Shown here: in pieces, positions 1-64,000 of the stretch
Layout of the letters: each line of letters begins with the position of its first letter
Numbering within the stretch: the first letter of the stretch is position 1
IMG/VR virus record: IMGVR_UViG_3300047157_000111
Location: 4,207 to 68,206 of that record
DNA length: 64,000 nt
Direction: 5' to 3' (one strand)
Source of the DNA: a virus
Translations under genes and position numbers: made by a program
The notes under the pieces: model-generated
What the model was told of the DNA's origin: nothing
The model's input: only the letters and a program-made list of their open reading frames with translations
The model's database searches: none

Positions 1-2
1 AC

Positions 3-92
3 TACAGTTGGACAGGTATAACATCAGAAGCTATAGACGCTTCATCTGACATGACATTTACAGTGAGTGTAGCATTAGCTAACGAACCATAA
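3..92 (+). CDS. 3' end of a structural gene (partial)
   Basis: Open frame YSWTGITSEAIDASSDMTFTVSVALANEP ending TAA at 90-92, just upstream of the next gene. Confidence 0.6.
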   Translation, partial: YSWTGITSEAIDASSDMTFTVSVALANEP

Positions 93-102
93 AATATAAA
101 GC

Positions 103-447
103 ATGGCAAGTATAACATTAACTTTTTCTCAACCAATACAAGACTCTGTACAAGTCGGAGATATAGCTTACTTTTCGTCAACAAGTACAGTTGGTGGTTT
201 TAGCACTGGTGGAGAGATAAAACAAATAGGCGCTATAACAGCTGTTACTGAGTTTAGTATAACTTGTAATATTCCTAATAGTGATCCTAGGCCTCAAGCA
301 AGTGACTTTATATTATTCAGTAAAGACAACGCTGTTAACATGGCTAGTATAGCCGGTTATTATGCTGAGGTTGAAATGGAGAATAACAGTACTACTGCGT
401 CTGAAATATTTCATGTTAGCTCTGAAGTAGTTGAAAGTAGTAAATAA
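103..447 (+). CDS. hypothetical virion/tail protein
   Basis: 114-aa ORF in the structural operon, beta-rich composition. Confidence 0.6.
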   Translation: MASITLTFSQPIQDSVQVGDIAYFSSTSTVGGFSTGGEIKQIGAITAVTEFSITCNIPNSDPRPQASDFILFSKDNAVNMASIAGYYAEVEMENNSTTASEIFHVSSEVVESSK

Positions 448-463
448 TGTGTAATTATAATAA
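447..463 (+). promoter_or_regulatory. putative middle/late phage promoter ATGTGTAATTATAATAA
   Basis: An identical 17-mer lies on the minus strand at 20785-20801; both are intergenic and upstream of gene starts. Confidence 0.5.
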
Positions 464-481
464 ATATAAAATAAAGTAAAC

Positions 482-1159
482 ATGGGACCAAGCATGATTT
501 TAGGAGGTGTAAAAGCCCTAACAAGTATAGCCGGAGGTATAATAGGCTCTGGTAAAAGAAAAAGAGAACAAAGACAAGCTCAAGCAGGTTACGATAAAAC
601 GCTAGCTAGGTTAGAAAATATGGACACATCAAATCCATATGCTAATCAACAAAACGTATATGAGGATTTAACAGTAAATACTCAACAAGCTGATATGTTG
701 GCAGGACAACAACAACAAGCTTTAGGTAACACTATGCAAAATCTGCAAGGCGCCGCTGGTGGATCTGGCATAGCTGCTTTGGCTCAATCAATGGCTAATC
801 AACAATCACAAAACCTACAAGCCGCTACAGCTAGCATAGGGCAGCAAGAAGCTGGTAATCAAAGATTGATGATGGGGCAAGAAGCTCAGATGCAACAGAA
901 CATGGTTGAAGGTGATATGTTATCTAGACAAATGGAAGCTAGTAAAACAACAGGTATGTTAAACAGAGCTGGTCAAAGATTATCAGCAGCTAATCAAGCA
1001 AGGCAGCAAGCTACCAATAGTATAATGGGTGGTGTTGGTGAAATGGTAGGTATGGGATCAACTTTCTTAAAAGGAGGAGCTAACCACGGATTAAACAAAA
1101 TAGGCGCTGGAGCGGGTGAAAAATCCGGAATAAGAAAAATACTCGGAGGTATTTTCTAG
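482..1159 (+). CDS. internal virion (ejection) protein
   Basis: Gln/Ala/Gly/Met-rich helical protein with Gly-rich hydrophobic ends; first of three genes ending in the giant virion protein. Confidence 0.6.
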   Translation: MGPSMILGGVKALTSIAGGIIGSGKRKREQRQAQAGYDKTLARLENMDTSNPYANQQNVYEDLTVNTQQADMLAGQQQQALGNTMQNLQGAAGGSGIAALAQSMANQQSQNLQAATASIGQQEAGNQRLMMGQEAQMQQNMVEGDMLSRQMEASKTTGMLNRAGQRLSAANQARQQATNSIMGGVGEMVGMGSTFLKGGANHGLNKIGAGAGEKSGIRKILGGIF

Positions 1160-1185
1160 TAAACAAAGAACAAAAGAAATAACAT

Positions 1186-2454
1186 ATGCAATTACCAGAT
1201 TATTCAGGTCAAGGAGTTGAGGGCATCACTAATGCAGATGCTATGAACAACTCTAAACTACAAGACCAACATTTTCAACAGCAAATGAATGTCATTATAG
1301 CTAGAAAAAGAGAGGAAAAAGCAAAGCAAGCTAAAGCTAACGCTAAGGTTGAAAAATACATTAACGCTATGCCTGATGGTATAGATACTTCTAAGCTACC
1401 TGCTAAGTACAAACCAGGTGTTCAAGAGTGGGCTAAAAACAAACAATTAGAATTTGCTCAACTAGCTCAACAAGCTGCTGATCTTGAATCTAGTGGTGAC
1501 TTCACTAGCAGTATAGCTATAAAAAATAGAATGACTGAAATAGAAAATTCATTTAAAAACATTGACAATCAATTAGTTCAGTTCAAATCTTACAAGGATG
1601 GTTTCTTAGAAGACAGTCAAAACGGTATGGTAAGCAACTCTGTAAACACTACTAAAAGAGATCTACTTTCATCTGTATATACTGATGAGTTTAATATGAC
1701 TTTTTCTGATGATGGTAGTATAACCTTTTTAAATGAAGAAGGTGGTTATGTAAATTTTGATGAAATTCCTGATTACACTGTTAAAAATAATAAAGGTGCT
1801 AGTGAAATATTAAACATGAACGAAGCTGTTTACAAGTCTGGTAAAATGAGCCCTAGTACTCAGAAGTTATACAAAATGAAGCTGCAAAACATAACTAAAT
1901 CTAGAGATGAGGTTTTGTCTTTAGCTACTGATGATTTTATAACAGAAGGTGGTTTAGGTATATTAGACGATGACTTATTATATAATGAAGAAAGAACTGA
2001 TGAGTTGAGAAGTATAGTTATAGATGCTTATATGAACATGTTTAATGAAACAGCTAAGACATCTATAAAGAAATCATCAAGAAGATCTGGAGGTAGATCA
2101 AGATCTGGTACTCAAAGCGAAAGAAAGTATCAAGCTAAAATGGACAACATATTAAAAGGTCTTGGTTCTATTGGTGTTGACAACGCTAGAGAGTTAGATG
2201 TTTACACTAAGGGTGTTGTAGATATAATAGATGGCAAACCAAGTATATGGTATGGTGAATATCCTGTTGAGTTAGATGATATAGACGCTTATGATGTGTA
2301 TGAAGTATTAAAAAGAGAGGGAGTTCCAGACAATATGATACCTTCAGTAGAATCAATTGATAGCATGATGAATGGTAATGTTGAAGAAGAAAAACCTGAA
2401 AAAATAGACGCGAAAGCTTTAATAAAAAAGCACTCTCCAAAACCAACTAATTAA
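1186..2454 (+). CDS. internal virion (ejection) protein
   Basis: 422-aa helical protein between the small ejection protein and the giant protein. Confidence 0.5.
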   Translation: MQLPDYSGQGVEGITNADAMNNSKLQDQHFQQQMNVIIARKREEKAKQAKANAKVEKYINAMPDGIDTSKLPAKYKPGVQEWAKNKQLEFAQLAQQAADLESSGDFTSSIAIKNRMTEIENSFKNIDNQLVQFKSYKDGFLEDSQNGMVSNSVNTTKRDLLSSVYTDEFNMTFSDDGSITFLNEEGGYVNFDEIPDYTVKNNKGASEILNMNEAVYKSGKMSPSTQKLYKMKLQNITKSRDEVLSLATDDFITEGGLGILDDDLLYNEERTDELRSIVIDAYMNMFNETAKTSIKKSSRRSGGRSRSGTQSERKYQAKMDNILKGLGSIGVDNARELDVYTKGVVDIIDGKPSIWYGEYPVELDDIDAYDVYEVLKREGVPDNMIPSVESIDSMMNGNVEEEKPEKIDAKALIKKHSPKPTN

Positions 2455-2461
2455 ATCAAAT

Positions 2462-5400
2462 ATGGAAGAATTAGAATTAATCGTTCAAAGAATGATAGAC
2501 GCTGGTGAACCAGAAGAAAACATAAAAGCAGTTATTGAAGAGTATACTGCGGGAAAGCAAACAGACCCTGTAAATGTAGAGGCGAATGCGGGGTCAAAAG
2601 AAAATACGGCCTCAAACTCGGAAGATGGTTTATCGGATTCACCTTTTTGGAATCCTAATGAAGAAACTACCGTAGAAAAACCTGGTTACTTTGAAGAAAA
2701 GTTTGGTGTAAAGAATGGATTTACTAACTTCGCAGATGATTTATTTAGAGTTTGGGAAGGTGGAGCTGCTCAAGGTGGAGGTGTTGATGAAGCTTTTGAT
2801 TTGTATAAGTTAGGAAAAGATATGAATCAAGACCAGCTAGAAGGTTTAATAAAATCAGGTAGAAGACTTGAAGAAGCTGGACAAACAGATGAAATGATTT
2901 ATGCTGGCCAGATGATGGAAAAGTATAAGAAAGAAGGTGATAATGGAGTTACGGCTTTTTTTAAATCCTACTTCAGCTTAGACAACCCAACGGTTATGGC
3001 TCAGTACATGACACAGTCTTTTGTTGGCATGTTAGCCTCACTTAAAGATAGTGAAGAAGTTTTAGGTACAGCATCCGCTGTAGCTGGTGGAGGTGCTATT
3101 GCTGGGGCTGGTGTAGGTTTAGTTGGTGGGCCTTTTGCTCCCGTCACATCAAGCGCTGGTGCTATAGCTGGAACTATAGGTGGTTTTATGGGTGGCTTGT
3201 CCGGCGCTATGGAAACAGGGTTGACAACAGCTCAGCTTTTACAAGAGTCGGCTACTGACGCTGGTTTAAACTGGAGCACTATGAGTGACGAGGCTAGAAT
3301 AGCTTATGTTAAGAAAGTCACTAATAATGAAACCATGTTTAACGACATAAAAAGCAAAGCTTTAGCTAGAGGTATAACTATTGGTGCTATAGACGGTATC
3401 ACAGGTGTTGTAACAGGTGGTGCTAGTGGTGCCGTTAGCAAAGGTGTTGCTAAGTCAACGGCTAGCGCTTTGACTAAATCAGCAACCGTATTGACGTCAG
3501 CAGCTACAGAGACAGCAGGTGGTTTAGCTAGTGAGTATTTTGGTCAAAAAGCAGGTGGACAAGAGTTTAACCTTGAAGAGATAATGATAGAAGGTTTTGC
3601 TGATAAATCTTTTACAGCTATAAATACTGTTAATGCATTGCGTAAAGGTAATCCTAAGTACTCTATAAACGGGGAAAAAATGAACGGTAAGCAGTTTCAC
3701 GATGCGTTAAAAATGATGGACGATGAAGCGTATATTACCGCTGATATAAATGTAGAAAATTCACCAGCCGTAGAATCCGTAGTCAATAATAGAAAACAAA
3801 ACATAAACTTAGATCAAGAAATAGATAGTAAAGTATCTGGTGTAGAGGATAGAGCTGAATTAATAAAGCTAGAAAAAGAAAGACTTAAGTTATCTAAGAA
3901 TAAAACAAGAACAGCAAAACAAAAGCTAGCAAATATAAATGCTAAGATAGACGAAATAAACTCCAAGTATGAGGGAGCTGAAGTAGACGTAACTATAGAG
4001 GATAGAAAGAAAGCTATAGCCAAAGCTATTGATGATAAATTTGAAGCATCGTTTAATAAAAACTTAGAAGCGGTAAAACCAGAAGCTGAAAAAAGAGGTC
4101 TTGATATTGATGTAAATGAAGACGAGGATACTTATTTCCAGAATATAGCCGATGATCAAGGTGTATCGTTAGAAGAAGCTAAGGAAAAAGCAGCTGGATC
4201 TGATGGGGTTTTTCTTGGTAAAGGTAAGATATTTATAAACAAAGTACAGGCTAAGAAAGTAGGTGCTGTATCCGTAGCTAGTCACGAGTTTTTACACCCT
4301 GTGTTAAATGCTCTAGTTGGTGATGGTAAGCAGCAAGCTAGTTTTTTAAAGCAATTCAAGTCTAGGGTTTCTAGTAAGAATAACACTTGGGTTATGAATG
4401 CTATGAAAGCGGGTGGTGTTGATCCTAGTAGTTATAACACTGAGTATATAAACTACTTTTCTGATGGTATACAAAAAAACAAAATAAGCTACGATCAAAG
4501 TTTATTTGAAAAAATAGGTGAGTCTTTAAAAAGACTGTTTGTTGGTAAAGGTTTTGATAACATATCTTTTGACAATGGTAGAGATGTTTATAATTTTCTA
4601 AAAGAATATAACACTAGCATAAAAAGTGGTAAAGTAAGTGATGTAGCATCTGAAGCTATAACTAAAGCTGAAAGTAAAAAAGATACTAAAATAAGTGACG
4701 TAGAGGCTTTGGATCAAAATGGTCAATTCTCTAGAACAGAGGACGTTCAAGAAATAAACGATATATATAACTCTAATGAAAGCAAGGAATTAGCTGGTTT
4801 TGAAATAGCTGATAAGTATAGAGGTATGGCGGAGTCTGTGTTTAACGCTTTGAAAGAAGGTAGTAATTATACACAGAACCAAAAAGAGGTTTTTGAAGGT
4901 AAGAAAGAGGACATGCTTGCTATGATGTTGTATGATAAAATACCTAGTCAGAAAGAAGACTCTAAAGCTAGGAACGTGGTTGGTTTGGTGCAAGACTTTG
5001 AATCTAAAAAACAAAAGTACAACAACGTTGCTGCTTACGTTAATACGTTTTTTAAAGAAAGATCTAAGGAAGTATTTAAGTATTTTTCTAAAGACGCTGT
5101 TAACGAGGGTTTAACTAAAGAAGATGGTACATTAAAGAAATCAGTTAGTAGTAAGGCAAACGAATCATCTAAAGTAGATCAGGGAAAAGAAGCTAGAAAG
5201 CTAAGTAGTTTTGATAAGTTAATGAAAGGCACAGAGTCTTTTATTGACGCATCAATTAAAAAAAATATTATAGTCAAGCTTACTAAAAACTTAAAAACAG
5301 CTGCTTTTAAAGGTAGGTTTACAGCTGAAAGCATAACCGCTGAAATAAAAAAACTAATAAAACAAGAGATAGAGAAAGCTGTTGTTAAGCGTATGGGTAA

Positions 5401-8400
5401 GATCAGTAAGACAAAAGCTGGTGTTGTTGTTAGTGAAGAGTATAAAAGCTTTCACAGCGAAAACTTTAACGCTATAGTTAAAGCCTTACCTGTATCTGTT
5501 ATAAAAAAGAAATACTTTTCTTTGTTTGAAAAGAAAAACATAGGTAGAGAGAAAACAGCACAAGGAAACGCTATATTTGAAATAAAACCTACATCTAAAG
5601 GTAAGTTTGGAGCATACTTTACTATAGGTGGTTATACTACGCTTCTAGCTAGACAAAAGTCTTTAGCTAACGAGATAAGTGCTGAGCTAATAAAAGATCA
5701 AGCTACTATACTAAAACAAGACATAGACTTTATGAGTGAGCTAGCTGAGGTCGCCGATATGAGTGGAGTACAAGTAACGGAGTTAGTACTGCAAACAGAG
5801 CTAGAATCTTTAGCTAATCAATTTGATAGAAAGAAAACAGAAGCTACTAAGTTTGATAAGATACAGTTTTCTAAAAACTTTAATAACGATCAAGTAAGTG
5901 AGTTAAACAAGAAAAGCAAAAAAATAATAGAACTAAGCAAAGTGTACACCACTGCTTCATCTTTAGCAAATAAGTTGATTAAAGACAAAATAATTGACAA
6001 TAAAGTTTTTACAGTTAAAGAGATAAAAGACTGGAAAAATGAAATACAATCTAGTGTTAACGCTATATTAAGCCCTAAAAACACTTTACAAAGCAATAAG
6101 CTAGGTGAGTATGTAGAGCAAAGGGTTGGGAACAAAAGCGATCTACCTTTAATAAGAATGCTTGATTTAAAGTCTTATGACGTGGTTATTAATGGTGTAA
6201 AAAAGAAATTCTCTAGTTTCGCAGAAGCGTTTAGAGACGCTAAACTTATAGAAAGACAAAGAAAGCTTCATATTGACTACTTTGAATCAAAAATAAAAAC
6301 ATTAGATGATTTAGTCTCGGTTTTAAAATGGTTTCCAGGCCACACAATATCAGCTGGGGCAAGGTATTTCATGAAGTCAAGGAACCAGTCGTTTGCTGGT
6401 ATGAAAGATTTAGTAGCGGAGCTTAATAAAATACTAGAAGTTAAAGGTTGGGAGATAAAAACAAAGCTAACGATAGATGGTAAAACACAGTTAGACAAAG
6501 TAATCAGCACAAAAACTGGAGAGGTTTTAATAGATAACAAAGATACAAAAGTTGGAGATAAGACAATAAAATCTCTTAGGAAACGTTTAACATCGTCATC
6601 TCAAGATACTAAAAAAACTGTTTTACAGTACATAAAAGAGCTTCCTCAAAGAATACAAGATGCAAATGAAGCTTGGAATACTATGATAGATTTTTTAAGT
6701 TTTGTTGACAAAAACGGTGATAACTTAGATTTTGGAATGACTATGATGAGTTTAAAATCTAACATGAGTAGTATGTTGAAAGCTGCTGCTCCTTTAACTT
6801 ATTATTTTGAAGGGTCATATGTTGGTAAGCTAGTGTATGAGCATTTAATACCTACAGAGTACGTAACTCAATCTTTAACTAAGCATTTTAAAATCAAAAA
6901 AATAAATTTAAATTCTTTACAAGATCAATACAAGGTCGCTATAGTTCCTAAAACAATGGACGACAATATAAATGGGTCTGCTAGACAGGAAAATATGCCT
7001 ACTTACTGGCAAATTGGCATGGAAGCTTTATTAAGATATTTTGATGATTTTACTTTTGGTTTTAAAAATATGTATGCTTTAAAAAACCTCCAAACAGGTG
7101 ATGTAGTAGGTAAAAAACATGCTAAAGCTCAATTTTCTAAGACAGATAAAACTAAAGCAGAAAACTTTAATAAGGCTATGATGAACGCTAGAAACCCTAA
7201 CGCGCCTGAAAAAGGTATTAGTGTTTTTGACTTTGATGATACAATAGCTCAATCTAATAGTAAAGTTCTATACGAACTACCAGACGGTAAAAAAGGTAAA
7301 ATAAACGCTACTGAGTTTGCTTTACAATCGGCAGATCTAGAAGCAGCAGGAGCTATATTTGATTTTAGTGAGTTTAGTAAAGTTATAGAAGGTAAAAAAG
7401 GACCTTTGTTTGATTTAGCTGTTAAGCGTCAGGGCAAGTTTACAAGTAAAGATATATTTATACTTACAGCTAGACCTCAAAACGCTGCTTACGCAATACA
7501 TGCTTTTCTAAAAGGTTTAGGTTTAACTATACCTATAAGTAATATAACCGGTTTAGCTGATGGTAAAGCTTCTGCAAAAGCTGATTGGATAATAGGTAAA
7601 GCTGCAGAAGGTTACAATAACTTTTACTTTGCTGACGATGCTTATAAAAATGTTAAAGCTGTTCAAAAGGTTTTAGATATAATAGATGTTAAAAGAGATG
7701 TTCAGTTAGCTAAGATACAATTTAGCAGAAACATGGACGAAGCTTTTAACGATATACTAGAGCAAACTAAGAAGGTTGATTCTAATAAAAGATTTTCTAA
7801 AGCAGCTGCTAAATCCAGAGGTAGAGATATAGGTAAATGGAAATTTTTCTTACCACCTTCCGCTGAAGATTTTGTAGGTTTATTATATAACTTTTTAGGT
7901 AAAGGTAAAGTTGGTGAACAACAAATGGAGTTTTTTAACAAAGCCTTAGTACAACCGTTTGCTAGAGCAATGGATGAGCTTAATAGAGCTAAGCAAGCTA
8001 TAGCTACTGACTTTAGGGCGTTAAAAAAGACTTATCCTGAGGTTAGAAAAATGCTAGCTAAAATAACACCATATAACAACTTTACATATGATACAGCTGT
8101 AAGAGTTTATATATGGAACAAGAAGGGTATTGCGATACCAGGTTTATCTAAAACTGATATAAAAAGACTGACGGATATTGTTGAGAATAATTCTGATTTA
8201 AAAGACTTTGCTGATACTTTAGAAGTTGGGGTTGCTAACAATAATTACCCTAACGCTGGGGACACTTGGCTAGTAGGTAATATTGCTACTGATTTAAAAG
8301 ATATAACAGATAAAATAGGTAGAAAAGAATTTCTACAAGAGTGGAAAGCAAACAAAGATGTTATATTTAGCACGGAAAACTTAAACAAAATAGAGGCTAT

Positions 8401-9814
8401 ATACGGTAGTAATTTCAGGGAAGCACTGGAAGATATGCTGTATAGAATGGAAAATGGTACAAATAGGAGTTTTGGTAGCAACAGATTAGTTAATTCTTTC
8501 TCAAATTGGGTGAATAACTCTGTAGGTGCTATTATGTTTTTCAACATGAGATCTGCAATACTTCAGACTATATCATTTGTTAACTTTGTAAACTGGAGTG
8601 ATAACAATCCTCTAAAGTTTGCTGGAGCAATATTAAACGTTAAGCAATTCTCTAGCGACTTTGTAACTTTGTTTAACTCAGATATGTTAAAGCAGAGGCG
8701 AGCTGGTATAGGTAGAGACGTTAATGAATCTGAAATAGCTGAAGCTATGAGTGGCGCTAGAAATAAACCGAGAGCTATACTTAATTATTTACTTAGAGTA
8801 GGTTTTACACCTACGCAAATAGCAGATAGTTTTGCAATATCAATGGGTGGTGCTGCTTTTTATAGAAACAGAATAAACACATACTTGAAACAAGGTATGA
8901 CAAAAGATCAAGCTTTGGATCAAGCATTTAAAGACTTCCAAGAAACTACTGAAGTTTCACAACAGTCTTCAAGACCTGATATGATTAGTCAACAACAAGC
9001 CGGTCCATTGGGTAGATTAATATTAGCTTTCCAAAATACACCAATGCAGTATACTAGGTTGATGAAAAAAGCTTTTAAAGATCTGATAAACGGTAGAGGT
9101 GATGCTAAAACTAATTTATCTAAAATAGTTTACTACGGTGTTGTTCAAAATATAATATTTGCATCCATGCAATCAGCATTGTTCGCTATGTTATTTGATG
9201 ATGACGACGATGAAGATAAATATAGCAAGAAAAAAGGTAGAATAGCAAACACAATGACAGACTCTATACTTAGAGGTTCTGGATTAGCCGGTGCTGGTAT
9301 ATCTACTATTAAAAATGTTATATTAAAATTCTTAGAACAAGAAGAAAAAGGTTGGAACGCGGATCACGCTTATACTGTTATTGAAGCCGCTAATTTCTCT
9401 CCACCTATTGGTTCTAAACTTAGAAAAATGTATTCAGGTATACAGACTTATAAATTTAATAAAGATGTTATAGCTGATAGAGGTCTTTCTTTGAATAATC
9501 CAGCGTGGCAATCAGCAGGTAACTTTGTATCCGCGGCAACTAACATACCTATGGATAGAGCTGTAAATAAGTATAATAACTTAAGAGGAGCAGCAAATAA
9601 CAACAATGAAGCTTGGCAAAGAATAGCTATGGCTCTAGGTTGGAATTCTTGGGATGTAGACGCTGAAGTAGAGACTGGATATAAAGACTATAAAGCAAAA
9701 CTAAAGAAAACACAAAAAAGAAGAAAAATACTAAACAAAAGAAGAGACAAAGCTAGTAATAGGCAGGAGATTATAAATAAAAGAAGAGAAATATTAAGAA
9801 ACCGAAAAAAATAA
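2462..9814 (+). CDS. giant modular virion/ejection (polyvalent) protein
   Basis: 2450 aa; Gly/Ala hydrophobic helices, zincin HEFLH, sigma-region-2-like segment, YEHLIP, HAD motifs DFDDT...TAR...K...FADD. Confidence 0.7.
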   Translation: MEELELIVQRMIDAGEPEENIKAVIEEYTAGKQTDPVNVEANAGSKENTASNSEDGLSDSPFWNPNEETTVEKPGYFEEKFGVKNGFTNFADDLFRVWEGGAAQGGGVDEAFDLYKLGKDMNQDQLEGLIKSGRRLEEAGQTDEMIYAGQMMEKYKKEGDNGVTAFFKSYFSLDNPTVMAQYMTQSFVGMLASLKDSEEVLGTASAVAGGGAIAGAGVGLVGGPFAPVTSSAGAIAGTIGGFMGGLSGAMETGLTTAQLLQESATDAGLNWSTMSDEARIAYVKKVTNNETMFNDIKSKALARGITIGAIDGITGVVTGGASGAVSKGVAKSTASALTKSATVLTSAATETAGGLASEYFGQKAGGQEFNLEEIMIEGFADKSFTAINTVNALRKGNPKYSINGEKMNGKQFHDALKMMDDEAYITADINVENSPAVESVVNNRKQNINLDQEIDSKVSGVEDRAELIKLEKERLKLSKNKTRTAKQKLANINAKIDEINSKYEGAEVDVTIEDRKKAIAKAIDDKFEASFNKNLEAVKPEAEKRGLDIDVNEDEDTYFQNIADDQGVSLEEAKEKAAGSDGVFLGKGKIFINKVQAKKVGAVSVASHEFLHPVLNALVGDGKQQASFLKQFKSRVSSKNNTWVMNAMKAGGVDPSSYNTEYINYFSDGIQKNKISYDQSLFEKIGESLKRLFVGKGFDNISFDNGRDVYNFLKEYNTSIKSGKVSDVASEAITKAESKKDTKISDVEALDQNGQFSRTEDVQEINDIYNSNESKELAGFEIADKYRGMAESVFNALKEGSNYTQNQKEVFEGKKEDMLAMMLYDKIPSQKEDSKARNVVGLVQDFESKKQKYNNVAAYVNTFFKERSKEVFKYFSKDAVNEGLTKEDGTLKKSVSSKANESSKVDQGKEARKLSSFDKLMKGTESFIDASIKKNIIVKLTKNLKTAAFKGRFTAESITAEIKKLIKQEIEKAVVKRMGKISKTKAGVVVSEEYKSFHSENFNAIVKALPVSVIKKKYFSLFEKKNIGREKTAQGNAIFEIKPTSKGKFGAYFTIGGYTTLLARQKSLANEISAELIKDQATILKQDIDFMSELAEVADMSGVQVTELVLQTELESLANQFDRKKTEATKFDKIQFSKNFNNDQVSELNKKSKKIIELSKVYTTASSLANKLIKDKIIDNKVFTVKEIKDWKNEIQSSVNAILSPKNTLQSNKLGEYVEQRVGNKSDLPLIRMLDLKSYDVVINGVKKKFSSFAEAFRDAKLIERQRKLHIDYFESKIKTLDDLVSVLKWFPGHTISAGARYFMKSRNQSFAGMKDLVAELNKILEVKGWEIKTKLTIDGKTQLDKVISTKTGEVLIDNKDTKVGDKTIKSLRKRLTSSSQDTKKTVLQYIKELPQRIQDANEAWNTMIDFLSFVDKNGDNLDFGMTMMSLKSNMSSMLKAAAPLTYYFEGSYVGKLVYEHLIPTEYVTQSLTKHFKIKKINLNSLQDQYKVAIVPKTMDDNINGSARQENMPTYWQIGMEALLRYFDDFTFGFKNMYALKNLQTGDVVGKKHAKAQFSKTDKTKAENFNKAMMNARNPNAPEKGISVFDFDDTIAQSNSKVLYELPDGKKGKINATEFALQSADLEAAGAIFDFSEFSKVIEGKKGPLFDLAVKRQGKFTSKDIFILTARPQNAAYAIHAFLKGLGLTIPISNITGLADGKASAKADWIIGKAAEGYNNFYFADDAYKNVKAVQKVLDIIDVKRDVQLAKIQFSRNMDEAFNDILEQTKKVDSNKRFSKAAAKSRGRDIGKWKFFLPPSAEDFVGLLYNFLGKGKVGEQQMEFFNKALVQPFARAMDELNRAKQAIATDFRALKKTYPEVRKMLAKITPYNNFTYDTAVRVYIWNKKGIAIPGLSKTDIKRLTDIVENNSDLKDFADTLEVGVANNNYPNAGDTWLVGNIATDLKDITDKIGRKEFLQEWKANKDVIFSTENLNKIEAIYGSNFREALEDMLYRMENGTNRSFGSNRLVNSFSNWVNNSVGAIMFFNMRSAILQTISFVNFVNWSDNNPLKFAGAILNVKQFSSDFVTLFNSDMLKQRRAGIGRDVNESEIAEAMSGARNKPRAILNYLLRVGFTPTQIADSFAISMGGAAFYRNRINTYLKQGMTKDQALDQAFKDFQETTEVSQQSSRPDMISQQQAGPLGRLILAFQNTPMQYTRLMKKAFKDLINGRGDAKTNLSKIVYYGVVQNIIFASMQSALFAMLFDDDDDEDKYSKKKGRIANTMTDSILRGSGLAGAGISTIKNVILKFLEQEEKGWNADHAYTVIEAANFSPPIGSKLRKMYSGIQTYKFNKDVIADRGLSLNNPAWQSAGNFVSAATNIPMDRAVNKYNNLRGAANNNNEAWQRIAMALGWNSWDVDAEVETGYKDYKAKLKKTQKRRKILNKRRDKASNRQEIINKRREILRNRKK

Positions 9815-9830
9815 AAACAACAAACAAGTA

Positions 9831-10115
9831 ATGGCTAACAAAATATCAGAAAACACTGAATTAACTTTAGATTTAAAAACACTAATAATTATAGTAAGCT
9901 TCGTTGTCACGGTCGTGGGGATGTGGTTCGCTATACAGGCAGATATACAGTTGGCTAAAGAGCTTCCTGAAGCCGAGGTGAGTAGAACTGAATATGATTT
10001 AAAAGATCAATTGATTAGAGAGACTATAATGAATACTCAAGAGAAGGTAGAACAAAATAGCGACAAGCTTGACAAAATAGATGAAAAGCTTTACCAAATC
10101 ATAAAGAAAAAATAA
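9831..10115 (+). CDS. single-TM membrane protein with coiled coil (lysis accessory, holin or spanin candidate)
   Basis: TM segment LIIIVSFVVTVVGMWFAI followed by a coiled coil; upstream of the endolysin. Confidence 0.45.
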   Translation: MANKISENTELTLDLKTLIIIVSFVVTVVGMWFAIQADIQLAKELPEAEVSRTEYDLKDQLIRETIMNTQEKVEQNSDKLDKIDEKLYQIIKKK

Positions 10116-10118
10116 ATC

Positions 10119-10436
10119 ATGAAAAAAATACTAACTTTAATAGCAATACTGTTTTGCACAGCGATGTACTCACAAGATTACGTTTTACTAGAAATAAATT
10201 CAGAATGGAATTGGACAAACAAAGCTAAAATAGATAGGATAAGAAATATACCTCATCAAATAGCTTACCTAGAAGAACAAACACCTAGTTTCAGGAAAAA
10301 AGTAAGATCAGTGCCTTTAGTTATACTATATAAAGATGGTAGACCAATAATGCAGTGGGCGGCGGATATAAGTTTTAAACTTGTTATAACTAAAGAACAG
10401 GTTTTAGAAGCTATAGAGATAGATAAAAACAGATAA
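10119..10436 (+). CDS. secreted thioredoxin-fold-like protein lacking CxxC
   Basis: Signal peptide MKKILTLIAILFCTAMYSQ; NSEWN and VRSVPLVILYKDG resemble Trx motifs. Confidence 0.45.
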   Translation: MKKILTLIAILFCTAMYSQDYVLLEINSEWNWTNKAKIDRIRNIPHQIAYLEEQTPSFRKKVRSVPLVILYKDGRPIMQWAADISFKLVITKEQVLEAIEIDKNR

Positions 10437-10447
10437 TTTAAGAACAT

Positions 10448-11059
10448 ATGGAAAAGTGCTATACACGCGATCAAATAAAGAAAGCTGTTTTAAACCTAGG
10501 TTACAAATGGTTTGAATCAGGAGAATACAATGTTAATATTGTTGGTGTAAGAAACTCAAGTACTGGCGTTGATGTAACTAACAAGTTTGACGACTGTATA
10601 ACAGTCTCTTACAAAATAGGTGACGAATGGCAATTCCATTGTTATAAGTGTACTACAGATCCAGGTACTCACTGGGTAGAAAATATAATGAAAAAAGAAG
10701 GTGTTGCTGTTTTAAAACCTGGTCAATATAGAAGCTCTCACAAACTTAGATTACATCTTGGTAAATACTTAGCTTTAGGACAGCAAAATCCCGTAACTGT
10801 TTACAGAGATAACAACAGAGACGATAAATACGATTTAGACGAAGATAACACTCAAACAGGTTTGTTTGGTATCAATATACATAGAGCAACAGGTAGATCA
10901 GGCAAAACATCTTCAAGAATAGATAAATGGTCTGCTGGCTGCCAAGTAATAGCTAGCAACGACGATTGGCATGAGTTTTTAGACATATGCCAAGTGGCTA
11001 GAGAAAAGTGGAGTAACAACTTTACTTATACATTAATAAATTCAAAAGATATAGCATGA
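10448..11059 (+). CDS. endolysin candidate, L,D-transpeptidase (YkuD)-like
   Basis: GINIHRA...WSAGCQV matches the His...S-x-G-C catalytic motif of YkuD-type enzymes. Confidence 0.65.
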   Translation: MEKCYTRDQIKKAVLNLGYKWFESGEYNVNIVGVRNSSTGVDVTNKFDDCITVSYKIGDEWQFHCYKCTTDPGTHWVENIMKKEGVAVLKPGQYRSSHKLRLHLGKYLALGQQNPVTVYRDNNRDDKYDLDEDNTQTGLFGINIHRATGRSGKTSSRIDKWSAGCQVIASNDDWHEFLDICQVAREKWSNNFTYTLINSKDIA

Positions 11060-11232
11060 ATTCAGCATTTAAAAGAAAAGGATGTGGACCGCAAGCATTA
11101 GGTTCAGCAGTAAAGCTAGCAACACCGTTAAAAATAAGTTGCTGGAAAGGCTGTGAGCCAAAACCTGGAACTCCTAAAACTAAAAAATCACCAACAAAAC
11201 CTGGTGAAAGGGTTAATAACTGTGATTGCTAA
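11056..11232 (+). CDS. small basic Cys-containing protein (58 aa, not in ORF track)
   Basis: MNSAFKRKGCGPQALG...CWKGCEPKPG...VNNCDC; start and stop overlap both neighbours. Confidence 0.6.
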   Translation: MNSAFKRKGCGPQALGSAVKLATPLKISCWKGCEPKPGTPKTKKSPTKPGERVNNCDC

Positions 11233-11492
11233 TGACTTGGTTAGCTAGACAAAGATCAGCGAGTCCGCTGAGAAGAACTAAAGCTTATACAGCAGGTATG
11301 AGTGCAGCTGAAAGAGAAGCTTACAACAATAAAACTGGCGGTAACGTTCAGGCGCCACAGCCAGAGGGTGGATCACGTAAAGATTCTTATTGTGCTAGAT
11401 CCGCTGGTATACCAAAGTGTAAAGATCCAGATAAAAATGGTGATTGTCCAAATGACATTGCTAGAAGAAACTGGAACTGTGGACCTAAATAA
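11232..11492 (+). CDS. DUF6321-like small phage protein
   Basis: GGSRKDSYCARS...ARRNWNC motif; ATG at 11232 overlaps the upstream stop. Confidence 0.55.
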   Translation: MTWLARQRSASPLRRTKAYTAGMSAAEREAYNNKTGGNVQAPQPEGGSRKDSYCARSAGIPKCKDPDKNGDCPNDIARRNWNCGPK

Positions 11493-11580
11493 AAAAAAAG
11501 GGAAGTCGTAAGACCTCCCTTTAATTATATGTATAAATTATTTAATTTTTTATACACATTAGTTATTGTATGTATAAAAA
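11491..11580. terminator. terminator region between convergent operons
   Basis: A-run + AGGGAAGTC-GTAA-GACCTCCCT-TT hairpin (11499-11520) and a second inverted repeat TTTTTATACA...TGTATAAAAA (11546-11580). Confidence 0.65.
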
Positions 11581-11598
11581 AGTCATAACTTTTAGCCT

Positions 11599-13317
11599 TT
11601 AGCCATCACAAGCTAAACAATCTTCGTTCATTGCTTGTTGAGCTATATCTCCACGTAAGACAGATTCTGTCCTAGTATAATACAAGGTTTTAACACCTTT
11701 TTTCCAAGCCTCATAATGAACTTTGTTTATCCACTTTGGTGTAGCAACACTAGGAAAAGCTAAGTTTAAACTAACAGACTGATCTACGTATTGCTGTCTC
11801 AGTCCAGCCTGATTAACTAGTTCTAGTTGATTAATCTCCTTAAAAGTTTTAAATACCTCCTTTGCGGGTGTTTCGTGCGCCATAACAACATCATCAAGCT
11901 CAGCAATATTTTGCACGCTACCACCATCAGCCAAGATCTTGTCCCATGTCTCATGATTATTTATTTTAAGTTTTCTTAATAACTTAGTTAACGTAGGGTT
12001 TTTTCTTATAAAAGTACCCTTAGCTGTTTGCTCTGTAAAAACATTAGCAGCCCAAGGTTCTATTCCGGGCGAAACATTTCCGCTAAGCTTACTATTAGAA
12101 ACAGTGGGAGCAACAGCCCTAAGGTGAGTGTTACGCATACCAGTGCCAGAACACCACAGAGGCTCACCATAAGTTTCAGCAAGGGCCATACTAGCTCTTT
12201 CACTTTCAATTTTAATTTGACTAAAGATTTTTCTAGTTTCAAACTGCGCGAGTAAGCCTTCGAAACTAATTCCTTTTTCTTGTAAGTAAGTGTGCCATCC
12301 CAATACGCCAAGACCGAGAGCCCTGCCTTTAGTAGCAGATCTAACCGCGTTTTCAAAGCCACGAAGGCCTTTTGCTCTTTGAATAAACTCTTCCATGACC
12401 CCGTCAAGGAACCATATACTATCGTAAATAAGGTTCGTACCTTTCCATTCTTCATATTTTGCTAAATTTAATGATGATAAACAACAGACAAAGCTGTGAT
12501 TCTCATCGGTGTGTAATGTGATCTCAGAACATATGTTCGTCATATGTACTTTGAGACCGTTGTCTTTGTATGCTGCTGGGTTATTTTTGTTTGTATTTCC
12601 CTTAAATAAAATATAAGGTTCTCCAGTTGCTTTACGCTTTTGTAATAATTTTGACCATTTTCTTCTAGCCTCTTTATCTCCTGATTCAACTCTTCGCATG
12701 AACTTGTCGCCGACCACAGCGCACTGGTGTAGGTTGAGGGATTGACGATTAACGTCTCCTTTAGGTTCTCTAATTTCGATCCAGTCTTCGAAATCGGCAT
12801 GCTCAATATTGATGTTAACTGAAGCAGCTCCTCTTCGGACAGATCCTTGATTAGTGGCGAGTATTGTTGAATCGTAAATCTTACAAAACGGCACAACTCC
12901 ATCAGATGTTCCATTTCCTGTTATTTTAGCGCCAGCGGGTCTTATTTGATTTATACCGATACCAACTCCACCGCCGTGCTTAGCGAGTAGCATCATCTCT
13001 AAGTTTTTACTTCCTATATCCTGTATACTATCAGCCACATCAATACCGAAGCAGCTAATAGGCAAGCCGCGATCAGTACCTGTATTAGATAGTACTGGGC
13101 TAGCGAGACATAGCCAACCATTCCAAATGTACTCGAAGAAAGTTTCTGCCATTTCTGGTTTATATAATCTACGAGCAACTGTTTTAGCGACTCTTTGGTA
13201 TGCCTCTCGAGGTGTTTCTCCGTGATATAAATATCCCCCGGATATAGTCTTCTTGTACACGTCGTTATTACCCCACGTAGGGTAATCTTCTCCTTTGATC
13301 CAGTTTTCATTCCACAT
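11599..13317 (-). CDS. nrdA: class I ribonucleotide reductase alpha subunit (no ATP cone)
   Basis: PISCF, GGGVG, TNICSEI, APT, KTLYY and C-terminal CLAC. Confidence 0.95.
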   Translation of the reverse strand: MWNENWIKGEDYPTWGNNDVYKKTISGGYLYHGETPREAYQRVAKTVARRLYKPEMAETFFEYIWNGWLCLASPVLSNTGTDRGLPISCFGIDVADSIQDIGSKNLEMMLLAKHGGGVGIGINQIRPAGAKITGNGTSDGVVPFCKIYDSTILATNQGSVRRGAASVNINIEHADFEDWIEIREPKGDVNRQSLNLHQCAVVGDKFMRRVESGDKEARRKWSKLLQKRKATGEPYILFKGNTNKNNPAAYKDNGLKVHMTNICSEITLHTDENHSFVCCLSSLNLAKYEEWKGTNLIYDSIWFLDGVMEEFIQRAKGLRGFENAVRSATKGRALGLGVLGWHTYLQEKGISFEGLLAQFETRKIFSQIKIESERASMALAETYGEPLWCSGTGMRNTHLRAVAPTVSNSKLSGNVSPGIEPWAANVFTEQTAKGTFIRKNPTLTKLLRKLKINNHETWDKILADGGSVQNIAELDDVVMAHETPAKEVFKTFKEINQLELVNQAGLRQQYVDQSVSLNLAFPSVATPKWINKVHYEAWKKGVKTLYYTRTESVLRGDIAQQAMNEDCLACDG

Positions 13318-13321
13318 ATTA

Positions 13322-13585
13322 TTATTTTAAAAAATGAGTTACCCAAGCTACTAAACCATTAAAGTTTAAAGCTACTAAATTCCATTGTTTTCTTGACGAA
13401 GTCTGTATCATTACACAGATAAAACCTACTATATATAAAATAGGTTCTAACGTCCATTGTGCCGCTATCAAGAAGCCTGCACCCATGTATCCTACACGAG
13501 ATGCAAACTTTTGATAAGATGTAAGCTTGTTAGTATATCTTAAAAACTTTAACAATCTATACCTCCATCTTCTTTTTCTATCCAT
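13322..13585 (-). CDS. small multi-TM membrane protein
   Basis: Basic N-terminus then about three hydrophobic segments; ATG overlaps the nrdB stop. Confidence 0.6.
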   Translation of the reverse strand: MDRKRRWRYRLLKFLRYTNKLTSYQKFASRVGYMGAGFLIAAQWTLEPILYIVGFICVMIQTSSRKQWNLVALNFNGLVAWVTHFLK

Positions 13586-14553
13586 TACCATATATCTTCA
13601 AAATCTTCTCCTTCATTCGCTTTACTATAGTCAGTCGGCCTAATAGCGAAAAAATCAGTATGAGTGACGCCCCCGGTAAGATGATAGAACCAATCAAGAT
13701 TGCTCGCCGCTTTGGTGTCATACGCAAAATACGATCCCAAGTCAACATAACCGAGCTCCACAAGTTTTTCATTTGCTCTCTTTTTTATGAATTGTTTCAA
13801 GTCTATAGCTTTTATACCCTCGATGTCACCCATTTCAAACATTTTATCAATATAGCTTTCTTCAAGCTTAACCATTGTTTCAGCAGCTTTAACTACATCT
13901 TCTCTACATTCAGCTAAAAGATTTTCATCTTCCTGACACATATGTCTAAACAATTGGCAACCCATTTTACTGTGCAATGACTCATCTCTCACAGACCATT
14001 TCATTTGCTGGCCAATTCCTTTGAGTAAATTACGTAGTTGAAAACTATATAACACAGCGAAAGCGCTATATAGGCTAACACCCTCTGCGAAAGCGGAAAA
14101 TATAGCCAAGCTTGTACCGATGCCAGCACTGCTAGTACCGTCATAAGCAACCAAGTTGTCAAAACGTCTAGCTGTTGCAGGTTCGTGTAAAAATGCTTCA
14201 TAGTCTTCTAGTTTTAATGTTTCATTTAAATAGCTGTATGCTACAGCGTGTACTGTTTCCTGTGAGCCAAACATCATGGCCATTTGTCTTATTTCGTGTT
14301 TAGGAAACCACGATACGACCTTCTGGGTCCAATAGTCTGAAACAGCGCATTCGGTTTGCGCGAATCCAAGAAGTATGTTCCCAACAAGGTTTTTTTCTTT
14401 TTCGTTAAGTCTTTCATTCCAATCTTTTATATCGCTCTGCATTGAGATCTCAGTGTGTAACCAAAATGCTTGAGCTTGTTTTAACCACCCTTCAGTATAA
14501 TACTCAGGGTAGTCAAAAGGTTTGTACGCTATGCGCTCATCAAATAATCCCAT
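13585..14553 (-). CDS. nrdB: class I ribonucleotide reductase beta subunit
   Basis: ETVHAVAY, EGVSLYSAF, RDESLH, TDFF di-metal motifs. Confidence 0.95.
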   Translation of the reverse strand: MGLFDERIAYKPFDYPEYYTEGWLKQAQAFWLHTEISMQSDIKDWNERLNEKEKNLVGNILLGFAQTECAVSDYWTQKVVSWFPKHEIRQMAMMFGSQETVHAVAYSYLNETLKLEDYEAFLHEPATARRFDNLVAYDGTSSAGIGTSLAIFSAFAEGVSLYSAFAVLYSFQLRNLLKGIGQQMKWSVRDESLHSKMGCQLFRHMCQEDENLLAECREDVVKAAETMVKLEESYIDKMFEMGDIEGIKAIDLKQFIKKRANEKLVELGYVDLGSYFAYDTKAASNLDWFYHLTGGVTHTDFFAIRPTDYSKANEGEDFEDIW

Positions 14554-14699
14554 TACTTTTTAAATATTTCTAAAGCAATGTCTACAAAAGGCATGTATAG
14601 CACATGAGTAGTCTGTGTTGGTTCATCGTAGGTTCTACATCCTACTAAAACACCTGGATAAAAGCCAAATGACAAACTCCAGTTTTTTGTTTCTTTCAT
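14553..14699 (-). CDS. hypothetical protein (48 aa)
   Basis: MKETKNWSLSFGFYPGVLVG...EIFKK; stop overlaps the nrdB start. Confidence 0.55.
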   Translation of the reverse strand: MKETKNWSLSFGFYPGVLVGCRTYDEPTQTTHVLYMPFVDIALEIFKK

Positions 14700-14857
14700 A
14701 TATTGTAATTTTTACATTGTTCTATTAAGTCTCTATATCTAATTATGCCAAACTTTTCCCATCTCCATTTAATCCAAGTGTTTAGCTTTCGTTCACCGTA
14801 TTTTTGTCTAGCTATTCTTTTAGCCTCTCTAGGATTAACCTTACTGTTTCGTCGCAT
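14696..14857 (-). CDS. hypothetical basic protein (53 aa)
   Basis: MRRNSKVNPREAKR...; ATGA overlap with the downstream ORF. Confidence 0.45.
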   Translation of the reverse strand: MRRNSKVNPREAKRIARQKYGERKLNTWIKWRWEKFGIIRYRDLIEQCKNYNI

Positions 14858-15267
14858 TCCTTATGATTTTGTGGTTTATACAGTGTAAGTGGCCCTAATC
14901 GTCTTTCTGTGATAAGCTTTTTAAATAACTTCCAACGTAATGGAAATGATTCGTTAGCTCTACCTTTAGTTTCAATTATAAAACCCTTACCTACAAAGTC
15001 TGGCGTATATTTTATGTTAAGTATTTTCTTGTTACCTCTGTTTTTATATTCTCCTTTACCATTACCGCATCTTTCGTATGCTTCAAAAGGAAAATCAAAA
15101 GCCTCTGATAACTCAAAAGTTTGACCTTCATACAAAGATGTTATCTTTGCTTTTCTTAAGGCCATATACATATAACGCTCTAGCCCAGAGGCGAAGTTGA
15201 TCCCATCGTATGAGATCTTCTTCGACTGAACTGGTCCTTTTTTTCTTTTATAAGATTTCTTCTTCAT
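14812..15267 (-). CDS. T7 endonuclease I-like Holliday junction resolvase
   Basis: FASGLE...YTPDF...IIETKG PD-(D/E)xK motif. Confidence 0.8.
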   Translation of the reverse strand: MKKKSYKRKKGPVQSKKISYDGINFASGLERYMYMALRKAKITSLYEGQTFELSEAFDFPFEAYERCGNGKGEYKNRGNKKILNIKYTPDFVGKGFIIETKGRANESFPLRWKLFKKLITERRLGPLTLYKPQNHKECDETVRLILERLKE

Positions 15268-15535
15268 TAACGTCTATATTAGTTACATCTGCAGTAAACA
15301 TTTTGTAGGCAATCTCTTCGATCTCTTCCTGCAGGCAGTGTTTAGCTGATTCAAGGTATAATATCGCGTCCATTAATTCTTCTTGTACATCAACAATAAA
15401 TCTACCTAGATCTTTCTTTTGGCCTTCAATCTCTTGCATCATTGTAGCTCCATATTTCTTTTGACCTATTAAGCTACGTTGGTCCATCTTCCTTAGTACG
15501 TTCTGTACTATCTTATCTTTAGTTTTAATCTGCAT
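15248..15535 (-). CDS. MazG-like/all-alpha NTP pyrophosphohydrolase-related protein
   Basis: RSLIGQKKYG...QEELMDAILY acidic helix motif. Confidence 0.45.
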   Translation of the reverse strand: MQIKTKDKIVQNVLRKMDQRSLIGQKKYGATMMQEIEGQKKDLGRFIVDVQEELMDAILYLESAKHCLQEEIEEIAYKMFTADVTNIDVNEEEIL

Positions 15536-16295
15536 CTTTCACGAATGTTCCGTTAATCATTTTACCTGTTCTTGCTGCTATTACCTTGTAAGCTTCATCA
15601 ATACAATACTCTATATCATATCCTTCTAAATGAGCTAAATTAGTTAGCACAACAACTATATCACCTATAGCGTCTATTATTTCTGGTTTATCATTTTTAA
15701 GTAACGCCTTAGCAAGTTCACCAGCTTCTTCCTGTAACTTAACATACTGTGTATGTGAATTACCTTTATCATATAAACCTCTTGTTGCTGCCCATTCCCT
15801 TATTAAATCAAACCTTTCGCTTGTAGCACCAACTAAACTTGGCATGTCTTTAGGGTTAAAAAAGGCTTCATAAAAAGCCTTGTTGTAAATGTAAGATCTA
15901 TCGCTGTTAAACATAGATACTTTAGCGTTCTGCATTATCCAAGGTATATTCTTGGTTGTTAATTCAAAGTCTCCAAACTCTGGATGCTTCCACTTTAAGC
16001 CAACGTTATCCATAAGCCTACCCTTTAATTTATTCATAGGTAGCGGGAACGTAGTTGTTTGTTCTGTTACGTTTATTTTCATTTTATTAAATAAGTTTTT
16101 ATATAGTTTTGTATCGACTTTATAGCCGTAAGACTTTTGAAGTTCTATTTCCTTGTCTGATATAAAATCTATATCATCACTAGTAAATAAAACCTCGTAC
16201 TCATTCTCCTTATAGCCTTGCATAAGGGTAACTCTAGTATTAAGATTACGTGTTACGCCAATCTTTTTACCTGGTATGTGGTATAAATAATACAT
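15525..16295 (-). CDS. MazG-family NTP pyrophosphohydrolase with N-terminal GIY-YIG-like domain
   Basis: C-terminal KLQEEAGEL...DAIGDIVVVL; N-terminal YYLYHIPGKKIGVTRNLNTR. Confidence 0.7.
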   Translation of the reverse strand: MYYLYHIPGKKIGVTRNLNTRVTLMQGYKENEYEVLFTSDDIDFISDKEIELQKSYGYKVDTKLYKNLFNKMKINVTEQTTTFPLPMNKLKGRLMDNVGLKWKHPEFGDFELTTKNIPWIMQNAKVSMFNSDRSYIYNKAFYEAFFNPKDMPSLVGATSERFDLIREWAATRGLYDKGNSHTQYVKLQEEAGELAKALLKNDKPEIIDAIGDIVVVLTNLAHLEGYDIEYCIDEAYKVIAARTGKMINGTFVKDAD

Positions 16296-16298
16296 ATC

Positions 16299-16943
16299 TT
16301 ATAGTTTATTGTTATACAAATGCATATTGTGTGCGTGATGGTAATACCAACCAGTCTCAATAGACAGCTTATCTGCAATCATCTCCTGTAAGGATGCAAA
16401 TTGATATTGATCATTACAGAAACCGTACCAGATGTCATTAGAACGCATATAGACAGACATACAAAGCTTACCGTCTATGATGGTAAATTGTATAGCATAA
16501 GTACATGGCGTATCTTTAGCATACTTATCAAACTCCTTGCAGTCGTATATACTTATTGCAGCGTGTCTAGTTTTAGGGTTGTCTCTTAATTTAGCTACTA
16601 CATAATCAATTTGATTATTACGTTGCCATTGGTAACCGTAATTACTATTAACGTTGCCATTACTATCTGCCATCTTCTCCCATATAGGAGGTATCTTACC
16701 ATACAGCTGTCCTAGCTTTATTATATTAGGATCACCTGACAAATACCAAGCCCATTCAGCTGCTGCATATTTCTGACTCCAGTTACGCTCTTTGTTCGTG
16801 ATAAACTTATCACTTGGATTCTCTATATAAAAGCCACAGTTAAATAAAGTTTTAGTATCGTCAAAATCCTGACCATGTTGTATGGCTTGATCTAGTAAAA
16901 ACTCGTATGCTTCATTAGCATTTTTAAATGTTGTATTTATCAT
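16299..16943 (-). CDS. thymidylate-synthase-superfamily enzyme, dCMP hydroxymethylase/methylase type
   Basis: Catalytic PC; MRSNDIWYGFCND has Asp at the pyrimidine-specificity site; IWEKMADSNGNVNSNYG resembles T4 gp42. Confidence 0.8.
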   Translation of the reverse strand: MINTTFKNANEAYEFLLDQAIQHGQDFDDTKTLFNCGFYIENPSDKFITNKERNWSQKYAAAEWAWYLSGDPNIIKLGQLYGKIPPIWEKMADSNGNVNSNYGYQWQRNNQIDYVVAKLRDNPKTRHAAISIYDCKEFDKYAKDTPCTYAIQFTIIDGKLCMSVYMRSNDIWYGFCNDQYQFASLQEMIADKLSIETGWYYHHAHNMHLYNNKL

Positions 16944-17166
16944 AATAATATTTATAGTATTTAAATATTGTCACCCACAACTCTCTAGGATCGAATGTCC
17001 CAGGTGATCTATTTATCTTCTTGTTTATCTCTATATCTATATACCATGATGTAAAGTTTTCTTTACAAAACGGTGATATATAGATACCGTTGTTTACACA
17101 CCAGTGGTACGCTTTGAATTCATCAGGACTATACTGATAGCCGTTTGATTTCTTCTTTACTCCCAT
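16924..17166 (-). CDS. hypothetical protein
   Basis: 80-aa ORF overlapping both neighbours. Confidence 0.6.
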   Translation of the reverse strand: MGVKKKSNGYQYSPDEFKAYHWCVNNGIYISPFCKENFTSWYIDIEINKKINRSPGTFDPRELWVTIFKYYKYYYDKYNI

Positions 17167-18878
17167 GGCATAGGGTCGTTGTTAGCTATAGGCTCATGAG
17201 GCATAAAGCAGCCTGACTTTGGCTCCCATTTAAAATGAGCTTCAGCACCGTTTTCGCCAAGATTTTGAAACTTAACTTTTAATATTTTAGCCTTAACAGT
17301 TTTAGCCTCATAATCTCTGTGTACCAATATACCATGATAACTTGCATCATACCATTCACCACCGCCTTTAATGTTATACATAGTAGGTTCTTCAATCTTA
17401 CCATCTTTGTCTTTATACATCTTAGTAGGGTGAGCTACTATGAAAACAAGTACATCGAACTTCTTAGCAAAGATTTCTATCTTAGTTAAGTACTCCATAG
17501 TATACCTGTTAACATCTTCAGTCTTACAGTCTACATCTCTAACTTTATTAAATGGATCAATAACTAAACATTTAATACCTTTACGTTTAACTAGTTCAGC
17601 TCCCTTCTTTAGAACAGACTCTAATGTATAACGCTCCATGTCTATGTGGAAATAATTAGTATTACAATGATCAGCTATTTGATTCCATTTGTCACCGTGT
17701 ATATCTGCTGCTGTTGGCATACCTTCCCATGTCTTACGCATTAACTTATGTGCATGTAAGTATGTTGGTTGATTCTCTGGCGACGCAAACGCTGTCTTCC
17801 AGCCATAGTTACGATTGTAACCTACAACCATCTGATCCACGAAATCAGACTTACCACTACTAGGTATACCAGTAACAGTAATAAACTGTCCGGTATAAGT
17901 TGAAAAAATTTCATCAAAGTTTTCCAAACCAACCTGAAAACCTTTTTTAAAACCATTACGAACAAAGTCGGTAACTTCATCTTCAATGTCTTTAAATGTT
18001 GTGACGTTCTCAAGTGGTACAGGTCTAGCTGATTGTACTCGTTCTTGTAATTTTTCTTTACCATGTTTTACTAGATATTCATTAGCATCTTTACAATCAT
18101 CAAATGACACTAGGTAACAAACTTCAGCTCCAAGTCTACGGACTAATTCTGATTGTAATGCTTGACCTGCTTCATCGGAGTCAACTGCTAATATGATTTT
18201 TTCTTTGTCTTCAAAATAATCTATACAATTATCTAAGTAATCAAGGTTATTGCTATTTAATGTAGCTCCGTTAGGAACTGATATAGCGTTTGGTATACCA
18301 GCTTCGTGAAAAGCTAATACATCCATTTCACCTTCTGTTATAACACAGGTGTCATAACCTACTATACTATTTATATTATAGAATACTTTTTCAGCACCCT
18401 TATATAATTTAAAGTTCTTTCTACCATCGCGATACTTAATGTTAATAAGTTGATCGCCCATGAAATAATTGAACTTTATTGTGTTCTCGGTTTTACCGGT
18501 CTGTGGCATCCACTCAGAGCCCTCACTGACTTCTAAGTCAATAAGAGTCTGAGCTTTTATACCTCTTGTTTTAAACCACTCAATTACTTTGTCACTTAGA
18601 AATTCAGGGTGTTCAGTAGAGCTAGGTGGACCAACTGGTCTCACGTATACCTTCTCACTAGCTCCCTTACGCTGATAAGTGTGTAATTGAAATGATGTGT
18701 TACAGTTGTGACAAGTACCAAGACCCCGTTCCCAATCATAAGACGCACACTTTGCCTTTTGATTCTTGGGTTTTCTATCGTGAGAACAAATAGGGCATAT
18801 ACCCTGCTTTTTTCCCTCTTCAAGCTTATGTTGATTGAATTCATCAATCAAAAATCCATTGATCTCTGTTGTCTGCAT
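17157..18878 (-). CDS. primase-helicase (T7 gp4/Twinkle-like)
   Basis: N-terminal CPIC...CHNC Zn finger, TOPRIM (EGEMD, DSDEAG), Walker A GIPSSGKS, LVIDP, VAHP. Confidence 0.92.
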   Translation of the reverse strand: MQTTEINGFLIDEFNQHKLEEGKKQGICPICSHDRKPKNQKAKCASYDWERGLGTCHNCNTSFQLHTYQRKGASEKVYVRPVGPPSSTEHPEFLSDKVIEWFKTRGIKAQTLIDLEVSEGSEWMPQTGKTENTIKFNYFMGDQLINIKYRDGRKNFKLYKGAEKVFYNINSIVGYDTCVITEGEMDVLAFHEAGIPNAISVPNGATLNSNNLDYLDNCIDYFEDKEKIILAVDSDEAGQALQSELVRRLGAEVCYLVSFDDCKDANEYLVKHGKEKLQERVQSARPVPLENVTTFKDIEDEVTDFVRNGFKKGFQVGLENFDEIFSTYTGQFITVTGIPSSGKSDFVDQMVVGYNRNYGWKTAFASPENQPTYLHAHKLMRKTWEGMPTAADIHGDKWNQIADHCNTNYFHIDMERYTLESVLKKGAELVKRKGIKCLVIDPFNKVRDVDCKTEDVNRYTMEYLTKIEIFAKKFDVLVFIVAHPTKMYKDKDGKIEEPTMYNIKGGGEWYDASYHGILVHRDYEAKTVKAKILKVKFQNLGENGAEAHFKWEPKSGCFMPHEPIANNDPMPWE

Positions 18879-18895
18879 TTAATTTAATTTAATTA

Positions 18896-18988
18896 TTACC
18901 ACTGTTCTTCGTCCCTGCAATCTGGGCATATATCACAAAAATCATATTCATCTTGTGTCATACCTTGCCCACACATCTCGCATTCCAC
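18896..18988 (-). CDS. 30-aa Cys-rich zinc-binding microprotein
   Basis: GTG start overlapping the ssb stop; MECEMCGQGMTQDEYDFCDICPDCRDEEQW. Confidence 0.5.
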   Translation of the reverse strand: MECEMCGQGMTQDEYDFCDICPDCRDEEQW

Positions 18989-19302
18989 TAAAACGGTAGA
19001 TCATCTGCTGGAGCGGCAGCTTGTACCGCTTGAGCTTGTTGTGGTTGATCCTCTCTAGGAGCTACAGCAACATTGTCGCCGTTAGTCCATACCACCTTAA
19101 CGTTTCCAAGGTAGGTTTTAGCTACTTTAGCTTCCCTCTCTTCCTTAGACTGTTCTACAACTACAGGTCCTTGGTTACCAAACTGATCTAGTTCGTCATT
19201 CAAGGTTATTGTAATTGGTAAGTATTTACCTTTTTTACCTACGTAGATCTTATCTTTAGGTATTTCATTAAGGTTAATACTAGCTTTAATTATACTTGCC
19301 AT
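18988..19302 (-). CDS. ssb: single-stranded DNA-binding protein
   Basis: Short OB-like core and acidic DDLPF tail; next to ERF and the exonuclease. Confidence 0.75.
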   Translation of the reverse strand: MASIIKASINLNEIPKDKIYVGKKGKYLPITITLNDELDQFGNQGPVVVEQSKEEREAKVAKTYLGNVKVVWTNGDNVAVAPREDQPQQAQAVQAAAPADDLPF

Positions 19303-19303
19303 A

Positions 19304-19480
19304 TTAATATGTATTTACTTGGTTAAACATTCTTGTTATTTGTGCTTTTGTAGCTCCTGAGTTTCTTCTTAGGTTGTCTACAGCTTTAGTGTGATTTTGA
19401 TTTACATAGAAATTATCTACACTAGTAGTTACTCCTGATACTGTACACATTTTTGTTTGGTTTTTTCTGGTTCTTGCCAT
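19304..19480 (-). CDS. hypothetical protein (58 aa)
   Basis: MARTRKNQTKMCTVSG...; fills the gap in the operon. Confidence 0.55.
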   Translation of the reverse strand: MARTRKNQTKMCTVSGVTTSVDNFYVNQNHTKAVDNLRRNSGATKAQITRMFNQVNTY

Positions 19481-19482
19481 AA

Positions 19483-20214
19483 TTAAAGGGTTTTAGTTAA
19501 AAAATATTGTTTAGGGTCAAAGCCCTCAGACTTATAAAACAACTCATAAGCCTGTACTGCTCTTTCTACTTTATCTTTACCTCGTTCGTAGAACTGAGGC
19601 GAGCAATCAAAGATACCTATTTGATGTGTGTTCTTATCTATTACAATGAATAGCATCTCGTAACCAAATAGTTTACTGTAAATATAAGCTTGACTGTCGT
19701 AATTGTACTTAGAAGCTGAATACTTAAACTTTGTGATGTCTGCTGTTGTCTTCAAATCAATAATCAGCTTTTCATCATGGTTTACAATATCAGCTTTACC
19801 TTTCCACATATGACCTTCAAGCTCTGTAATTCCAGGTCGTTCGTACTCTACATTACCTAATCTTATCAAGTCTCTACATACTTCGTTGCTTAGCATCTTT
19901 TCTGTCATTAACTCTATTTGATCAACCTCGTGTTGTAACAAACATATCTCACCGTCTGAAATCTCCTTATATGCTTTGGTGTTTCTAGTTGTAGCTTCTA
20001 CGATCTTGAAGTTTTTAAGTTTTTCAGGTTCTAGAATAGCCGTGTGGAAATATCCACCAACTAAAAACGCAGGTCTTGGCGCTAGACCTTTGCCTAAAGC
20101 TAAAGGGTTGGTTAATAGCGTAGATATATCAGAGTTACTTAGATACTTCTTACCAAAGTCTCCATAGTAATTACTGTCGTCTTCTAACGCTTTTAATACC
20201 TCTTTTTTGTTCAT
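19483..20214 (-). CDS. PD-(D/E)xK exonuclease (RecE/ExoVIII-like)
   Basis: LSNSDI, HTAILEP, KGKAD, IIDLKTT, YDSQAYIY. Confidence 0.8.
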   Translation of the reverse strand: MNKKEVLKALEDDSNYYGDFGKKYLSNSDISTLLTNPLALGKGLAPRPAFLVGGYFHTAILEPEKLKNFKIVEATTRNTKAYKEISDGEICLLQHEVDQIELMTEKMLSNEVCRDLIRLGNVEYERPGITELEGHMWKGKADIVNHDEKLIIDLKTTADITKFKYSASKYNYDSQAYIYSKLFGYEMLFIVIDKNTHQIGIFDCSPQFYERGKDKVERAVQAYELFYKSEGFDPKQYFLTKTL

Positions 20215-20215
20215 G

Positions 20216-20764
20216 TTACAGTGTTGTTAATTCTTGCTCTACTTCTTTAGATAGAGCATACTTAGCTTTTATTGCTGCTACCTTACCACCCGCTTTCACA
20301 TAATCCTTTGCTTTAGCAAATGCTGGATCTTTAGTTGATGTTAATGTAGGTTTTTTTGGCTCAAACTTCTTTTTACCATGATCATTAGTGGCATCACTGT
20401 CAGCTGTATCATCAATTAAAAACAAATTACCTAACGCGTATTTTTTTGCATAAGAAGATGCACTACCGAACTGCTGAGGTACGTTCATACCTTTTTGGTT
20501 CAAGTCTACACCAACGATAGCAGTTGCGTGTATAGCATTGTCGCCATCACTTACAGATGCGGTAGACTGCATCATAGGTATAGGGTCAACGCTAATGATT
20601 TGCTCATTGATTGTTACTGTTACTCCTAACTCTAATAGAAAGGGTTTTGTTGCTTCTAGGATGTCTTCGGCTGATCTGAAGTTGTATTTGCCAAAGGAAT
20701 TAAATCTACTTTTTTTCGATTTAAATTTTGTCTGGATCGTTGCCAGTTTTTCATTTATAGTCAT
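20216..20764 (-). CDS. erf: ERF-family ssDNA annealing protein
   Basis: NSFGKYNFRSAEDIL...GSASSYAKKYAL...DDTADSD. Confidence 0.88.
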   Translation of the reverse strand: MTINEKLATIQTKFKSKKSRFNSFGKYNFRSAEDILEATKPFLLELGVTVTINEQIISVDPIPMMQSTASVSDGDNAIHATAIVGVDLNQKGMNVPQQFGSASSYAKKYALGNLFLIDDTADSDATNDHGKKKFEPKKPTLTSTKDPAFAKAKDYVKAGGKVAAIKAKYALSKEVEQELTTL

Positions 20765-20784
20765 TGGTATATGGTTTTGTCTTA

Positions 20785-20801
20785 TTATTATAATTACACA
20801 T
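20785..20801 (-). promoter_or_regulatory. putative middle/late phage promoter
   Basis: ATGTGTAATTATAATAA, identical to 447-463; upstream of the replication operon. Confidence 0.5.
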
Positions 20802-20826
20802 ATTTATTATTATTTAATCACTTAAA

Positions 20827-21585
20827 CTACAGGTAATCAAGCACTTGCGAGTGGTCTACAGACTCTATTAATTTCTCAACAGCTTGCTTTTTTAACTGCG
20901 AAACTCTTACGTAAGAGCTACTACCTTTTATGTTTAACATAGAGGCTATATCTTTTGCGGCGTGTTTTTCACAGTCTAAACCGTAGCTCAGTCTTAGTAT
21001 ATTATATTCCAAATCGTTTAAATGTTTCTTTAATAAACCAGTTAGGTATATGTTTAATATCTGCTGGTTGTATGGTTCTGACTTGTCAGGAATATCATAT
21101 ACTGAGTTATCATCATTGTTAGGCTTCTCATCTATACTTAAAAATATAGAATTAAAAAACATAGCAACCATTTTTTCATCTTTACCGAAGTTCTTACGCA
21201 TCTCGTTAAGCTTGTGCTCTGGTATACGTATATCACCTCTGTTTATATCTATAGATCTTCTTATTGCTCCTTTAATTCTTTTACTAAAAAATGATTTCAA
21301 TGTCTTCTCGTAGTCTTCAGATTTTTCTAGTGTTGGCCAATCTAATCTATCAACAGCTTTAGTTAGTCCTGCTGCTCCTGATTGTATTAAATCCATAATA
21401 CTCTGTACACCTGAAGCTTGTTGACTGGTTGAAAACTTTCTAGCTAGACTTTCTACTAAAGGCATAAACTTAGTTATAAGCTCTTCTCTAGTACAGTCTG
21501 CCCAGTCTTTATTCTCTAGTCTTATCAAAGCTTGCTTAAGATCTTCTTTGTATCTTATATAGTTCTGTATGTTATACTTTTTCAT
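20827..21585 (-). CDS. sigma-70-family RNA polymerase sigma factor
   Basis: Region 2 (LVESLARKF...DLIQSG..GLTKAVD...IKGAIRR, IRIPEH) and region 4 HTH (ILRLSYGL...RVSQLKKQA). Confidence 0.85.
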   Translation of the reverse strand: MKKYNIQNYIRYKEDLKQALIRLENKDWADCTREELITKFMPLVESLARKFSTSQQASGVQSIMDLIQSGAAGLTKAVDRLDWPTLEKSEDYEKTLKSFFSKRIKGAIRRSIDINRGDIRIPEHKLNEMRKNFGKDEKMVAMFFNSIFLSIDEKPNNDDNSVYDIPDKSEPYNQQILNIYLTGLLKKHLNDLEYNILRLSYGLDCEKHAAKDIASMLNIKGSSSYVRVSQLKKQAVEKLIESVDHSQVLDYL

Positions 21586-22195
21586 TTTCCATGTTTAATA
21601 TTTCTTTTTCGTCTCTTAACTGTTTTGTTAAGTTACGTTGAACTGTTCTTGTAGAGCAATTAAGTAGACTAGCTACCATATCCCATGTTATTTTCTTACC
21701 ATAGTAAGTTAAATCTAACATAGCTTGATATATAGCTTCTTCATCTACTTTACTTGATCTACCTATTAATTTACCAACTATACTCATCTTATCTCTAGCG
21801 GTTAAACCACTATAGTCTTTAAAAATGACTTTTCGCATTTTATTCTTAGGAGGTTCACCACCGTTATTAAAAACATCGTCTATCATTTCTTGTAGTTTTT
21901 TATCACTGATAAAGAAGGTAACGAAACCATTTTCCTTATCAGCTATAAATTCATACACATAAGATGGTAATAAACCATGCTCTTGATTTAAATAGTATAG
22001 AACTAAAAAATGCCATTTTAAAGACTTGTAGGTAGTAATTTTAGCTCTACTGTTAAACAAGTGATAACATTGGTATGTACCTTGCTCGTAGAACTGGTAT
22101 TTACTAGTATCAACGCTAGGTTTATCAGTAGTAGGGTTTTGCCTATACCTTACACGCCTATCGTTAAGCCATTTTATGTTTCTCTCTTGTGACAT
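21572..22195 (-). CDS. DNA-binding protein with C-terminal HTH (regulator or replication initiator candidate)
   Basis: KITWDMVASLLNCSTRTVQR helix-turn-helix. Confidence 0.6.
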   Translation of the reverse strand: MSQERNIKWLNDRRVRYRQNPTTDKPSVDTSKYQFYEQGTYQCYHLFNSRAKITTYKSLKWHFLVLYYLNQEHGLLPSYVYEFIADKENGFVTFFISDKKLQEMIDDVFNNGGEPPKNKMRKVIFKDYSGLTARDKMSIVGKLIGRSSKVDEEAIYQAMLDLTYYGKKITWDMVASLLNCSTRTVQRNLTKQLRDEKEILNMENEKV

Positions 22196-22234
22196 TAGCT
22201 GCTTACTTATTATACTTTAGGGGCTGTTGTCACA
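22188..22234 (-). promoter_or_regulatory. 47-bp TGTGACA...TGTCACA inverted-repeat operator
   Basis: Overlaps the start codon of the HTH gene; a similar copy of the same length lies at 29411-29457. Confidence 0.6.
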
Positions 22235-22341
22235 GACCCTTTCTTTTTAGTTATTTTTCTTGGTTTTTGAAAATTTTTAATTTTCTCTTTAATGCCGAAT
22301 AAATTGGCATCAAATAAATGTTTTGCTTGTTTTCTACTCAT
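22210..22341 (-). CDS. hypothetical basic protein (43 aa)
   Basis: MSRKQAKHLFDANLFG...; overlaps the end of the 3D-domain gene. Confidence 0.4.
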   Translation of the reverse strand: MSRKQAKHLFDANLFGIKEKIKNFQKPRKITKKKGSVTTAPKV

Positions 22342-22672
22342 CTATAATTGTTATTTTAACGTTATTCCATTTACCTCCCTTTACGTCTTTGTTCACAAGG
22401 AAGTCTATTCTTTTTTTCCATCTTTTGTTCATGCGGTCTTCAACGGTCCATTCACCATCTAACTGTCCTGCTCCTTCAACGCAAACTCTAGTACCAAATA
22501 CGAAGCCGTATTGTTCTAGATCTCTGGACACCGCAATCCAGCGATGACCTTGAGGATTAGCTTCGTTAATTGTTTTTAATGAAGCCGTAGTTAAGTAGTC
22601 TGCGTTAGTCTGAGCAGGATCAGCATGGTATATAGTCGCTACCACGGTTATGTATAGCATAAATGATTTCAT
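22334..22672 (-). CDS. 3D-domain (MltA-like) cell-wall protein
   Basis: ATIYH, TAS, WIAVSRD, GTRV, VEDRM, RIDF motifs. Confidence 0.7.
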   Translation of the reverse strand: MKSFMLYITVVATIYHADPAQTNADYLTTASLKTINEANPQGHRWIAVSRDLEQYGFVFGTRVCVEGAGQLDGEWTVEDRMNKRWKKRIDFLVNKDVKGGKWNNVKITIIDE

Positions 22673-23138
22673 CTGGTCTAAATTTAAATTCTTCGTTATT
22701 ATTAGCTACTGTATGTTTATCTTGTTCATAATAATTCCAATAAGCTGTTACGCTACAGTCTGGAACTTTGTGATGGTCTGGCATACATTGAGGAGGTTCT
22801 GTAAAAGTACTGTCCGGTATTGTGGGTGGTAATTGTTTTAAAACTTCTTTGCATTTAATAATTGTTAAGTGGGTTTTTTTATATCTTTTTGTATATTCTT
22901 CGCCTAAAGCAATCATGTGATCATAAAGCCACATATATTGACTAGCATTTTGCCTACACCATATGGTAGACGGATGATTGTAATGTGCTTTTTTATAAGG
23001 TACATTGTCTCCGTTACCATAATGATGATGAGCTGTGCAAAGCATTTGAGCTGATTCCAATATCATTTTTACTTTATGTTTGTCATAGAAGTAGCTCGCT
23101 GCTTTGGCTGGATCTTTATCTAAATAAAATATATTCAT
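22620..23138 (-). CDS. pyrimidine dimer DNA glycosylase (DenV-like)
   Basis: MNIFYLD...DKHKVKMILESAQML...HYNHPSTIW...PPQCMP. Confidence 0.8.
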   Translation of the reverse strand: MNIFYLDKDPAKAASYFYDKHKVKMILESAQMLCTAHHHYGNGDNVPYKKAHYNHPSTIWCRQNASQYMWLYDHMIALGEEYTKRYKKTHLTIIKCKEVLKQLPPTIPDSTFTEPPQCMPDHHKVPDCSVTAYWNYYEQDKHTVANNNEEFKFRPDEIIYAIHNRGSDYIPC

Positions 23139-23245
23139 TAGTATCTTCGTTTACTTGTTCTATTGTAATGAGCATCTAATAATAAGTGTACTACTTCTTC
23201 GCTTATCATGTTGTCGTTATATAATTGGTATATTAACTTACTCAT
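23138..23245 (-). CDS. hypothetical protein (35 aa)
   Basis: MSKLIYQLYNDNMISEEVVHLLLDAHY...; coupled to both neighbours. Confidence 0.45.
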   Translation of the reverse strand: MSKLIYQLYNDNMISEEVVHLLLDAHYNRTSKRRY

Positions 23246-24086
23246 AATTACGTATTGCTTTGTAAAATGGATGTCTGTAACTACCAGCTGGTGTACGTTC
23301 GAAATATGTAAACGTAGCTCGCTTACCTATGTAGTCGCTAACGTTATCTAGTATATCAGCTAGCATTTTGTAGTTGTAACCTTTACCTGGAGGACAACCA
23401 AATTCTACGCCATCGTCATCAATCATTAAGAATTTACCTAATGTGCCTGTGCGTTTACCTTTACCAGGAACATAGCCTACTATAGTGGCTTCTGTGTCGT
23501 GAAAGTCTTTAAACTTTTGCAAGTTGTAAGAACGCTTGCATTCATATGGCTTATCTAGTCTTAGTATAGATCCTTCGTAACCCGCGTTTAAGTTTATTTG
23601 ATGCAACACTTTAGCGTGATCATTGTCTTTAACTTGAGTTGTGTGTGTATGTTTAACACAATAAGAATACATATCAGAACAAGCTAGTTGATCCATTCTG
23701 TAACTATAAGGCATGTTTAACACATTTTCTATGTAGTCATAACAATGAAATTGTACTAATTTAGATGCCTCAGTTCTGTCAGATGGCGTTGGTTTAGTTT
23801 TTCTGACTAATGATATGATCTTGTTGAAATCGTCTCTTAGATCATGATTATATAACTCACCGTCAAGTATAATATCAGGGTTCTGTGTGAAAAAGAAATG
23901 TAATGAATTAGTAATGTGAGCTATGTTAAGCCACGGTTTACCAGTACGTGAAAAAGCTTGTACTTCATTATTGTCGCCGAGTTTAATCACACATCTAACA
24001 CCATCTAGTTTAGGTTGCATATATACTTTCTCGGACCAGTCGACAGGTTTTTTGTCTACTTTGTATGCGAGCATTGGTTTTATCAT
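23238..24086 (-). CDS. lig: ATP-dependent DNA ligase
   Basis: PMLA, QPKLDGVRC, LDGELY, YEGSILR, KFK, RHP. Confidence 0.92.
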   Translation of the reverse strand: MIKPMLAYKVDKKPVDWSEKVYMQPKLDGVRCVIKLGDNNEVQAFSRTGKPWLNIAHITNSLHFFFTQNPDIILDGELYNHDLRDDFNKIISLVRKTKPTPSDRTEASKLVQFHCYDYIENVLNMPYSYRMDQLACSDMYSYCVKHTHTTQVKDNDHAKVLHQINLNAGYEGSILRLDKPYECKRSYNLQKFKDFHDTEATIVGYVPGKGKRTGTLGKFLMIDDDGVEFGCPPGKGYNYKMLADILDNVSDYIGKRATFTYFERTPAGSYRHPFYKAIRNYE

Positions 24087-24087
24087 A

Positions 24088-24360
24088 TTATTTAAATTTA
24101 TTTAGTTTATTTTCTACTTTTATTATATCTATTTTTATTTGTTCACACTTTTTATAATCTTCTTTCTGTAAATTATAATCAAGTGCAGTCATTAATTGAG
24201 CTAGCTCAGCAAGAAGGGTTTGCTCTTCATCATCGTTGAGTGTAAATACCCACTCTTCGGGAATTGATTCAGAACTATGCCCTTCAGCTAAAGCCTCTAC
24301 AACTAACTCAGCAACTCGTCTTGCTAATTTTTCAATATCGTTATCAGACATATTATCCAT
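24088..24360 (-). CDS. hypothetical protein with UVR-like C-terminal coiled coil
   Basis: EDYKKCEQIKIDI. Confidence 0.5.
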   Translation of the reverse strand: MDNMSDNDIEKLARRVAELVVEALAEGHSSESIPEEWVFTLNDDEEQTLLAELAQLMTALDYNLQKEDYKKCEQIKIDIIKVENKLNKFK

Positions 24361-24384
24361 TGTTGTTCGTATTAAGTTTGTAAA

Positions 24385-24849
24385 TTATCCTTGATTGTTA
24401 GGGTTTTTACTCCAATCAGTGTATTCGAATTCACTAGTAGAGTATTTATCTATTAATTTATCTACAGGTAAAACAAACATATTTCTAGACTCATAATTAT
24501 TATAGCAACTAACCCAAACATCAGGTTTACCTGTCCATAATATATAAGTATAATGATGATCTATGTTTTCTACGCTAGGGTAAAGGTATTGACTATTGTA
24601 ATGAAAGTCATGAACTAAATGAGATGAAATTCTTGAAGCATCACCAAAATTAGTAAAACCTTTAATGTCTTGCATATGTTTGACCCATTTCGCTAGTTGT
24701 ACACCTTGATACTCAGGGTAACCGTCGTGATGTAAATACATATTTACATAGCTTTTGTCACTGATCTCGTGTGGATGTATAGCAAAACCGTCTACATACT
24801 TACTAGATATAGATCTGTCGACAACCATTGTTAAACTTCTTGTACTCAT
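24385..24849 (-). CDS. conserved phage hypothetical protein (HxDGYP motif)
   Basis: MSTRS...YLHHDGYP. Confidence 0.6.
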   Translation of the reverse strand: MSTRSLTMVVDRSISSKYVDGFAIHPHEISDKSYVNMYLHHDGYPEYQGVQLAKWVKHMQDIKGFTNFGDASRISSHLVHDFHYNSQYLYPSVENIDHHYTYILWTGKPDVWVSCYNNYESRNMFVLPVDKLIDKYSTSEFEYTDWSKNPNNQG

Positions 24850-25289
24850 TGTTTTATTTTTTCGTATTCATAACCTTCTTCTATCAACTCGTTTTCAACT
24901 TGCTTTTTCATCTCGCTTGTGTAAGATTCATAGAGTTGCATAACAGCATCTTGAACGTAATCACTATCAATATCATCTACATATATTAGCTCGTTATAAT
25001 CACTAGCAGCCTCAACTAACCTGTCAGCTAAGTCATGATCATAGTAGTGTACGTCTTCATTTATACAGACGCTTCTACCATCACCGCTAGTTGTAACCCA
25101 AACTTCATAGCCATCAGCTGTAGTTTCAGCGTATATACTATAGTCAGGAGTTTTATTCCAAGTGTCTGTTATATCAAACTCATAATGGTTTTTAACAACT
25201 CTAAGAGCTTCGTCATGGTCAATATCATAGTCAATACCTATAGCTTCTAGTCTTTCGTCGATTAAGTCTTCTGTTAATATTTTTTTCAT
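24846..25289 (-). CDS. acidic early hypothetical protein
   Basis: 147-aa Asp/Glu-rich ORF coupled to its neighbours. Confidence 0.6.
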   Translation of the reverse strand: MKKILTEDLIDERLEAIGIDYDIDHDEALRVVKNHYEFDITDTWNKTPDYSIYAETTADGYEVWVTTSGDGRSVCINEDVHYYDHDLADRLVEAASDYNELIYVDDIDSDYVQDAVMQLYESYTSEMKKQVENELIEEGYEYEKIKQ

Positions 25290-25501
25290 ATTTCTTTATT
25301 TATTATTTTATCTATTTTATTTATAAGATAATCCTTATCTGTCATGTTACCGTAGTATTCTTGTAAATGCCAAGCTATATCATTTAACTTGTTTTCCAAA
25401 GCTACAATATATATTTTATCATCTTGTTTAATAGGCATTTGTCTTGGATCTATCTCACCTGACTCAACCATTTCGTAATATTTTGTTACTGAATCGCTCA
25501 T
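25286..25501 (-). CDS. early hypothetical protein
   Basis: 71-aa ORF, translationally coupled. Confidence 0.55.
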   Translation of the reverse strand: MSDSVTKYYEMVESGEIDPRQMPIKQDDKIYIVALENKLNDIAWHLQEYYGNMTDKDYLINKIDKIINKEI

Positions 25502-25734
25502 TACTTTACGATTTTATTACCATACATGAAACTTAAGTTATCTAGTTTCCAAGAGTCTAGATCACCATATGTCAATAGATCTCTAACTTCATCGATGGTT
25601 AATTCTGACCACATTAATTTTGACATTAACGTGTACTTTAATCTTTTAGCTGAGCTGTATTTTCTAGCACTAGCTTGTAAACTTGTTTTAACGTCGGGCA
25701 ACAAGTTGTCGTAGACGGTTTTTAGTTTTGTCAT
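25501..25734 (-). CDS. early hypothetical protein
   Basis: 77-aa ORF downstream of a promoter copy. Confidence 0.6.
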   Translation of the reverse strand: MTKLKTVYDNLLPDVKTSLQASARKYSSAKRLKYTLMSKLMWSELTIDEVRDLLTYGDLDSWKLDNLSFMYGNKIVK

Positions 25735-25801
25735 TTGTAAAATTTAATTATTAATTATTATTATTATCCACACTCATACGTATTATGTATGTAAATATTA
25801 G

Positions 25802-25875
25802 GTGCGCAGGAAGGACTCGAACCTTCGACCTCGAGTTTATGAGACTCGCGAGATAACCAACTTCTCCACCGCGCA
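25802..25875 (-). tRNA. tRNA with CAT anticodon (Met, fMet-like D arm)
   Basis: TGCGCGG/CTGCGCA acceptor, GAGA/TCTC D stem, CGAGT-CTCATAA-ACTCG anticodon arm, GAAGG-TTCGAGT-CCTTC T arm; CCA not encoded. Confidence 0.88.
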
Positions 25876-25879
25876 ATTT

Positions 25880-25979
25880 GTAACTAGTAAGGATTCGAAC
25901 CTTATAACCGTCGTTAGCCCATATACACTACAAGCTCGTAAAAACGTTTACTTGTACAATGTTTTGCCTGACCTAGTTG
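25880..25979 (-). ncRNA. tRNA-like RNA with acceptor and T arm but a long non-canonical middle arm
   Basis: AACTAG/CTAGTT stem and TAAGG-TTCGAAT-CCTTA T arm; lies 4 nt upstream of the tRNA. Confidence 0.5.
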
Positions 25980-26070
25980 CCGCTAGCTATTCACTTATGT
26001 ATGAGAATCCATCATATAACCTATTTTTCATGATCAACTTCAAACTCATCTAATTAAGCTACTCGTCTAG

Positions 26071-26259
26071 CTACTTGCGTCGCCAAGCTCTGTGCACAGA
26101 TGCGCTAACTTCTTGGCTAACAATTTGTATTGTATTACCAGTTTTATGCTCGATAATAGGTACGTAGCTGTAATCTTCTACTGTACTACATGGTACACAT
26201 GTTTTATAGCCATAATTTATTCTGATAGGATGCACTACTGTGCCGCATTTACAATACAT
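26071..26259 (-). CDS. C4 zinc-finger protein (TraR/DksA-like)
   Basis: CKCG..VHPIR......TCVPC. Confidence 0.5.
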   Translation of the reverse strand: MYCKCGTVVHPIRINYGYKTCVPCSTVEDYSYVPIIEHKTGNTIQIVSQEVSASVHRAWRRK

Positions 26260-26319
26260 ATTTATTTATTTTATTTGTTACATTTATATTATCCAAACTT
26301 GTTCGTATTAAGTTTGTAA

Positions 26320-26508
26320 TTATTTTTTATTTGTACTAATATACATGTACTCAATAGCTTTACTCATTACATAACTATGTAGGTCGTTGTATTCATCGCC
26401 TTCAACAGGTTGATCTGCTATTTGCCAATCAATACTATCATACATTATTTCTTTAGTGACGTCAGCAATACCTTGTGCTATCTCGTCTATTTCTTTCATT
26501 CTACTCAT
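26320..26508 (-). CDS. early hypothetical protein
   Basis: 62-aa acidic ORF. Confidence 0.55.
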   Translation of the reverse strand: MSRMKEIDEIAQGIADVTKEIMYDSIDWQIADQPVEGDEYNDLHSYVMSKAIEYMYISTNKK

Positions 26509-26509
26509 A

Positions 26510-26770
26510 TTATATCTTATTAAATATTGTTACTTCAACCCAACCTTTTTCACTGTGACCTGCCTCACATTTAATTCCAGCTTTAGTTAACTGATCTTCT
26601 AGCTTTATCGCCGCATCCCATAAATCTGGTTCAGGCATCTCGTCATGGTCATCATCATACATAACCTCACCTCTACATTGATAGAATATATCATCGTAGT
26701 CATTTTCTACGTACTCAAAATCCCAACCATTTACTCTTACGTCTTGCTTTTCTTTTAATATCTCTCTCAT
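26510..26770 (-). CDS. early acidic hypothetical protein
   Basis: 86-aa ORF in a tight operon. Confidence 0.6.
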   Translation of the reverse strand: MREILKEKQDVRVNGWDFEYVENDYDDIFYQCRGEVMYDDDHDEMPEPDLWDAAIKLEDQLTKAGIKCEAGHSEKGWVEVTIFNKI

Positions 26771-26771
26771 A

Positions 26772-27173
26772 TTAATACATTGTTAAGTTTCTCATGTTAT
26801 AGTTTCTCTTGCAGAAGTCTATTATATATACAAGTCTAGCAAGCGGATCATTGATTAATTCTCTAGCATAACATATAGCCTTTGTAGTTTCTAGCTTACC
26901 GTCACGCATTATTGTCCATCGCTCTTCGCGTTTATATACTTTATTTAGTTGATATATTCTGTCACTTGAGTTACATCTTCTTACGTAACCTGTTTTGTAA
27001 GACGCTATTTGATCACCGTTTGGCAAAACAAATTGTCTTGTACCATTTTTCTTTTGTCTGTCAGTAGTCATTTCTATGATGTTATACTCAACAAACATAC
27101 GTTTAGCGAACAAGTCTACTAGTTCTGCACGTCTTTGTTTCCAATTCATATGCTCTTGATATAGATCTCTCAT
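26772..27173 (-). CDS. early hypothetical protein
   Basis: 133-aa ORF in a tight operon. Confidence 0.6.
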   Translation of the reverse strand: MRDLYQEHMNWKQRRAELVDLFAKRMFVEYNIIEMTTDRQKKNGTRQFVLPNGDQIASYKTGYVRRCNSSDRIYQLNKVYKREERWTIMRDGKLETTKAICYARELINDPLARLVYIIDFCKRNYNMRNLTMY

Positions 27174-27436
27174 AATGTTTTTCTTATTAATATTAGTTGT
27201 TTAGTGTCGAATTTTTTATGTGTTTCTTGCCACATTTTGTTGTGTGTAAACTTTCTTGATTTAGAGAAACTAGATTTTTGACCTGTTTTAACTCTATTCC
27301 ACTCGCTATCAGTTAAACCTGAGTGCATAGTGTGATGTGAATGTTTACGTCTGTGCTCGTTACCTCGTAACTTTCTCTGATTTGCAGAGTATGCACACAG
27401 CTCTTTCATGGTTGTTGGATTAGATGTTACGCCCAT
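27170..27436 (-). CDS. early basic hypothetical protein
   Basis: 88-aa ORF overlapping its neighbours. Confidence 0.55.
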   Translation of the reverse strand: MGVTSNPTTMKELCAYSANQRKLRGNEHRRKHSHHTMHSGLTDSEWNRVKTGQKSSFSKSRKFTHNKMWQETHKKFDTKQLILIRKTL

Positions 27437-27621
27437 GGATTATCTGATTTTTGTACATAGGTTAAACCTTTGTAGTTGAACCAATCGGTGATTCCGTCTT
27501 GATCTTTGTCTTCATTGTAAATAAAAGCAAACTTTTTAGGTAGACTGCTAACTGAGTAGCCTTTGTAAGTTTTGTTGTTAATTTTAATTGTTGACGAATT
27601 GATAAATTTTATTGATTTCAT
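27427..27621 (-). CDS. early hypothetical protein
   Basis: 64-aa ORF downstream of a promoter copy. Confidence 0.55.
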   Translation of the reverse strand: MKSIKFINSSTIKINNKTYKGYSVSSLPKKFAFIYNEDKDQDGITDWFNYKGLTYVQKSDNPWA

Positions 27622-27639
27622 ATTGTATATTTGATTATA

Positions 27640-27786
27640 TTATCCATTACTGTTCGTATTTGGTTTGTAAAATAACATAGAATTTAGCTCACTGTTATTA
27701 TACTTTGCCCAATATTGTCTTTCTACGGCTTCTATTTGAGCTCGTGAGATCTTAAAGAGTGGTTTATGTGAGTGTTTTCTTTTCAT
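27640..27786 (-). CDS. early hypothetical protein (48 aa)
   Basis: MKRKHSHKPLFKISRAQIEAVERQYW...; ATGA overlap with the upstream ORF. Confidence 0.4.
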   Translation of the reverse strand: MKRKHSHKPLFKISRAQIEAVERQYWAKYNNSELNSMLFYKPNTNSNG

Positions 27787-27992
27787 CTGTAGTCAACATT
27801 AGGTTTAATATTCGCTGCAGTTGCTTGTCTGAACTCCCACTCACGTTGTCTGTAAGCGTGATCAGTACACCATTTTCGCCAAGCTTTACTTACAGTATTG
27901 TTAACACCGTATTTAGCTTCGAACTCTTCGACTTGTCTAAGTTTAGCGTCGATCTGTTCTTGAGGGTAATCTTTATATTTAGTAGAAGTCAT
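27783..27992 (-). CDS. early hypothetical protein
   Basis: 69-aa ORF. Confidence 0.55.
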   Translation of the reverse strand: MTSTKYKDYPQEQIDAKLRQVEEFEAKYGVNNTVSKAWRKWCTDHAYRQREWEFRQATAANIKPNVDYR

Positions 27993-28098
27993 AGTATATA
28001 TCTAAAACGGTTGATCTTTGTTCTGAAGTGAGTTTACTGTAGCACTTACCGTATTTTCTGTAGCTTATTTTAAGCAGGTATGTATTCATATGTGACAT
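27979..28098 (-). CDS. early hypothetical protein (39 aa)
   Basis: MSHMNTYLLKISYRKYGKCYSKLTSEQRSTVLDIYYDFY. Confidence 0.4.
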   Translation of the reverse strand: MSHMNTYLLKISYRKYGKCYSKLTSEQRSTVLDIYYDFY

Positions 28099-28103
28099 AG
28101 TTA

Positions 28104-28241
28104 TTATTTTTTATTAGTTAATTTATAGAACTCTATTCTGTCAAGAACATCTTGTCTAGTTATTTTATTTTCCATTTGTAATAGTATATCGTTTGACATA
28201 TCTATTTTTTTACCGTTAGAGCAAGTTAGTATATATTGCAT
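28104..28241 (-). CDS. early hypothetical protein (45 aa)
   Basis: MQYILTCSNGKKIDMSNDI...; directly downstream of a promoter copy. Confidence 0.5.
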   Translation of the reverse strand: MQYILTCSNGKKIDMSNDILLQMENKITRQDVLDRIEFYKLTNKK

Positions 28242-28299
28242 ATTATTATTTATTAGTTATTATTATTATCCATTAGTGATCGTATTTAGTTTGTAAATA

Positions 28300-28449
28300 C
28301 TATCCATATATTCCAAAACTATTTGGCGCTCCATTTTGTATCATATCTACTACTAAAGCGATTGATCCACATATTACTAATGTTAATTGAGCGTAAGCGA
28401 TAATACCAATTACTATATTTAATACTTTGTGATGATGAAATTTTCTCAT
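28300..28449 (-). CDS. early single-TM membrane protein (49 aa)
   Basis: MRKFHHHK then a hydrophobic stretch VLNIVIGIIAYAQLTLVICGSIALVV. Confidence 0.5.
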   Translation of the reverse strand: MRKFHHHKVLNIVIGIIAYAQLTLVICGSIALVVDMIQNGAPNSFGIYG

Positions 28450-28482
28450 AATTTATTTATTTATTTATTTATTTGTTATTAG

Positions 28483-28523
28483 TTGACATGGTGAGAATCG
28501 AACTCACATTAACCATTATGTCA
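28483..28523 (-). ncRNA. tRNA minihelix-like element (acceptor stem + T arm only)
   Basis: TGACATA-ATGGTTAAT-GTGAG-TTCGATT-CTCAC-CATGTCA-A. Confidence 0.5.
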
Positions 28524-28582
28524 TTACTTGTTCACATTTTTATACTTATAGAAACAAGTGGAACTCAAAGTTGATTGATAGT

Positions 28583-28813
28583 TTACTGTACTTCGACTAT
28601 CTCTCTCGCGATCACTGGAACACTAGTTGAAGAAGTGTAAGATTTGTACTTAAGAAAACAGTTCATGTTACTTAGTTTATCTTTCATTACTTCATACACT
28701 TTATCGTGATTGTAAGTGACTGACTTTCCATTTTTGAAGTTGACAGTGATTGTTTGATTTTTTCCGATTAGTGATTGTCTGATGACAAATCTTTTTGAAA
28801 TTAAGTTACTCAT
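28583..28813 (-). CDS. early hypothetical protein
   Basis: 76-aa ORF downstream of a promoter copy. Confidence 0.6.
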   Translation of the reverse strand: MSNLISKRFVIRQSLIGKNQTITVNFKNGKSVTYNHDKVYEVMKDKLSNMNCFLKYKSYTSSTSVPVIAREIVEVQ

Positions 28814-28902
28814 AGTTGTAAGAATTATTTAGTTATTATTATTATTTGTTTGTTACATAGATATTATCCATATCCATTCGTATTATGTATGTATTATTAT
28901 TA

Positions 28903-29025
28903 TTATAGATTTATTATTATTTCTTCATATAAATAATCTTGAATCATTTCATTATATTTTTCTCGACAGTCGGTCAATGGATTGAATGGAAATTCTGATT
29001 TGATTTGATTGATTAATTCTTTCAT
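28903..29025 (-). CDS. first early gene, hypothetical (40 aa)
   Basis: MKELINQIKSEFPFNPLTDCREKY...; lies between two promoter copies. Confidence 0.45.
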   Translation of the reverse strand: MKELINQIKSEFPFNPLTDCREKYNEMIQDYLYEEIIINL

Positions 29026-29113
29026 ATTTATTATTTGATGGTTACGATTATATTATCCATATTCATTCGTATTATGTATGTAAAAGGTATATGAATTGTT
29101 TAGTTGTAGAATA

Positions 29114-29209
29114 TGTCATGATGTCATACCACACTATGTCACAATGTCACATTCATAATAGTTTAAGTACTATGACAAGATGTCATGATCTACTAGTGTC
29201 AATGTGTCA
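29114..29209. repeat. TGTCA/TGACA iteron-like cluster
   Basis: Eight pentamers in four pairs, 8 bp apart within each pair (29114/29122, 29137/29145, 29173/29181, 29197/29205). Confidence 0.6.
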
Positions 29210-29260
29210 TGAAAACGAGTAAAAGGTGAAATATCTGTAGTAAAATGCGAGCATAACTTC

Positions 29261-29385
29261 GTGGTGAGGTGAGTGGAGGGGGTATATAGGTGGGGGCATG
29301 GAATTACAGGGCGGGGCTGGTCAAAAACATTTGACTTTGGTTTTAGTGTTGAAGGGTGGGGGGGAGGGGGGAACGCTATACCCCT
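29261..29385 (+). other. G-rich strand-asymmetric non-coding tract (origin, terminus or packaging-site candidate)
   Basis: Many G runs, including GGGTGGGGGGGAGGGGGG, in an AT-rich genome at the strand-divergence point. Confidence 0.5.
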
Positions 29386-29410
29386 ATATATCTGATACTT
29401 TTCAAAAAAC

Positions 29411-29457
29411 CATGACAATAGCCTATAAGAGTATATAAGTAGGAGGCTAATGTCACA
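29411..29457 (+). promoter_or_regulatory. 47-bp (CA)TGACA...TGTCACA inverted-repeat operator
   Basis: Same length and arms as 22188-22234; precedes the rightward operon. Confidence 0.6.
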
Positions 29458-29493
29458 CTTTAAAATAATTTAAAACTATGTGATTATAGTGAT

Positions 29494-29730
29494 ATGGCAA
29501 GAAAACGAAGAGGAAACTCACAAGGATTATCACCCACTGCTTTAAAAGCAAAGAGAGAAAGAGATAAGGAAATGGCTATGACGCCAAGACGTACAGCTAT
29601 GAGATCCCAAAACCAATCGATAGGCCAAACCTCAACTAGAGATATACATCATGTAGATGGAGTCGCTGGTAAAACAATATACCAGTCAATATCTCAGAAC
29701 AGAGACTCAAGTAACGAAAGAAACGCTTAG
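29494..29730 (+). CDS. small HNH-like protein
   Basis: Basic N-terminus, RDIHHVDG...SISQNR. Confidence 0.5.
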   Translation: MARKRRGNSQGLSPTALKAKRERDKEMAMTPRRTAMRSQNQSIGQTSTRDIHHVDGVAGKTIYQSISQNRDSSNERNA

Positions 29731-29775
29731 AGACAGCGTACCCGGCAATTTTGCCACAACCTAAATACCTTAATA

Positions 29776-30066
29776 ATGACGTATTTTTATTACAAGACTA
29801 ATACGTGGAATAGTCAACCACAAGTATCCGAAGACCAGATAAAACTTTGGAAACACCTCGCAGCTAAAAAGAACTGGAGGATTGTACAACTACCAAATGG
29901 TTTCTACCAAACAGAATATCAAAGCATCGACAGTGATGAGTGGATAGATGTTACACGTAGAGAAACTCTAGAAGGTGCCGAACAAGCTATTGATGGAAGC
30001 ATCGATCACTACGGTAAGAAGATAGAGTTTTTAAAAGGACCGAAAGTAGTTAAAACATTTAAATAA
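29776..30066 (+). CDS. hypothetical protein
   Basis: 96-aa ORF upstream of groEL. Confidence 0.65.
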   Translation: MTYFYYKTNTWNSQPQVSEDQIKLWKHLAAKKNWRIVQLPNGFYQTEYQSIDSDEWIDVTRRETLEGAEQAIDGSIDHYGKKIEFLKGPKVVKTFK

Positions 30067-30087
30067 TACTTAATACAATTTAATCTA

Positions 30088-31653
30088 ATGGAATTTAATA
30101 ACCCTAGCGAGCTTGTCAAGGATTTATCCTTCGGTGAGGAAGCTAAAAGTAAAGTAATTAATGGTGTAGATAAACTAGCTAAAGCAGTAAAGTCTACATT
30201 AGGAGCTTCAGGTAAGTGTGTCATTTATGAAGATGCTCGTGGAAGACCGGTGATAACAAAAGACGGTGTAACCGTTGCGGAAAGCGTAGTCTTAATGGAT
30301 CCGGTCGAAAACATAGGAGCAACACTTATCAAAGAAGCTGCTAAAAACACAGTGAAAGAAGCAGGTGACGGTACTACAACAGCTACCGTCCTTGCTGAAT
30401 CACTACTAAAAGAAGCATCGTCAGCAGAAGGCTCAGTAAGAGACATAAAGCTAGGCATTGCATCTTGTGCTAAAAAAGTAAACAAGTACTTAGACGATAT
30501 AACTATAGAGGTCAAAGGCGAAATGCTAAGAGACGTTGCAGCTATATCATGTAACAACGATAACGAACTAGGTGCCATCATATCTGATGCTTATGAAAAA
30601 GTAGGTAAATCAGGTGTGGTTTTGATGGAAGAGTCAGAAACAGAACAAACGTACGTTGAGATCGTAGATGGAGTACAGTTGGAATCTGGCTTAAAATCGC
30701 CACACCTTATTACAGATAGAGATAAACAACGTACAGTTCTTGAAAAACCGCTAGTATTAATAGTTGCATCGACAATACCTAACATACGTAAGATACAACC
30801 AATACTAGAACATGTTATAAAGACTAAGAGATCGTTACTTATAGTAGCTGAAGTTGAGACTCAAGTGTCATCTACGCTACTAATGAACAAAGTTAAGGGT
30901 AATATAAAGGTAAATTATATAGATCCACCAGGATTTGGTCCTACAAAGCAAAGTACGCTTGAAGATTTAGCATTTTTAACAGGTGCTACTATAATGGATG
31001 AGAATCTAGGTGATGATTTAGACCTTATAAAGCCTGATTGCTTAGGTGAAGTACAAAAAGCGGTCACAGATGATAAAACTACAGTGCTAACCACTATGGA
31101 TTTAGGCTTAGATTTAGAAGAAAGGATCAAAGATGTGCAAAAAAGCATAAAAAAAGAAAAAAACCAGTACATAAAACGAAGACTAGAGCAAAGATTAGCC
31201 ATGTTAAGTGGTTCAGTTGGCTTAGTGAGAGTTGGTGCTGACTCAAAGGTTGAGTTGAAAGAGAAAAAAGACAGAATAGAAGATGCTATTTACGCCGTTA
31301 AGGCCGCCTTGAAAGAAGGAATAGTCCCGGGTGGTGGTGTAGCGTTGTTTGATGCGGCAAAATTTGTTGAACCTAGCGGTTTAGGAGAAGAAATACTTCT
31401 AAAATCCATAGTTTCACCGTTTAACACGATATTAGACAATGCAGGCATCATAAATTCTGTTAAAAAAGACGAAGTATACGGTTATGGTATAGATGTAACC
31501 ACTGGTGAGTATATCAATATGATAGAAAAAGGTATAATTGATCCAGTTTTAGTTACTAAGTCAGCTCTTAAAAATGCAATATCAGTAGTTTCTACTATAA
31601 TATCTGCAGATTGTGTAATCTCTAATGTAAGAATAGAAAATGCAAGCAGTTAA
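30088..31653 (+). CDS. groEL: phage chaperonin GroEL
   Basis: [28 protein letters not shown]; no GGM tail. Confidence 0.95.
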
Positions 31654-31897
31654 TTATTATATAGTAGTAGAAAACATAAAAGTCGAGCAAAAAAAAGTAG
31701 CTGGACTTATATTGACAGATAAAACAGATACAGACAATAGATATTTAAAGGCTAGGATAATTTCTACTGGTAACTTGGTTAAAGGTGTGCAGGAAGGAGA
31801 TATAGTCTACTATGATAGACACGCTGGACACAGTATACAAGTAAAAGAAGGTTTATATAAAGTCATACAAGTAGGTGACGTTGTTTTAGTTGAATGA
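31640..31897 (+). CDS. groES: co-chaperonin GroES
   Basis: AGLIL mobile loop, ISTG, VQEGDIV; follows groEL. Confidence 0.85.
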   Translation: MQAVNYYIVVENIKVEQKKVAGLILTDKTDTDNRYLKARIISTGNLVKGVQEGDIVYYDRHAGHSIQVKEGLYKVIQVGDVVLVE

Positions 31898-32334
31898 GAC
31901 TAGCGGCATCAGACTTAAGAGAATTAAATTTATTAAAGTATTACAGGCTCGTTAGAAAATGGGCCTGTAAAACTTATAACCTAAAAGATGCAGATTTAGA
32001 ACTTTTAATCTATTTAGATTGCAAATCGCGATTTACACGTAATGATTTTATAGAGGGTGTATATACTTATTCTTGGGATAAAAACAGATGGGAGAGGCTT
32101 AGAAGAGAGGGTTGGATTGATGTTTGGAGAGAAAGAAATAGAACGTCTCAAAAATATGCAGTATATAAAACATCGTTTAAATGCAGTCAATTAATAACTA
32201 GAATATACAGAATACTTCTTGCTGAAGAGGACTTACCTACGTCAGAGAGAAGTAAGTTTTATAAAAACAAGTCATATACAGATAAGGTTTACAATAAATC
32301 TATAGATGATATGATAAAGGATAAAAATAGATAA
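31894..32334 (+). CDS. winged-helix-like DNA-binding protein
   Basis: YNLKDADLELLIYL...RLRREGWI pattern. Confidence 0.45.
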   Translation: MRLAASDLRELNLLKYYRLVRKWACKTYNLKDADLELLIYLDCKSRFTRNDFIEGVYTYSWDKNRWERLRREGWIDVWRERNRTSQKYAVYKTSFKCSQLITRIYRILLAEEDLPTSERSKFYKNKSYTDKVYNKSIDDMIKDKNR

Positions 32335-32335
32335 T

Positions 32336-32542
32336 ATGAAAGGAATTGGACCAAACAACTTAGGTATGTCAAAATCTTCAGCTAGTAGCTGTTGTGGAAT
32401 ACCAGGCTGTGATCATAACGATAGCCCAGCACGGTTTAACGACAAATTAAAAAGCGCTGTATTAACTGGTAAAATAAAAGGAAATTTTGCAAAAGCTATA
32501 TCTGCAGCACCATTAAAGAAAAAAGGCTGTAAAGGATACTAA
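32336..32542 (+). CDS. small basic protein
   Basis: 68 aa; KGIGPNNLG, SPAR and APLK motifs. Confidence 0.55.
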   Translation: MKGIGPNNLGMSKSSASSCCGIPGCDHNDSPARFNDKLKSAVLTGKIKGNFAKAISAAPLKKKGCKGY

Positions 32543-32543
32543 G

Positions 32544-32912
32544 ATGGCATTTAAACAACCTAACACTATAAATAGCTTACTAGGATTAGATCCTGTGACT
32601 ACAACATACTCTAACCCTGTATTTCTAAAAGATCTAGAGGGAGAGGTAAAAGCTGAAGCTAATACTGATGGAACTACATTTGTAGATAAATCATTATCAG
32701 CTAAAGATAGGATAGAGTGTAAAAAGCATGAAGACGTGCATCACGACCAAATGAAGTCTAATAGGTTGTCTTATGATAATAAAAATGTTTATTGGAAAAA
32801 AGACACTAAGTCACCAATGAAAATATATCCTAGAGAAAAAATGGCTGAAGGAGCTCACAACTTAGAGTGGGAGGAAGAAGCACATGAAGTACATAAACCT
32901 GTAAAAAAATAA
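32544..32912 (+). CDS. zincin-like metallopeptidase
   Basis: HEDVH (HExxH) plus downstream WEEEA. Confidence 0.6.
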   Translation: MAFKQPNTINSLLGLDPVTTTYSNPVFLKDLEGEVKAEANTDGTTFVDKSLSAKDRIECKKHEDVHHDQMKSNRLSYDNKNVYWKKDTKSPMKIYPREKMAEGAHNLEWEEEAHEVHKPVKK

Positions 32913-32914
32913 TT

Positions 32915-33205
32915 ATGAGTAAACAAGATTACACACCTTACAATATATATCAAAAAAGAAAGATGGCTGAAAAAAAAGAAGATGCTACTCCGTTAAAGAG
33001 TATATACGCTAAGAATCATAACATGTTTATGAATGCTGTACCGTTTGCTAGAGATGGTATGGATAGAGGTATTGTTACTGGTAGAGGTGAAGGAAAAAGA
33101 GTCAGACCTATTATAAATAAAAATAAAGATGATAAACAGAACGAGTCAAAGCAGACAAACCTAACTGTTGATCTTGATGGGGATAATAATCAAGATAAGG
33201 ATTAA
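32915..33205 (+). CDS. small charged hypothetical protein
   Basis: 96-aa ORF with a TPLK motif. Confidence 0.55.
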   Translation: MSKQDYTPYNIYQKRKMAEKKEDATPLKSIYAKNHNMFMNAVPFARDGMDRGIVTGRGEGKRVRPIINKNKDDKQNESKQTNLTVDLDGDNNQDKD

Positions 33206-33234
33206 ACTAACTAAGAACAACAAACATATAAATT

Positions 33235-34217
33235 ATGATTAGAAAATCAACAGGTACGCCTTTTAAATTAAAAGGTGCTCCATTCAAGGAAGACGGAAAA
33301 CCAGATGGTTCTACCACAAAAAGTGAAAATCTAGGTGAGTACGCGACTGACGAGAACCATTTAGTTAATGTAACTAGAAATACAACAACTACACCTAACT
33401 ATGATGGTGGACCTGCTCCTGAGGCTAAACGAGGTGGTAGAAGGTATAAAGGAAAAGACTTTATTGGCGACGTGCTAATGAAGAGTGATAGATTTAAAGG
33501 ACTAAGTGGACAAGCTATGGCTGATGCTGGTCATATAAGTAAAAGTAAAATAGGAGATTGGGACGAAAGAACTGGGTATAAGCCTTCTGAAGGCAAAAAA
33601 GAAGTTAAGTACGAAACAAAAGAGATCCCAAATCCTGGAAAGCCAGGTGGTACAATGGATTCTTTTACATCTGCTGAAGGTAGAGATTTATCTAGACTAG
33701 CCCGTAACACAGCTAATGCGGCTGTGAGAGATTCTAGAAAATTAAAGAAAGCTGAAGATGGTACTTTTTTAGGTAGACTTTTTAATAAGAAAAGCTAGAG
33801 AAAAAGCTAAAGAAGCAAAAGAAAGACATCAACAAAGAACAATAGCAATTCGTAAAGCAGAAGCTGAGGCTGGGAGGTTGCAAGCTGCTAACGCTGGAAT
33901 ACAGCAATCAACTGGTACAAACACTTGGACAACTACTGATAAAATGCAAAACGGTGAAGGAACTCCTGGCACTAGTTTTACTATAGCTCCGGATAACACT
34001 AGAAGATTTAGTGATCTTGTAAACGGAAATAACTCAAATAACTCAAATAACTGGTAATTCTTTTGCTGAATTAGGTAGTAGACTTGAAGATATGAAAAAA
34101 TTTAAGCTTGAAACACCAACTGTTAGTTTGTCTAAAAAAGCATCTTAGCAAGATCCGTTGCAAGATACGGTAGAAATAAAACAGCAACACCTTTTAAACT
34201 AAAAAATATAAGAAATA
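33235..34217 (+). pseudogene. basic low-complexity protein interrupted by frameshifts (or local sequence errors)
   Basis: The ORF stops at 33798 but coding-like sequence continues in shifted frames (33791-34057, 34050-34148, 34145 onward), ending in a TPFKLK motif that also occurs at its N-terminus. Confidence 0.55.
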
Positions 34218-35162
34218 ATGGCATTTAAACTAAAGAAAACATCAGACAACTTGTTCCACAAAGTATCTGAATCAAAACTAGACGGTGGAAAAGTAACACA
34301 ACAACCACAAGTTAACATGGAAGCACCGTCTTCAGTTGCTAAACTAACAGGTCCTGTAGGAACTGGTATTTTAGGAGCTGCAGCTGGTTATCTTGCTAAA
34401 AAAGTATTTGGTGGTAGTAAAAAGCCAATGGGTGAAAATGGTCCAGCTAAACCACCTCAGAAAAAAGATCTATCCATGACACCTTATTCTTCAAAAGACG
34501 GTAAAGGTACTATTCATGGTCCTAAAGTTAGTTATGATATGGCTTACAATAAAGCTAAAAAAACTAAGCAATATGCTAATATGTCTAAAGACGAGTATAT
34601 TACTGAAGCTAAAAGACAAACAGCTAATTTTAAGAAAACAGGTAAATGGGACGCAGGTGGAGCATCTAAGCCTAGAAAAAAAGTAGAAGCTGTTTCTGCT
34701 ATTAAACCAGCAAGTATACAAGCTAATACTGCTAAACCTACAGCTACTATAGAAATTAAAAAGCCAACTGTTGAAAAGAAAGAGACATCAAAAAAAGCTA
34801 GTAAATTAAGAGAAAAAGGAAACAAAGTATTATCAGACAATAGTCTTTCAACTGAAGAAAAGCAAAGAAAAGCTTTAAGTATAAGAAAAAAGTATGATAA
34901 ACAAAACTCTAAGGTTGAAAAGAAAGCTAAAGTTAAAACTGCTAAGGTTGGAAAAATAGAGGCTAGAGCTAATGTTGCAGAAGCTAAAGGTAATAATAAA
35001 AGAGCAGAAAGACTTAGAGCAAAAGCTGAAAGAAAAGAAACTGGAGTGTCTAGAAAAGATCAAGGACGAAACATTTTTGGTGGAAAAACTAGAAAGCAAA
35101 AGAAGAAAGAGGCTCAAGCCAAAAAAGCTGGTTCCGCTCCAGATTTTAGCGGAATGTCATAA
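34218..35162 (+). CDS. Lys-rich basic protein (internal DNA-binding candidate)
   Basis: MAFKLKK start; very basic, histone-H1-like composition. Confidence 0.6.
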   Translation: MAFKLKKTSDNLFHKVSESKLDGGKVTQQPQVNMEAPSSVAKLTGPVGTGILGAAAGYLAKKVFGGSKKPMGENGPAKPPQKKDLSMTPYSSKDGKGTIHGPKVSYDMAYNKAKKTKQYANMSKDEYITEAKRQTANFKKTGKWDAGGASKPRKKVEAVSAIKPASIQANTAKPTATIEIKKPTVEKKETSKKASKLREKGNKVLSDNSLSTEEKQRKALSIRKKYDKQNSKVEKKAKVKTAKVGKIEARANVAEAKGNNKRAERLRAKAERKETGVSRKDQGRNIFGGKTRKQKKKEAQAKKAGSAPDFSGMS

Positions 35163-35623
35163 TGAGTAAGCCTAAAAAAAAGTTTTCGGAAAGTACTGTA
35201 GGTAAGCTTTTATTTGGTGCTGCGTCTATGATAAACCCCACCCTTGGTAATTTACTAAAGGGTGTAACATCACCTGCTGAAGCTATTGCTGAAATAGGTA
35301 AGTCAGATGTTAGTAACGAAGATAAAATAAAACTACAACAATTAATTTACGATCAACAGAATAAAGAGATAGAGTCTATAACGTCAAGATGGCAAGCGGA
35401 CTCTATTTCAGATTCTTGGTTGTCTAAAAACGTACGCCCGCTAGTGTTAGTGTGGTGTATTGTTATATTCTCTCTAGCAGGTATATTAGACAGCGTTGAT
35501 TCAATACCTTTTAACATTGGTAGCACTTGGAACGATACTTTTGAAAAAGTAATGATGGCAGTTGTCCTAGCTTACTTTGGTGGTCGTACGACTGAGAAAG
35601 CTGCGAATATATTTAAAAAATAA
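35162..35623 (+). CDS. holin (GTA 3TM-holin-like)
   Basis: RWQAD...SWLSKNVRP + two TMs + AYFGGRT.EK. Confidence 0.75.
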   Translation: MSKPKKKFSESTVGKLLFGAASMINPTLGNLLKGVTSPAEAIAEIGKSDVSNEDKIKLQQLIYDQQNKEIESITSRWQADSISDSWLSKNVRPLVLVWCIVIFSLAGILDSVDSIPFNIGSTWNDTFEKVMMAVVLAYFGGRTTEKAANIFKK

Positions 35624-35629
35624 AAGCAG

Positions 35630-36334
35630 ATGGCTAGAATAAGTACCTATCAACAGGATACAAATATTTCGACGGGTGACAAACTGTTAGGTACTGATTC
35701 AGGTGGAGGTACTAAGAATTTTGTGTTAAGTAATCTAACATCTTTTTTATCAGAGTCTAACACCTCAGGTACTAGTAGTAGTTTTACTTTTAAATATAAG
35801 CAATTAAATAGAGGACAAGGTGACATGAACTTTGTATTCTCTAGCGGTAGTACTTTTGCCAACTTAACATCTATTAATGTTAGTAAGTATAACTATAACT
35901 CTCAAAACGCGATAAACAACGCGTTATCTTTATTAGGTGGTAAAAACATTATTATTTACGATGTAAACAACAAAAACAACTTTGGAGTATACAAAGTAGA
36001 GAGTTTACAAGCAGATAATAATCCCAACTTTTACAACATATCATTGAAACACGTTACTAGTAATAGTTCTGCAGTAGACCAAAACGTCTACGGTATAGAT
36101 ATTTTTGCTGAAAGCGGTGGAGATTTAACATTTGCACATCATCAAAATTCAGCATCCGCATCTTGGGTGATAAATCATAACCTGGGTAAGTTTCCTAGTG
36201 TTAGTATAAAATTTTCAAGTTCTGATAGTGTTTATACTAATGTAGGTGCTTTCGCTGGGGTAGTATATACTGATGAAAACAACTTAACAATAAACTTAGC
36301 AGCTGCTGAAAGTGGCTACGCATACTTAAACTAA
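35630..36334 (+). CDS. tail-associated protein
   Basis: C-terminal HQNSASASWVINHNLGKFPSV...GYAYLN domain. Confidence 0.6.
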   Translation: MARISTYQQDTNISTGDKLLGTDSGGGTKNFVLSNLTSFLSESNTSGTSSSFTFKYKQLNRGQGDMNFVFSSGSTFANLTSINVSKYNYNSQNAINNALSLLGGKNIIIYDVNNKNNFGVYKVESLQADNNPNFYNISLKHVTSNSSAVDQNVYGIDIFAESGGDLTFAHHQNSASASWVINHNLGKFPSVSIKFSSSDSVYTNVGAFAGVVYTDENNLTINLAAAESGYAYLN

Positions 36335-36338
36335 AACT

Positions 36339-37535
36339 ATGGCAATACCTATTTTAAATCACTTAGACTTAAGAAGTGTATCGGAGCTGCAAAACGCAAT
36401 ACTCCACAAAACAACAGAAAGCTCTGCATCTAACGTAGAGGGTAAAATAATATACGATACAGGAACAGATTCGGCTAAAGTTTACAACGGGTCTGCTTGG
36501 ATTGATCTAGGTGGTGATATTTCTAGAATTAACATTACTGCTGGGAACGGTTTAACTGGTACCGTAGATACAACAATTGGAGAACACACACAGACATTAA
36601 CAGTTGTTGGTGGTGATGGTATAACTGCTAACGCAGATGAAATTGAAGTAACAGTTGATGATTCAACTATTGAACTAAGCGCTACAAATGGCGCTGGAGC
36701 TGTTAGAATAAAAGACAATGGTGTTACTTTAGCTAAATTAGCGCATCAAACAGCTAACACTGTATTTAAGGTAAGCGGAGCCGGTGCGCCTACAGCTGGT
36801 ACAATAGATACAGCTAACATTACAGCTGATGCGGTAACTGGAGCTAAAATAGCTGATGATGCTATTGACTCAGAGCATATAACTGACGGATCTGTAGATA
36901 ACGTTCACTTAGCGAATGATGGCATAACAATAGGTGGAACAGATGTATCTTTAGGAGGAACTATAACTGCTTTAACTGCTCTTACTGATTTAGATTTAAC
37001 ATCAGGTAATAAAACAATATTTGATACAGTTGGTGCTCACACTCTTACGATGGGTGCTTCTGGAACTACAATTACAATACCTGGTAATTTAGTTGTAACA
37101 GGTACTACAATAACAAAAAATGAAACTGTAAAAATTGTAGAAAACAATACTATAGAGTTTGAAGGTACTACAGATGATGGTCATGAAATAAAGCTTACAG
37201 GTGGTGATCCAACCGCCGCTAGAACGGTGGCTTTACCAGATAACTCAGGTACTATTGCTTTAACAACAGATATAACAGCTAGACAATTTACTACAACTAT
37301 AGGTAATGCTTCAGTAACAACAATAAATTTATTAAACTCAGGTGCATCTGCGCCTCATAAAAACCACGGGTTAGGCGCTGATAGTACTCAGTTTATGATT
37401 CAGTTAATTGAAGTTTCAACAGGACTTACAGTTATGGCTGATGTAGCTAGAGGAGCTAGTGGAGCCGTGGCAATTACGTTTGCATCAGCACCAGCTGCTA
37501 ATGCGATAAGAGTTCTTATCACTAAGATAGGATAA
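36339..37535 (+). CDS. tail fibre/structural protein
   Basis: ITADAVTGAKIADDAI-type repeats; Thr/Gly rich. Confidence 0.65.
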   Translation: MAIPILNHLDLRSVSELQNAILHKTTESSASNVEGKIIYDTGTDSAKVYNGSAWIDLGGDISRINITAGNGLTGTVDTTIGEHTQTLTVVGGDGITANADEIEVTVDDSTIELSATNGAGAVRIKDNGVTLAKLAHQTANTVFKVSGAGAPTAGTIDTANITADAVTGAKIADDAIDSEHITDGSVDNVHLANDGITIGGTDVSLGGTITALTALTDLDLTSGNKTIFDTVGAHTLTMGASGTTITIPGNLVVTGTTITKNETVKIVENNTIEFEGTTDDGHEIKLTGGDPTAARTVALPDNSGTIALTTDITARQFTTTIGNASVTTINLLNSGASAPHKNHGLGADSTQFMIQLIEVSTGLTVMADVARGASGAVAITFASAPAANAIRVLITKIG

Positions 37536-37552
37536 TATAATAAAATTCTAAC

Positions 37553-40417
37553 ATGGCGCAAAAGTTTTTAAATGGAATAGTATCCACAGGTAACATTTTA
37601 CCAAGTTCTGACTCTACTTATGATTTAGGGCATGGAAACTACAGGTGGGCTAACTTAAATGTAGATGCTATTTCTACAACATCTACGTTTGTAGCGGGCG
37701 GAACTATAGCTTTAAATTCAAGTATATCAACATTAAATAAAGCGCAAACATCTTACATAAGTTTTGCTACCAGAAACACATCTGGAAGTGAAACTTTAAT
37801 GGATTTAAGCAACATTGGAACAGCAACTTTTGAAGGTAATATAACAGGTGTAACAGAAACTTTAACAGGTGCAACTTCATTAATGTTAACTCTAAATCCA
37901 ACCGCAAATAACTACGGTGGTATTTGGTTTAAATATGGTGGAACATCAAAAGGAATGTCTGTATACAACTCTGGTAGTATGGTATATGGAGGGGAATCTG
38001 GAGTTGGTACTATATTACAAACTAATGGGTCACACGCTTTAAATATTGATACATCTCAAAATGCAACTTTTGCAGGTGGTGTAACAGTTGATGGAACAGC
38101 AGTCTTCAAACATGGCGGTACTACTTTCAAAACAACTTTTGCGCACGGTAACGAAATAAACACAGAAACAGCAGCTGGCGCAGACGCCACTATGTATTTA
38201 AATTATAGAAGTGGAACTGTTAATATAGCTAATAGCGCTTTAAAAGTAAATAACGCTGGTGACTCAACTATCAAAGGACATTTAATACCTCACGCAGATG
38301 CTACCTATGATTTAGGTACTACGGATTCTAAAGATTTTAGAACTTTATATGTCAGAAATATTGATGTATATAATCAAAGGCTTTTTATTGAGACTAGTGG
38401 AACTTTACCAAGGTTTTTTGATCACCCTACAGTGGGAGATGGGATTCAGTTTAATCATTTAGGGACAGAAATATTACGACTTGGAAATGGTAGTAGTACG
38501 ACAGCAACTTTTGCAGGAACAATAACTACCGGTGATAATAGTAATGATAATTACATATCAGCAACATTTAGTGATTCAACATACACTAGGATGCACGGGT
38601 ATGGTTTGTATATGTCAAGAGACAATTCATATATAAGACCAACTACTGATACAGGTAAAACCTTATACATAGGTTCATCAGATAAAAGATGGGACAATGT
38701 AAATGTTCACGCTACAAACGCAACTTTTGCAGGTAATGTAACTATAGCCCATGCAACAAATCCATATATTTATATAAACGACACAAACGCAGGTGCAGGT
38801 ATATTTCAACAAGAGGGTAATGATACTAGGATAGGTTCGGATACAAATACTACGGTTAAGATAGTACAAAACAACCAAGATGCAATTACTATAAATACAT
38901 CTAAAAACGCAACTTTTGCAGGTAACTTAGGAACCGGTGGTTTAACCGCAACTGATGTAACCGGTTTAAGCATTAAATCACAATCAATAAGCTCTCAACA
39001 ATCAGCAATAGACATTATACAAAATGGGAGTGGTACTAATCCTATCATACGTATGGGTGAAAAATCTACTAATGGTGCTAGATTACATATGTTTGATTCA
39101 AATGTTGAAAAAATTGCTTTTTATACTGACGGTACAGATAATCATATTACCGCGGGAAAACTTGGTTTAGGAACTTCGTCTCCTCAAGACAAATTACACG
39201 TGTATGGTACTGTTAGAGGTGATTTAAAATTAGAAGGAAATTATACAGGTGGAACAACAGATGTAGGTAAATTTTCATACGCATACGCGCCTAGAGGCGG
39301 GGATAGTAATAACAAAAACATTGCCTACATAAGTGGGTATAATACAACTACTGATTCAACGTCTGGAGGTTACATACAAATAGCAACTAGACCAACAAAC
39401 GGGACAATGCAGGCTCGTATACGTATTGATCAAGATGGTGAAGTTGGTATCAACACAACAAACCCGACTGAAAGACTTGAAGTTGTTGGTAACATACTAG
39501 CTAAAGATTCTGGAGTTTTAGCGGGTGTTGGTGGTGCTAAAGATGGTTTTATATTCCACGATTTATATACTGGCTCTGGTGACTACTACGGTTACAAAGC
39601 TTATACAAATAACAGTAACACAAGATTAAGTGTAGTTACTAATGGTGACGAAAGATTAACAGTCTTGGCTGATGGTAAAGTTGGTGTAGGTATTGAAACA
39701 TTGCATCAAAAATTCTCAGTAAACGGTAATATTAACATAACTGGTGGTGATGGTAGTTTTTTAACGTTTAACAATGGTGACGCTAATATATCAATACATA
39801 ATAACAATGCTGATAGCGTTGTTGGTAGAGACTTATCATTTAAAACGTATAAAGCAGGTGTTGGTAATACCGAGAAAATGCGTATCAATAGAGACGGGAA
39901 TGTCGGTATTGGATTATCAAACCCTTCATCTAAATTACACGTTAGGACAAGCACTAACTTTAATTATGAATTTGAAGAAGTATCTAGTAAATTAAGATTT
40001 TCTGCTTTAAATGATGCTAGAGACGCTAATGTTCCACTTGAATTCGCCGCGTCGTCTTTTGGTTTTCTTACAGGAAATACAACTTTTGCAGGTAGTGTAA
40101 AAGTAAAAAACGCTTTAATAGATAACGCTTCTGTAACTTCTGCTACCACAACTACAACTGTTGCTAGTGTAAGTGGAACTACCTACGCAGCTGTTTTCTT
40201 TGATTATGTTATTTATAAAAGCAGTAATATTAGAGCGGGTACCGTAGTGGCTTGTAGCGATGGAACGACTGTATCTTTTACTGAGACATCTACAACAGAC
40301 TTAGGAGACACATCAGATGTAACATTAGCTGTAGATTTATCATCTTCTAATTTTAGATTAAGAGCAACGACAGCTTCAAGTACATGGAATATTAAAGCAT
40401 TAACAAGAGCAATATAA
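37553..40417 (+). CDS. modular tail fibre
   Basis: Repeated ATFAG and GNVGIG...P..KL.V.G modules, TYDLG repeats. Confidence 0.75.
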   Translation: MAQKFLNGIVSTGNILPSSDSTYDLGHGNYRWANLNVDAISTTSTFVAGGTIALNSSISTLNKAQTSYISFATRNTSGSETLMDLSNIGTATFEGNITGVTETLTGATSLMLTLNPTANNYGGIWFKYGGTSKGMSVYNSGSMVYGGESGVGTILQTNGSHALNIDTSQNATFAGGVTVDGTAVFKHGGTTFKTTFAHGNEINTETAAGADATMYLNYRSGTVNIANSALKVNNAGDSTIKGHLIPHADATYDLGTTDSKDFRTLYVRNIDVYNQRLFIETSGTLPRFFDHPTVGDGIQFNHLGTEILRLGNGSSTTATFAGTITTGDNSNDNYISATFSDSTYTRMHGYGLYMSRDNSYIRPTTDTGKTLYIGSSDKRWDNVNVHATNATFAGNVTIAHATNPYIYINDTNAGAGIFQQEGNDTRIGSDTNTTVKIVQNNQDAITINTSKNATFAGNLGTGGLTATDVTGLSIKSQSISSQQSAIDIIQNGSGTNPIIRMGEKSTNGARLHMFDSNVEKIAFYTDGTDNHITAGKLGLGTSSPQDKLHVYGTVRGDLKLEGNYTGGTTDVGKFSYAYAPRGGDSNNKNIAYISGYNTTTDSTSGGYIQIATRPTNGTMQARIRIDQDGEVGINTTNPTERLEVVGNILAKDSGVLAGVGGAKDGFIFHDLYTGSGDYYGYKAYTNNSNTRLSVVTNGDERLTVLADGKVGVGIETLHQKFSVNGNINITGGDGSFLTFNNGDANISIHNNNADSVVGRDLSFKTYKAGVGNTEKMRINRDGNVGIGLSNPSSKLHVRTSTNFNYEFEEVSSKLRFSALNDARDANVPLEFAASSFGFLTGNTTFAGSVKVKNALIDNASVTSATTTTTVASVSGTTYAAVFFDYVIYKSSNIRAGTVVACSDGTTVSFTETSTTDLGDTSDVTLAVDLSSSNFRLRATTASSTWNIKALTRAI

Positions 40418-41610
40418 TGGGAATATATAGAGGGCCAAACAACGTTACAAAAGATTTAGAATTTGGGTTTGATACTGGTCACGGTGTTTCAAACAACACT
40501 ACTGCAACTAGATTCAATAAGGGTGAACCAACAACAAATTTGCAATCATCAAACCAAACAAGTGGGCAGGTATCAGGTATGTCAGGTATTACGATAACAT
40601 ATGTTGGTGAAGAAGATGGTTATTCAAAATATTCAATGAATGGTACTTTTACTGGTGGTACATATCCTTATATTATGTATTTAGCCAGTACATCTTTTAC
40701 TAGCGGTACATCATATTCTACACAGTGCAAGCTAAAAACAAATGTTCCTGATAAGTTTAATTATATAGGAGGAGGGATTAATTATGTAAACGTAGCTATG
40801 AATAATGCTGGTGCAAATAGCAGTGTACTTCAAGATGATGGTTACTATTTAATTAAAAGAGAAGGTTTTGACTACCAATCAAATACTACTCAACCAGGTT
40901 ATATTCATAGTAACCCTATTAATAATACAACATTTAGTTCATCAACAGATTTTGTTTATATAAAAGATTTTCAAATAGAGCAAAATAATCACTGTACACC
41001 ATACACGCCAACTTCTAGATCAAACACTGCTAGTTTAATAGATTTAAAAAGATCAACAGATATAGACGTAGGTGGTATATCGTTTAGTGCTACTGCTCAA
41101 GCAGAGTTTGATGGAACTGATGATAAAATTACTTTAAGCCATGCTAATTCACCTGTAACTAACGTATCGTATGAAATGGTTGTTAAATTTGACACACTAC
41201 CCGCAACTAATTCATATAAATCAATTTGGCAAAAACAAACAAACTGGAACAATGCTGGTGGTGTAATGATGCAATTTATATATAACGCTTTTAGATGGTC
41301 ATATGGTAACAGCTGGGGTGGTGCGGTGAGTTATCCTCAATCAAACTTTACCACTGGAAAATATTACCATATAGTTGGTACTGTAGATAATATAAATGGA
41401 GCTAACGCTAAACTTTACGTGAACGGTGTACAAGTTGGCTCGACAGGTACAGGTTCAAAACTTAACACAACAGCTGTTTTAAACATAGGGGAAGGGAACG
41501 GTGGTAGACTTGATGGATCACTAGGTGTATTTAAAATGTACAGTAATACCCTTACTGCAGAAGATGTAAAACAAAATTTTAATACGTACAAAAATAGATT
41601 TAATATATAA
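40417..41610 (+). CDS. tail protein with carbohydrate-binding-like and LamG/ConA domains (paralog 1)
   Basis: FDGTDD...YYHIVGT...LYVNG...YKNRFNI. Confidence 0.7.
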   Translation: MGIYRGPNNVTKDLEFGFDTGHGVSNNTTATRFNKGEPTTNLQSSNQTSGQVSGMSGITITYVGEEDGYSKYSMNGTFTGGTYPYIMYLASTSFTSGTSYSTQCKLKTNVPDKFNYIGGGINYVNVAMNNAGANSSVLQDDGYYLIKREGFDYQSNTTQPGYIHSNPINNTTFSSSTDFVYIKDFQIEQNNHCTPYTPTSRSNTASLIDLKRSTDIDVGGISFSATAQAEFDGTDDKITLSHANSPVTNVSYEMVVKFDTLPATNSYKSIWQKQTNWNNAGGVMMQFIYNAFRWSYGNSWGGAVSYPQSNFTTGKYYHIVGTVDNINGANAKLYVNGVQVGSTGTGSKLNTTAVLNIGEGNGGRLDGSLGVFKMYSNTLTAEDVKQNFNTYKNRFNI

Positions 41611-41613
41611 ATT

Positions 41614-41946
41614 ATGAGTAGATTTGAAAACAGAAGGTGGTTAGTATTGCCAATAGAAAAAATAGACGACATAAACTTTAGTCAGGTTCATCAATCTAAT
41701 AAAGAATCATTAAGAAAGTCAATTGACGGTAAAAAAACATTTGTAAAATATGAAGTTTTAGATGTTAAAGAAGATTTTGAAACTAAATATATAGATGCAG
41801 ATACTAATGAAGAAAAGTCTTATACGACTAAAAAAGGCGTGTATGGCAGACCTGATGTGTATAGCACAGATTATACGGAGTACAATCACGCTGATATTTT
41901 AGCTTTATTAGCTACAGATGAGTGGACTATAAAAATAGAAGAATAA
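41614..41946 (+). CDS. hypothetical tail-associated protein
   Basis: INFSQV...LRKSIDGKKTFVKY...EW. Confidence 0.55.
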   Translation: MSRFENRRWLVLPIEKIDDINFSQVHQSNKESLRKSIDGKKTFVKYEVLDVKEDFETKYIDADTNEEKSYTTKKGVYGRPDVYSTDYTEYNHADILALLATDEWTIKIEE

Positions 41947-41947
41947 A

Positions 41948-43171
41948 ATGGGAGTAAATGTAGCAACAAGTATTGCTAATAGCGATTTATTTTTTGGCTA
42001 TGATACTGGTCATGATGTGGCAAACCCTAGCAATATAACTAGGTTTTACCCAGGTGAGCCAACGGTTAATTTAATGACTTCTCATTTTGAAAGCTTAGGT
42101 CTTGATGGTTCAGGACAAAGTAGTGTAGGCACGAGAACCACTATAGCCACTAACCACGTTAGAATAGTAGACAGCACTTCTAACACTAGACAACACGTGT
42201 ATGTATCTGGCTTAACAGCTGGTACAACTTACACATTATCAAATCAGTTTAGAAAAATATCCGGAACTCCTACATGGAGGTATCAAATACAAGCTTATAA
42301 CAACGGTTCATACGTTGCTACTATAAAATTTACAAACACTGCTGAAGTTGGTTTATTAGATATAGATGGATGGCAAACTGCTAAATGGACTTTTACTTTG
42401 CCCGCTAATTCAAACAAAGTTCTTATATTTTTTCAAGATGGGGCTGATTATGCTACATACGATCATTCTTTTGAAGTAAAAAACCCTCAGTTAGAAGCTA
42501 AAGGTCATGCTAGTAATTATGTTGATGGAACTAGATCGGATACGGCTGGCTTAATAGATTTAAAAAGAACAAAAACATTAGACTTAGGTGATGTTGGTTT
42601 TACTTCAGGTCAAGAATTAGATTTTGACGGTAGTGACGATAAAATAGAACTAGGTAATCATTTAAATACTATAGGTAGTGAAGCTACTTTTGATATGGTT
42701 TTTAAAAGTTACTCTACAAACGATTCTTTTAAAGTTATGATTGGTTGGGGTCATGGCACAAGTAATTATTCTCACATTTCAATAGGTAACTTAACAAGTG
42801 GTTATAACGATGAATCGCTACATGTTGTTCTAAACGCTAGTTTTGAGATGTATGTTAGAGAAGGTCACACAACGTATAAAGACAACGAATATCATCATGT
42901 ATCAGTCACGCTTGGTGCTAACAAATATTCAATATGGATAGATGGTGTTGAAAAAACATTTACCTTTGCACAAGGATCACAAACATCACATTTTCCTGAA
43001 ATTGTTGGTTATAACAGTAACATAACAGCACAAGTAGGCCAAAGACCTTACGGTGGTGGATCAGGTAATTTTGAAGGAGAAATACCGGTTATGAAGGTTT
43101 ATAAAAGAATACTAACTGACGAAGAGATAAAACAAAATTACAAAGCATATAAAAACAGATTTGGAATATGA
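41948..43171 (+). CDS. tail protein with carbohydrate-binding-like and LamG/ConA domains (paralog 2)
   Basis: FDGSDD...YHHVSVT...WIDG...YKNRFGI. Confidence 0.7.
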   Translation: MGVNVATSIANSDLFFGYDTGHDVANPSNITRFYPGEPTVNLMTSHFESLGLDGSGQSSVGTRTTIATNHVRIVDSTSNTRQHVYVSGLTAGTTYTLSNQFRKISGTPTWRYQIQAYNNGSYVATIKFTNTAEVGLLDIDGWQTAKWTFTLPANSNKVLIFFQDGADYATYDHSFEVKNPQLEAKGHASNYVDGTRSDTAGLIDLKRTKTLDLGDVGFTSGQELDFDGSDDKIELGNHLNTIGSEATFDMVFKSYSTNDSFKVMIGWGHGTSNYSHISIGNLTSGYNDESLHVVLNASFEMYVREGHTTYKDNEYHHVSVTLGANKYSIWIDGVEKTFTFAQGSQTSHFPEIVGYNSNITAQVGQRPYGGGSGNFEGEIPVMKVYKRILTDEEIKQNYKAYKNRFGI

Positions 43172-44346
43172 AGATAGGACCTAATTTAGTGCAAGGAAAT
43201 TTACTGTTCGGTTACGACACTGGTTATGGTGTGGGTAACATAGGCGCACCTACAAGACATTTTAAAGGCAAACCAACAACTAATTTAACAACAAGTACGT
43301 TAACATCTGTTTTTAGCAGTTGGGCTGGTTTAGTAGGAACGTCAACCGCTTACACTGGTGGTTATTTAGGTAACTCAGGTGTTCATGTAAAAATCTCATC
43401 TGGTGGTGGTGTTAATTGGTGGAGTTCTCCGTCTTTAGCTGGTTTATCAGGTAATACGCAATACACAGTAAGTGCCACTATGAAATTTACTGGTAGGGCT
43501 TTTAACGGTGACGATGCAAACATGTTATACATTAGAGAGTATAATAGCAGTAATACTCAACTAAGAGAATATGGTTATTTCAGCCCAAATCGAATGATTG
43601 ATTTAGGTGACGGGTGGTATAGAGTTTGGGGGACAGTAACTACTCAAGCTACAACTAACCGAATATTACTTCATGGTTATTCTTATACTACAAACACAGA
43701 TATAAAACTTCAGGATCTACAGTTTGAACTAGGTGACACTCCTAGTCCATTCGCAGGATATAACAACTCTAGATCTGACACAGGTCAGTTAATAGATTTA
43801 GCTGGTCAAAGTGACATAAGTTTAAGTAACATGTCTTTTGATAATACAAACACGAATACATACATAGGTAACCCTACTTTTGATGGCTCAGGTGATTTTA
43901 TTGATATAACTACAAATTTTGGAACACTAGCTCAATATTCTTTTGAATATGTTGAAAACCCTTCACAAACACATAAGATGCCAATATCAAGTAGGTTAAA
44001 TACTAATTTTTATAAATATGGTGCTTATAGCTGGAGGTATAAACATGGTGGAACATTAGGTGAGTATTACCATACAGCTGGAGCTACATCTGGTTGGCAT
44101 CATTGGGTTATATCATACAACGGCGCTACATTAAAAATATATCAAGATAATGTACTTATAGGAAACACGGTACCTCATTTAGGTTCTGCGGATTGGAGCG
44201 GAGGATTAAAAATAGGCTGGTGGTCATCTGGAGCTGATTATGATTTTAATGGTGATATACCAGTTATGAAGTTTTACGATAGAGGTTTAACAGCTAGTGA
44301 AGTAGCTAGTAATTTTAACGCGTACAAACAAAGATTTAATATATAA
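43168..44346 (+). CDS. tail protein with carbohydrate-binding-like and LamG/ConA domains (paralog 3)
   Basis: FDGSGD...WHHWVISY...YKQRFNI. Confidence 0.7.
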   Translation: MKIGPNLVQGNLLFGYDTGYGVGNIGAPTRHFKGKPTTNLTTSTLTSVFSSWAGLVGTSTAYTGGYLGNSGVHVKISSGGGVNWWSSPSLAGLSGNTQYTVSATMKFTGRAFNGDDANMLYIREYNSSNTQLREYGYFSPNRMIDLGDGWYRVWGTVTTQATTNRILLHGYSYTTNTDIKLQDLQFELGDTPSPFAGYNNSRSDTGQLIDLAGQSDISLSNMSFDNTNTNTYIGNPTFDGSGDFIDITTNFGTLAQYSFEYVENPSQTHKMPISSRLNTNFYKYGAYSWRYKHGGTLGEYYHTAGATSGWHHWVISYNGATLKIYQDNVLIGNTVPHLGSADWSGGLKIGWWSSGADYDFNGDIPVMKFYDRGLTASEVASNFNAYKQRFNI

Positions 44347-44367
44347 CCCGGAAAATGAAAGGTAAAT

Positions 44368-47300
44368 ATGGCAAATGAATTTAAAGTAAAAAAAGGTCTA
44401 ATAGTAGACGGCTCAAATACGGTTCTTGATATACAAGGAACGCAAGGGCAATTATTCTCTGTAACGGATAGTTTGACAGGAGACTTATTCTCTGTATCTG
44501 ACGTGTCAGGTATACCTATATTAAATGTTAACTCTAGTGGAGATGTAGATATTGATGGAGCTTTAGGTATAGGTGCTACGGCATCTCAATTTCACGCTGA
44601 CGCTGATGATCTTGTAGTTGGCGCAGGTAGTGGTAATACTGGTATAACAATACATAGTGGAACTAGTGGTTATGGTTCAATATTTTTTGCAGATGGTACA
44701 GCAAATGATGCCACAGAAAAAAGAGGTCAAATAAGATATTTACAAGGTACTGAAAGAATGGACTTTCATACTGATAATGTTGCAACCGCAGCATTATCGT
44801 TAGCAGCTAATGGTAACGCAACTTTCGCAGGTAATGTTACAATTACTGGTGATAGTGCTAGTCCACATACTGATAGAGCTCTTACTGTAAATAGAGGTCA
44901 AGATGGTAGTATAGCTTTACAAGTTCTAAACTCAGGTGAGGTTGTAACAAATGCAAATTACTTTTATGCAACTGGACCCGGAGTATCCATGTATGTACAG
45001 AACACTGCTGTTTTTAGAGGTTCTATTGTGAATGATGTTTCTAATGCACCAGTTACAATTGGTGATGATTTATCAGTTGCAGGAAATATTACCGCGCCTG
45101 GTTTGGTTTATAATGCCACTAATAAATACTTATCTATATCGCATTGGTCATCACCTCCTACACCCGCGGCAATACTACATTTGTCAGATAACTCTAACGA
45201 TTTAGATGTTCCGCAGATAAGAATAGAAGGTAGGGAAAACCCTGGTGACACAGTCTTAGATATAGCGGTTAAAGATGCAGATGTTAGATTTAATTTAGTT
45301 GAAGGTAGCACTGATGCTGCTTCTGGTTATGGTAGAATGCATTTTAAAACAAACGCTAGTGCTAATTCATCTCATCCAACAAGAGGTGGTTTTCTTTTTC
45401 AATCAGGTCCTAGTTCAAGTCTTATTAATGTTTTAGATATAACAAACGAAGGTAATGCAACTTTTGCAGGTAATGTTGCAGTGCAACAAGCTGGAGATGT
45501 ATATTTAACATTAGAATCTACTGATGCAAGTACCGCGGAGGAAGTAGCTATTAAATACAGTAATCAATCAACAGGTAGTAACTATTGGTGGGCAGGTTTA
45601 AATCAATCTGCTAATTACTCATTAGCCTATGGAACGTCTTATTCTGGAGCTAATGTTAAAATGGAAATTTCAACCGCGGGTGACGCAACTTTTGCAGGAG
45701 AAGTTAACACTGGTGGTAACATTGTAATGACAAAGTCTTCAGGTAATAACCAGCTATATATAAACAGTTCGGGAGGTGGAGCGCCTGTTATGTACCTACA
45801 AGATCCAAACCGTAAATGGGGTCAATTTGTTTCGAACGGTCATTTATATTTTAAAGATGAAACTGCAAACGTAACTTCACTTAAAATAGATGGTGTTACT
45901 TCAAATGCAACTTTTGCAGGTAATATAACTTTAAATACAGGTACAGCTAAAAAACTTTCCATATTAGCATCTACGCACGATACAAATACAGCTCAAACAG
46001 CTACATTAGAACTAGGTTACACTCACTCTGGTGGAGCTGCTGCTGGTAATATAGTTTTAACCGAAGCAGCTAACAACGCTTTTGATGCTGATATGACTTT
46101 TGGATTACCTTATAACAATGGAAGTGGTGGTAGTACAACAAGAACAGCGTTAACTTTAGACGGTGGTACTTTAGCAGCAACTTTTCTAGGTAATGTAACC
46201 GCAGTTAATGTAATACCTACTACAGCCTTAAGAGTTGGTGCTGCTGATAAATGGAAAATAAGAGGTAATAACTCTAACAATAATTTAGCTTTTGAATATG
46301 CTGCTTCTGAATCTCTAGCTGATACTAATATAAAATTAGAATTAACTTCAACAGCCGCAACTGTTAAAAACAGCTTATCAATACAATCAGATGATGATAA
46401 TAGATTTTTAGTTAGATCAAATGATTATACTATATCTAGAATTATTTCAAGAGGACTTACTGGCACAAACTTAGACAAAGGTTTGTTCTCATTAATGACT
46501 TCAGACGGTACTACTAACAATGTTGAAGCAGTTCGTATAGATTCCGCTGGTAACTCTTGGTTTAACGGTGGGCAAGTTGGTATTGGAGTCGGTACTCCAA
46601 CTGAATTGCTGCATATTAAAAACCCAAGTAATTCCTGGAATCAATACGCTAGAATTAGAATAGGCACAGAAACTAGTGATAACTATGCTTCTGAAATAGG
46701 TTTTCATAGAGGAACGAGCGACGACACGGATAGAGGATTTTTTATTGATGGTGGTGGTAGTGGTACTCAGCATTTAAAAGTTTTATATACCGGAAATGTC
46801 GGAATAGGGACTGTTTCTCCTGGGGCTAAGTTAGAGGTAGCAGGTGGAGCGGATTCTATTGCTAGGGTATTAGGAACAACTACAGCTGCAAGATTAGATT
46901 TACAGACTAATTCATTTCATAAATTTATACAAACAATAGAGTCTGATGGTCGTTTTAGACTATATAACCAAACAACTTCAAAAGAACAACTAACAGTTAC
47001 AAATGTTGGTAGCGTCGGAGTTGGAGATGCAGCCCCAACACTTATATCAGCAAACACATATAGTCTATCTGTTAATTCAGCAAGAAATGATTTATCGGGT
47101 GGGTTAATAACTAAAGCCAATGGATCTGTAAAACACCAGCAATATTGGGATTCAAGTGGATACAGTTTCAACCTTTCAGCTAACGCAGGAGATTTTAAAT
47201 GGAATGTTAACGGTAACAGTAGAATGGTTGTTGATAAAGATGGTGGTCTTGATATACAAGGAACAGCTGGTCAACTATTTTCAGTCACAAATAGTTTATC

Positions 47301-48255
47301 TGGTGATTTATTCTCAGTATCAGATGTATCAGGTATACCAATATTTAATATAAACTCTAGCGGTTTATCAAACTTTGATGGTAACGTTCTTGTAGGTAAA
47401 ACAGCAGTAAATAACGCACTAGTAGGTGTTCAGCTAATGACTGATGGAAGTATAAATCCAACTGTTAGCGGTGACACTGTAGCTAGGTTTAATAGACTAA
47501 GTAGTGACGGTGAAGTTATAAGAATACAAAAAGATACAGCTACTGTTGGAGCCATAGGGTGTTACAACGGTGTACCTTGGATAGGTTACCAAGGTGGAGC
47601 TGGTGGTGGAATTATGTTCAACGGGGCTAGCATTGAACCAACGTTGTTAGGATCATCAAGATCTAGTAACACTAATGATATAGGTTCGGTAAATTACAAG
47701 TGGAGGTATGGTTATTTTGGCACTGGTTTGAATACGCATGATCTTGTCGCTACAAACTCAACGGTATTAAGTGGTCCAGGTAGTGGAACATCAAATGTTT
47801 TAGCAGTAAACCATGGAGCAGGATCTCATACAGGGATAGGGATAAAAATAACTTCAGCAAATAGCGGTCATGCTCTTGATTTAACTGGAACTGTGGGTAG
47901 TGGTTACGCGAGAATAACAACAGCTTATAATAATCTTCCTGATTTTACAATATCAGGTACAATCACTGCTGGTGAAGATGTAATAGCTTACTCAGATATA
48001 AAGCTAAAAGAAAATATAAAAACATTAGATGGTTCTAAAGTTTACGACATGCGTGGTGTTAGTTTTACAAGAAAAGACACTGAAAAAGAAGGTAGCGGTG
48101 TAATAGCTCAAGAGATGCAGAAAGTAGCACCTGAATTAGTTAATGAAGTAGATGGCACATTAGGTGTGTCTTATGGTAACATAACAGGTTATCTAATTGA
48201 GGCTATAAAAGATTTAAAAGCAGAAGTAGAACAACTTAAAAAACAAATTAAATAA
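44368..48255 (+). CDS. tail fibre/spike with C-terminal peptidase S74 intramolecular chaperone
   Basis: AYSDIKLKENI...GVIAQE...LIEAIKDL; ATFAG and GNVGIGT modules. Confidence 0.85.
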   Translation: MANEFKVKKGLIVDGSNTVLDIQGTQGQLFSVTDSLTGDLFSVSDVSGIPILNVNSSGDVDIDGALGIGATASQFHADADDLVVGAGSGNTGITIHSGTSGYGSIFFADGTANDATEKRGQIRYLQGTERMDFHTDNVATAALSLAANGNATFAGNVTITGDSASPHTDRALTVNRGQDGSIALQVLNSGEVVTNANYFYATGPGVSMYVQNTAVFRGSIVNDVSNAPVTIGDDLSVAGNITAPGLVYNATNKYLSISHWSSPPTPAAILHLSDNSNDLDVPQIRIEGRENPGDTVLDIAVKDADVRFNLVEGSTDAASGYGRMHFKTNASANSSHPTRGGFLFQSGPSSSLINVLDITNEGNATFAGNVAVQQAGDVYLTLESTDASTAEEVAIKYSNQSTGSNYWWAGLNQSANYSLAYGTSYSGANVKMEISTAGDATFAGEVNTGGNIVMTKSSGNNQLYINSSGGGAPVMYLQDPNRKWGQFVSNGHLYFKDETANVTSLKIDGVTSNATFAGNITLNTGTAKKLSILASTHDTNTAQTATLELGYTHSGGAAAGNIVLTEAANNAFDADMTFGLPYNNGSGGSTTRTALTLDGGTLAATFLGNVTAVNVIPTTALRVGAADKWKIRGNNSNNNLAFEYAASESLADTNIKLELTSTAATVKNSLSIQSDDDNRFLVRSNDYTISRIISRGLTGTNLDKGLFSLMTSDGTTNNVEAVRIDSAGNSWFNGGQVGIGVGTPTELLHIKNPSNSWNQYARIRIGTETSDNYASEIGFHRGTSDDTDRGFFIDGGGSGTQHLKVLYTGNVGIGTVSPGAKLEVAGGADSIARVLGTTTAARLDLQTNSFHKFIQTIESDGRFRLYNQTTSKEQLTVTNVGSVGVGDAAPTLISANTYSLSVNSARNDLSGGLITKANGSVKHQQYWDSSGYSFNLSANAGDFKWNVNGNSRMVVDKDGGLDIQGTAGQLFSVTNSLSGDLFSVSDVSGIPIFNINSSGLSNFDGNVLVGKTAVNNALVGVQLMTDGSINPTVSGDTVARFNRLSSDGEVIRIQKDTATVGAIGCYNGVPWIGYQGGAGGGIMFNGASIEPTLLGSSRSSNTNDIGSVNYKWRYGYFGTGLNTHDLVATNSTVLSGPGSGTSNVLAVNHGAGSHTGIGIKITSANSGHALDLTGTVGSGYARITTAYNNLPDFTISGTITAGEDVIAYSDIKLKENIKTLDGSKVYDMRGVSFTRKDTEKEGSGVIAQEMQKVAPELVNEVDGTLGVSYGNITGYLIEAIKDLKAEVEQLKKQIK

Positions 48256-48569
48256 TGGCAATAACTTATAGTACTAACATACTACACTTAAAAGGTGCTC
48301 CAAGCTTTCAAGACTTAACCAATGTAATAAAAGAAGTTGAGTTTGAGGTTGTAGCTGTAGACGGTGATTATACACACAATAGTATGGGTCACATTAGTGT
48401 AGAATTAAACGAAGATAGTTTTACGGTTTTTGAAGATGTAACTGAAGAGCAAGTTATAGGTTGGGTGGAATCTCACCCTGTTCATCAAGGACACAAAAAC
48501 CACTTAGAAAAATTTATAGATAACATGAAAGTACCTATGGATGTAGGTATGGAAAAACCTTGGTTATAA
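48255..48569 (+). CDS. tail-fibre accessory protein
   Basis: FEDVTEEQVIGWV...PW motif; follows the S74 fibre. Confidence 0.5.
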   Translation: MAITYSTNILHLKGAPSFQDLTNVIKEVEFEVVAVDGDYTHNSMGHISVELNEDSFTVFEDVTEEQVIGWVESHPVHQGHKNHLEKFIDNMKVPMDVGMEKPWL

Positions 48570-48570
48570 C

Positions 48571-50280
48571 ATGGCAGTTCCTGGAAGCGGAAGTTTAAGT
48601 TTAGCAGCTATAGCAGCTGAAAAGCTAGAAGATGACTACACAGATGTAGACACTAGTTATGGTCCTTACAGTTTGAAAGAGATAACTCTAGGTGGAGGTG
48701 TAGAAAACTATGATGTAACAAACGCTATAAGTCCTTCTCACCCTGACAATGACGCTAGCTACAGCATGGGAGAGTTTTATTCTTACGATCACGATTTTGC
48801 AGCGCCAGCTTGTAATTTAGCTTATAAATCAGGACAAAACGGTGAGTTTAATTACCCTGTAAATCTAGGAACAGCGACTGGTATTATTAGAATAGATTAC
48901 GAAGCTTATGGTGTTCCTGATAGGTTTGAATTTACTTGGAATGGTAACACTTATATAAGTGGAAGTTCTTCTGGTAATTATGATGGGTACGTTGGAGATG
49001 TGACAACGAGCCGTACAAACGATTTAAGAGCTGCTCTTGGAAACAACACTGTAGAAATATATGAAAATAATCAAGGAGGTATTTACACAGGAGGAAGAGG
49101 CTATATAGAGTTTAATAAAAACACATCAGTTTCAACAGCTAACATGAACGTTAAAGCGCCATTAGGTGGAACACAATGGTGGTATTCAGTGAGTTGTCCT
49201 GGTATGCAAGTCATCTCAACTAACCCAGGGATAGCACCAAGTGTGACGGCTAACACTGTAACCGTTAATGTATCTAGTGTCACAATGGGTGGAAACGTAA
49301 CTAACAAGGGTTTAACTAGTAACTTTACCACAGAAGGCACTATATCTGCAAAGGGATTTGCGGTAATGCTGGGCGCAACAAATACCTCACAGTTTATTAT
49401 AGGTGACACTGGTGTAACTAATGTTCCTGAAGATGATAGCACTATAAATGTAACAGGCGCGTTTAATGAGGCTGCGGTTGGCGTAGTTGCCTTAAACGGT
49501 ACTGTTGTAACAAACGATGCTTCTAGTGTAACGGAAACTAGTTTTACTGGTAGTTTAACTAAGAGCTCACTTGGAACAACACCTAATTCATTTAGAGCAT
49601 ACGCAACAAACGCAGCAGGTACTACATATAGTAATATAGTAAACGTAAATACTACTGGAGTAAGTGACGAGTCAGGTATAGTGTACTGTAACCAAAGTTA
49701 TAACGTCACACCATCAGTAAATAATAACTCAGGATCTATAGCTGCAAGTACAGGTAATCAATGGAATCAACTACAAAGCACATCTACTTCAACCGGAACG
49801 GTTTCATCTACAATAAGCGAAAATCAAGTATCCTTAATAGCTAGCAATACTTATAGATATAGAGCTGTAATGAGACAAAGTTCTACTTTACATTACGGTG
49901 TTGTTAAGGGTTTTACCGTAGCTGCAGCTTACGACTTTGGTGCAACTATAACTGTTAGATCTGATCAAATTTATAGTACTATGGCTTATGGCTATGGATC
50001 TAGCACATTGTTTTGGCCAACTATGGGTTCAATGACTAGTTATATATTTAACGGTAAAACTATAACGGGTATATATTTCCAAGATCAAAGTAGTACGGAT
50101 TATTTGTATTTAAAATTCTCAACAACAAAACCATCATTTAGTAATCTAGTTATAAATGGAACTAGCTACGGTGCGTCTAGCACGTGGACTAGTAATGATA
50201 GTTTGACCTGGAGGAAAGCAGCTACTGGTAATCCAATGGGTACTACTTACGGTTTCGCATTCTTAAACATGAGCATTTAA
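48571..50280 (+). CDS. tail/structural protein with FN3-like repeats
   Basis: MAVPGSGSLSL start; FRAYATNAAGTTY and YRYRAV FN3-like strands. Confidence 0.6.
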   Translation: MAVPGSGSLSLAAIAAEKLEDDYTDVDTSYGPYSLKEITLGGGVENYDVTNAISPSHPDNDASYSMGEFYSYDHDFAAPACNLAYKSGQNGEFNYPVNLGTATGIIRIDYEAYGVPDRFEFTWNGNTYISGSSSGNYDGYVGDVTTSRTNDLRAALGNNTVEIYENNQGGIYTGGRGYIEFNKNTSVSTANMNVKAPLGGTQWWYSVSCPGMQVISTNPGIAPSVTANTVTVNVSSVTMGGNVTNKGLTSNFTTEGTISAKGFAVMLGATNTSQFIIGDTGVTNVPEDDSTINVTGAFNEAAVGVVALNGTVVTNDASSVTETSFTGSLTKSSLGTTPNSFRAYATNAAGTTYSNIVNVNTTGVSDESGIVYCNQSYNVTPSVNNNSGSIAASTGNQWNQLQSTSTSTGTVSSTISENQVSLIASNTYRYRAVMRQSSTLHYGVVKGFTVAAAYDFGATITVRSDQIYSTMAYGYGSSTLFWPTMGSMTSYIFNGKTITGIYFQDQSSTDYLYLKFSTTKPSFSNLVINGTSYGASSTWTSNDSLTWRKAATGNPMGTTYGFAFLNMSI

Positions 50281-50335
50281 ATAACGTGAAAATAGCGTGA
50301 TAATATAAACATAGAACAATAAATAAAACAAAACA

Positions 50336-50707
50336 ATGGGATTACAAGGAAATTACAATTTTAAAGGCATAGAGTTGAGTGATGCTTATTTACAAGTAGG
50401 CAGCTTAAGCTGTAGCTTTAACTCTATTTCATCGCAAAGTTTAAAAACCGCTGCTGTGTATAATTCAGATGGTAGTTTAAAAGCTGAAGCGGTGTATGAA
50501 ACAATTTGGGAAAAGTCACCCAGCACAAGCGTTGGCGTGAAAGTGTTTAAGGATAAAGCAAATAGAGACGCTGACCCAAGCTCTCAACTAACTGAATTTC
50601 GTTTCAGTTTTACTGAATCTTTAGCTGACTCAGCAAAGAATCACGTAAAACAAGCTTATGTAGCTTTAAAAGCAGACGATAAGTACAAAGATTATACAGA
50701 CGTATAA
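50336..50707 (+). CDS. hypothetical protein
   Basis: 123-aa ORF downstream of a promoter-like GTGATAATATA. Confidence 0.6.
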   Translation: MGLQGNYNFKGIELSDAYLQVGSLSCSFNSISSQSLKTAAVYNSDGSLKAEAVYETIWEKSPSTSVGVKVFKDKANRDADPSSQLTEFRFSFTESLADSAKNHVKQAYVALKADDKYKDYTDV

Positions 50708-50735
50708 TAAATTAACAATTAAATTAAATTAAATT

Positions 50736-51017
50736 ATGTCAGAAAAAACAATTGATTTGAGCCCTAAGGCGGATAAAATCACAGACGAACAATTACAAGA
50801 GTTACAATCTTTATTAAACGAGATAAACAAAAATCAATTATCAATAGGTCAACTTGAAACACAAAAAGCTGGTATCATTGAAGGCGTAGGTCAACTACAA
50901 CTTAAGCTTAGGGAAATTCAAGCTTCTTTAGAGGAAGAGTATGGTAAAGTATCTGTAAACATTCAAGATGGATCAATATCTGAATTACCACAAGATGAAG
51001 CTGATAAGAAAGATTAG
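50736..51017 (+). CDS. coiled-coil protein
   Basis: Heptad-rich; LEEEYGKVSVNIQDG. Confidence 0.6.
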   Translation: MSEKTIDLSPKADKITDEQLQELQSLLNEINKNQLSIGQLETQKAGIIEGVGQLQLKLREIQASLEEEYGKVSVNIQDGSISELPQDEADKKD

Positions 51018-51213
51018 TATCGGTAAAGATTATAAAAATGAAGCTATGCATTATGCCGTGGGCCAAGAGGTCTACGGCGGGCATACTATTTGTCATATAA
51101 CAGAAGAAGATGACAAGTTTAGTATATTTATTAAAAAAGCTGACGAGGTTTTACCTTGGAAAGACTTTAATAAAAATATGGCTGTAGCTATAGAGTATAA
51201 TCTAGAGTATTAA
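50995..51213 (+). CDS. conserved hypothetical protein
   Basis: MKLIRKISIGKDYKNEAMHYAVGQ...; likely start is the ATG at 50995. Confidence 0.6.
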   Translation: MKLIRKISIGKDYKNEAMHYAVGQEVYGGHTICHITEEDDKFSIFIKKADEVLPWKDFNKNMAVAIEYNLEY

Positions 51214-51806
51214 TGAAGAGCATATTTGATTTTGTTGTTGAGCCAGTAGGCGACAGATACAACAACACTAAAAATATAGATGGCGTTGATTTAATACTAA
51301 ACACGCAAATATTCACACATCAAAACGTAAATAGGCTAGCAATAGTTAAAAGCTTACCTATAACAGGTGACACTAATATTAGAATAGGTGATCAAGTCAT
51401 TGTTCATCACAATGTTTTTAGAAGGTATCATGACGTTAGAGGAGTGGAAAAGAATGGCAAGAGTTATATAGATGATGATAATTATCTATGTTCTTTTGAC
51501 CAGATATTTTTATATAAAAACAAAAACGAGTGGAAAGCACCTAAGGGTTATTCATTTGTTAAACCTATTGAATCTAATAATATTTTTAATCTAAACAAAG
51601 AATTGCCTAGTATAGGTGTTGTAAAGTATCTCGATGAAGACTTTGATTCACAAATACAACAAGGTGATTTAGTTGGTTTTACTCCTGGTAGTGAATACGA
51701 GTTTATAGTAGATGACGAAAGATTATATAGAGTTAGATCTCAGTCATTAACTATTAGATATGAATATCAAGGAGACGAAAAAGAATATAATCCAAGCTGG
51801 GCATAA
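51213..51806 (+). CDS. tandem double GroES-like co-chaperonin
   Basis: Two units: FVVEP...IRIGDQVIVH and FVKP...GVVKY...GDLVGF...EFIVDDERLYRV. Confidence 0.55.
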   Translation: MKSIFDFVVEPVGDRYNNTKNIDGVDLILNTQIFTHQNVNRLAIVKSLPITGDTNIRIGDQVIVHHNVFRRYHDVRGVEKNGKSYIDDDNYLCSFDQIFLYKNKNEWKAPKGYSFVKPIESNNIFNLNKELPSIGVVKYLDEDFDSQIQQGDLVGFTPGSEYEFIVDDERLYRVRSQSLTIRYEYQGDEKEYNPSWA

Positions 51807-52035
51807 AGCAGTTGAAGAGTTAATAAAGGTTGCTAAAGAAGCTATAGTTGATTCAGATGATGACATATCAGCTGACAGGTTAAAGAATGCTGCTGCAACA
51901 AAAAAGCTAGCTATATTCGATGCTTTTGAAATACTAAATAGAATACAAGAAGAAGAGGATATGTTAAACAATAAACCTAAGGAAGAGACTAAAGAATCTT
52001 CATTTGGTGGTTTTGCAGAAAGAAGATCTAAGTAA
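51760..52035 (+). CDS. putative terminase small subunit
   Basis: Small helical protein whose stop overlaps the terL start. Confidence 0.45.
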   Translation: MNIKETKKNIIQAGHKAVEELIKVAKEAIVDSDDDISADRLKNAAATKKLAIFDAFEILNRIQEEEDMLNNKPKEETKESSFGGFAERRSK

Positions 52036-54257
52036 TGTATCAGCAACAGTTATTCAAGGTTATAGAACCTATAAAAATAAATACCATTAAGAGACTTAAT
52101 AAGTCTAAAAAATGGAAGTATGGTTACAGCAAAGAACATGATGTTGTTGTCATAAGTAAGACTGGGCAAATAGGTGAAGTATATGAAATACAGAATTTAA
52201 AAATAGCTTTACCTAAGATTATAAACCCAGTAAAATTCAGTAAAGATAGATGGGAGGTTACTGAATATCCAAAAGAACTTAAAAGAATTAAGACTGTATT
52301 TGATTGGAGAGATTACCCTGATGAATTTAAAGATAAATGGTATGAGTATATTGACACAGAGTTTAAGTATCGTGAAGAAGGTTTCAGCTTTATTAACAAA
52401 GGTGAGCCTACTTATATTACTGGTACTCATTACATGTACTTGCAGTGGTCCAAGATTGATGTTGGGCAGCCAGACTTTCGAGAAGCAAATAGATTATTCT
52501 ATATATTCTGGGAAGCTTGTAAAGCTGATGCCAGGTCGTATGGAATGTGCTATCTCAAGAATCGACGCTCAGGTTTTTCATTCATGGCGTCCGGGGAGTG
52601 CGTTAACATGGCGACAATATCAACCGACTCACGGTTTGGGATACTGTCCAAATCTGGCCCCGATGCTAAAAAGATGTTCACAGATAAGGTGGTACCCATT
52701 TCTGTTAACTACCCATTTTTCTTTTCCCCAATCCAAGACGGTATGGACAGGCCCAAGACGGAACTTGCCTATCGTGTACCCGCCTCCAAGCTTACCAGAA
52801 GATCCATCGTTAGAACAACCAAGCAGACCGAAACCGAGACGCTATCAGGGCTCGATACGACGATCGACTGGAAGAACACCGGTGACAACTCCTACGATGG
52901 GGAGAAACTCAAACTCCTCGTCCACGACGAATCAGGTAAATGGGAGAGGCCGAACAACATCCTCAACAACTGGCGTGTTACGAAAACCACCCTTAGATTA
53001 GGTAGTAGAGTAATAGGTAAGTGTATGATGGGATCAACATCAAACGCTTTAGACAAAGGAGGGGATAATTTTAAGAAACTATATAAAGCTTCAGATGTTA
53101 CAAAACGAAACCGCAATGGACAGACAAGCTCGGGACTATATTCTCTATTCATACCTATGGAATGGAACTACGAGGGTTTCATTGATTCTAATGGAATACC
53201 TGTATTCGACACACCTGAAACAGAAAAGGTTGGACCTTTTGGCGAGACTATAGATATAGGTATACTAGAACATTGGCAGAATGAAGTTGATGGCTTAAAA
53301 GATGATGGTGATGCTTTAAATGAATTTTATAGACAGTTCCCACGTACAGAAGAGCATGCTTTCAGAGATGAAACAAAAAACAGTATATTTAATTTAGCTA
53401 AAATATACGAGCAAATAGATTACAACGAGGAAACAAACTACATAAACACTATAACTACTGGTAACTTTCAATGGGCTAACGGTGTTAAAGATAGCAAAGT
53501 TATATTTTACCCTGATAAAAACGGTAGATTTAAATTAAGCTGGACACCACCATCCCACTTACAGAATAACGTTATATTGAAAAACGGTTATAAGAAACCA
53601 GGTAACGAACACATAGGCGTTTTTGGTTGTGATAGTTACGATATATCTGGTACAGTTGACGGTAAAGGTTCTAAAGGAGCTTTACATGGGTTAACTAAGT
53701 TTAGTATGGAAGATGCACCAGTAAACCATTTTTTCTGTGAATACATAGCTAGACCACAAACCGCTGAGATATTCTTTGAAGATGTACTTATGGCTTTGGT
53801 TTTTTATGGAATGCCTATACTAGCAGAGAATAACAAACCACGTTTATTGTACTATTTAAGAAGAAGAGGATACAGAGGCTTCTCAATGAACAGACCTGAT
53901 AAAGTATGGAACAAACTATCTGTTGCTGAAAAAGAAGTAGGTGGAATACCTAACTCTAGTGAGGATATAAAACAATCACATGCAGCTGCAATAGAAATGT
54001 ACATACAGGATCACGTTGGTATAAAGCCAGACGGGTCACACGGAACAGTTTATTTCAATGACCTTCTCAACGATTGGTCTAAGTTTGATATAAACAATAG
54101 AGGTAAATTTGATGCATCTATAAGTTCTGGTTTAGCTATAATGGGTTGTAATAGACATTTATATGCTCCAAACGCTAAAGTAGAAAAACAAAAACTAAAT
54201 ATAAGTTTCGCAAGGTATAAACAAGGTGGAACACATTCAAAATTAATAGAAAATTAA
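52035..54257 (+). CDS. terL: terminase large subunit
   Basis: KNRRSGFS Walker A, LLVHDESGK Walker B, GSTSN, nuclease acidic residues (GCDSYD, ENN, FDA). Confidence 0.9.
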   Translation: MYQQQLFKVIEPIKINTIKRLNKSKKWKYGYSKEHDVVVISKTGQIGEVYEIQNLKIALPKIINPVKFSKDRWEVTEYPKELKRIKTVFDWRDYPDEFKDKWYEYIDTEFKYREEGFSFINKGEPTYITGTHYMYLQWSKIDVGQPDFREANRLFYIFWEACKADARSYGMCYLKNRRSGFSFMASGECVNMATISTDSRFGILSKSGPDAKKMFTDKVVPISVNYPFFFSPIQDGMDRPKTELAYRVPASKLTRRSIVRTTKQTETETLSGLDTTIDWKNTGDNSYDGEKLKLLVHDESGKWERPNNILNNWRVTKTTLRLGSRVIGKCMMGSTSNALDKGGDNFKKLYKASDVTKRNRNGQTSSGLYSLFIPMEWNYEGFIDSNGIPVFDTPETEKVGPFGETIDIGILEHWQNEVDGLKDDGDALNEFYRQFPRTEEHAFRDETKNSIFNLAKIYEQIDYNEETNYINTITTGNFQWANGVKDSKVIFYPDKNGRFKLSWTPPSHLQNNVILKNGYKKPGNEHIGVFGCDSYDISGTVDGKGSKGALHGLTKFSMEDAPVNHFFCEYIARPQTAEIFFEDVLMALVFYGMPILAENNKPRLLYYLRRRGYRGFSMNRPDKVWNKLSVAEKEVGGIPNSSEDIKQSHAAAIEMYIQDHVGIKPDGSHGTVYFNDLLNDWSKFDINNRGKFDASISSGLAIMGCNRHLYAPNAKVEKQKLNISFARYKQGGTHSKLIEN
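52342..53001 (+). CDS. candidate overprinted lipoprotein gene in the +1 frame of terL
   Basis: 219 codons from ATG 52342; KK + hydrophobic stretch + LITC lipobox; Pro/Ser/Thr/Arg-rich tail; terL codons switch to C/G-ending forms here. Confidence 0.45.
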   Translation: MSILTQSLSIVKKVSALLTKVSLLILLVLITCTCSGPRLMLGSQTFEKQIDYSIYSGKLVKLMPGRMECAISRIDAQVFHSWRPGSALTWRQYQPTHGLGYCPNLAPMLKRCSQIRWYPFLLTTHFSFPQSKTVWTGPRRNLPIVYPPPSLPEDPSLEQPSRPKPRRYQGSIRRSTGRTPVTTPTMGRNSNSSSTTNQVNGRGRTTSSTTGVLRKPPLD

Positions 54258-54258
54258 T

Positions 54259-56688
54259 ATGGCTGAGTCAGTTGTTAAAAGTTCTTTTCCAAGTCAAGTC
54301 GCTAGCGATTTAGAGAAAGTGAGTAAAGACTACGGTTTGAAAGTTGCTAAAGCAATTGAAAGCGAGTGGTTCAAAAGAGATTCTGGTACTAACAGATTCT
54401 TTGGTAACCAAACAGAGTTTCACAAACTAAGGTTGTATGCTAGAGGAGAACAATCAATACAAAAATATAAAGATGAATTATCTATAAACGGTGATTTGTC
54501 TTACCTAAATTTAGACTGGAAACCAGTACCTATTATACCTAAGTTTGTAGATATAGTAGTAAACGGTATATCTGAAAGAGTATTTGATATAAAAGCATTT
54601 TCACAAGATCCAGCAGGTGTAAGCAAGAGAACAGCTTATATGGAGTCAATGCTTAGAGATATGAGAACTAAAGATCTAAACGCGTATGCTAAAGAAGCGT
54701 TTGGCGTTGATCTTAATGAAAACGATCCAGAGATACTACCTGACTCACAACAAGAGTTAGACTTGCATATGCAGCTTAGTTACAAGCAAGCTATAGAAAT
54801 AGCTGAAGAGCAAGCTATCAACGTTGTTCTTGAAGGTAATAAGTATGATTTAACTAGAAGAAGAGTTAACTACGATTTAACAGTACTTGGTATGGGTGCT
54901 GTTAAAACTGTTTATAATAAATCAGAAGGTATTAAAGTTGAGTACGTTGATCCTGCTAATATGGTTTATTCGTATACCGAGTCACCTTACTTTGATGATA
55001 TATACTACGTTGGTGAGGTAAAAACAATACCAGTAAACGAGCTTAAAAAACAATTCCCTAATTTATCTAAAGAAGAGTTAGTTAAAATAACTGGGCAAGG
55101 GTTTCAAAACAGTGGCTTCTACAATAGAAGTTTAACTGAGTCTAACCAAAACGATAAAAACCAAATACAAGTACTGTACTTTAATTACAAAACATATGCT
55201 AATGAAGTGTATAAAGTTAAAGAAACAGCAACAGGTGCTAGTAAGGTTATAGTAAAAGATGATTCTTTTAACCCTATGGTAGATCAAATGCTTGAAGCTA
55301 AGTATGGTAAAATGTCTAGATCACTAGAGGTTTTATACGAAGGAGCTTTAGTGTTAGGTACTGAAATACTACTTGATTGGAATTTAAGTAAAAACATGAT
55401 GAGACCTAAGAGTGATCACACTAAGGTTAAAATGAATTACAGTATAACAGCGCCTAGAATGTACAAGGGACGTATAGAATCACTTGTAGGACGTATAACT
55501 GGTTTTGCTGATATGATACAACTAACTCATCTAAAACTGCAACAGGTGATGTCTAGAATGACTCCTGATGGTATATACCTAGATGCTGATGGTTTAGCTG
55601 AGATTGATTTAGGTAATGGAACTAATTATAATCCACAAGAAGCATTAAACATGTTCTTTCAAACTGGTTCTATCATAGGTAGGTCTATGACATCTGAAGG
55701 TGATATGAACCCAGGTAAAGTACCTATACAAGAAATATCTAGTGGAAACGGTGGTGCTAAAATGCAGAGTTTAATAGGTACGTATAACTACTACTTACAA
55801 ATGATAAGAGATGTAACTGGTTTAAATGAATCATCAGACGCGTCTACTCCATCAAAAGATGCTTTAGTTGGTGTTCAAAAAATAGCAGCAGCTAACAGTA
55901 ACACAGCTACAAGACATATACTACAATCAGGATTATACATAACATCAGAAGTCGCTGAAGCTATATCACTTAGAGTATCGGATATACTAGAGTATTCTCC
56001 TACAAGAGATGCTTTTATACAAAAGATAGGAATACACAATGTATCTACATTAAGTGAATTAGGTAACTTACATTTATCAGACTTTGGTATACATATAGAA
56101 TTATCGCCTGATGAAGAGCAAAAAGCTTTACTAGAGCAAAACATACAAATGGCTTTGTCTGGTGGAGGTATTGATTTAGAAGACGCTATAGATCTTAGAG
56201 AGATTAAGAATATAAAGTTAGCTAATCAATTACTTAAGATACGTAGAAAAAAGAAACAAGAGAGAGATCAGTTAATGCAACAGCAAAACATACAAGCTCA
56301 AGCACAAGCTAATGCTCAAGCTCAACAAGTAGCTGCTCAAGCTGAAGTACAAAAAAATCAAGCTATAACTCAACAGAAGATGGAGTTAGAGCAAATGAAA
56401 GCTAAGATAGAAGAGGAGAAAATAGCTAGAGAAGTTTTATACAAGAAAGAACTTATGAACCACGAGTTTCAAATAAACATGAGACTTAAAGGTATGGAAG
56501 TTGAAGGTATGAAAAACAAAGAAGCTTATAAAGAAGATCGTAAAGACGAAAGAACTAAGATACAAGCATCTCAACAAAGTGAGTTGATTGATCAAAGAAA
56601 TAGTGGTAAACCACCTAAAAACTTTGAATCTTCAGGTAATGATATACTTGGAGGCGGTTTTGATCTAGGGGCATCAGATCCTAGATAA
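54259..56688 (+). CDS. portal protein
   Basis: 809 aa directly after terL; PIIPKFVDIVVNG, IRDVTGLN, Gln-rich C-terminal coiled coil. Confidence 0.85.
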   Translation: MAESVVKSSFPSQVASDLEKVSKDYGLKVAKAIESEWFKRDSGTNRFFGNQTEFHKLRLYARGEQSIQKYKDELSINGDLSYLNLDWKPVPIIPKFVDIVVNGISERVFDIKAFSQDPAGVSKRTAYMESMLRDMRTKDLNAYAKEAFGVDLNENDPEILPDSQQELDLHMQLSYKQAIEIAEEQAINVVLEGNKYDLTRRRVNYDLTVLGMGAVKTVYNKSEGIKVEYVDPANMVYSYTESPYFDDIYYVGEVKTIPVNELKKQFPNLSKEELVKITGQGFQNSGFYNRSLTESNQNDKNQIQVLYFNYKTYANEVYKVKETATGASKVIVKDDSFNPMVDQMLEAKYGKMSRSLEVLYEGALVLGTEILLDWNLSKNMMRPKSDHTKVKMNYSITAPRMYKGRIESLVGRITGFADMIQLTHLKLQQVMSRMTPDGIYLDADGLAEIDLGNGTNYNPQEALNMFFQTGSIIGRSMTSEGDMNPGKVPIQEISSGNGGAKMQSLIGTYNYYLQMIRDVTGLNESSDASTPSKDALVGVQKIAAANSNTATRHILQSGLYITSEVAEAISLRVSDILEYSPTRDAFIQKIGIHNVSTLSELGNLHLSDFGIHIELSPDEEQKALLEQNIQMALSGGGIDLEDAIDLREIKNIKLANQLLKIRRKKKQERDQLMQQQNIQAQAQANAQAQQVAAQAEVQKNQAITQQKMELEQMKAKIEEEKIAREVLYKKELMNHEFQINMRLKGMEVEGMKNKEAYKEDRKDERTKIQASQQSELIDQRNSGKPPKNFESSGNDILGGGFDLGASDPR

Positions 56689-56716
56689 TTATTTATTAAT
56701 TTTATAATATTATATT

Positions 56717-57880
56717 ATGTCAGAAGAAAAACAAGAAGAACTTCAAGAGGAAGCTGTAGAGCAAACTCAAGAAGTTAAAGTTGATGCTGTTCCAGAGGAA
56801 CCAGCTGATGACGGACCAAAAGCTGAAATTTTAGAAGATGGTACGTTTAAATTAGATTTATCACAAGGTTCAAAAGAGCCAGAAGTAGAACAAGAGCCGG
56901 AGCCAGAAGTACAACCGGAACCAGAAGTTGAAGAGCAATTTGTTGGTTTAGAGGAAGTTACAGAAGAACAACCGGTAGAAGAAGTAAAAGAGCAAGTAGA
57001 AGAACTTGAAGAACAAGTTGAACAAGCTTTAGTTGAAGCTGATGCTGGTGTTGAATTACCAGAGAACATTCAAAAAGTTGTTGAGTTTATAAACGAAACA
57101 GGTGGTTCGCTAGAAGACTATGTTAAACTAAATCAAGATTTTACTAGCTACGATGATAAGTCTTTACTTAGAGAGTATTACAAACAAACAAAACCTCATC
57201 TAGATAACGATGAAATAAGTTTTTTAATGGACGATCAGTTTTCGTTCGATGAAGACGTTGATGAGGAAATAGATATTAAAAGAAAAAAATTAGCGCTAAA
57301 AGAGCAGGTTGCAAGTGCTAAAGGCCACCTAGACGGGCTAAAGTCTAAATATTACGAAGAAGTCAAGGCTGGTTCTAAGCTCGCGCCAGAACAACAGAAG
57401 GCTGTAGATTTTTTCAATAGATATAACGAAGAGTTAGAGGAAACTAACAAGACTCAAGGTTTACAACAAAAAGTATTTCAAGAAAAAACTTCTCAAGTTT
57501 TTAACGATCAGTTCAAAGGTTTTGAATATAAGGTTGGAGAAAAGAAATACAGATTTAACGTAAAAGATGCTGCAAAGGTTAAGGATACACAAAGCGACAT
57601 TAACAATTTTGTCAAGAAGTTCTTGAATGAAAAAAATGAAATGTCAGATGCTTCAGGTTATCACAAATCTTTATTTACAGCAATGAACCCTGATTTAGTA
57701 GCTCAACACTTTTATGAACAAGGTAAAGCTGATGCTGTTAAGAACAGTATGGCTAAATCTAAAAACATCGATATGGATCCAAGGTCTACTCACGAGAAGG
57801 CACCAAATCCAAATGGGTTTACAGTAAAAGCGGTTGACAGTGGTTCTAATGACTTTAAGTTTAAAATTAAAACAAGATAA
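56717..57880 (+). CDS. scaffold/capsid assembly protein
   Basis: Glu/Pro-rich N-terminus; position between portal and capsid. Confidence 0.65.
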   Translation: MSEEKQEELQEEAVEQTQEVKVDAVPEEPADDGPKAEILEDGTFKLDLSQGSKEPEVEQEPEPEVQPEPEVEEQFVGLEEVTEEQPVEEVKEQVEELEEQVEQALVEADAGVELPENIQKVVEFINETGGSLEDYVKLNQDFTSYDDKSLLREYYKQTKPHLDNDEISFLMDDQFSFDEDVDEEIDIKRKKLALKEQVASAKGHLDGLKSKYYEEVKAGSKLAPEQQKAVDFFNRYNEELEETNKTQGLQQKVFQEKTSQVFNDQFKGFEYKVGEKKYRFNVKDAAKVKDTQSDINNFVKKFLNEKNEMSDASGYHKSLFTAMNPDLVAQHFYEQGKADAVKNSMAKSKNIDMDPRSTHEKAPNPNGFTVKAVDSGSNDFKFKIKTR

Positions 57881-57904
57881 CTTAACAATTAAAATTAAAA
57901 AATT

Positions 57905-59377
57905 ATGGCTAGTGGATCATTCACTGGGAGCTCATCAGCTCTCTCACATTTAACACCAAGACCTGTAAAAGATTTATACGGGTCAAATTACCTGTCTATA
58001 ACAGGAAACGATTACAACTTTACTAAACAATTCCTACCAGAAGTTTACGAAAAAGAAGTTGAAAGATACGGTAACAGAACTGTTGCTGGATTTTTAAAAA
58101 TGGTAGGAGCGGAAATGCCTATGGCATCTGACCAAGTTGTTTGGTCTGAGCAAGGTCGTATTCACGTTGCTTTTAACGACTGTTCTACAGACGGTGACGG
58201 TGGAGCAACAAATGAACTTACTTTTTCATCAGCAGCTAACGCTGGTATGATTGATGTTCATGATACTATTGTTGTAAGCAAAGGTGGTGTAACAGTAAAA
58301 TGTTACGTTTCAGCTAGAGCAGCTGGCGCTTCTGTTGCTACTGTTATTCCTTACACTGCTGCTACTTTAGCTGCTGCTGGTATCACGAATAGCATGAGTG
58401 GAATAAGCGTATTTGTTTACGGTTCTGAGTACAAAAAAGGATCTGCTAACGCTGGAAACTCTAAAGATGCTGACTTTACTACTTTTAGTAATAAGCCAAT
58501 CATCTTAAGAGACAAGTATAGTGTAAACGGATCAGATACTGCTAGTATCGGTTGGGTAGAAGTAACTACTGAAGCTGGAACTGGAGGATACTTATGGTAC
58601 TTAAAGTCTGAGCACGAAGCAAGATTAAGATTTGAAGATCAATTAGAGATGTCTATGATTGAAGCTGAGCCAGTTTCTGGTTCTCAATTAGACGGAGCTG
58701 GAGTATTTGGAGTTGCTGGACAACACGGTACACAAGGTTTATTTTCTGCTATTGAAGAAAGAGGATTAATCTACAACAACCCTGATTTCGGTTCTTCTGG
58801 AACTGGTGCAGGTGAAGGTTTAGCTGAATTTGACGTTGTATTACAAGAATTAGACAAGCAAGGTGCTATCGAGGAAAACATGATGTTCTTAAATAGAGGA
58901 ACTTCATTAGCAATTGATAACATGTTAGCTGCTCAAAATTCTTACGGAACTGGAGGTACATCTTATGGTGTATTTGACAACTCTGAAGATATGGCGATTA
59001 ATTTAGGATTCTCAGGATTTAGAAGAGGTTCTTATGATTTTTACAAGTCTGACTGGAAATACCTAAACGATGGTACTACAAGAGGATTAATTGGAGATGT
59101 ACAAGGTGTATTAGTTCCTGCTGGAACAAGTACTGTTTACGATCAACAATTAGGTAAAAACATCAAAAGACCATTCTTACACGTACGTTACAGAGCTTCT
59201 GAAGCGGATGATAGAAGAATGAAATCTTGGATCACAGGTTCAGTTGGTGGTAACTACACTAGCGACGAAGACGCAATGAACGTTCATTTCTTATCAGAAA
59301 GATGTTTATGTGTTCAAGCTGCTAACAACTTTATCTTATTCAAAGATACTGATGGTGTAACTGGAGACAGTGATTAA
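57905..59377 (+). CDS. major capsid protein
   Basis: 490 aa after the scaffold; high-expression codon bias; followed by a strong hairpin. Confidence 0.8.
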   Translation: MASGSFTGSSSALSHLTPRPVKDLYGSNYLSITGNDYNFTKQFLPEVYEKEVERYGNRTVAGFLKMVGAEMPMASDQVVWSEQGRIHVAFNDCSTDGDGGATNELTFSSAANAGMIDVHDTIVVSKGGVTVKCYVSARAAGASVATVIPYTAATLAAAGITNSMSGISVFVYGSEYKKGSANAGNSKDADFTTFSNKPIILRDKYSVNGSDTASIGWVEVTTEAGTGGYLWYLKSEHEARLRFEDQLEMSMIEAEPVSGSQLDGAGVFGVAGQHGTQGLFSAIEERGLIYNNPDFGSSGTGAGEGLAEFDVVLQELDKQGAIEENMMFLNRGTSLAIDNMLAAQNSYGTGGTSYGVFDNSEDMAINLGFSGFRRGSYDFYKSDWKYLNDGTTRGLIGDVQGVLVPAGTSTVYDQQLGKNIKRPFLHVRYRASEADDRRMKSWITGSVGGNYTSDEDAMNVHFLSERCLCVQAANNFILFKDTDGVTGDSD

Positions 59378-59389
59378 TCAATAACAAAT

Positions 59390-59430
59390 GTAATTCTTAC
59401 CCTCGTTGAACTGACGGGGGTAATTATTAC
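59390..59430 (+). terminator. stem-loop after the capsid gene
   Basis: TTACCCTCGT-TGAACTG-ACGGGGGTAA. Confidence 0.7.
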
Positions 59431-59452
59431 CCTTATTAAATTATATTATATC

Positions 59453-60214
59453 ATGAAAAAAACAAATACAACTCCCTCGACTTGGGAAATTAAAGATAGA
59501 GTTTATTTATTAAAAGGTAGCAAGACACCTTTATTATTTACAGTACCCGCGAAACACAGTAGAGCTAAGTCTTTATTATGGTTTGATGAAGATCAAGGTC
59601 TTCAAAGGGAATTAAGATATGCAACTAACCAAAACTCACCTTTTGTAGATGAGCAAAAAGGTACAGTAACACTAGGTCATATATTTTTTAGAGATGGAAA
59701 ACTTATGGTGCCAAAGCAAAAGCAGAATTTACAAAAGCTTTTATCACTTTATCACCCACTAAACGGTAAGTCTTACTTTGAAAAAGATGATGTTAAAGAA
59801 GCTGAAGTTGATTTATCTTATTTAGAAATGGAAATTGAAGCTTTAAAAATTGCTTCTGAGTTTAGCATAGATGATTGTGAGTCTCTATTAAGAGTTGAAA
59901 CATCGTCCAATGTAGATACCATGACTAGTAAGGAAATAAAAAGAGATACAATAGTTTTTGCTAGAAACAATCCTCAAGAGTTTTTAAGAATAATACAAGA
60001 TGAGAATATAGCTTTAAAAAGCTTAGCTTTAAAAGCTGTAAATCAGAAGATTATAAAGCTATCACCAGATGGTAGATCTTTTGCTTGGGCTAAAAACGGT
60101 AAAAAACTAATGGCTGTACCATTTGATCAAGAACCATATCCAGCTCTAGCTGCTTGGTTTAAGACGGATGAAGGAATGGAAGTTCTAGATAGTGTACAAA
60201 AGAAAATTAAATAG
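59453..60214 (+). CDS. hypothetical structural/assembly protein
   Basis: 253-aa ORF after the capsid gene. Confidence 0.6.
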   Translation: MKKTNTTPSTWEIKDRVYLLKGSKTPLLFTVPAKHSRAKSLLWFDEDQGLQRELRYATNQNSPFVDEQKGTVTLGHIFFRDGKLMVPKQKQNLQKLLSLYHPLNGKSYFEKDDVKEAEVDLSYLEMEIEALKIASEFSIDDCESLLRVETSSNVDTMTSKEIKRDTIVFARNNPQEFLRIIQDENIALKSLALKAVNQKIIKLSPDGRSFAWAKNGKKLMAVPFDQEPYPALAAWFKTDEGMEVLDSVQKKIK

Positions 60215-60220
60215 ATTACC

Positions 60221-60260
60221 TTATAGTAGTTAGGCTACTTCGGTAGCCTAGTTATTATAA
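60221..60260 (+). terminator. UUCG-tetraloop hairpin
   Basis: TAGGCTAC-TTCG-GTAGCCTA with extended AT pairing. Confidence 0.75.
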
Positions 60261-60273
60261 ATAAAAAAAAATT

Positions 60274-61002
60274 ATGGCAGTAAGTATAGATACAGTATAT
60301 CAAAGGGTTTTAGCTATTGCTAATAAAGAGCAAAGAGGTTATGTAACGCCTCAAGAGTTTAACATATTAGCTAATCAAGCTCAGATGGATATATTTGAGC
60401 AATACTTTTATGATAAAAATCAATTCCTTAGACAACCAGGAAACGACACTACTTATTCAGATATGATAGATCTTTTAGATGAAAAGATCGATATATTTGA
60501 GAAGTATAGACAAACTGTTGTTTTAGGATCTAATGGTATTGCCACCATGCCAGATTACTATAGAATGGGTGAATTATACACTAACGCCTGTGGTAAGTTT
60601 GTTGAAATAGAAAAAATAAATCAAAACGAGATACACCATATATTAGCATCTCCATTAACAGCACCTAGTATAACCTACCCGGTATATGTTAGAATAGGAG
60701 GAACTACAGAGATTAATAGAAATAGATCAATCCAAATTTATCCAACAACTATACCTTCAAATTCTACAGTAGTGTGTAACTACATATCTAGACCAACTCA
60801 AGTTGTTTGGGGTTATACTGTTGTTAACAATAAAGCTCTATACAATTCATCTTCTACAACTAATTTTGAGTTACATGAGTCTGAAGAAACAGGTTTGGTT
60901 TTTAAGATACTAGCATTAGCTGGTGTTTTAATAAAAGATCCTAACCTATACCAAATATCATCAACAGAACAAGCCAAAGACGTTCAAGAAGAAAAACAAT
61001 AA
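60274..61002 (+). CDS. tail ring/adaptor protein
   Basis: NKEQRGYVTPQEFN...NYISRP...FELHESE; crAss-like ring-protein pattern. Confidence 0.6.
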   Translation: MAVSIDTVYQRVLAIANKEQRGYVTPQEFNILANQAQMDIFEQYFYDKNQFLRQPGNDTTYSDMIDLLDEKIDIFEKYRQTVVLGSNGIATMPDYYRMGELYTNACGKFVEIEKINQNEIHHILASPLTAPSITYPVYVRIGGTTEINRNRSIQIYPTTIPSNSTVVCNYISRPTQVVWGYTVVNNKALYNSSSTTNFELHESEETGLVFKILALAGVLIKDPNLYQISSTEQAKDVQEEKQ

Positions 61003-61005
61003 GAT

Positions 61006-62097
61006 ATGCCTTTATTCACAGGAACACAACAACAGTACTATAACAACTCTCAGTCATTCACTGGTGATGGTTCTACTACTGCTTTTACATTAACATTTTC
61101 TCCTTTACCAGTTATAGCTTCTGATTTTAGAATATTTATAAATGGTTCAGAGGCAGATACTGCTTTATACGATTCAACACCTTACAATAATAGCTCTGGT
61201 GTTGTAACGTTTGATGCAGCGCCAGCTAATGGAGCGGTTATATTAGTTCAACAAACTACGTTTCCAGAAAACTTTGGTAATTATCAATTTATAGGTATTG
61301 ATGATATAATAAATAACTTTATAATATCTTACGTAGGGGAAGACAAAATAATACCTAAAGCTAGAAGATCAGATATTGCTTTTCATGCGCAAAGAGGTAT
61401 ACAAGAATTAAGCTACGATACATTTAAATCTACTAAAGCTCAAGAAATAGAAATACCACCTTCATTAACTATGAAACTTCCACATGATTATGTTAATTAT
61501 GTTAAAGTTGCATGGAAAGATAGTTCAGGTATTGAGCATATTATTTATCCAACAGGTAAAACTAGTAACCCTACAGCTATATTGCAGGGTGATGATTTTA
61601 ACTATATATTTGGAGATGATGAAACTTTACTTACAGCACAGAACTCTAACTCTTGGACAGACTTTAGTTACAGTGCTCAAATAAACTCAGCTGATCCTAG
61701 TGCTAGTCTATACGACTACCTAACTGATTCAGGTAGAAGATATGGTTTAAACCCTGAAACAGCACAGTCAAACGGTGTATTTTATATAGACTCTGAAAGA
61801 GGTTTAATACACTTTAGTTCAGACATAAGTGGTAAAACAGTTATACTTAAATACGTAAGTGATAGCTTAGGTACTGATGCTGAAATGATAGTACACAAAT
61901 TTGCTGAAGAAGCTATGTATAAATACATGGCTCACGCTATATTATCAACAAGAGCGAACGTGCAAGAATACTTAGTAGCTAGATTTAAAAGAGAAAAGTT
62001 TGCAGCCATAAGAACAGCTAAATTAAGACTATCAAACTTAAAAATTGAAGAGTTATCTCAAGTTATGAGAGGTAAATCTAAACATCTAAAACACTAA
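61006..62097 (+). CDS. tail ring/adaptor protein
   Basis: RGIQELSYD...LPHDYVNYVKV...LKYVSD. Confidence 0.6.
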   Translation: MPLFTGTQQQYYNNSQSFTGDGSTTAFTLTFSPLPVIASDFRIFINGSEADTALYDSTPYNNSSGVVTFDAAPANGAVILVQQTTFPENFGNYQFIGIDDIINNFIISYVGEDKIIPKARRSDIAFHAQRGIQELSYDTFKSTKAQEIEIPPSLTMKLPHDYVNYVKVAWKDSSGIEHIIYPTGKTSNPTAILQGDDFNYIFGDDETLLTAQNSNSWTDFSYSAQINSADPSASLYDYLTDSGRRYGLNPETAQSNGVFYIDSERGLIHFSSDISGKTVILKYVSDSLGTDAEMIVHKFAEEAMYKYMAHAILSTRANVQEYLVARFKREKFAAIRTAKLRLSNLKIEELSQVMRGKSKHLKH

Positions 62098-62100
62098 AGC

Positions 62101-63999
62101 ATGCCAGAAATCAAACGAAATTTTCGTGCAGGTCGAATGAATAAAGACTTGGACGAGAGATTAGTTCCTAACGCTGAGTATAGAGACGCTTTGAATATGC
62201 AAATCGCTAGCTCAGAAGGTGATGATGTTGGTGCAATGCAAAATGTTCTTGGTAATAAACTAGCTTATAGTTCTGCTATAAATATTGCTGCAGGTAAATG
62301 TATTGGTTCTGTTAGAGATTCTGCTAACGATAAAATATATTGGTTTATAACTGGTAGTAGTATTGATGCAATAGTAGAGTATGATCAGTATACTAAAATA
62401 GCATCACCTGTCTTAGTTGACACTCTAGGTATATTAAACCTAAGTTATGATAATCTTATAACTGGTGTCAACATAATAGAAGGTTTATTGTTTTTCACAG
62501 ATAATAATTCTGAACCAAAAAAAATAGAAATAGCTAAATTCAAAGCTGGATCTACAGATTTTTCTACACACACGGTGCTAACCACAGCACACTCAACAGC
62601 AACATATAATTTTACACTTGATGACGTAACTGTTATTAAGAAATCACCTACACAAGCGCCAACTATATCAATGTCTTCATCTTTGAGATCGGGTATAGTA
62701 GAGAGTGTTTGTTTGAATAAGTCTTTCGTTGATTCAAATGGTGATCCATTAGATAGCGGATTACACCCTGAAACAAATAGTAATTTTACTTTTCAACATA
62801 ATATGAACTTAATTGTTGGAGATAGATTAAAGTTTACTGTTTTAGATGAAAGTGAAGATGAAGAAGTTATAGCTACTGTTATAGACTTATTAAGTTTCTC
62901 TCCAAACACCTTCAAGTTAAGCTTAGACGCTGTGTCTACTAGTATAGTTTCTGGATCTGTTGATTGGAAAGTTATTTTAATAGAAGAAAAATCTTTATTT
63001 GAATTTAAGTTTCCTAGGTTTGCATATAGATACAAGTACAAAGATGGTCAATACTCTTCTATAGGACCTTTTAGTCAGGTAGCTTTTTTGCCGGACGAGT
63101 TTGATTATATGCCTAAGAAAGGCTACAATAAAGGTATGGTTAACACTTTGAGAAAATTAACTATATCTAACTTTATAACTAGCAGAATGCCTAAGGATGT
63201 TGTAGAACTAGACATACTTTACAAAGAAGATAAAAGCACAAACATATACACTGTTAAAAGTTTAAAAGGTGATCCTGTTAATACTGATGAAGAGTGGACA
63301 AACAACTCTATGCTTATAGAGTCAGAAGTTATATATAAAATACTTCCAGCAAATCAATTACTTAGACCTTGGGATAATGTACCTAAGAAAGCTAAAGCAC
63401 AAGAGTTTACTGCTAATAGGTTATTATACGCAAACTACACTCAACAGTATGATATAAAAGACTCTAATGACGCTGAAATATCACCAAAGTTCAATGTATC
63501 TATAGTTCAATCATCTGATTCAACTTACGGTGTAAGAAGTCCTGGTAAGTCTATAAAGTCAATGAGAACATATCAATTAGGTGTTGTTTATAGAGATGAC
63601 TTTGGTAGAGAGACACCTGTTTTAACAGATACAACTGGTTCTATTCAACTACCTAAATCACAGGCTATAAACTGGAACGTTTTGCGGGTTAGCTTGACAA
63701 GTGAGCCACCGTACTGGGCAACTCATTATAAATTCTTTTTAAAAGAAACATCGGCTGAATACTATAATTTAGCTATGGATAGACACTATCCTGCTGAAGA
63801 TGGAAACGTTTGGTTAGCTTTTCCATCAGCTGAAAGAAACAAGGTTAATGATGAAACATTTATAATACTAAAGAAAAGACACGATAGCGATGTGTTTGTA
63901 GAGGACGAGGCTAGATACAAAATAATAGCAATAGAAAACGAAGCGCCTGATTTCTTAACAATACAAAAAGTTTCTAAAGGTGTTGTTAGCGCTACTAGT
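62101..63999 (+). CDS. tail stabilisation/muzzle protein (partial, runs off window)
   Basis: MPEIKRNFRAGRMNKDLDERLVPNAEYRDALN...; frame continues to the window end. Confidence 0.7.
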   Translation, partial: MPEIKRNFRAGRMNKDLDERLVPNAEYRDALNMQIASSEGDDVGAMQNVLGNKLAYSSAINIAAGKCIGSVRDSANDKIYWFITGSSIDAIVEYDQYTKIASPVLVDTLGILNLSYDNLITGVNIIEGLLFFTDNNSEPKKIEIAKFKAGSTDFSTHTVLTTAHSTATYNFTLDDVTVIKKSPTQAPTISMSSSLRSGIVESVCLNKSFVDSNGDPLDSGLHPETNSNFTFQHNMNLIVGDRLKFTVLDESEDEEVIATVIDLLSFSPNTFKLSLDAVSTSIVSGSVDWKVILIEEKSLFEFKFPRFAYRYKYKDGQYSSIGPFSQVAFLPDEFDYMPKKGYNKGMVNTLRKLTISNFITSRMPKDVVELDILYKEDKSTNIYTVKSLKGDPVNTDEEWTNNSMLIESEVIYKILPANQLLRPWDNVPKKAKAQEFTANRLLYANYTQQYDIKDSNDAEISPKFNVSIVQSSDSTYGVRSPGKSIKSMRTYQLGVVYRDDFGRETPVLTDTTGSIQLPKSQAINWNVLRVSLTSEPPYWATHYKFFLKETSAEYYNLAMDRHYPAEDGNVWLAFPSAERNKVNDETFIILKKRHDSDVFVEDEARYKIIAIENEAPDFLTIQKVSKGVVSATS

Positions 64000-64000
64000 G

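Follow-up and report, generated by a model that had tools for sequence, protein, structure and literature searches.

A probable sigma-2-like domain within the giant protein of an uncultured phage, and a tentative route from it to early transcription

How does a phage begin to transcribe its genome when it carries no recognisable RNA polymerase gene, when its sole canonical sigma gene lies downstream in the early arm, and when the promoters of its early genes depart from the host consensus? This question is raised by an uncultured metagenomic virus (IMG/VR record IMGVR_UViG_3300047157_000111), of which we analyzed a stretch of 64,000 nucleotides (positions 4,207 to 68,206 of the record; below called the window). 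RNA polymerase profiles matched nothing in the genome, and a six-frame genome scan found a single canonical sigma factor, the product of a stand-alone gene on the minus strand (20827..21585) that comprises regions 2 and 4. This product scored 22.7 bits for Sigma70_r2 and 20.1 bits for region 4, both slightly under the Pfam cut-offs, matched phrog_351 'RNA polymerase sigma factor' (8.8e-21), and reached a probability of 98.1 against E. coli sigmas in hhalign. Its family is very abundant (8000/8000 scored candidates at E <= 1e-3). A first-pass annotation of this DNA had placed the sigma gene downstream in the early arm, and indeed the gene is real and lies on the same strand as the early promoter-like motif copies, about 3-8 kb downstream of them.

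These early copies share the sequence TGGATAAT, which was found 9 times compared with 3.09 ± 1.86 expected (9 was reached in 1/100 shuffles). Seven of the nine lie on the minus strand between 24352 and 29059, inside a 33-nt block, TTTACAaAC..AATACGa.......TGGATAAT, at 24352..24384, 25763..25795, 26288..26320, 27639..27671, 28265..28297, 28863..28895 and, most upstream, 29052..29084. The seven-copy early motif of the first-pass annotation is thus confirmed as a 33-nt block; its strict pattern fits 5/7 copies, and the blocks precede small minus-strand ORFs by 15-30 nt. At its end the motif carries a -10-like GATAAT, which lies 21 nt from TTTACA, a spacing beyond what is usual between -35 and -10 elements. 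No consistent DNA hairpin was found in the motif, which therefore does not qualify as an N4-type promoter. TTG-N17-21-TAnnTTTG, the canonical Bacteroidetes promoter consensus, occurred 9 times in the window (8.0 ± 2.8 in shuffles) and not once between 24000 and 29500, in agreement with the earlier statement that the early promoters are unlike this consensus.

The phage is not crAss-like; by terminase, its relatives are podophages of Flavobacterium ('elemo') and Cellulophaga, which have a P22-like portal. Its structural gene block is closed by a giant ORF of 2450 aa (2462..9814, plus strand), which directly precedes the endolysin gene and thus stands between endolysin on one side and virion genes on the other; the relative MW202828.1 carries a 3859-aa gene in the same place, behind the portal and structural genes. 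From this gene position, the giant protein is probably carried in the virion.

The giant protein is divided by conserved Q-F-S-[KR] sites, which flank module M2 (aa 755-1134, ~43 kDa; 4724..5863, plus strand). The QFSR boundary reported earlier at aa 755 was recovered at nt 4724, and further QFS[KR] sites were found at aa 1135, 1557 and 1753. In the homologue alignment, the QFSK boundary at aa 1135 (5864..5875, plus strand), a possible processing site, retained F in 42/49, S in 49/49 and Q in 33/49 sequences. Matches to module M2 were confined to giant proteins or fragments thereof (78 among 1.84 billion representatives). Upstream of M2, a motif scan detected HEFLH (HExxH; aa 608-612; 4283..4297, plus strand), which may mark a zincin-type peptidase; its two His and the Glu hardly vary across the family in alignment A1 (50 sequences, selected ahead of any sigma test), and the HExxH region gave no profile or PDB match. 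A HAD-type phosphatase-like module with DFDDT (aa 1557-1752; 7130..7717, plus strand) was recognized by profile match and motif, and when searched alone it matched phrog_415 'polynucleotide kinase' (E 2e-4). The C-terminal module (aa 1753-2450; 7718..9814, plus strand) is the best conserved part of the protein and contains a single hydrophobic helix (aa 2227-2245). As the first-pass annotation had stated, no polymerase motif was recognised: DFDDT at aa 1590 is the only DxDx[DT] in the giant protein, a poly-D run excepted, and Pfam, PHROG, NCBIfam and PDB-profile searches found no polymerase profile in it. The whole-protein profile A1 gave three PDB matches at E <= 10, none of them a sigma factor, and Pfam searches of 18 + 20 + 10 relatives were uninformative except for Zeta_toxin/AAA_33 (2 proteins) and DUF5763 (1 protein).

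The first-pass annotation had also read a parallel to sigma-70 region 2 into positions 4790-5090 (aa 777-877). These coordinates are correct, because the string on which the reading was based, EIADKYRGMAESV...KEDMLAMMLYD...GLVQDFESKKQKYNNVAAYVNTFFKER, sits at aa 781-868 of the giant protein, and they fall within a sigma-2-like helical domain, M2a (aa ~759-887; 4736..5122, plus strand), that we delimited from structure models, VIA-align, hhalign and the family profile against PDB. By the window's sequence alone, the parallel was not above chance: the stretch scored -1.4 and -0.8 bits against two sigma region 2 HMMs, with shuffles as good or better in 684/1000 and 381/1000 cases, and its EDM-to-GL spacing is 22 residues, compared with 4 in the proposed pattern. 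Pfam searches with the giant protein, with module M2 and with a 137-140-aa stretch gave no Sigma70_r2 match (E <= 1 to 10), and the domain did not reach the curated cut-off of PF04542 Sigma70_r2 (24 bits). PHROGs and NCBIfam were negative for this part of the giant protein (module M2 had no PHROG match at E <= 0.01), and the same sequence was negative in phmmer against PDB and in tblastn against 50,697 phage records. The best BLASTP match between the domain and the phage's own stand-alone sigma had an E of 0.20 and lay outside region 2. Both the window-like cluster and the whole of module M2 had an hhalign probability of 0.1 against sigmas; an iterative profile seeded from the window only never reached a sigma, and the window-seeded alignment A4 found none in PDB (top match EsxA, 0.17). 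Significance is reached only when the resemblance is judged by the family profile and by the predicted fold, both of which speak for the claimed parallel.

An AlphaFold model of the whole module M2 was built from alignment A1 (pLDDT 77.4) and compared with 48,161 PDB representatives using VIA-align. Ranks 1-9 were all sigma factors, with Z of 8.1-6.5 (Z of 5-8 being a range common for helical models according to the fold-comparison tool) and rmsd of 2.9-4.7 Å over 84-100 residues, and the top non-sigma match followed at rank 10 with Z 6.4. ShbA was matched over 100/113 residues (Z 8.1, 3.5 Å), sigB over 89 residues (Z 6.9, 2.9 Å), E. coli sigma70 (residues 375-446) over 72 residues at 2.6 Å, and the N-terminal fragment of SigR was covered 77/78. 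Among the top 50 matches, 21 were named sigma factors, and 7 more, including T4 gp55, were taken to be sigma chains; the fold matches all fell within model residues 1-135. A second model (pLDDT 79.1, pTM 0.70), built from the family alignment A3 described below, had 13 named and 4 probable sigma entries in its top 50. Foldseek returned nothing significant for either model against PDB (best E 0.99 and 0.23), and no significant match in BFVD.

In distant relatives of the giant protein, the corresponding position bears a more distinct sigma region 2 pattern. We compared a profile of A3 (18 family representatives from 9 clusters) with 177,635 PDB sequences and found that 13 of the 15 matches at E <= 10 were sigma factors (best E 6.5e-4, then 1.3e-3), the members of A3 having been picked after the first weak sigma matches had appeared. 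In hhalign, the A3 core matched sigma region 2 with a probability of 72 and P of 3.4e-5, compared with a best P of 0.058 among 38 decoy windows drawn from these same proteins. Alignment A7, drawn from the window's branch only, again placed a sigma factor on top in PDB (E 0.0062). The window's cluster could moreover be linked to sigma through an hhalign chain, from the window cluster to cluster C8 (Prob 95.8, P 8e-9) and from C8 to sigma (Prob 73, P 3e-5). In-register sigma similarity was detected in two separate clusters, C8 and C7; against PDB, the C8-only profile had sigmaK on top (E 0.25) and the C7-only profile found no sigma. When the 18 representatives were searched with Pfam, Sigma70_r2 was the family matched by most of them (4/18; best E 0.0089, below threshold), and the consensus of the domain family, ..D.I..G..GLI..Y(D/N)P.....LA.YI......R, follows the pattern of regions 2.2-2.3. 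Because of the family profile and hhalign signal, together with the ranking of the AlphaFold model, we consider that aa ~759-887 very probably adopt a strongly diverged sigma-70 region-2 (sigma-2) fold. In this point the reading of the first-pass annotation is supported.

The core of the domain (aa 800-866; 4859..5059, plus strand) was aligned by hhalign onto regions 2.1-2.4 of E. coli RpoD. The Asp at aa 817 and the Asn at aa 861 are invariant in A4, and an invariant Asp (21/21 A4 sequences) aligns with the D of RpoD 'LDLIQEG'. The segment AAYVNTFFKE of the window is paired with STYATWWIRQ of sigma70, in which Y430, W433, W434 and Q437 are the conserved residues of regions 2.3/2.4 that serve -10 melting and reading; Y430 is kept, and W433, W434 and Q437 are replaced by T, F and E, respectively, with K and N at the two tryptophan positions in cluster C8. 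Alignments further revealed a 12-residue insert, MMLYDKIPSQKE (aa 821-832; 4922..4957, plus strand), that is specific to the window's clade and lies mid-domain, in an inter-helix loop (residues 58-72 of the A3-based model). The second half of the module, M2b (aa ~915-1134; 5204..5863, plus strand), is basic (pI 9.6), with predicted helices and two predicted beta-hairpins; 40 M2b representatives were compared by hhalign with E. coli and phage sigmas and with regions 3-4 alone, and the probability did not exceed 0.2. The lack of region 4, the non-conserved tryptophans of region 2.3 and the 12-residue clade insert count against a full sigma role.

These features may be combined into the following mechanism. 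The giant protein would be packed in the capsid and exit with the DNA like ejection or 'polyvalent' proteins, and would then be cleaved at its QFS sites. The released sigma-2-like domain would dock onto the beta' clamp helices of the host core RNA polymerase and, together with the basic M2b, guide this enzyme to the seven early promoters of 33 nt, which end in GATAAT and lack the host consensus; early genes would in turn lead to the stand-alone phage sigma. We put forward this whole chain, from the sigma-2 domain through the early promoters to the stand-alone sigma, as a tentative possibility, and regard it as somewhat doubtful that the domain is injected, binds host core RNA polymerase and reads the early promoters, all three jointly. 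The 33-nt motif was seen in 77 stretches of IMG/VR contigs, and all near-complete genomes with the motif (4/4) also encode the sigma-2-like domain in giant ORFs, while one more distant relative has neither motif nor domain, a co-occurrence that covers five genomes only, all of them kin.

The same fold and profile evidence would be obtained if the domain were a true sigma-2 relative that binds host core RNA polymerase without being a promoter-specificity subunit. Such a protein may compete with the host sigma and cause shut-off, or may anchor RNA polymerase at the ejection complex, in which case transcription would help to draw the DNA in; recognition of the early promoters would then fall to a host sigma or another factor. 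The Asp shared with RpoD in every A4 sequence would fit this role, as would the tryptophan positions of -10 melting that are not kept and the missing region 4. We nevertheless consider it fairly unlikely, given that no host-type promoter was seen in the early arm and that the 33-nt motif is conserved across many phages, which argues for a dedicated reader. That reader might instead be the stand-alone sigma, either packaged or expressed from an unrecognised host-type promoter, or else a host alternative sigma, and the giant-protein domain would then be uninvolved in early transcription. The stand-alone gene does encode a complete sigma of a very abundant family, and the -10-like GATAAT at the end of the motif suits a sigma of this kind; however, the motif copies precede the gene by kilobases on its own strand, the region upstream yielded no further promoter candidate, and the 21-nt spacing exceeds that of a usual -35/-10 pair, which makes this explanation unlikely on balance.

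A more sceptical reading would see in the sigma-2 likeness a common helical arrangement combined with weak chance or convergent similarity, in a structural or cargo module with no link to RNA polymerase. It is favored by the uniformly negative window-only sequence tests, by the negative Foldseek searches, by Z values of at most 8.1, in the range common for helical models, and by the choice of A3 members after the first weak sigma matches. However, A1 predates any sigma test and its model still ranks sigma-2 domains 1-9 of 48,161, sigma factors make up 13/15 of the PDB matches of A3, all decoy windows gave P >= 0.058, and clusters C8 and C7 are each similar in register; hence we regard this reading as rather improbable.

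The nearest known counterparts of the domain differ from it in several respects. The known sigma-2 domains belong to free sigma factors, and the matches of the predicted fold span entire sigma-2 domains (regions 1.2-2.4) of the Sigma70_r2 family (PF04542; especially ECF and group 3). Sigma-70 factors are free proteins of 20-70 kDa, whereas the window's domain is embedded in a 2450-aa protein, carries no region 3/4 signal and no region 2.3 tryptophans, and contains the 12-residue insert. T4 gp55 is a late sigma with a sigma-2-like domain only, a free protein made during infection. It matched the A3 profile with an E of 0.36 and the models with Z of 6.2 (A1-based; 3.1 Å over 92 residues) and 5.3 (A3-based), both within the range common for helical models, and the similarity is no closer than that to cellular sigmas. 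Virion-packaged RNA polymerases are represented by N4 vRNAP, crAss-like gp66 and the tape-measure-fused RNAP of P23-45. The giant protein resembles them as a virion-block protein proposed to launch early transcription from phage-specific promoters; unlike these enzymes, it showed no recognised polymerase profile or motif, its early motif has no consistent hairpin of the kind seen in N4 promoters, and the cargo delivered here would be a domain that gives specificity to the host enzyme rather than an enzyme.

N4 vRNAP has been described as also bearing a metallopeptidase domain in the survey of polyvalent proteins (Iyer et al. 2017, PMC5512222), a class whose members, it is proposed there, are packaged and act at entry. 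The giant protein is similar to this class in being a very large multi-domain protein of a phage with portal and terminase, carrying enzymatic modules and perhaps a metallopeptidase, but none of the Pfam domains of the class was detected in it. T4 Alt, described in the same survey as virion-delivered and retargeting host RNA polymerase to early phage promoters (PMC5512222), would be comparable as an injected modifier of host RNA polymerase if the giant protein is delivered as proposed, although Alt is an ADP-ribosyltransferase and not a sigma-like subunit. The word 'sigma' is absent from the main text of the survey (PMC5512222), and our literature search found no report of a giant virion or ejection protein that contains a sigma-2 domain.

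It is conceivable, if still doubtful, that widespread marine Flavobacteriia podophages deliver a minimal sigma, consisting of a sigma-2-like domain and a new DNA-binding half, inside a giant self-processing virion protein, and thereby capture the host's core RNA polymerase at the genome as it enters, so that transcription starts from the phage-specific 33-nt promoters. If true, this would constitute a third route to early phage transcription, beside host holoenzyme and virion RNA polymerases, and delivery of the domain with the DNA would offer a testable answer to how these abundant marine phages start transcription. The sigma signal of the family, invisible from the window's own clade, emerges only through its distant members and the predicted fold.

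The giant protein (2450 aa; ORF 2462-9814, plus strand) carries QFS[KR] sites at aa 755, 1135, 1557 and 1753 (4724-4735, 5864-5875, 7130-7141 and 7718-7729, plus strand) and a HExxH motif at aa 608 (4283-4297, plus strand) that is nearly invariant in the family. The first-pass annotation had set a QFSR border at aa 755 and quoted a sigma-like string within 4790-5090; both were confirmed, the string lying at aa 781-868. The longer pattern Q-F-S-[KR]-[TS] recurs at the four module borders and is kept in homologues. Across 49 homologues, the second site retained Ser in all 49, Phe in 42 and Gln in 33, indicating that the module borders are conserved in the family. Given these conserved borders and the near-invariant HExxH in the same protein, its sequence looks like that of a self-processing polyprotein.

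The module between the first two sites (M2, aa 755-1134) had no sequence match in Pfam, PHROG, NCBIfam or PDB, and a search of 1.84 billion representatives returned 78 proteins, every one of them giant or a fragment of a giant one. By hhalign, M2 reached a Prob of 0.1-0.2 against sigma factors, as did the cluster of homologous stretches containing the window (C0), while the phage's stand-alone sigma, used as a control, reached 96.6-98.1 against E. coli sigmas. Against two sigma region 2 HMMs the window stretch scored -1.4 and -0.8 bits, values equalled or exceeded by 684 and 381 of 1000 shuffles, respectively; the stand-alone sigma scored 26.4 bits against the E. coli-only HMM. No sigma was found in PDB with a profile from family alignment A1 (50 members). 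A profile grown from the window alone, covering 68 of 135 family proteins, never reached one, and its typed version, alignment A4 (13 of 21 rows window-like), found none in PDB either. On the direct tests of the module, the resemblance looked like chance, a reading that was overturned by distant family members and by the predicted fold.

In those distant members, the same two HMMs gave weak matches, all in register and at the corresponding position, immediately N-terminal to the second half of M2 (M2b). The region 2.2-2.3 pattern was much clearer there than in the window, and some members bridged to the window's 'GLVQDF....AAYVNTFF'. We grouped 111 upstream stretches into 18 clusters and confined hhalign to the sigma-like core, which linked C0 to clusters C8 (Prob 95.8, P = 8e-9) and C4 (Prob 94.1, P = 1.3e-7), C8 to the sigma region 2 alignment (Prob 73, P = 3e-5) and cluster C7 to E. 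coli region 2 (Prob 39, P = 3.1e-4). Alignment A3 comprised 18 representatives from 9 clusters with the window as first row; its members were picked after the first weak sigma matches had been seen, so that some selection bias is possible in its result against 177,635 PDB sequences, where 13 of the 15 matches at E ≤ 10 were sigma factors (11 so named, T4 gp55 and WhiG; best E = 6.5e-4 and 1.3e-3; aligned over regions 1.2-2.3). The A3 core also matched the sigma alignment by hhalign (Prob 72, P = 3.4e-5), and 38 decoy windows from the same giant proteins gave P values of at least 0.058. Sigma70_r2 was the commonest Pfam family among single A3 members, yet it was matched by only 4 of the 18 (best E = 0.0089) and not by the window row. 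A C7-only profile found no sigma, and a C8-only profile had sigmaK as its top match at an E-value of just 0.25. With alignment A7, which took in only those clusters that had a direct link to the window, the best of the 177,635 PDB sequences was a sigma factor (E = 0.0062), followed by an unrelated protein (0.011).

We further compared predicted structures by exhaustive VIA-align against 48,161 representatives. As Z-scores below about 8-13 are common for helical models, weight was placed on the ranking and on coverage of the whole sigma-2 domain rather than on Z. Model 1, built from A3 (aa 767-906; pLDDT 79.1, pTM 0.70), had five helices and a designed mini-binder as its top match (Z 7.5); its top 50 contained 13 named sigma factors and 4 entries taken as sigma chains, including sigmaK (Z 6.7, 3.3 Å, 87 residues) and the SigR N-terminal fragment (Z 6.2, 77 of 78 residues). 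Model 2 (pLDDT 77.4) covered the whole of M2 and is the fairer test, because A1, from which it was built, was assembled before any sigma comparison. Its ranks 1-9 were sigma factors: ShbA at rank 1 (Z 8.1, 3.5 Å, 100 of 113 residues), pro-sigmaK (Z 7.2), sigB (Z 6.9 at 2.9 Å), SigW, WhiG, SigI6, CnrH, sigma32 and one entry from an RNA-guided transcription complex whose matching chain we can only guess to be a sigma. The best non-sigma match was a dynamin-like protein (Z 6.4), and the top 50 held 21 named sigma factors and 7 probable sigma chains. Region 2 of E. coli sigma70 (residues 375-446) superposed at 2.6 Å over 72 residues and T4 gp55 at Z 6.2, and all fold matches fell within model residues 1-135, the first part of M2. 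The likeness to sigma region 2 claimed in the first-pass annotation was therefore supported by the family profile and the predicted fold (VIA-align ranks 1-9, A3 hhalign), but not for the window sequence alone, which scored at shuffle level; Foldseek with model 1, which found no match, and hhalign with the window's cluster were likewise negative.

By hhalign, the Asp of the window's 'KED' aligned with the Asp of RpoD 'LDLIQEG', and this Asp and the Asn of 'Y(I/V)N' were both invariant in all 21 A4 rows. The window's clade carries a 12-residue insert, MMLYDKIPSQKE, at the place of the sigma 'QEG' turn. Where region 2.3 of sigma has its tryptophans, the window has T/F and C8 has K/N, and no signal of sigma region 3 or 4 was detected in the module. 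Alignments and models together make it very probable that the first half of M2 (M2a, aa ~759-887) is structurally sigma-2-like. Although it is sigma-2 by fold and remote profile, we class it as sigma-2-like rather than as a sigma factor, because it lies below the curated Pfam threshold and lacks region 4 and the melting tryptophans. M2b (aa ~915-1134; 5204-5863) is basic (pI 9.6); in the model it contains, around a conserved LP...IKK.Y.KLF.....GRE.TA.GN.IF.I, three short helices and then a beta-hairpin, a predicted topology that could be a winged helix.

The source record, from an uncultured virus, comprises 68,206 bases (64,000 in the window) and is rated complete by CheckV. PHROG scans of 53 ORFs divided the genome into three parts. 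Structural genes (terminase, portal, 'virion structural proteins', tail fibres) form a block on the plus strand; genes for replication and nucleotide metabolism (RNR, ThyX, primase-helicase, Erf, exonuclease, ligase) form one on the minus strand, which also has numerous small ORFs at 24,000-29,100. Terminase relatives belonged to Flavobacterium 'elemo' phages (68 records), Cellulophaga phages (15) and also Tenacibaculum and Maribacter phages, and in MW202828.1, the nearest deposited genome, the portal is P22-like and a gene for 3859 aa stands where the giant gene lies here. On these grounds, the phage is a podophage of marine Flavobacteriia, and a crAss-like identity was rejected. No polymerase profile matched anywhere in the genome, in agreement with the first-pass annotation, and no DNA polymerase family was matched among the 53 ORFs (PHROGs, E ≤ 1e-5; ORFs under 80-100 aa left out).

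The 33-nt early motif, TTTACAaAC..AATACGa.......TGGATAAT, was indeed present in seven minus-strand copies (24352-29084), in every case 15-30 nt ahead of a small ORF, and is non-host-like, as had been claimed. It ends in a -10-like GATAAT; these six bases are nearer to the proteobacterial -10 box than to the Bacteroidetes promoter consensus TAnnTTTG. The stand-alone sigma (20827-21585, minus strand) is a real gene, the only canonical sigma in the genome, and lies downstream of the early genes. Its family is very abundant, with 8000 of 8000 scored candidates at E ≤ 1e-3 and the best 120 being 73-100% identical. The strict motif occurred in 77 IMG/VR contig stretches (L015-L091), mostly on contigs of 40-72 kb. 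The sigma-2-like domain was present in all four near-complete motif-bearing genomes (ORFs of 1755-2995 aa, E = 1.4e-23 to 9.7e-5), a co-occurrence that adds little because the genomes compared are kin; MW202828.1 had no domain, and the motif there was at chance (6 matches, 5.98 expected).

The giant gene lies in the virion gene block; this location, together with the protein's Gly-rich, hydrophobic N-terminal part and a hydrophobic helix in its C-terminal module, suggests that the protein would be packaged and then ejected. Its HExxH module or a head protease may cleave it at the QFS sites, after which the sigma-2-like domain would dock on the beta' clamp helices and, together with M2b, read the early promoters. 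We regard this chain as a whole, from injection through core binding to early promoter recognition, as a tentative proposal, somewhat less likely than not. Its closest parallels in function are T4 gp55, a sigma-2-only factor; T4 Alt, an injected RNAP modifier; the virion RNA polymerases of N4, crAss-like phages and P23-45; and the polyvalent proteins (PMC5512222). The main text of that paper never uses the word 'sigma', and the literature, at the level of titles and abstract openings, yielded no case of a virion or ejection protein with a domain like that of sigma.

Elsewhere in the giant protein, a HAD-type phosphatase-like module (7130-7717, plus strand) carries DFDDT at aa 1590 and weakly matches phrog_415 'polynucleotide kinase', and two distant relatives (P0053 and P0069) contain a Zeta_toxin/AAA_33 P-loop kinase domain. 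Together, these domain matches suggest a delivered RNA/DNA end repair of the polynucleotide kinase-phosphatase type. The module at aa 1135-1556 (5864-7129) had no matches at all in these searches, and E-H-x-x-P (YEHLIPTEY in the window) is its sole strongly conserved motif. The genome also encodes a GroEL-like chaperonin (30088-31653; phrog_5725, E = 1.5e-132) and a GroES-like co-chaperonin (51213-51806; phrog_13932). Two tail-fibre genes (37660-40114 and 44797-46201) contain more than 10 copies of the repeat ..GCAACTTTTGCAGG(T).., which probably encodes a repeated peptide unit. Finally, the window's last ORF (62101-63999) overruns the record end, and an open frame begins at the record's first bases (L014 2-2500); both end frames match phrog_14478 with a one-base offset across the junction, and thus one base may be missing from or duplicated at the ends of the linear record.

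Follow-up and report, generated by a model that had tools for sequence, protein, structure and literature searches.

The stretch of DNA analyzed here (the window, 64,000 nt) comes from an uncultured marine phage and carries two large tail-fibre genes, A and B, whose products P0001 and P0002 are divided into modules by copies of a short repeated motif (Table 1). In PHROG, P0001 matched the tail-fibre families 9942 (1.6e-13) and 18345 (1.2e-7), and P0002 matched ten tail-fibre or baseplate families (best 9.6e-24). No Pfam match, and thus no Peptidase_S74 domain, was found for P0001, and the Peptidase_S74 domain of P0002 (E = 1.1e-9, 38.9 bits, cut-off 22) was its sole Pfam match. A PDB sequence search returned no match for either fibre, and single-sequence structure prediction for residues 300-470 of fibre A gave a mean pLDDT of 40.6, which is unusable.

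The spacing from copy to copy gives module lengths of 63-390 aa across the two fibres. Likeness between modules was weak, at 22-30% amino acid identity with E values no better than 1e-4 in a very small database; A1 and A4, for example, share 26% identity over their full length, and B2 and B4 share 22%. The motif-rich part of fibre B matched unnamed viral clusters in the Protein Atlas, with no Pfam family common to them. In the GenBank phage collection, no near DNA match was found for the fibre region; P0001 matched cyanophage and pelagiphage fibres at 25-29% identity, solely in its GxVGIG region, and the motif-rich part of fibre B matched one uncultured marine virus. The GCNACNTTYGCNGG site was present in 0 of 3 GenBank relatives, namely this marine virus and two terminase relatives (the best match, an uncultured podovirus record, and an Elemovirus).

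Table 1. Fibre genes, junction motifs and candidate recombination genes in the window, with the homology boundaries found at each junction.
Feature	Position	Strand	Description
Exonuclease VIII-like exonuclease	19483..20214	-	adjoins the Erf gene; phrog_412, 2.4e-32; candidate machinery
Erf-like single-strand annealing protein	20216..20764	-	phrog_155, 2.1e-36; candidate machinery
Tail-fibre gene A	37553..40417	+	ORF, 954 aa, P0001; modules A0-A6 divided by m1-m6
m1	37823..37836	+	GCAACTTTTGAAGG (ATFEG); L264 homology (87%) starts 37835; metagenome loose end at 37836
m2	38063..38076	+	exact 14-mer; L264 homology ends 38076
m3	38504..38517	+	exact 14-mer; G005 98.7% cassette begins exactly 38504
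m4	38720..38733	+	exact 14-mer; G005 cassette ends 38739; L276 homology starts 38735
m5	38909..38922	+	exact 14-mer; L276 homology ends 38909
GEVGIN	39437..39454	+	second motif class; HSPs of five relatives start 39467-39470, inside the extended motif
GKVGVG	39674..39691	+	second motif class
GNVGIG junction	39896..39913	+	second motif class; HSPs of L265, L268/L269, L272 start 39896-39899; L261 HSP ends 39913
m6	40079..40092	+	ACAACTTTTGCAGG (TTFAG), before C-terminal module A6; L265 identity (95%) ends at motif
Tail-fibre gene B	44368..48255	+	ORF, 1295 aa, P0002; modules B0-B5 divided by m7-m11
m7	44818..44831	+	GCAACTTTCGCAGG; L265 identity (96.9%) starts 44807
m8	45457..45470	+	exact 14-mer; L277 identity (89.8%) starts 45456
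m9	45685..45698	+	exact 14-mer; L277 identity ends at motif
m10	45907..45920	+	exact 14-mer; L276 identity (94.3%) ends 45921
m11	46177..46190	+	GCAACTTTTCTAGG (ATFLG), before 692-aa C-terminal part B5
GQVGIG	46570..46587	+	second motif class
GNVGIG	46792..46809	+	second motif class
GSVGVG junction	47008..47025	+	second motif class; HSPs of L288, L301, L286, L259 start 47006-47014
Peptidase_S74 intramolecular chaperone domain	47992..48141	+	fibre B C-terminus, aa 1209-1258; PF13884

The motif is the 14-mer GCAACTTTTGCAGG. A search of the window allowing up to 2 mismatches found 11 copies, 7 of them exact and all on the + strand, compared with a mean of 0.46 copies (maximum 3) in 100 shuffles of the window; G000 contains 7 exact copies in forward and 0 in reverse orientation. 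All 11 copies lie in frame 0 of the two fibre ORFs and read ATFAG, ATFEG, TTFAG or ATFLG. The mismatch search, the shuffles, the ORF frames and the spacing thus bear out a sequence-only reading of this locus, which had described 11 in-frame copies, 7 of them exact, that separate modules. Because no ATFAG-type peptide written in other codons was found elsewhere in the window, the list of copies is free of DNA-search bias. The usual peptide context is ..L(D/N)xSxN-ATFAG-N(V/I)T... At the DNA level, flanks are unrelated from copy to copy, and the fixed core comprises only 12-14 nt, next to an adjacent Gly whose third position varies; some pairs of copies share 20-21 identical bases.

Synonymous positions inside the motif are almost fixed. 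The first Ala is GCA in 10 of 10 cases and the second in 9 of 9 (19 of 19 together), Thr is ACT in 11 of 11 and Phe is TTT in 10 of 11, whereas outside the motif the share of GCA among Ala codons is 24% window-wide and 34% within fibre genes A and B, with 40-42% for ACT and 81-83% for TTT. The joint probability of this fixity is 2e-14 to 4e-17, or 3e-13 with the most favourable neighbour-context frequencies. The conserved neighbours of the motif (N before it; G, N and V after it) are encoded by mixed codons. A mini-palindrome, GCAA/TTGC, had also been pointed out in the core; it exists in the main word but is not a conserved feature. A hairpin was rejected, because the predicted folding energies (-2.1 and -3.4 kcal/mol) do not stand out from those of shuffled sequences (z = -0.28 and -1.55) and variants such as GCCACATTTGCTGG have no palindrome. 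A tRNA scan of 6 loci carrying the 14-mer outside a fibre frame found no tRNA.

To describe this fixity across the gene pool, we used NATFAGNV, a frequent peptide of marine viral fibres. When IMG/VR was scanned for this peptide irrespective of codons, the exact 14-mer was present at 49 of 114 unique sites (43%) among the matches listed. Codon usage was then evaluated in 76 ORFs from 80 loci of at least 2 kb, also among the matches listed, in which 81 of 159 ATFAG sites were exact compared with 12.4 expected from the codon usage of the same ORFs. The excess persisted when the sites that had triggered the scan were set aside (46 of 77 exact, 6.4 expected), and in relatives found via unrelated peptides 46 of 47 sites were exact. 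The identity probability was 0.388 for ATFA against an expected 0.036, while control peptides in the same genes gave 0.026 against 0.022 (VGIG, n = 299), 0.037 against 0.034 (NVGI) and 0.025 against 0.021 (GIGT). The complete 115-kb phage G006 carries 5 exact copies, and its terminase matches that of the window with E = 1.5e-4 and 25% identity over about 100 aa. The nucleotide-level constraint proposed from the sequence alone therefore holds: comparison with codon usage places the fixity far above expectation in the window and in the gene pool, and codon use at the motif is far from the background in many other phages as well.

Other loci carry other fixed words. Variant 2, GCCACATTTGCTGG, is present in 5 copies in L191, together with 1 copy containing TTC, and GCCACTTTTGCAGG occupies 3 of 3 copies in L171. 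Variants 1 and 2 differ at all three variable synonymous positions. The main word was found in 0 of the 14 loci with variant-2 copies (among the matches listed), the two main variants never being mixed in one locus, and 12 of 12 DNA-homologous locus pairs involving variant-2 loci paired variant 2 with variant 2. Identical motif pairs made up 101 of 154 pairs within ORFs and 1662 of 4406 pairs between ORFs, a difference that 0 of 5000 permutations reached; some ORFs, such as that of L180, mix variants. Phages with the same variant are also related to each other, so that shared descent accounts for part of the homogeneity within groups. When HSPs were compared position by position, the motif's four synonymous sites differed in 39 of 224 comparisons (17.4%), no less than the 18.6% at other synonymous third positions in the same HSPs (p = 0.73). 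The adjacent Gly third position, however, differed in 24 of 56 and VGIG in 116 of 212, and the motif sites are far more alike than these. What is kept is the sameness of the word, not one particular sequence.

We further compared the fibre modules with other viral contigs in IMG/VR. Eight segments of the window (A1, A3, A4, the end of A5 with m6, the start of B1, B2, B3 and the C-terminal part of B5) recur at 76-99% DNA identity. The homology starts or stops no more than about 12 nt from a motif copy, and past that point identity is at the random level. The segment 38504-38739 shared with G005 opens with the first base of m3, closes 6 nt beyond m4 and lies between unrelated flanks. Base-level alignments with L264, L265, L276, L277 and L274 showed module-bounded homology at m1, m2 and m4-m11 (Table 1); the L268 and L272 homologies likewise end at m6, and at m11 the identity with L274/L275 (92.7% over 2109 nt) starts at 46173. 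Module order was permuted in L265 and L276. L276 contains the end of B4, then B3 and then A4, which places modules of fibres A and B in one gene, and L265 combines the end of A5 and the start of B1 within one ORF.

Breakpoints were taken as the ends of BLAST HSPs, which necessarily run through any conserved word. By hand count, 16 of 41 HSP ends in the motif-bearing zones lay within 12 nt of a copy, margins that cover about 11% of these zones. Across loci, 105 of 416 HSP ends lay within 10 nt of a copy (null mean 13.1, maximum 24), and 67 of 1145 de-duplicated ends lay within 6 nt of an ATFAG copy compared with 11.5 expected. The enrichment of breakpoints at the motif was about 6-fold across IMG/VR loci, and identity beyond the breakpoint was 0.31, i.e. 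random. ATFAG sites coincided with a breakpoint or were spanned by homology in a ratio of 65:14, compared with 158:473 at arbitrary SxxxT sites (Fisher p = 3e-23). The same ratio by number of mismatches was 50:6 for exact copies, 22:2 for 1, 12:4 for 2 and 15:15 for 3 or more, values that we do not use as evidence because closer kinship among variant-2 loci confounds them.

Metagenome assemblies gave a similar picture. In four seawater or viral metagenome runs, contigs agreed with the window as far as a motif copy and continued with dissimilar sequence; for 17 of the 24 loose ends listed, the nearest copy was no more than 13 nt away. Copies are also spanned, with 0-1 differences, by contigs assembled from runs that were not marked as a possible source. 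At least half of the sampled words of the stretch occur in 18 runs, and the 20 entries come from 13 studies. Joints from copy to copy (e.g. 44838 to 45460 and 45698 to 45904) were considered as deletion variants, most with 18-35 matching letters on the shorter side; since the motif and its semi-conserved flank alone could place them, they were not counted as such. Breakpoints at the 14-mer in related phages and metagenomic long reads had been set beforehand as a check; in relatives and assembled metagenome contigs, they proved non-random and concentrated at the motif. The proposed mix-and-match diversification therefore stands as far as in-frame junctions of module exchange are concerned, on the breakpoints and the permuted order, but its label "receptor module" is at best a candidate, because most motif-bounded modules sit in the fibre shaft, with the exception of the C-terminal parts after m6 and m11.

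A second class of junction, GxVG[IV][GN], lies in both fibres (Table 1). The breakpoint to spanned ratio at GxVG[IV]G sites was 61:13 (Fisher p = 1.0 against ATFAG), and 81 de-duplicated ends lay nearby compared with 19.9 expected. GTCGG is used at 3 of 6 GxVG[IV]G sites, against a general share of GTC among Val codons of 6.7% (P = 0.005). The suggestion that GNVGIG junctions reuse GTCGG was thus correct in that these are real breakpoints with the pentamer at half of the sites, but in the wider gene pool DNA-level fixity like that of the 14-mer is absent from VGIG. Because these sites are equally good breakpoints without codon fixity, a conserved peptide junction needs no fixed DNA word.

To identify genes that may take part in the exchange, we classified the window ORFs with PHROG. 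No integrase, recombinase, invertase, HNH/homing endonuclease or reverse transcriptase was found among the PHROG matches of the 47 ORFs, a scan that is not exhaustive because 10 of the 47 had no match and the first 4.2 kb of the genome lie outside the window. Within this scope, the outcome agrees with the sequence-only reading, which had recognised no site-specific recombinase, and the ERF and exonuclease genes that it named are present as neighbours. These two gene products are the candidate enzymes and may act at the junctions. Of 5 records searched for Erf, 3 gave a match, and the complete 115-kb G006 has its 5 exact copies without one, so Erf as a required enzyme is not supported.

The explanation that we favour, at a probability of roughly 0.6, is that the ATFAG word is an in-frame junction whose shared identity lets homology-assisted recombination exchange fibre modules, and that this exchange in turn keeps the word identical. 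ATFAG is a conserved junction peptide between modules of about 60-150 aa in modular marine phage tail fibres, encoded in this gene pool by one fixed DNA word, GCAACTTTTGCAGG. Since the junctions of both fibres and of many other phages share this word, a crossover could take place at any copy, between co-infecting phages or between copies in one genome, with short stretches of identity serving for annealing or strand invasion. The outcome would each time be an in-frame product, with modules swapped, deleted, duplicated or reordered, including the C-terminal parts after m6 and m11. Repeated crossing-over, gene conversion and the survival of recombinant fibres in a host arms race would hold the synonymous positions identical (concerted evolution), and lineages that do not exchange with this pool would have drifted to other fixed variants. 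The reading of motif copies as crossover points is supported by the alignments; given that GxVGIG sites are breakpoints without fixity, we infer, rather than observe, that nucleotide identity is the recombination substrate and the cause of the fixity. Stretches of 14-21 nt are short for efficient homologous recombination, which counts against this explanation. So do the share of only 43% exact words among NATFAGNV sites, the ORFs with mixed variants, the motif's synonymous differences in aligned HSPs, which are no fewer than elsewhere, and the Erf-free G006.

Another possibility, which we consider unlikely but the most serious competitor, is that the junction matters only at the protein level. 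Illegitimate or patchy-similarity recombination would be followed by selection that keeps joins at domain boundaries, and codon fixity would have a separate cause, such as translation, co-translational folding or an mRNA feature. The match between the 61:13 of GxVGIG and the 65:14 of ATFAG despite the absence of codon fixity in the former is consistent with this, and so are junctions at which one partner has no motif at all (L264 at m1 and L151 at its indel). However, the ATFA identity probability of 0.388 against 0.036 is left unexplained, as are the group-specific fixed variants that are homogeneous within genes; given these different variants and their within-gene homogeneity, no single sequence-specific RNA or translation effect fits. 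The hairpin is no stabler than shuffles. Identical direct repeats within a gene should also invite deletions, so protein-only selection would be expected to favour codon diversity, the reverse of the pattern found.

It is very improbable that the word is the target of a sequence-specific nuclease or site-specific recombinase that stimulates exchange, with the variants as co-evolved targets. The sharp 12-14 nt core beside a variable Gly third position and the group-specific variants would suit such an enzyme, but 11 of 11 copies are direct repeats on one strand, no integrase, invertase, HNH/homing endonuclease or reverse transcriptase was matched in the 47 ORFs (10 without a match), and the word is found in phages of unrelated lineages. 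In addition, variants 1 and 2 differ at all three variable synonymous positions, which a binding site could rarely tolerate. Least probable of all is shared descent from young duplicates of one repeat unit, or chimeric joining of metagenome assemblies at the repeat: although one fold, repeated and very far diverged, may underlie the modules (A1/A4, 26%; B2/B4, 22%) and every comparison sequence is a metagenome assembly, unrelated DNA flanks and module proteins at most 22-30% identical speak against young copies. Shared modules were found in separate records at 76-99% rather than 100% identity, runs that were not marked as source yielded the window arrangement again with 0-1 differences across copies, and a shared identity of 14-21 nt is below the usual assembly k-mers.

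Several known systems resemble the exchange at the 14-mer. A modular theory of phage evolution was reportedly put forward by Botstein in 1980, and Clark and co-workers are said to have described, in 2001, short conserved boundary or linker sequences between lambdoid phage genes. In Streptococcus thermophilus phages, Duplessis and Moineau reportedly found in 2001 that collagen-like repeat DNA flanks the variable host-specificity region of antireceptor genes, and they are said to have proposed these in-frame repeats as a recombination hot spot for host-range change. Those repeats are long, low-complexity GXY sequences, in contrast to the unique 5-residue, 14-nt word that lies here between unrelated modules. 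Shufflons and invertible tail-fibre segments (Rci/sfx of IncI plasmids; Gin, Cin and Min of Mu, P1 and p15B) likewise use short repeats that separate alternative adhesin segments and give combinatorial C-termini, but they need inverted repeats and a dedicated recombinase, whereas all copies here are direct and no recombinase was found in the 47 ORFs. For a diversity-generating retroelement, there is no reverse transcriptase match, and words of 14 nt do not make up a template/variable repeat pair, which measures about 100 nt; for a recent tandem duplication, similarity would have to extend through the repeat units, whereas the DNA around one copy is unrelated to that around the next.

In T4-type phages, mobile promoter stem-loop cassettes have been described (PMC2839356). 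Like these cassettes and the lambdoid boundary sequences, the 14-mer is a short shared sequence of the kind proposed to guide homologous module exchange between diverged phages, but those boundaries are intergenic and non-coding or regulatory, whereas the 14-mer lies in frame inside genes and at the same time encodes a conserved structural peptide. In T-even phages, recombination takes place between conserved motifs, the "His boxes" of gp37 and the glycine-rich motifs of gp38 (Tetart et al. 1996, 1998, via Trojet et al. 2011, PMC3157838). There, as here, short repeated motifs part hypervariable segments in a fibre or adhesin gene and exchanges draw on a segment pool common to phages. Breakpoints between phages fall in or beside the motifs in the window fibres as well. 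No sequence relationship was found (no Pfam match for P0001, only PF13884 for P0002, no PDB match for either), and the resemblance appears to be one of mechanism, not of family membership. Unlike the T-even motifs, the word described here is a single 14-nt sequence with locked synonymous codons in up to 9-11 copies, known from sequence alone; it is common to two fibre genes and unrelated lineages, with alternative fixed variants in other groups, and the modules that it joins are seen in permuted order and exchanged between fibres A and B. Among the papers listed, which do not cover subscription journals, we found no description of the ATFAG motif or the 14-mer in phage fibres. The system extends the known conserved-motif fibre recombination of T-even phages in a new form.

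Tail fibres set the host range of phages, and the speed at which they diversify is a central question in phage ecology and engineering. Guidance of modular exchange by short shared sequences has long been proposed, and clean sequence evidence for it is scarce. Three measurable properties make the hypothesis directly testable: synonymous positions locked well past what codon usage predicts, group-specific variants, and breakpoints that can be placed to the base pair in many uncultured marine phages. In practice, the motif may help to parse and annotate modular fibres of marine phages that have not been cultured, Flavobacteriia-type phages among them, and may show where fibres could naturally be spliced when chimeras are built for laboratory phage-host systems. 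A further idea, which we regard as possible yet doubtful, is that the 14-mer is an evolved, self-maintaining "linker code", in which synonymous positions would be held by second-order selection for recombinability rather than by protein or RNA function. Unrelated marine phage lineages would then share one combinatorial module library, and variants such as GCCACATTTGCTGG would form compatibility groups, like mating types. If this is true, the fixed variants would decide which phages can trade fibre modules.

The source IMG/VR record comprises 68,206 bases with a completeness rating of 100%, and the window covers its bases 4207-68206. The large terminase was nearest to those of podoviruses of Flavobacteriia, with 87 GenBank matches at 44-61% amino acid identity (Flavobacterium 68, Cellulophaga 15, Tenacibaculum 2, Maribacter 1, uncultured 1). 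This kinship points to a marine representative of the Flavobacteriia as the probable host. Two genes, fibre A and fibre B, matched PHROG tail-fibre families, and the C-terminal end of fibre B is a Peptidase_S74 chaperone domain (PF13884, 1.1e-9).

A scan of the window identified 11 copies of GCAACTTTTGCAGG at no more than 2 mismatches, 7 of them exact and all on the + strand, against 0.46 copies (maximum 3) in shuffled windows. All 11 lie in frame 0 of the two fibre ORFs, reading ATFAG or a variant, as the sequence-only reading had reported, and a six-frame peptide search of the window found no further ATFAG-type sites with other codons. These copies (m1-m6 in fibre A, m7-m11 in fibre B) lie 63-390 aa apart and delimit modules A0-A6 of the first fibre and B0-B5 of the second; compared with one another, the modules of both fibres reach an identity of 22-30% at best. 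The majority of the motif-bounded modules belong to the N-terminal or middle shaft; m6 and m11 are located just before the C-terminal parts, where A6 and B5 are exchanged as blocks. Receptor binding in fibres is usually located in the C-terminal part. The structure model had a pLDDT of 40.6.

The codon anomaly within the motif is real. Alanine was encoded by GCA in 19 of 19 cases, against a background of 24% in the window and 34% in the two fibre genes, GCT being the prevalent alanine codon outside the motif (61%). Threonine was ACT in 11 of 11 (background 40-42%) and phenylalanine TTT in 10 of 11 (81-83%). The joint probability of these codons was 2e-14 with the fibre background and 4e-17 with that of the window, which upholds the earlier claim that synonymous positions are nearly fixed relative to usage. 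Neighbour-context codon tables do not account for this fixity, because the GCA share is 35% before Thr and 33% after Phe, and the most favourable context values still give 3e-13. The conserved residues flanking the motif mix their codons (N AAT/AAC, G GGT/GGA, V GTA/GTT), so the fixed core is 12-14 nt within otherwise unrelated DNA; uninterrupted identity reaches 20-21 bases between some pairs, such as m4/m5 and m8/m10.

To place the word in the wider viral gene pool, we scanned IMG/VR, where pattern-scan counts are samples from the matches listed. The exact word occurred in at least 127 stretches, and among the matches listed 101 of 151 unique sites were in frame as ATFAG within long open frames, frequently in the context (L/I)D.SQN-ATFAG-.V, with several contigs carrying 3-5 same-strand copies. 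Because such a scan is biased by design, a codon-blind scan with AAYGCNACNTTYGCNGGNAAYGT, encoding NATFAGNV, was added; it returned at least 123 loci, and 49 of the 114 unique sites among the matches listed bore the exact 14-mer, the others using many codon sets. In 76 long ORFs, drawn from the 80 listed loci with a length of 2 kb or more, the word was exact at 81 of 159 ATFAG sites against 12.4 expected from same-ORF codon usage, and at 46 of 77 sites that had not triggered the scan (6.4 expected). Among fibre relatives reached through motif-unrelated peptides, the figure was 46 of 47 unique sites. The codon-identity probability of ATFA was 0.388 against 0.036 expected, while the control peptides in the same genes stayed near expectation (VGIG, n=299, 0.026 vs 0.022; NVGI, n=226, 0.037 vs 0.034; GIGT, n=263, 0.025 vs 0.021).

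The word extends to an unrelated 115-kb lineage (G006) with 5 exact copies, whose terminase matched that of the window only at E 1.5e-4. No ATFAG-coding site was present in the three GenBank relatives checked (two terminase relatives, namely the best match and an Elemovirus, and the single marine virus matching the motif-rich part of fibre B). In cellular genomes, NATFAGNV was found in 83 stretches from many phyla, as a single copy each and with diverse codons; the exact word was not among the variants seen at least 3 times there and had at least one instance (L377). The exact 14-mer also occurs outside fibres in IMG/VR, for example at L058, L061-L064, L067, L071, L079 and L103, and 22 of the unique exact-word sites listed have an open frame on the opposite strand. 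A tRNA scan of six of the non-fibre loci found none, and these sites are probably another conserved phage gene bearing the word by chance.

Homologies of the window's own modules ended repeatedly at the word.

Fibre genes, second-motif sites and DNA homologies of individual modules in the window (G and L, comparison sequences)
Feature	Positions	Strand	Match	Extent or description
Fibre A (P0001), 954 aa	37553-40417	+	PHROG tail-fibre family	
Fibre B (P0002), 1295 aa	44368-48255	+	PHROG tail-fibre family	
GxVG[IV][GN], extended G.VGI.T..P...L.V	39437-39454, 39674-39691, 39896-39913, 46570-46587, 46792-46809, 47008-47025			second junction motif
A1	37835-38076		L264, 87% DNA	end of m1 to end of m2
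A3	38504-38739		G005, 98.7% DNA	m3 first base to 6 nt beyond m4; no relation in either flank
A4	38735-38909		L276, 76% DNA	m4 to m5
A5 end	39896-40100		L265, 95% DNA	GNVGIG site to m6
B1 start	44807-45092		L265, 96.9% DNA	begins 11 nt before m7
B2	45456-45701		L277, 89.8% DNA	m8 to m9
B3	45642-45921		L276, 94.3% DNA	stops at m10
B4 end	46057-46196		L276, 97.9% DNA	stops at m11
B5	46173-48260		L274/L275, 92.7% DNA over 2109 nt	begins 4 nt before m11

A hand count with duplicate loci merged gave 21 distinct HSPs with 41 usable ends in the zones 37800-40110 and 44800-46200; 16 ends fell within 12 nt of a motif copy, margins that make up about 11% of the zones. Another four ends coincided with the GNVGIG site 39896-39913, and the extended GEVGIN motif contained five, at 39467-39470. 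Module order is permuted and modules of the two fibres are mixed: L276 carries the B4 end, an unrelated module, B3 and, further on, A4, and L265 holds the A5 end and the B1 start in one ORF, 283 nt apart.

Breakpoints, taken as BLAST HSP ends, were then counted across loci, with the qualification that BLAST extends through any conserved word. When the retrieved loci were compared all against all by blastn, 105 of the 416 internal ends fell within 10 nt of a copy (null mean 13.1, maximum 24), and the distance of 10-30 nt added no extra ends. Counted from the first base of the word, starts clustered between -10 and +6 and ends between +8 and +19. A larger set, in which clustering lowered locus redundancy and left some of it in the counts, placed 67 of 1145 ends no more than 6 nt from an ATFAG site, where 11.5 were expected. 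Of 239 ATFAG sites, 65 had a breakpoint and 14 were spanned by homology, compared with 158 and 473 of 3094 control SxxxT sites in the same ORFs (Fisher p = 3e-23), and identity past the ATFAG breakpoints was random (0.31).

Breakpoints are not peculiar to the codon-fixed word. The second junction motif collected 81 ends against 19.9 expected, with 61 sites at a breakpoint and 13 spanned (p = 1.0 against ATFAG) and again random identity beyond, and its codon choice is as chance predicts. A conserved junction peptide can therefore mark a breakpoint without a fixed DNA word. GTCGG, said earlier to be reused at GNVGIG junctions, does occur at three of the six window sites (P = 0.005), but the pattern does not generalise to the wider pool. 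When homologies were aligned, the four synonymous positions of ATFA differed in 39 of 224 cases, which is not lower than at other synonymous sites in the same alignments (1438 of 7711, p = 0.73) and is far below the values for the third position of the neighbouring Gly codon (24 of 56) and for VGIG (116 of 212). An argument in favour of recombination at the shared word is that selection on the protein alone should diversify the codons, as identical direct repeats in an essential gene would invite deletions.

A function of one particular sequence fits the variants poorly. The alternative GCCACATTTGCTGG is present in L191 as 5 copies plus 1 with TTC, and also in L142, L151, L172, L196 and L204; GCCACTTTTGCAGG accounts for all 3 copies in L171. 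The main word was absent from all 14 loci with the GCCACATTTGCTGG variant, and all 12 DNA-homologous locus pairs involving them joined two such loci, these variant groups being also kin groups. One of them, L175, equals L151 minus a 643-nt block ending exactly at the motif's 5' edge. Within ORFs, 101 of 154 pairs of 12-nt strings coding for ATFA were identical; between ORFs, the count was 1662 of 4406 (the observed value was reached in 0 of 5000 permutations). Judged from these comparisons, the maintained property is sameness among copies and not a particular sequence, which counts against any role in RNA, translation or binding that depends on a specific sequence. The GCAA/TTGC mini-palindrome proposed as the core is present in the main word, but is missing from the GCCACATTTGCTGG variant and folds no better than shuffles.

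In natural populations, the fibre stretch was present at half or more of the sampled words in 18 public runs, and the 20 rows with the stretch or part of it trace to 13 metagenome studies (seawater, marine or viral). We aligned contigs from four runs. Contigs of runs that carried no flag as a possible source spanned copies with 0-1 differences (38152-38918 and 45654-46417 in run X16; 37807-38298 in run X9), so the assembled module order is real. Further contigs follow the window as far as a copy and diverge from it thereafter: 17 of the 24 loose ends listed (232 lie beyond the list) were within 13 nt of a copy, every copy but m10 being represented. Copy-to-copy joints were set aside as evidence because their matching sides were mostly short. 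Depth varied several-fold between adjacent bins, as expected if different genotypes share modules. The bin 38536-38919 (A3 and A4) had 3-10x the depth of its neighbours (95.6 vs 32 and 28 in X9; 96 vs 12 and 8.5 in run X19), which suggests that these two modules occur in a wider set of genotypes than do other parts of the fibre.

Other parts of the fibre region also showed rearrangement. Fibre B repeats its N-terminal domain (aa 20-72, 44425-44583) at aa 961-1013 (47248-47406) with 74% aa identity, and many relatives match both copies at the DNA level; from this repeat, fibre B looks like a long fibre fused to a complete shorter one (N-terminal anchor plus S74 chaperone). Between the fibres lie three genes of about 395-407 aa (40417-41610, 41948-43171, 43168-44346), two of which match phrog_8510. 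DNA homology of relatives is patchy across 40417-44346, and in metagenome contigs 40425 is linked with 41013 and 41052 with 43133, while 43162 precedes 41610; these genes thus appear to vary as cassettes as well. Elsewhere, the window encodes a GroEL-like chaperonin (30088-31653, phrog_5725, 1.5e-132), a GroES-like co-chaperonin (51213-51806, phrog_13932, 5.3e-20) and a giant 2450-aa ORF (2462-9814) whose single weak match is phrog_32588 (residues 70-515), a family of unknown function.

Parallels include collagen-like repeat hot spots in S. thermophilus phages, lambdoid boundary sequences and shufflons; the last of these, like invertase systems, were rejected on repeat orientation and the lack of a recombinase. 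Among the PHROG matches of the 47 window ORFs scanned, ten of which had no match, there was neither a site-specific recombinase, in agreement with the first reading, nor a reverse transcriptase. Searches of literature in which most subscription journals are absent found no mention of the peptide in phages or of the 14-mer and, by keyword, no description of such a fibre junction motif. The closest system described there is that of T-even phages, whose distal fibre and adhesin genes recombine between conserved motifs (Trojet et al., PMC3157838, citing 1996 and 1998 work). The likeness is in mode of working, as the window fibres fall outside the T-even fibre and adhesin families. To that system the present case adds a single 14-nt word whose codons are locked, its repetition many times within a gene, its sharing by both fibre genes and by unrelated phages, and variants that are specific to groups.

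Candidate enzymes in the window are an Erf-like annealing protein, an exonuclease VIII-like protein and a Holliday-junction resolvase. Neighbours of the Erf and exonuclease genes in a replication block on the minus strand are those for the resolvase (14812-15267), a sigma-factor-like protein (20827-21585) and an ATP-dependent DNA ligase (23238-24086). Erf is also encoded by relatives G001, G004 and G009; it is absent from the complete G006, and none was found in G007 (59% complete). Judged from gene content, Erf may contribute to module exchange and is not required for the phenomenon.

Our results show that a codon-locked, in-frame word marks module junctions, spans phages including an unrelated lineage, is homogeneous within genes and coincides with homology breakpoints. 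The proposal of in-frame crossover points is borne out as far as breakpoints at the word and permuted, mixed modules are concerned, but the second motif has equal breakpoints without fixed codons, and the role of DNA identity is one that we infer. Recombination would use the shared 14-21 nt identity, and non-exchanging pools would drift to other variants of the word. Repeated crossing-over and conversion, together with the success of recombinant fibres, would keep the synonymous sites identical, and any junction could pair with any other, so that fibre modules would be swapped, deleted, duplicated or permuted in frame.

Follow-up and report, generated by a model that had tools for sequence, protein, structure and literature searches.

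Evidence for a gene overprinted on the ATPase part of terL that may encode an exported protein in a marine phage

The DNA analysed here, referred to as the window, is the 64,000-nucleotide stretch at positions 4,207 to 68,206 of the virus record IMGVR_UViG_3300047157_000111. It carries terL, the gene for the terminase large subunit, for which a PHROGs match was found (Table 1), with no match in Pfam and no sequence relative in the PDB. The +1 frame of terL is free of stops over a segment that presumably encodes the Walker A (YLKNRRSGFS) and Walker B (LLVHDE) motifs. The original prediction had described here an ORF of 233 codons starting from a TTG (52300..53001, + strand) and nested in terL in the +1 frame; this ORF is real and forms part of a longer open stretch.

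Table 1. Features at the terL locus, numbered from the first nucleotide of the window
Feature	Position	Strand	Basis or remark
terL, terminase large subunit, 740 aa, host gene	52035..54257	+	phrog_6681, E 4e-165, residues 26-738
Stop-free +1 frame of terL, 255 codons plus stop TAG (52999-53001)	52234..53001	+	Upstream stop at 52231-52233
Most probable overprinted CDS, 219 aa, from ATG 52342	52342..53001	+	Spacing to hydrophobic core; consensus start
Putative export leader: KK, hydrophobic helix, ITCTC (Cys32 and Cys34 of the 219-aa product), then SG	52375..52443	+	Translation
terL GC3 island, encoding the Pro/Ser/Thr/Arg/Gly-rich tail	52515..52994	+	GC3 0.50-0.77
Conserved C-terminal motif GRGRTTSSTTG of the overprinted protein	52942..52974	+	Translation, alignment

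In 200-nt windows, the GC content rises from 0.30-0.36 to 0.44-0.51 across 52400-52999. The GC content at terL third codon positions (GC3), computed in 30-codon windows, is 0.17-0.33 before codon 100 and 0.43-0.47 at 52365-52514, peaks in the island that follows (Table 1), and then is 0.23 from 52995 and 0.07-0.40 after codon 321. The predicted switch of terL to GC-rich codons, reverting right past the alternative stop, was thus borne out, although its strong part begins closer to 52515 than to 52420. Since the third positions of terL are the second positions of the overprinted codons, the island can be read as the footprint of a gene. C or G at these positions would turn Ile, Leu, Phe, Tyr and stop codons into Thr, Ser, Pro, Ala, Arg and Gly codons, keeping the tail of the product both open and polar, and T-ending terL codons in the leader would give Leu. 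The tail is rich in Pro, Ser, Thr, Arg and Gly and basic, much as predicted: Pro/Ser/Thr/Gly/Ala make up 0.42 of it (terL codons 140-320), with 26 Arg and Lys versus 8 Asp and Glu and a pI of 10.9. The ORF and its protein could also be by-products of a non-coding GC-rich patch that arose in terL through a local mutational bias, through biased gene conversion or by recombination with a relative of higher GC content, as GC3-rich sequence lowers the density of +1 stops and automatically yields Ser, Pro, Thr, Arg and Gly at the second positions.

Against such a patch, stop avoidance at the locus is context-specific, and permutations that keep composition rarely reach zero stops. The 255-codon stretch is the longest alternative-frame opening among the 48 genes of the window (17,550 codons), the next longest on the same strand being 133 and 81 codons. 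Synonymous codons were shuffled within the region, so that composition stays fixed. Over codons 66-320, only 1 of 20,000 trials was free of +1 stops, with 5.98 stops expected; for the GC3 core alone, 110 of 20,000 were. This null is roughly calibrated: among 221 windows of 120 codons, 17 fell at P<=0.05 and six at P<=0.01, the latter comprising three in nrdA, two in terL and one in a tail-fibre gene. Within codons 66-320, A-ending codons for Leu, Ile and Val were used 0 times out of 23 before codons starting with A or G, versus 8 out of 15 before codons starting with C or T (Fisher P 1.3e-4); in the remainder of terL the corresponding counts were 32/46 and 23/28. Stops in the +2 frame are still frequent over codons 66-129. 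Hence stop avoidance in the window is targeted at +1 stops and is not compositional. The +1 frame of nrdA is likewise depleted of stops (P = 6/5000), and of 81 sequences compared (80 relatives plus the window), 65 have no stop in the stretch. The suggestion that overprinting is systematic in this phage thereby gains some statistical backing, with nrdA still a candidate.

A scan with terL gave at least 599 stretches, and the 80 best loci were taken as the terL-selected set. Seventy-eight sequences were testable (the window and 77 relatives), using codons 128-250 as a fixed core. The core was free of +1 stops in 27 of these (the window and 26 relatives), where permutation expects 1.6-4.2 stops, and 51 carried +1 stops; in two control regions the observed stops were close to those expected. 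For most of these sequences, synonymous divergence from one another is close to saturation. A further set of loci, L082-L213, came from a search with the overprinted protein as the query and therefore over-represents open forms, so that only the terL-selected set is unbiased. A second clade, clade 2, has terL proteins 66-67% identical to that of the window. In all 28 of its distinct full-length sequences the ORF is open, over 205-241 codons, where permutation expects 5.0-7.4 stops (P of zero stops <=0.002 each). A-ending Leu, Ile and Val codons occur there 0 times out of 560 in contexts at risk of a +1 stop, versus 247 out of 420 in non-risk contexts. Clade 2 GC3 is 0.48 inside the ORF versus 0.18 outside, and the borders of the island are those of the ORF. 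Both outgroups are closed, their longest +1 stretches being 46 and 54 codons.

On the tree, clade 2 is open throughout. Most of clade 1 is open too, its closed members comprising a single derived clade of 40 rows and others that are scattered; the tree requires no fewer than 10 changes between open and closed states. Many closed sequences have fewer stops than expected (e.g., 1-3 versus 3.4-6.1), as would decaying ORFs, and the 51 closed sequences read as probable losses from an otherwise open group. The original prediction had held that +1 stops in close homologues would point to a recombined GC-rich patch. Some relatives do have them (L001, L007 and L036, for example), and on the tree these stops fall into scattered losses and the one derived closed clade; judged from their placement, the closed relatives are no sign of a recombined foreign patch. 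Because 51 of the 78 testable sequences carry +1 stops in the core, the gene is dispensable. Within 1.5 kb around terL in closed relatives, no compensating lipoprotein gene was found, and only spurious matches inside terL appeared.

The patch explanation draws some support from this variation. GC3 reaches 0.45 or more in 10 of the best 80 terL-selected loci and stays at or below 0.31 in 59, open and closed states are interleaved on a tree of the terL C-terminal part, as recombination could give, and the tail sequence is poorly conserved. However, several relatives have slightly more than 200 codons open without any GC3 patch, e.g., L003 (GC3 0.22, 215 codons) and L053 (GC3 0.31, 207 codons), and the borders of the GC3 island match those of the ORF in two diverged clades. 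No GC-rich donor lineage was seen, the top GC3 outside the patch being 0.42.

The codons of the leader also bear on this question. The leader peptide, KKVSALLTKVSLLILLVLITCTC (Table 1), contains a basic n-region, K12 and K13, followed by the hydrophobic h-region VSALLTKVSLLILLVLI. AlphaFold2 predicts a helix over residues 2-34, with block pLDDT values of 63-85 over residues 1-30. The hydrophobic core relies on T-ending terL codons at Pro124, Thr125, Ile127, Thr128 and Thr130, which are found in 9/9 long-form and 13-17/18 medium-form sequences, and in only 5-22/51 closed relatives. Mean Kyte-Doolittle hydropathy is 2.26 in long-form, 2.06 in medium-form and 0.19 in closed sequences. CTCSG requires TAC, TTG and CAG in terL, and these are present in 9/9 long-form sequences. 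Candidate starts of the ORF are TTG 52300, ATG 52321 and ATG 52342. The last is placed 22 codons 5' of the hydrophobic core, where the commonest spacings in relatives are 17, 18 or 22, and it agrees with the consensus start in an alignment of 77 proteins, one from the window and 76 called. In 27/27 open terL-selected sequences and 71/74 further ones, the frame has an ATG after the upstream stop and before the hydrophobic core; the three misses (L094, L134 and L136) were matched by the search only from query residues 17, 4 and 10, respectively.

The original prediction had also placed a lipobox Cys in this leader. PMC6139136 gives the lipobox consensus as [LVI][ASTVI][GAS]C, and the window's box, L-I-T-C, with Thr at -1 of Cys32, does not conform to it. 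By a PROSITE-type lipobox rule, a lipobox was present in 0 of 82 group-1 ORFs versus 28 of 28 clade-2 ORFs, which read (V/A)-I-G-S-C at Cys32. The clade-2 box has Ser at -1, Ala at +2 and Thr at +3, which require the terL codons TTC, TGC and AAC. These codons occur in 28, 28 and 27 of the 28 sequences; elsewhere in the same terL genes, the amino acids concerned use them at 15%, 10% and 24%. The two clades form their leaders from different terL segments. Taken together, rare synonymous terL codons are seen to preserve what is predicted to be a hydrophobic leader in the window's clade and a near-canonical lipobox (VIGSC) in clade 2. From this lipobox, the clade-2 product is probably a lipoprotein. 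The window's product, with its non-canonical LITC box, may be either a signal-anchored protein or signal-peptidase-I substrate, or a poorly processed lipoprotein. Of the idea of a lipoprotein gene within terL, the comparative evidence thus upholds an overprinted gene for an exported protein, and a lipoprotein is at most a candidate in the window. The leader is held by T-ending and not by GC-ending codons, and the clade-2 lipobox codons are conserved; with the preceding evidence, this makes a non-coding GC-rich patch a very unlikely explanation.

At the other end of the protein, the motif GRGRTTSSTTG needs C-ending Asn, Ile and Leu codons in the terL segment ...RPNNILNNW.... Across the 77 aligned proteins, G201 and G211 are invariant and T206-T210 are at least 90% conserved. 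Of the 9 terL-selected long-form sequences, 7-8 retain it; closed relatives read ..IIY*ITG.. at this place. Cys69 and Cys112 are also invariant in this alignment; Cys32, Cys69, Cys112 and most conserved residues are uninformative alone, because they are forced by conserved Met-Tyr, Met-Cys and Met-Phe pairs in terL. Open relatives have fewer I/L/F/V/M/W/Y and more P/S/T/G/A residues than the virtual +1 translation of closed relatives. In the AlphaFold2 model built from the 77-row alignment, residues 47-214 have pLDDT below 50, and the leader helix is the sole predicted structure.

Synonymous constraint on terL that serves the second frame was found at the leader, CTCSG, the lipobox and the C-terminal motif, and no excess of it was found in the middle and tail. 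Over codons 180-270, terL third-position identity of long-form relatives is 0.41-0.48, below the 0.51-0.72 of closed relatives. The closest relatives differ at 2-9 positions inside the ORF, all synonymous in terL, and every difference but one (in L087) alters the overprinted protein. Reduced synonymous variation across the overlap, proposed as a check, was seen in part: the synonymous rate per codon inside versus outside the ORF is 0.11 versus 0.20 in L088-L090, whereas L091-L093 show no drop (0.19-0.21 versus 0.20-0.21). Besides being inconsistent, this drop is hard to delimit, given the strong variation of dS along terL and a low stretch that continues past the end of the ORF. By these comparisons, the middle and tail of the protein evolve fast, under weak constraint on their amino acids, apart from the C-terminal motif.

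A fast-evolving, foldless middle and tail would be expected if only openness mattered, that is, if the frame were kept open because ribosomes pass through it and yield no independent functional protein. Programmed frameshifting could then make an isoform of TerL, or the ORF could be a regulatory one whose translation tunes terL expression. Chimeras of terL and the alternative frame do exist in public protein sets (P0001, P0117, P0134, P0150, P0178 and P0185). Their frame switch sites differ and they look like gene-caller or assembly artefacts; an upstream fusion is excluded in clade 2, where a stop precedes the ATG by 3 codons in most of the sequences shown. Moreover, leader hydrophobicity, lipobox and C-terminal motif are kept by rare synonymous codons that openness does not need, and openness alone would not call for recoding non-stop codons (AAC, ACC, GAC etc.) towards polar residues. 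We consider a merely traversed frame quite improbable.

In some phages, pac sites lie inside terminase genes (those of the small subunit), and the island is sharply bounded. A packaging site or structured RNA within terL could in principle demand GC-rich sequence. The predicted RNA fold of 52480-53000 is ordinary, however (z-score -0.41, with 27 of 100 shuffles equal), and no Rfam match at E<=1 was found in 51800-53400. Such a DNA- or RNA-level element would also leave unexplained the frame-specific stop avoidance and the conservation of leader and lipobox codons, and it is highly improbable.

We therefore favour, at a probability of about 0.8 and on comparative sequence evidence, the reading that 52342-53001 (possibly from 52300) is a genuine coding gene overprinted on the ATPase part of terL in the +1 frame. 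Most likely, its translation would proceed by internal initiation on the late terL mRNA and give a protein of about 219 aa. The basic and hydrophobic N-terminal leader would send the product through Sec into the cell envelope; the remaining approximately 185 residues are basic, rich in Pro, Ser, Thr, Arg and Gly and without a predicted fold, and GRGRTTSSTTG may serve as an interaction site. The gene would postdate the divergence from the lineages of MW202828 and of the Flavobacterium elemo phages and predate that between the two terL clades. In four RNA-library runs there are contigs spanning the ORF; they carry no strand, start or frame information and DNA carry-over is possible, so that they show presence and not expression, and uncovered parts in these runs carry no meaning. 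The locus is widespread in seawater, with 13 DNA runs from 8 studies each containing 0.83-0.97 of the sampled words.

Homologues outside the overlap were sought in several collections. The overprinted protein has no family match in Pfam, PHROGs, NCBIfam or PADLOC, and the ESM Atlas returned nothing usable (best score 0.75, low recognition). An exhaustive profile search of 1.84 billion representatives gave 153 matches at E<=0.001, all of them short proteins of the same family or chimeras of terL and the alternative frame (4 inspected); no free-standing or bacterial homologue was among them, in a search that gives no genomic context. Among 50,697 phage records of INPHARED, tblastn found the ORF in none and gave one weak partial match, MW202828, whose +1 frame is full of stops, so that no deposited phage record there has the ORF.

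The closest architectural parallels are embedded o-spanin genes, of which PMC6139136 describes lambda Rz1 nested in Rz and T7 18.7 nested in 18.5. Like these, the overprinted gene is a same-strand +1 gene wholly within another phage gene, with an N-terminal export signal containing Cys, followed by a Pro-rich, largely unstructured part with cysteines. The o-spanin trait in the window's product, namely Cys69 and Cys112 together with a Pro/Ser/Thr-rich tail of pLDDT <50, is a weak one, its cysteines being forced by terL. Unlike Rz and 18.5, the host gene here is terL, which encodes an essential cytoplasmic ATPase and not a partner i-spanin. The gene is neither in nor beside an i-spanin gene or a lysis cassette, and no i-spanin was found in the window; a holin-like gene (35162-35620) and an endolysin-like gene (10448-11056) lie 17 kb and 41 kb away. 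The mature part, at about 185 aa, is strongly basic, versus 40 aa in Rz1, and a lipobox signal of the o-spanin kind is seen in clade 2 only, the LITC box of the window being off consensus. A lipobox pattern search across the rest of the window gave no convincing lipoprotein ORF, with five weak matches (four nested or antisense, and the short ORF 14553-14699).

Gene E of phiX174, a +1 overprint on the essential morphogenesis gene D, encodes the 91-aa single-gene lysis protein of a tiny ssDNA phage; the protein starts with a membrane helix, and its C-terminal part is basic and under little constraint. In the window's product, too, the leader is the best-conserved part and precedes a basic, loose C-terminal part. 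Unlike phiX174, the phage studied here has a dsDNA genome of about 68 kb with holin-like and endolysin-like genes of its own, and no sequence similarity to E was found. Llp of T5 and Cor of phi80 and HK022 are superinfection-exclusion lipoproteins, which are small, dispensable, patchily distributed and free-standing, with canonical lipoboxes. The repeated losses and fast-evolving middle of the overprinted protein fit an accessory envelope protein of this kind; unlike Llp and Cor, it is overprinted, its box in the window is non-canonical and it has no PHROGs, Pfam, NCBIfam or PADLOC match. As a class, de novo overprinted viral genes are represented in PMC6139136 by a citation of Rancurel et al. 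2009. The present gene shares with them disorder-promoting residues, a narrow taxonomic range, an accessory nature and the lack of homologues outside the overlap. It departs from typical overprints in its unusually long overlap of about 220 codons, in covering the part of a conserved enzyme gene that encodes the catalytic core, in belonging to a dsDNA phage and in the visible compositional island of the host gene.

An accessory function follows from the repeated loss of the gene, which also argues against a core lysis role. Provided that the gene is real, our preferred assignment is a role directed at the envelope, for instance in superinfection exclusion or receptor masking, held at somewhat less than even odds, and a spanin-like lysis role seems unlikely. 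More tentatively still, the whole may be drawn together as a de novo gene in the ATPase core of terL that is older than the split of the clades at 66% identity. It would have made two leaders (a true lipobox and a Cys-rich signal-anchor) from different terL stretches and imposed a lasting GC3 recoding, and would encode a fast-evolving, dispensable superinfection-exclusion or receptor-masking factor at the host envelope. If true, this would provide a natural series of present, decaying and lost copies in which to study the sharing of codons between a young gene and an essential enzyme.

The usual picture of a nested gene in a dsDNA phage is that of a short lysis gene within its partner. The gene proposed here is accessory, some 220 codons long and invisible to standard annotation, and it would overlie the catalytic core of the enzyme that phages conserve most; no published account of a gene nested in terL was found in a full-text literature search judged at abstract level. 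Such a gene accounts for the puzzling codon-usage island in terL, which matters for terL phylogeny, codon-usage-based host prediction and recombination scans. Intact, decaying and lost copies, together with two solutions for an export signal, form a comparative series for gene birth by overprinting, and the predicted leaders point to an envelope-directed function in phages of marine Flavobacteriia. Finally, GC3 islands in AT-rich phage genes may serve to find more overprinted genes, with nrdA of the same genome as a candidate.

The window, 64 kb long and with 35% GC, is drawn from a 68.2-kb IMG/VR virus record whose closest isolate phages by DNA similarity are distant Flavobacterium and Maribacter phages. 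The phage is common: 0.83-0.97 of sampled words were recovered in 13 DNA runs from 8 studies, one run being possibly the source sample, and contigs of four RNA-library runs cover the nested open reading frame (ORF), which indicates presence only. After a stop at 52231-52233, the +1 frame of terL runs for 255 codons without a stop. Among the 48 genes of the window this is the longest open stretch in an alternative frame of the same strand, the next being 133 and 81 codons. The third-position GC (GC3) of terL rises from 0.17-0.33 to 0.50-0.77 over approximately 52515-52994 and is 0.23 just past the alternative stop. The leader of the overprinted product and its tail, which is basic and rich in Pro, Ser and Thr, match the original prediction.

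Features of the window, with coordinates and strand where reported
Feature	Coordinates	Strand	Remarks
terL	52035-54257		740 aa; phrog_6681, E 4e-165
Nested ORF	52300-53001		+1 frame of terL; 233 codons from TTG
Leader KKVSALLTKVSLLILLVLITCTC	52375-52443		overprinted product
C-terminal motif GRGRTTSSTTG	52942-52974		overprinted product; exception to weak constraint
Stretch just downstream of the ORF	53070-53204		terL codons 345-389
Second GroES-like gene	51213-51806		directly upstream of the terL region
GroEL with GroES	30088-31894		GroEL, phrog_5725
RNA polymerase sigma-factor-like gene	20830-21585		
Ribonucleotide reductase small-subunit gene	13588-14553		
ORF with lipobox-like VLVGC	14553-14699	-	48 codons; adjoins the small-subunit gene
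nrdA	11602-13317	-	phrog_84
nrdA +1 open stretch	12063-12461		133 codons
2450-aa ORF	2462-9814		+2 frame open for 67 codons (codons 196-264), within the GC-rich stretch
GC-rich stretch	2976-3575		600 nt, GC 0.46; second-longest in the window; inside the 2450-aa ORF
Gene content of the window			ribonucleotide reductase, primase/helicase, GroEL/GroES, holin-like, endolysin-like, tail-fibre, terL, portal

As a null model, synonymous codons were shuffled within the region, keeping its amino acids and its own codon pool. Of 20,000 trials on codons 66-320, 1 gave zero +1 stops; on the GC3 core, 110 of 20,000 did. The null was roughly calibrated over 221 windows of 120 codons spanning the whole window, with the six strongest outliers falling in nrdA (3), terL (2) and a tail-fibre gene (1). 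A +1 stop is possible only when an NTA or NTG codon is followed by A or G (risk context). Within codons 66-320, A-ending Leu, Ile and Val codons were used at 0/23 sites in risk context, compared with 8/15 at sites where a stop cannot arise (Fisher P 1.3e-4); the corresponding counts for the remainder of terL were 32/46 and 23/28. The region might instead be a non-coding GC patch. However, since A-ending codons are avoided by context and +2-frame stops are still frequent in its AT-rich part, the open frame is not merely a by-product of GC-rich codons. Other rivals are a DNA or RNA element and a frameshift or regulatory ORF; against an RNA element, the region folds unremarkably (z-score -0.41) and matches nothing in Rfam.

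In nrdA, the +1 frame has just 24 stops over 573 codons and includes long open stretches of 126 and of 133 codons. The longer one had 0 stops in 6 of 5000 permutations (3.69 expected), and its A-ending Leu, Ile and Val codons numbered 0/15 in risk context versus 4/11 outside it. No stop interrupts it in 65 of the 81 sequences compared, which are the window and 80 relatives at 81-95% identity; the virtual product has a hydrophobic segment at its end.

To compare relatives chosen by TerL, the best 80 loci (73-84% identity) of at least 599 matching IMG/VR stretches were used. Synonymous sites are near saturation in most sequence pairs, and these relatives are thus largely independent samples of codon choice. 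Not all of the best 80 have the GC3 island: GC3 there is 0.45 or more in 10 and no higher than 0.31 in 59. A fixed core, terL codons 128-250, was scored in 78 testable sequences, the window included; 2 of the loci were truncated. Zero +1 stops were found in 27 of the 78 (26 loci and the window), where permutation expects 1.6-4.2, while two control regions of the same genes had about the expected stops. Several sequences are open without a marked GC3 island, among them L003 (GC3 0.22, 215 open codons) and L053 (0.31, 207). We classified 9 sequences as long, extending to window codon 309 or beyond (319 or 321 in all except L072), 18 as medium, ending at codons 252-294, and 51 as closed. Many closed sequences have fewer stops than expected (1-3 versus 3.4-6.1), which looks like recent decay.

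In the window's clade (clade 1), the hydrophobic core LLILLVLI requires T-ending terL codons at Pro124, Thr125, Ile127, Thr128 and Thr130, of which only 127 is tied to the definition of open and closed. These codons end in T in 9/9 long-form, 13-17/18 medium-form and 5-22/51 closed sequences (mostly A in the last), the closed set being dominated by one clade and the counts hence not phylogenetically independent. Mean hydropathy of the leader segment is 2.26, 2.06 and 0.19, respectively. CTCSG, which requires TAC, TTG and CAG, is present in 9/9 long-form sequences, and third-position identity over terL codons 120-149 is 0.72-0.76 in long forms versus 0.55-0.57 in closed ones. All 27 open TerL-selected sequences have an in-frame ATG between the upstream stop and the core, usually 17, 18 or 22 codons ahead; ATG 52342 in the window has the 22-codon spacing.

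A second, more divergent clade (clade 2), with TerL 66-67% identical to the window's, was reached through the called proteins P0105 and P0109. Its +1 ORF is open for 205-241 codons in 28/28 distinct full-length sequences, where permutation expects 5.0-7.4 stops (P(0) at most 0.002 for each). A-ending Leu, Ile and Val codons inside the ORF numbered 0/560 in risk context versus 247/420 outside it; beyond the ORF they numbered 1030/1723 and 649/881. GC3 is 0.48 within the ORF and 0.18 outside, the island beginning about 15 codons past the ORF start and ending at its stop. In most sequences displayed, the start is an ATG 3 codons past a stop. The product, for example MILNNIKKILKKNTINILIPSLIIVMMVIGSC-AT, combines a basic n-region with a hydrophobic h-region and with (V/A)-I-G-S-C, whose Cys is residue 32. 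A PROSITE-type lipoprotein rule is passed by 28/28 clade-2 and 0/82 clade-1 ORFs. Ser -1, Ala +2 and Thr +3 depend on three consecutive two-fold terL codons, TTC, TGC and AAC, found in 28/28, 28/28 and 27/28 sequences, while elsewhere in these genes they encode the same amino acids in 15%, 10% and 24% of cases. The homologue of the window's hydrophobic core is hydrophilic in clade 2 and the leader is encoded by the segment just upstream; thus, an export leader is kept by different means in the two clades.

A FastTree phylogeny of 165 rows was built from the portion of TerL that lies downstream of the ORF and rooted on Flavobacterium elemo phage; its support values are local, and they are weak at many forks. 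In both outgroups (elemo phage and MW202828) stops occur all along the +1 frame, which is open for no more than 54 and 46 codons at a time, respectively. All clade-2 rows are open. In clade 1 the basal branches are open, one derived clade (40 rows) is closed, and scattered closed rows include L001, L007, L036, L047/L057, L058 and L060/L080. The tree requires 10 or more state changes, 9 of them among TerL-selected rows. The simplest reading is that the ORF originated once and was then repeatedly lost, or replaced through recombination.

The third position of a terL codon is the second position of an overprinted codon. The phage's usual A/T-ending codons yield Ile, Leu, Phe, Tyr, Asn, Lys and stops in the +1 frame, and C/G-ending codons yield Thr, Ser, Pro, Ala, Arg and Gly. 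The share of I/L/F/V/M/W/Y is 0.22-0.38 in open frames versus 0.42-0.48 in virtual translations of closed ones, and that of P/S/T/G/A is 0.30-0.44 versus 0.14-0.18. Since stop avoidance needs only Leu, Ile and Val changes, the broad shift (AAC, ACC, GAC and others) that forms the GC3 island probably reflects selection for a tail that is polar and does not aggregate.

The body itself is more variable in open than in closed sequences (third-position identity over codons 180-270, 0.41-0.48 versus 0.51-0.72). The closest relatives carry 2-9 differences within the ORF, all silent in terL; with a single exception, a difference in L087, each of them alters the overprinted protein. In L083-L085 and L088-L090 the synonymous rate inside the ORF is about half that outside, whereas no such drop is seen in L086, L087 or L091-L093; the low-rate stretch extends to about codon 375, beyond the ORF end. 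Compared with L091-L093, the window has 10-18 synonymous differences per 50 codons mid-ORF (52485-52785, codons 150-250) and mostly 7-13 elsewhere, an excess that could be due to diversifying selection on the hidden protein or to a recombination tract. Across the whole ORF, 46 of 48 synonymous terL differences in L091 alter the overprinted protein. Many conserved residues of the product, cysteines included, are forced by conserved terL dipeptides and are also present in the virtual translation of closed relatives. The C-terminal motif requires six C-ending codons in terL ...RPNNILNNW...; it is near-invariant across an alignment of 77 proteins, 76 of them called and one from the window, and 7-8 of the 9 TerL-selected long forms have it. 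From 77 aligned sequences, AlphaFold2 predicted a helix at residues 2-34 as the sole feature, with pLDDT below 50 for residues 47-214. Just downstream of the ORF, terL third positions are unusually conserved in the long forms: identity is 0.80-0.85 among long forms (pairwise, n=9), 0.49-0.55 among medium and 0.65-0.72 among closed forms.

Searching IMG/VR with the 219-aa product matched 217 stretches, of which 80 were kept, a sample biased to open forms that includes near-identical (96-99%), 89% and about 80% identical copies. A word-indexed protein search, similarly biased, returned 135 called proteins, mostly of 200-220 aa and 39-64% identical, with no Pfam domain and, where named, only 'hypothetical protein'. 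In an exhaustive profile search, all 153 cluster representatives found were of the same family, fragments, or chimeras of the terL and +1 frames. These protein and profile searches, which give no genomic context, indicated no free-standing homologue. Public proteins P0001, P0117, P0134, P0150, P0178 and P0185 switch between the two frames at differing points and are probably artefacts, produced by assembly indels or by gene callers that tolerate frameshifts. Such chimeras show that automatic annotation is confused by the hidden ORF.

Systems for comparison are phiX174 E/D, Llp and Cor. The nested gene lies outside any lysis cassette, and neither an i-spanin nor another convincing lipoprotein gene was found within the window. 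The consensus lipobox and the three spanin architectures (embedded, overlapped and separated) used for comparison are given in PMC6139136. VLVGC, after a weakly hydrophobic start, is the sole near-canonical lipobox outside the window's nested and antisense frames. In closed relatives, a compensating lipoprotein gene was looked for up to 1.5 kb from terL and not found. A full-text literature search, at the level of titles and abstracts, turned up no account of any gene nested in terL. Given its dispensability, patchy distribution and fast-evolving body, the product would fit a core lysis protein less well than an accessory envelope factor, such as one that excludes superinfection or masks a receptor.
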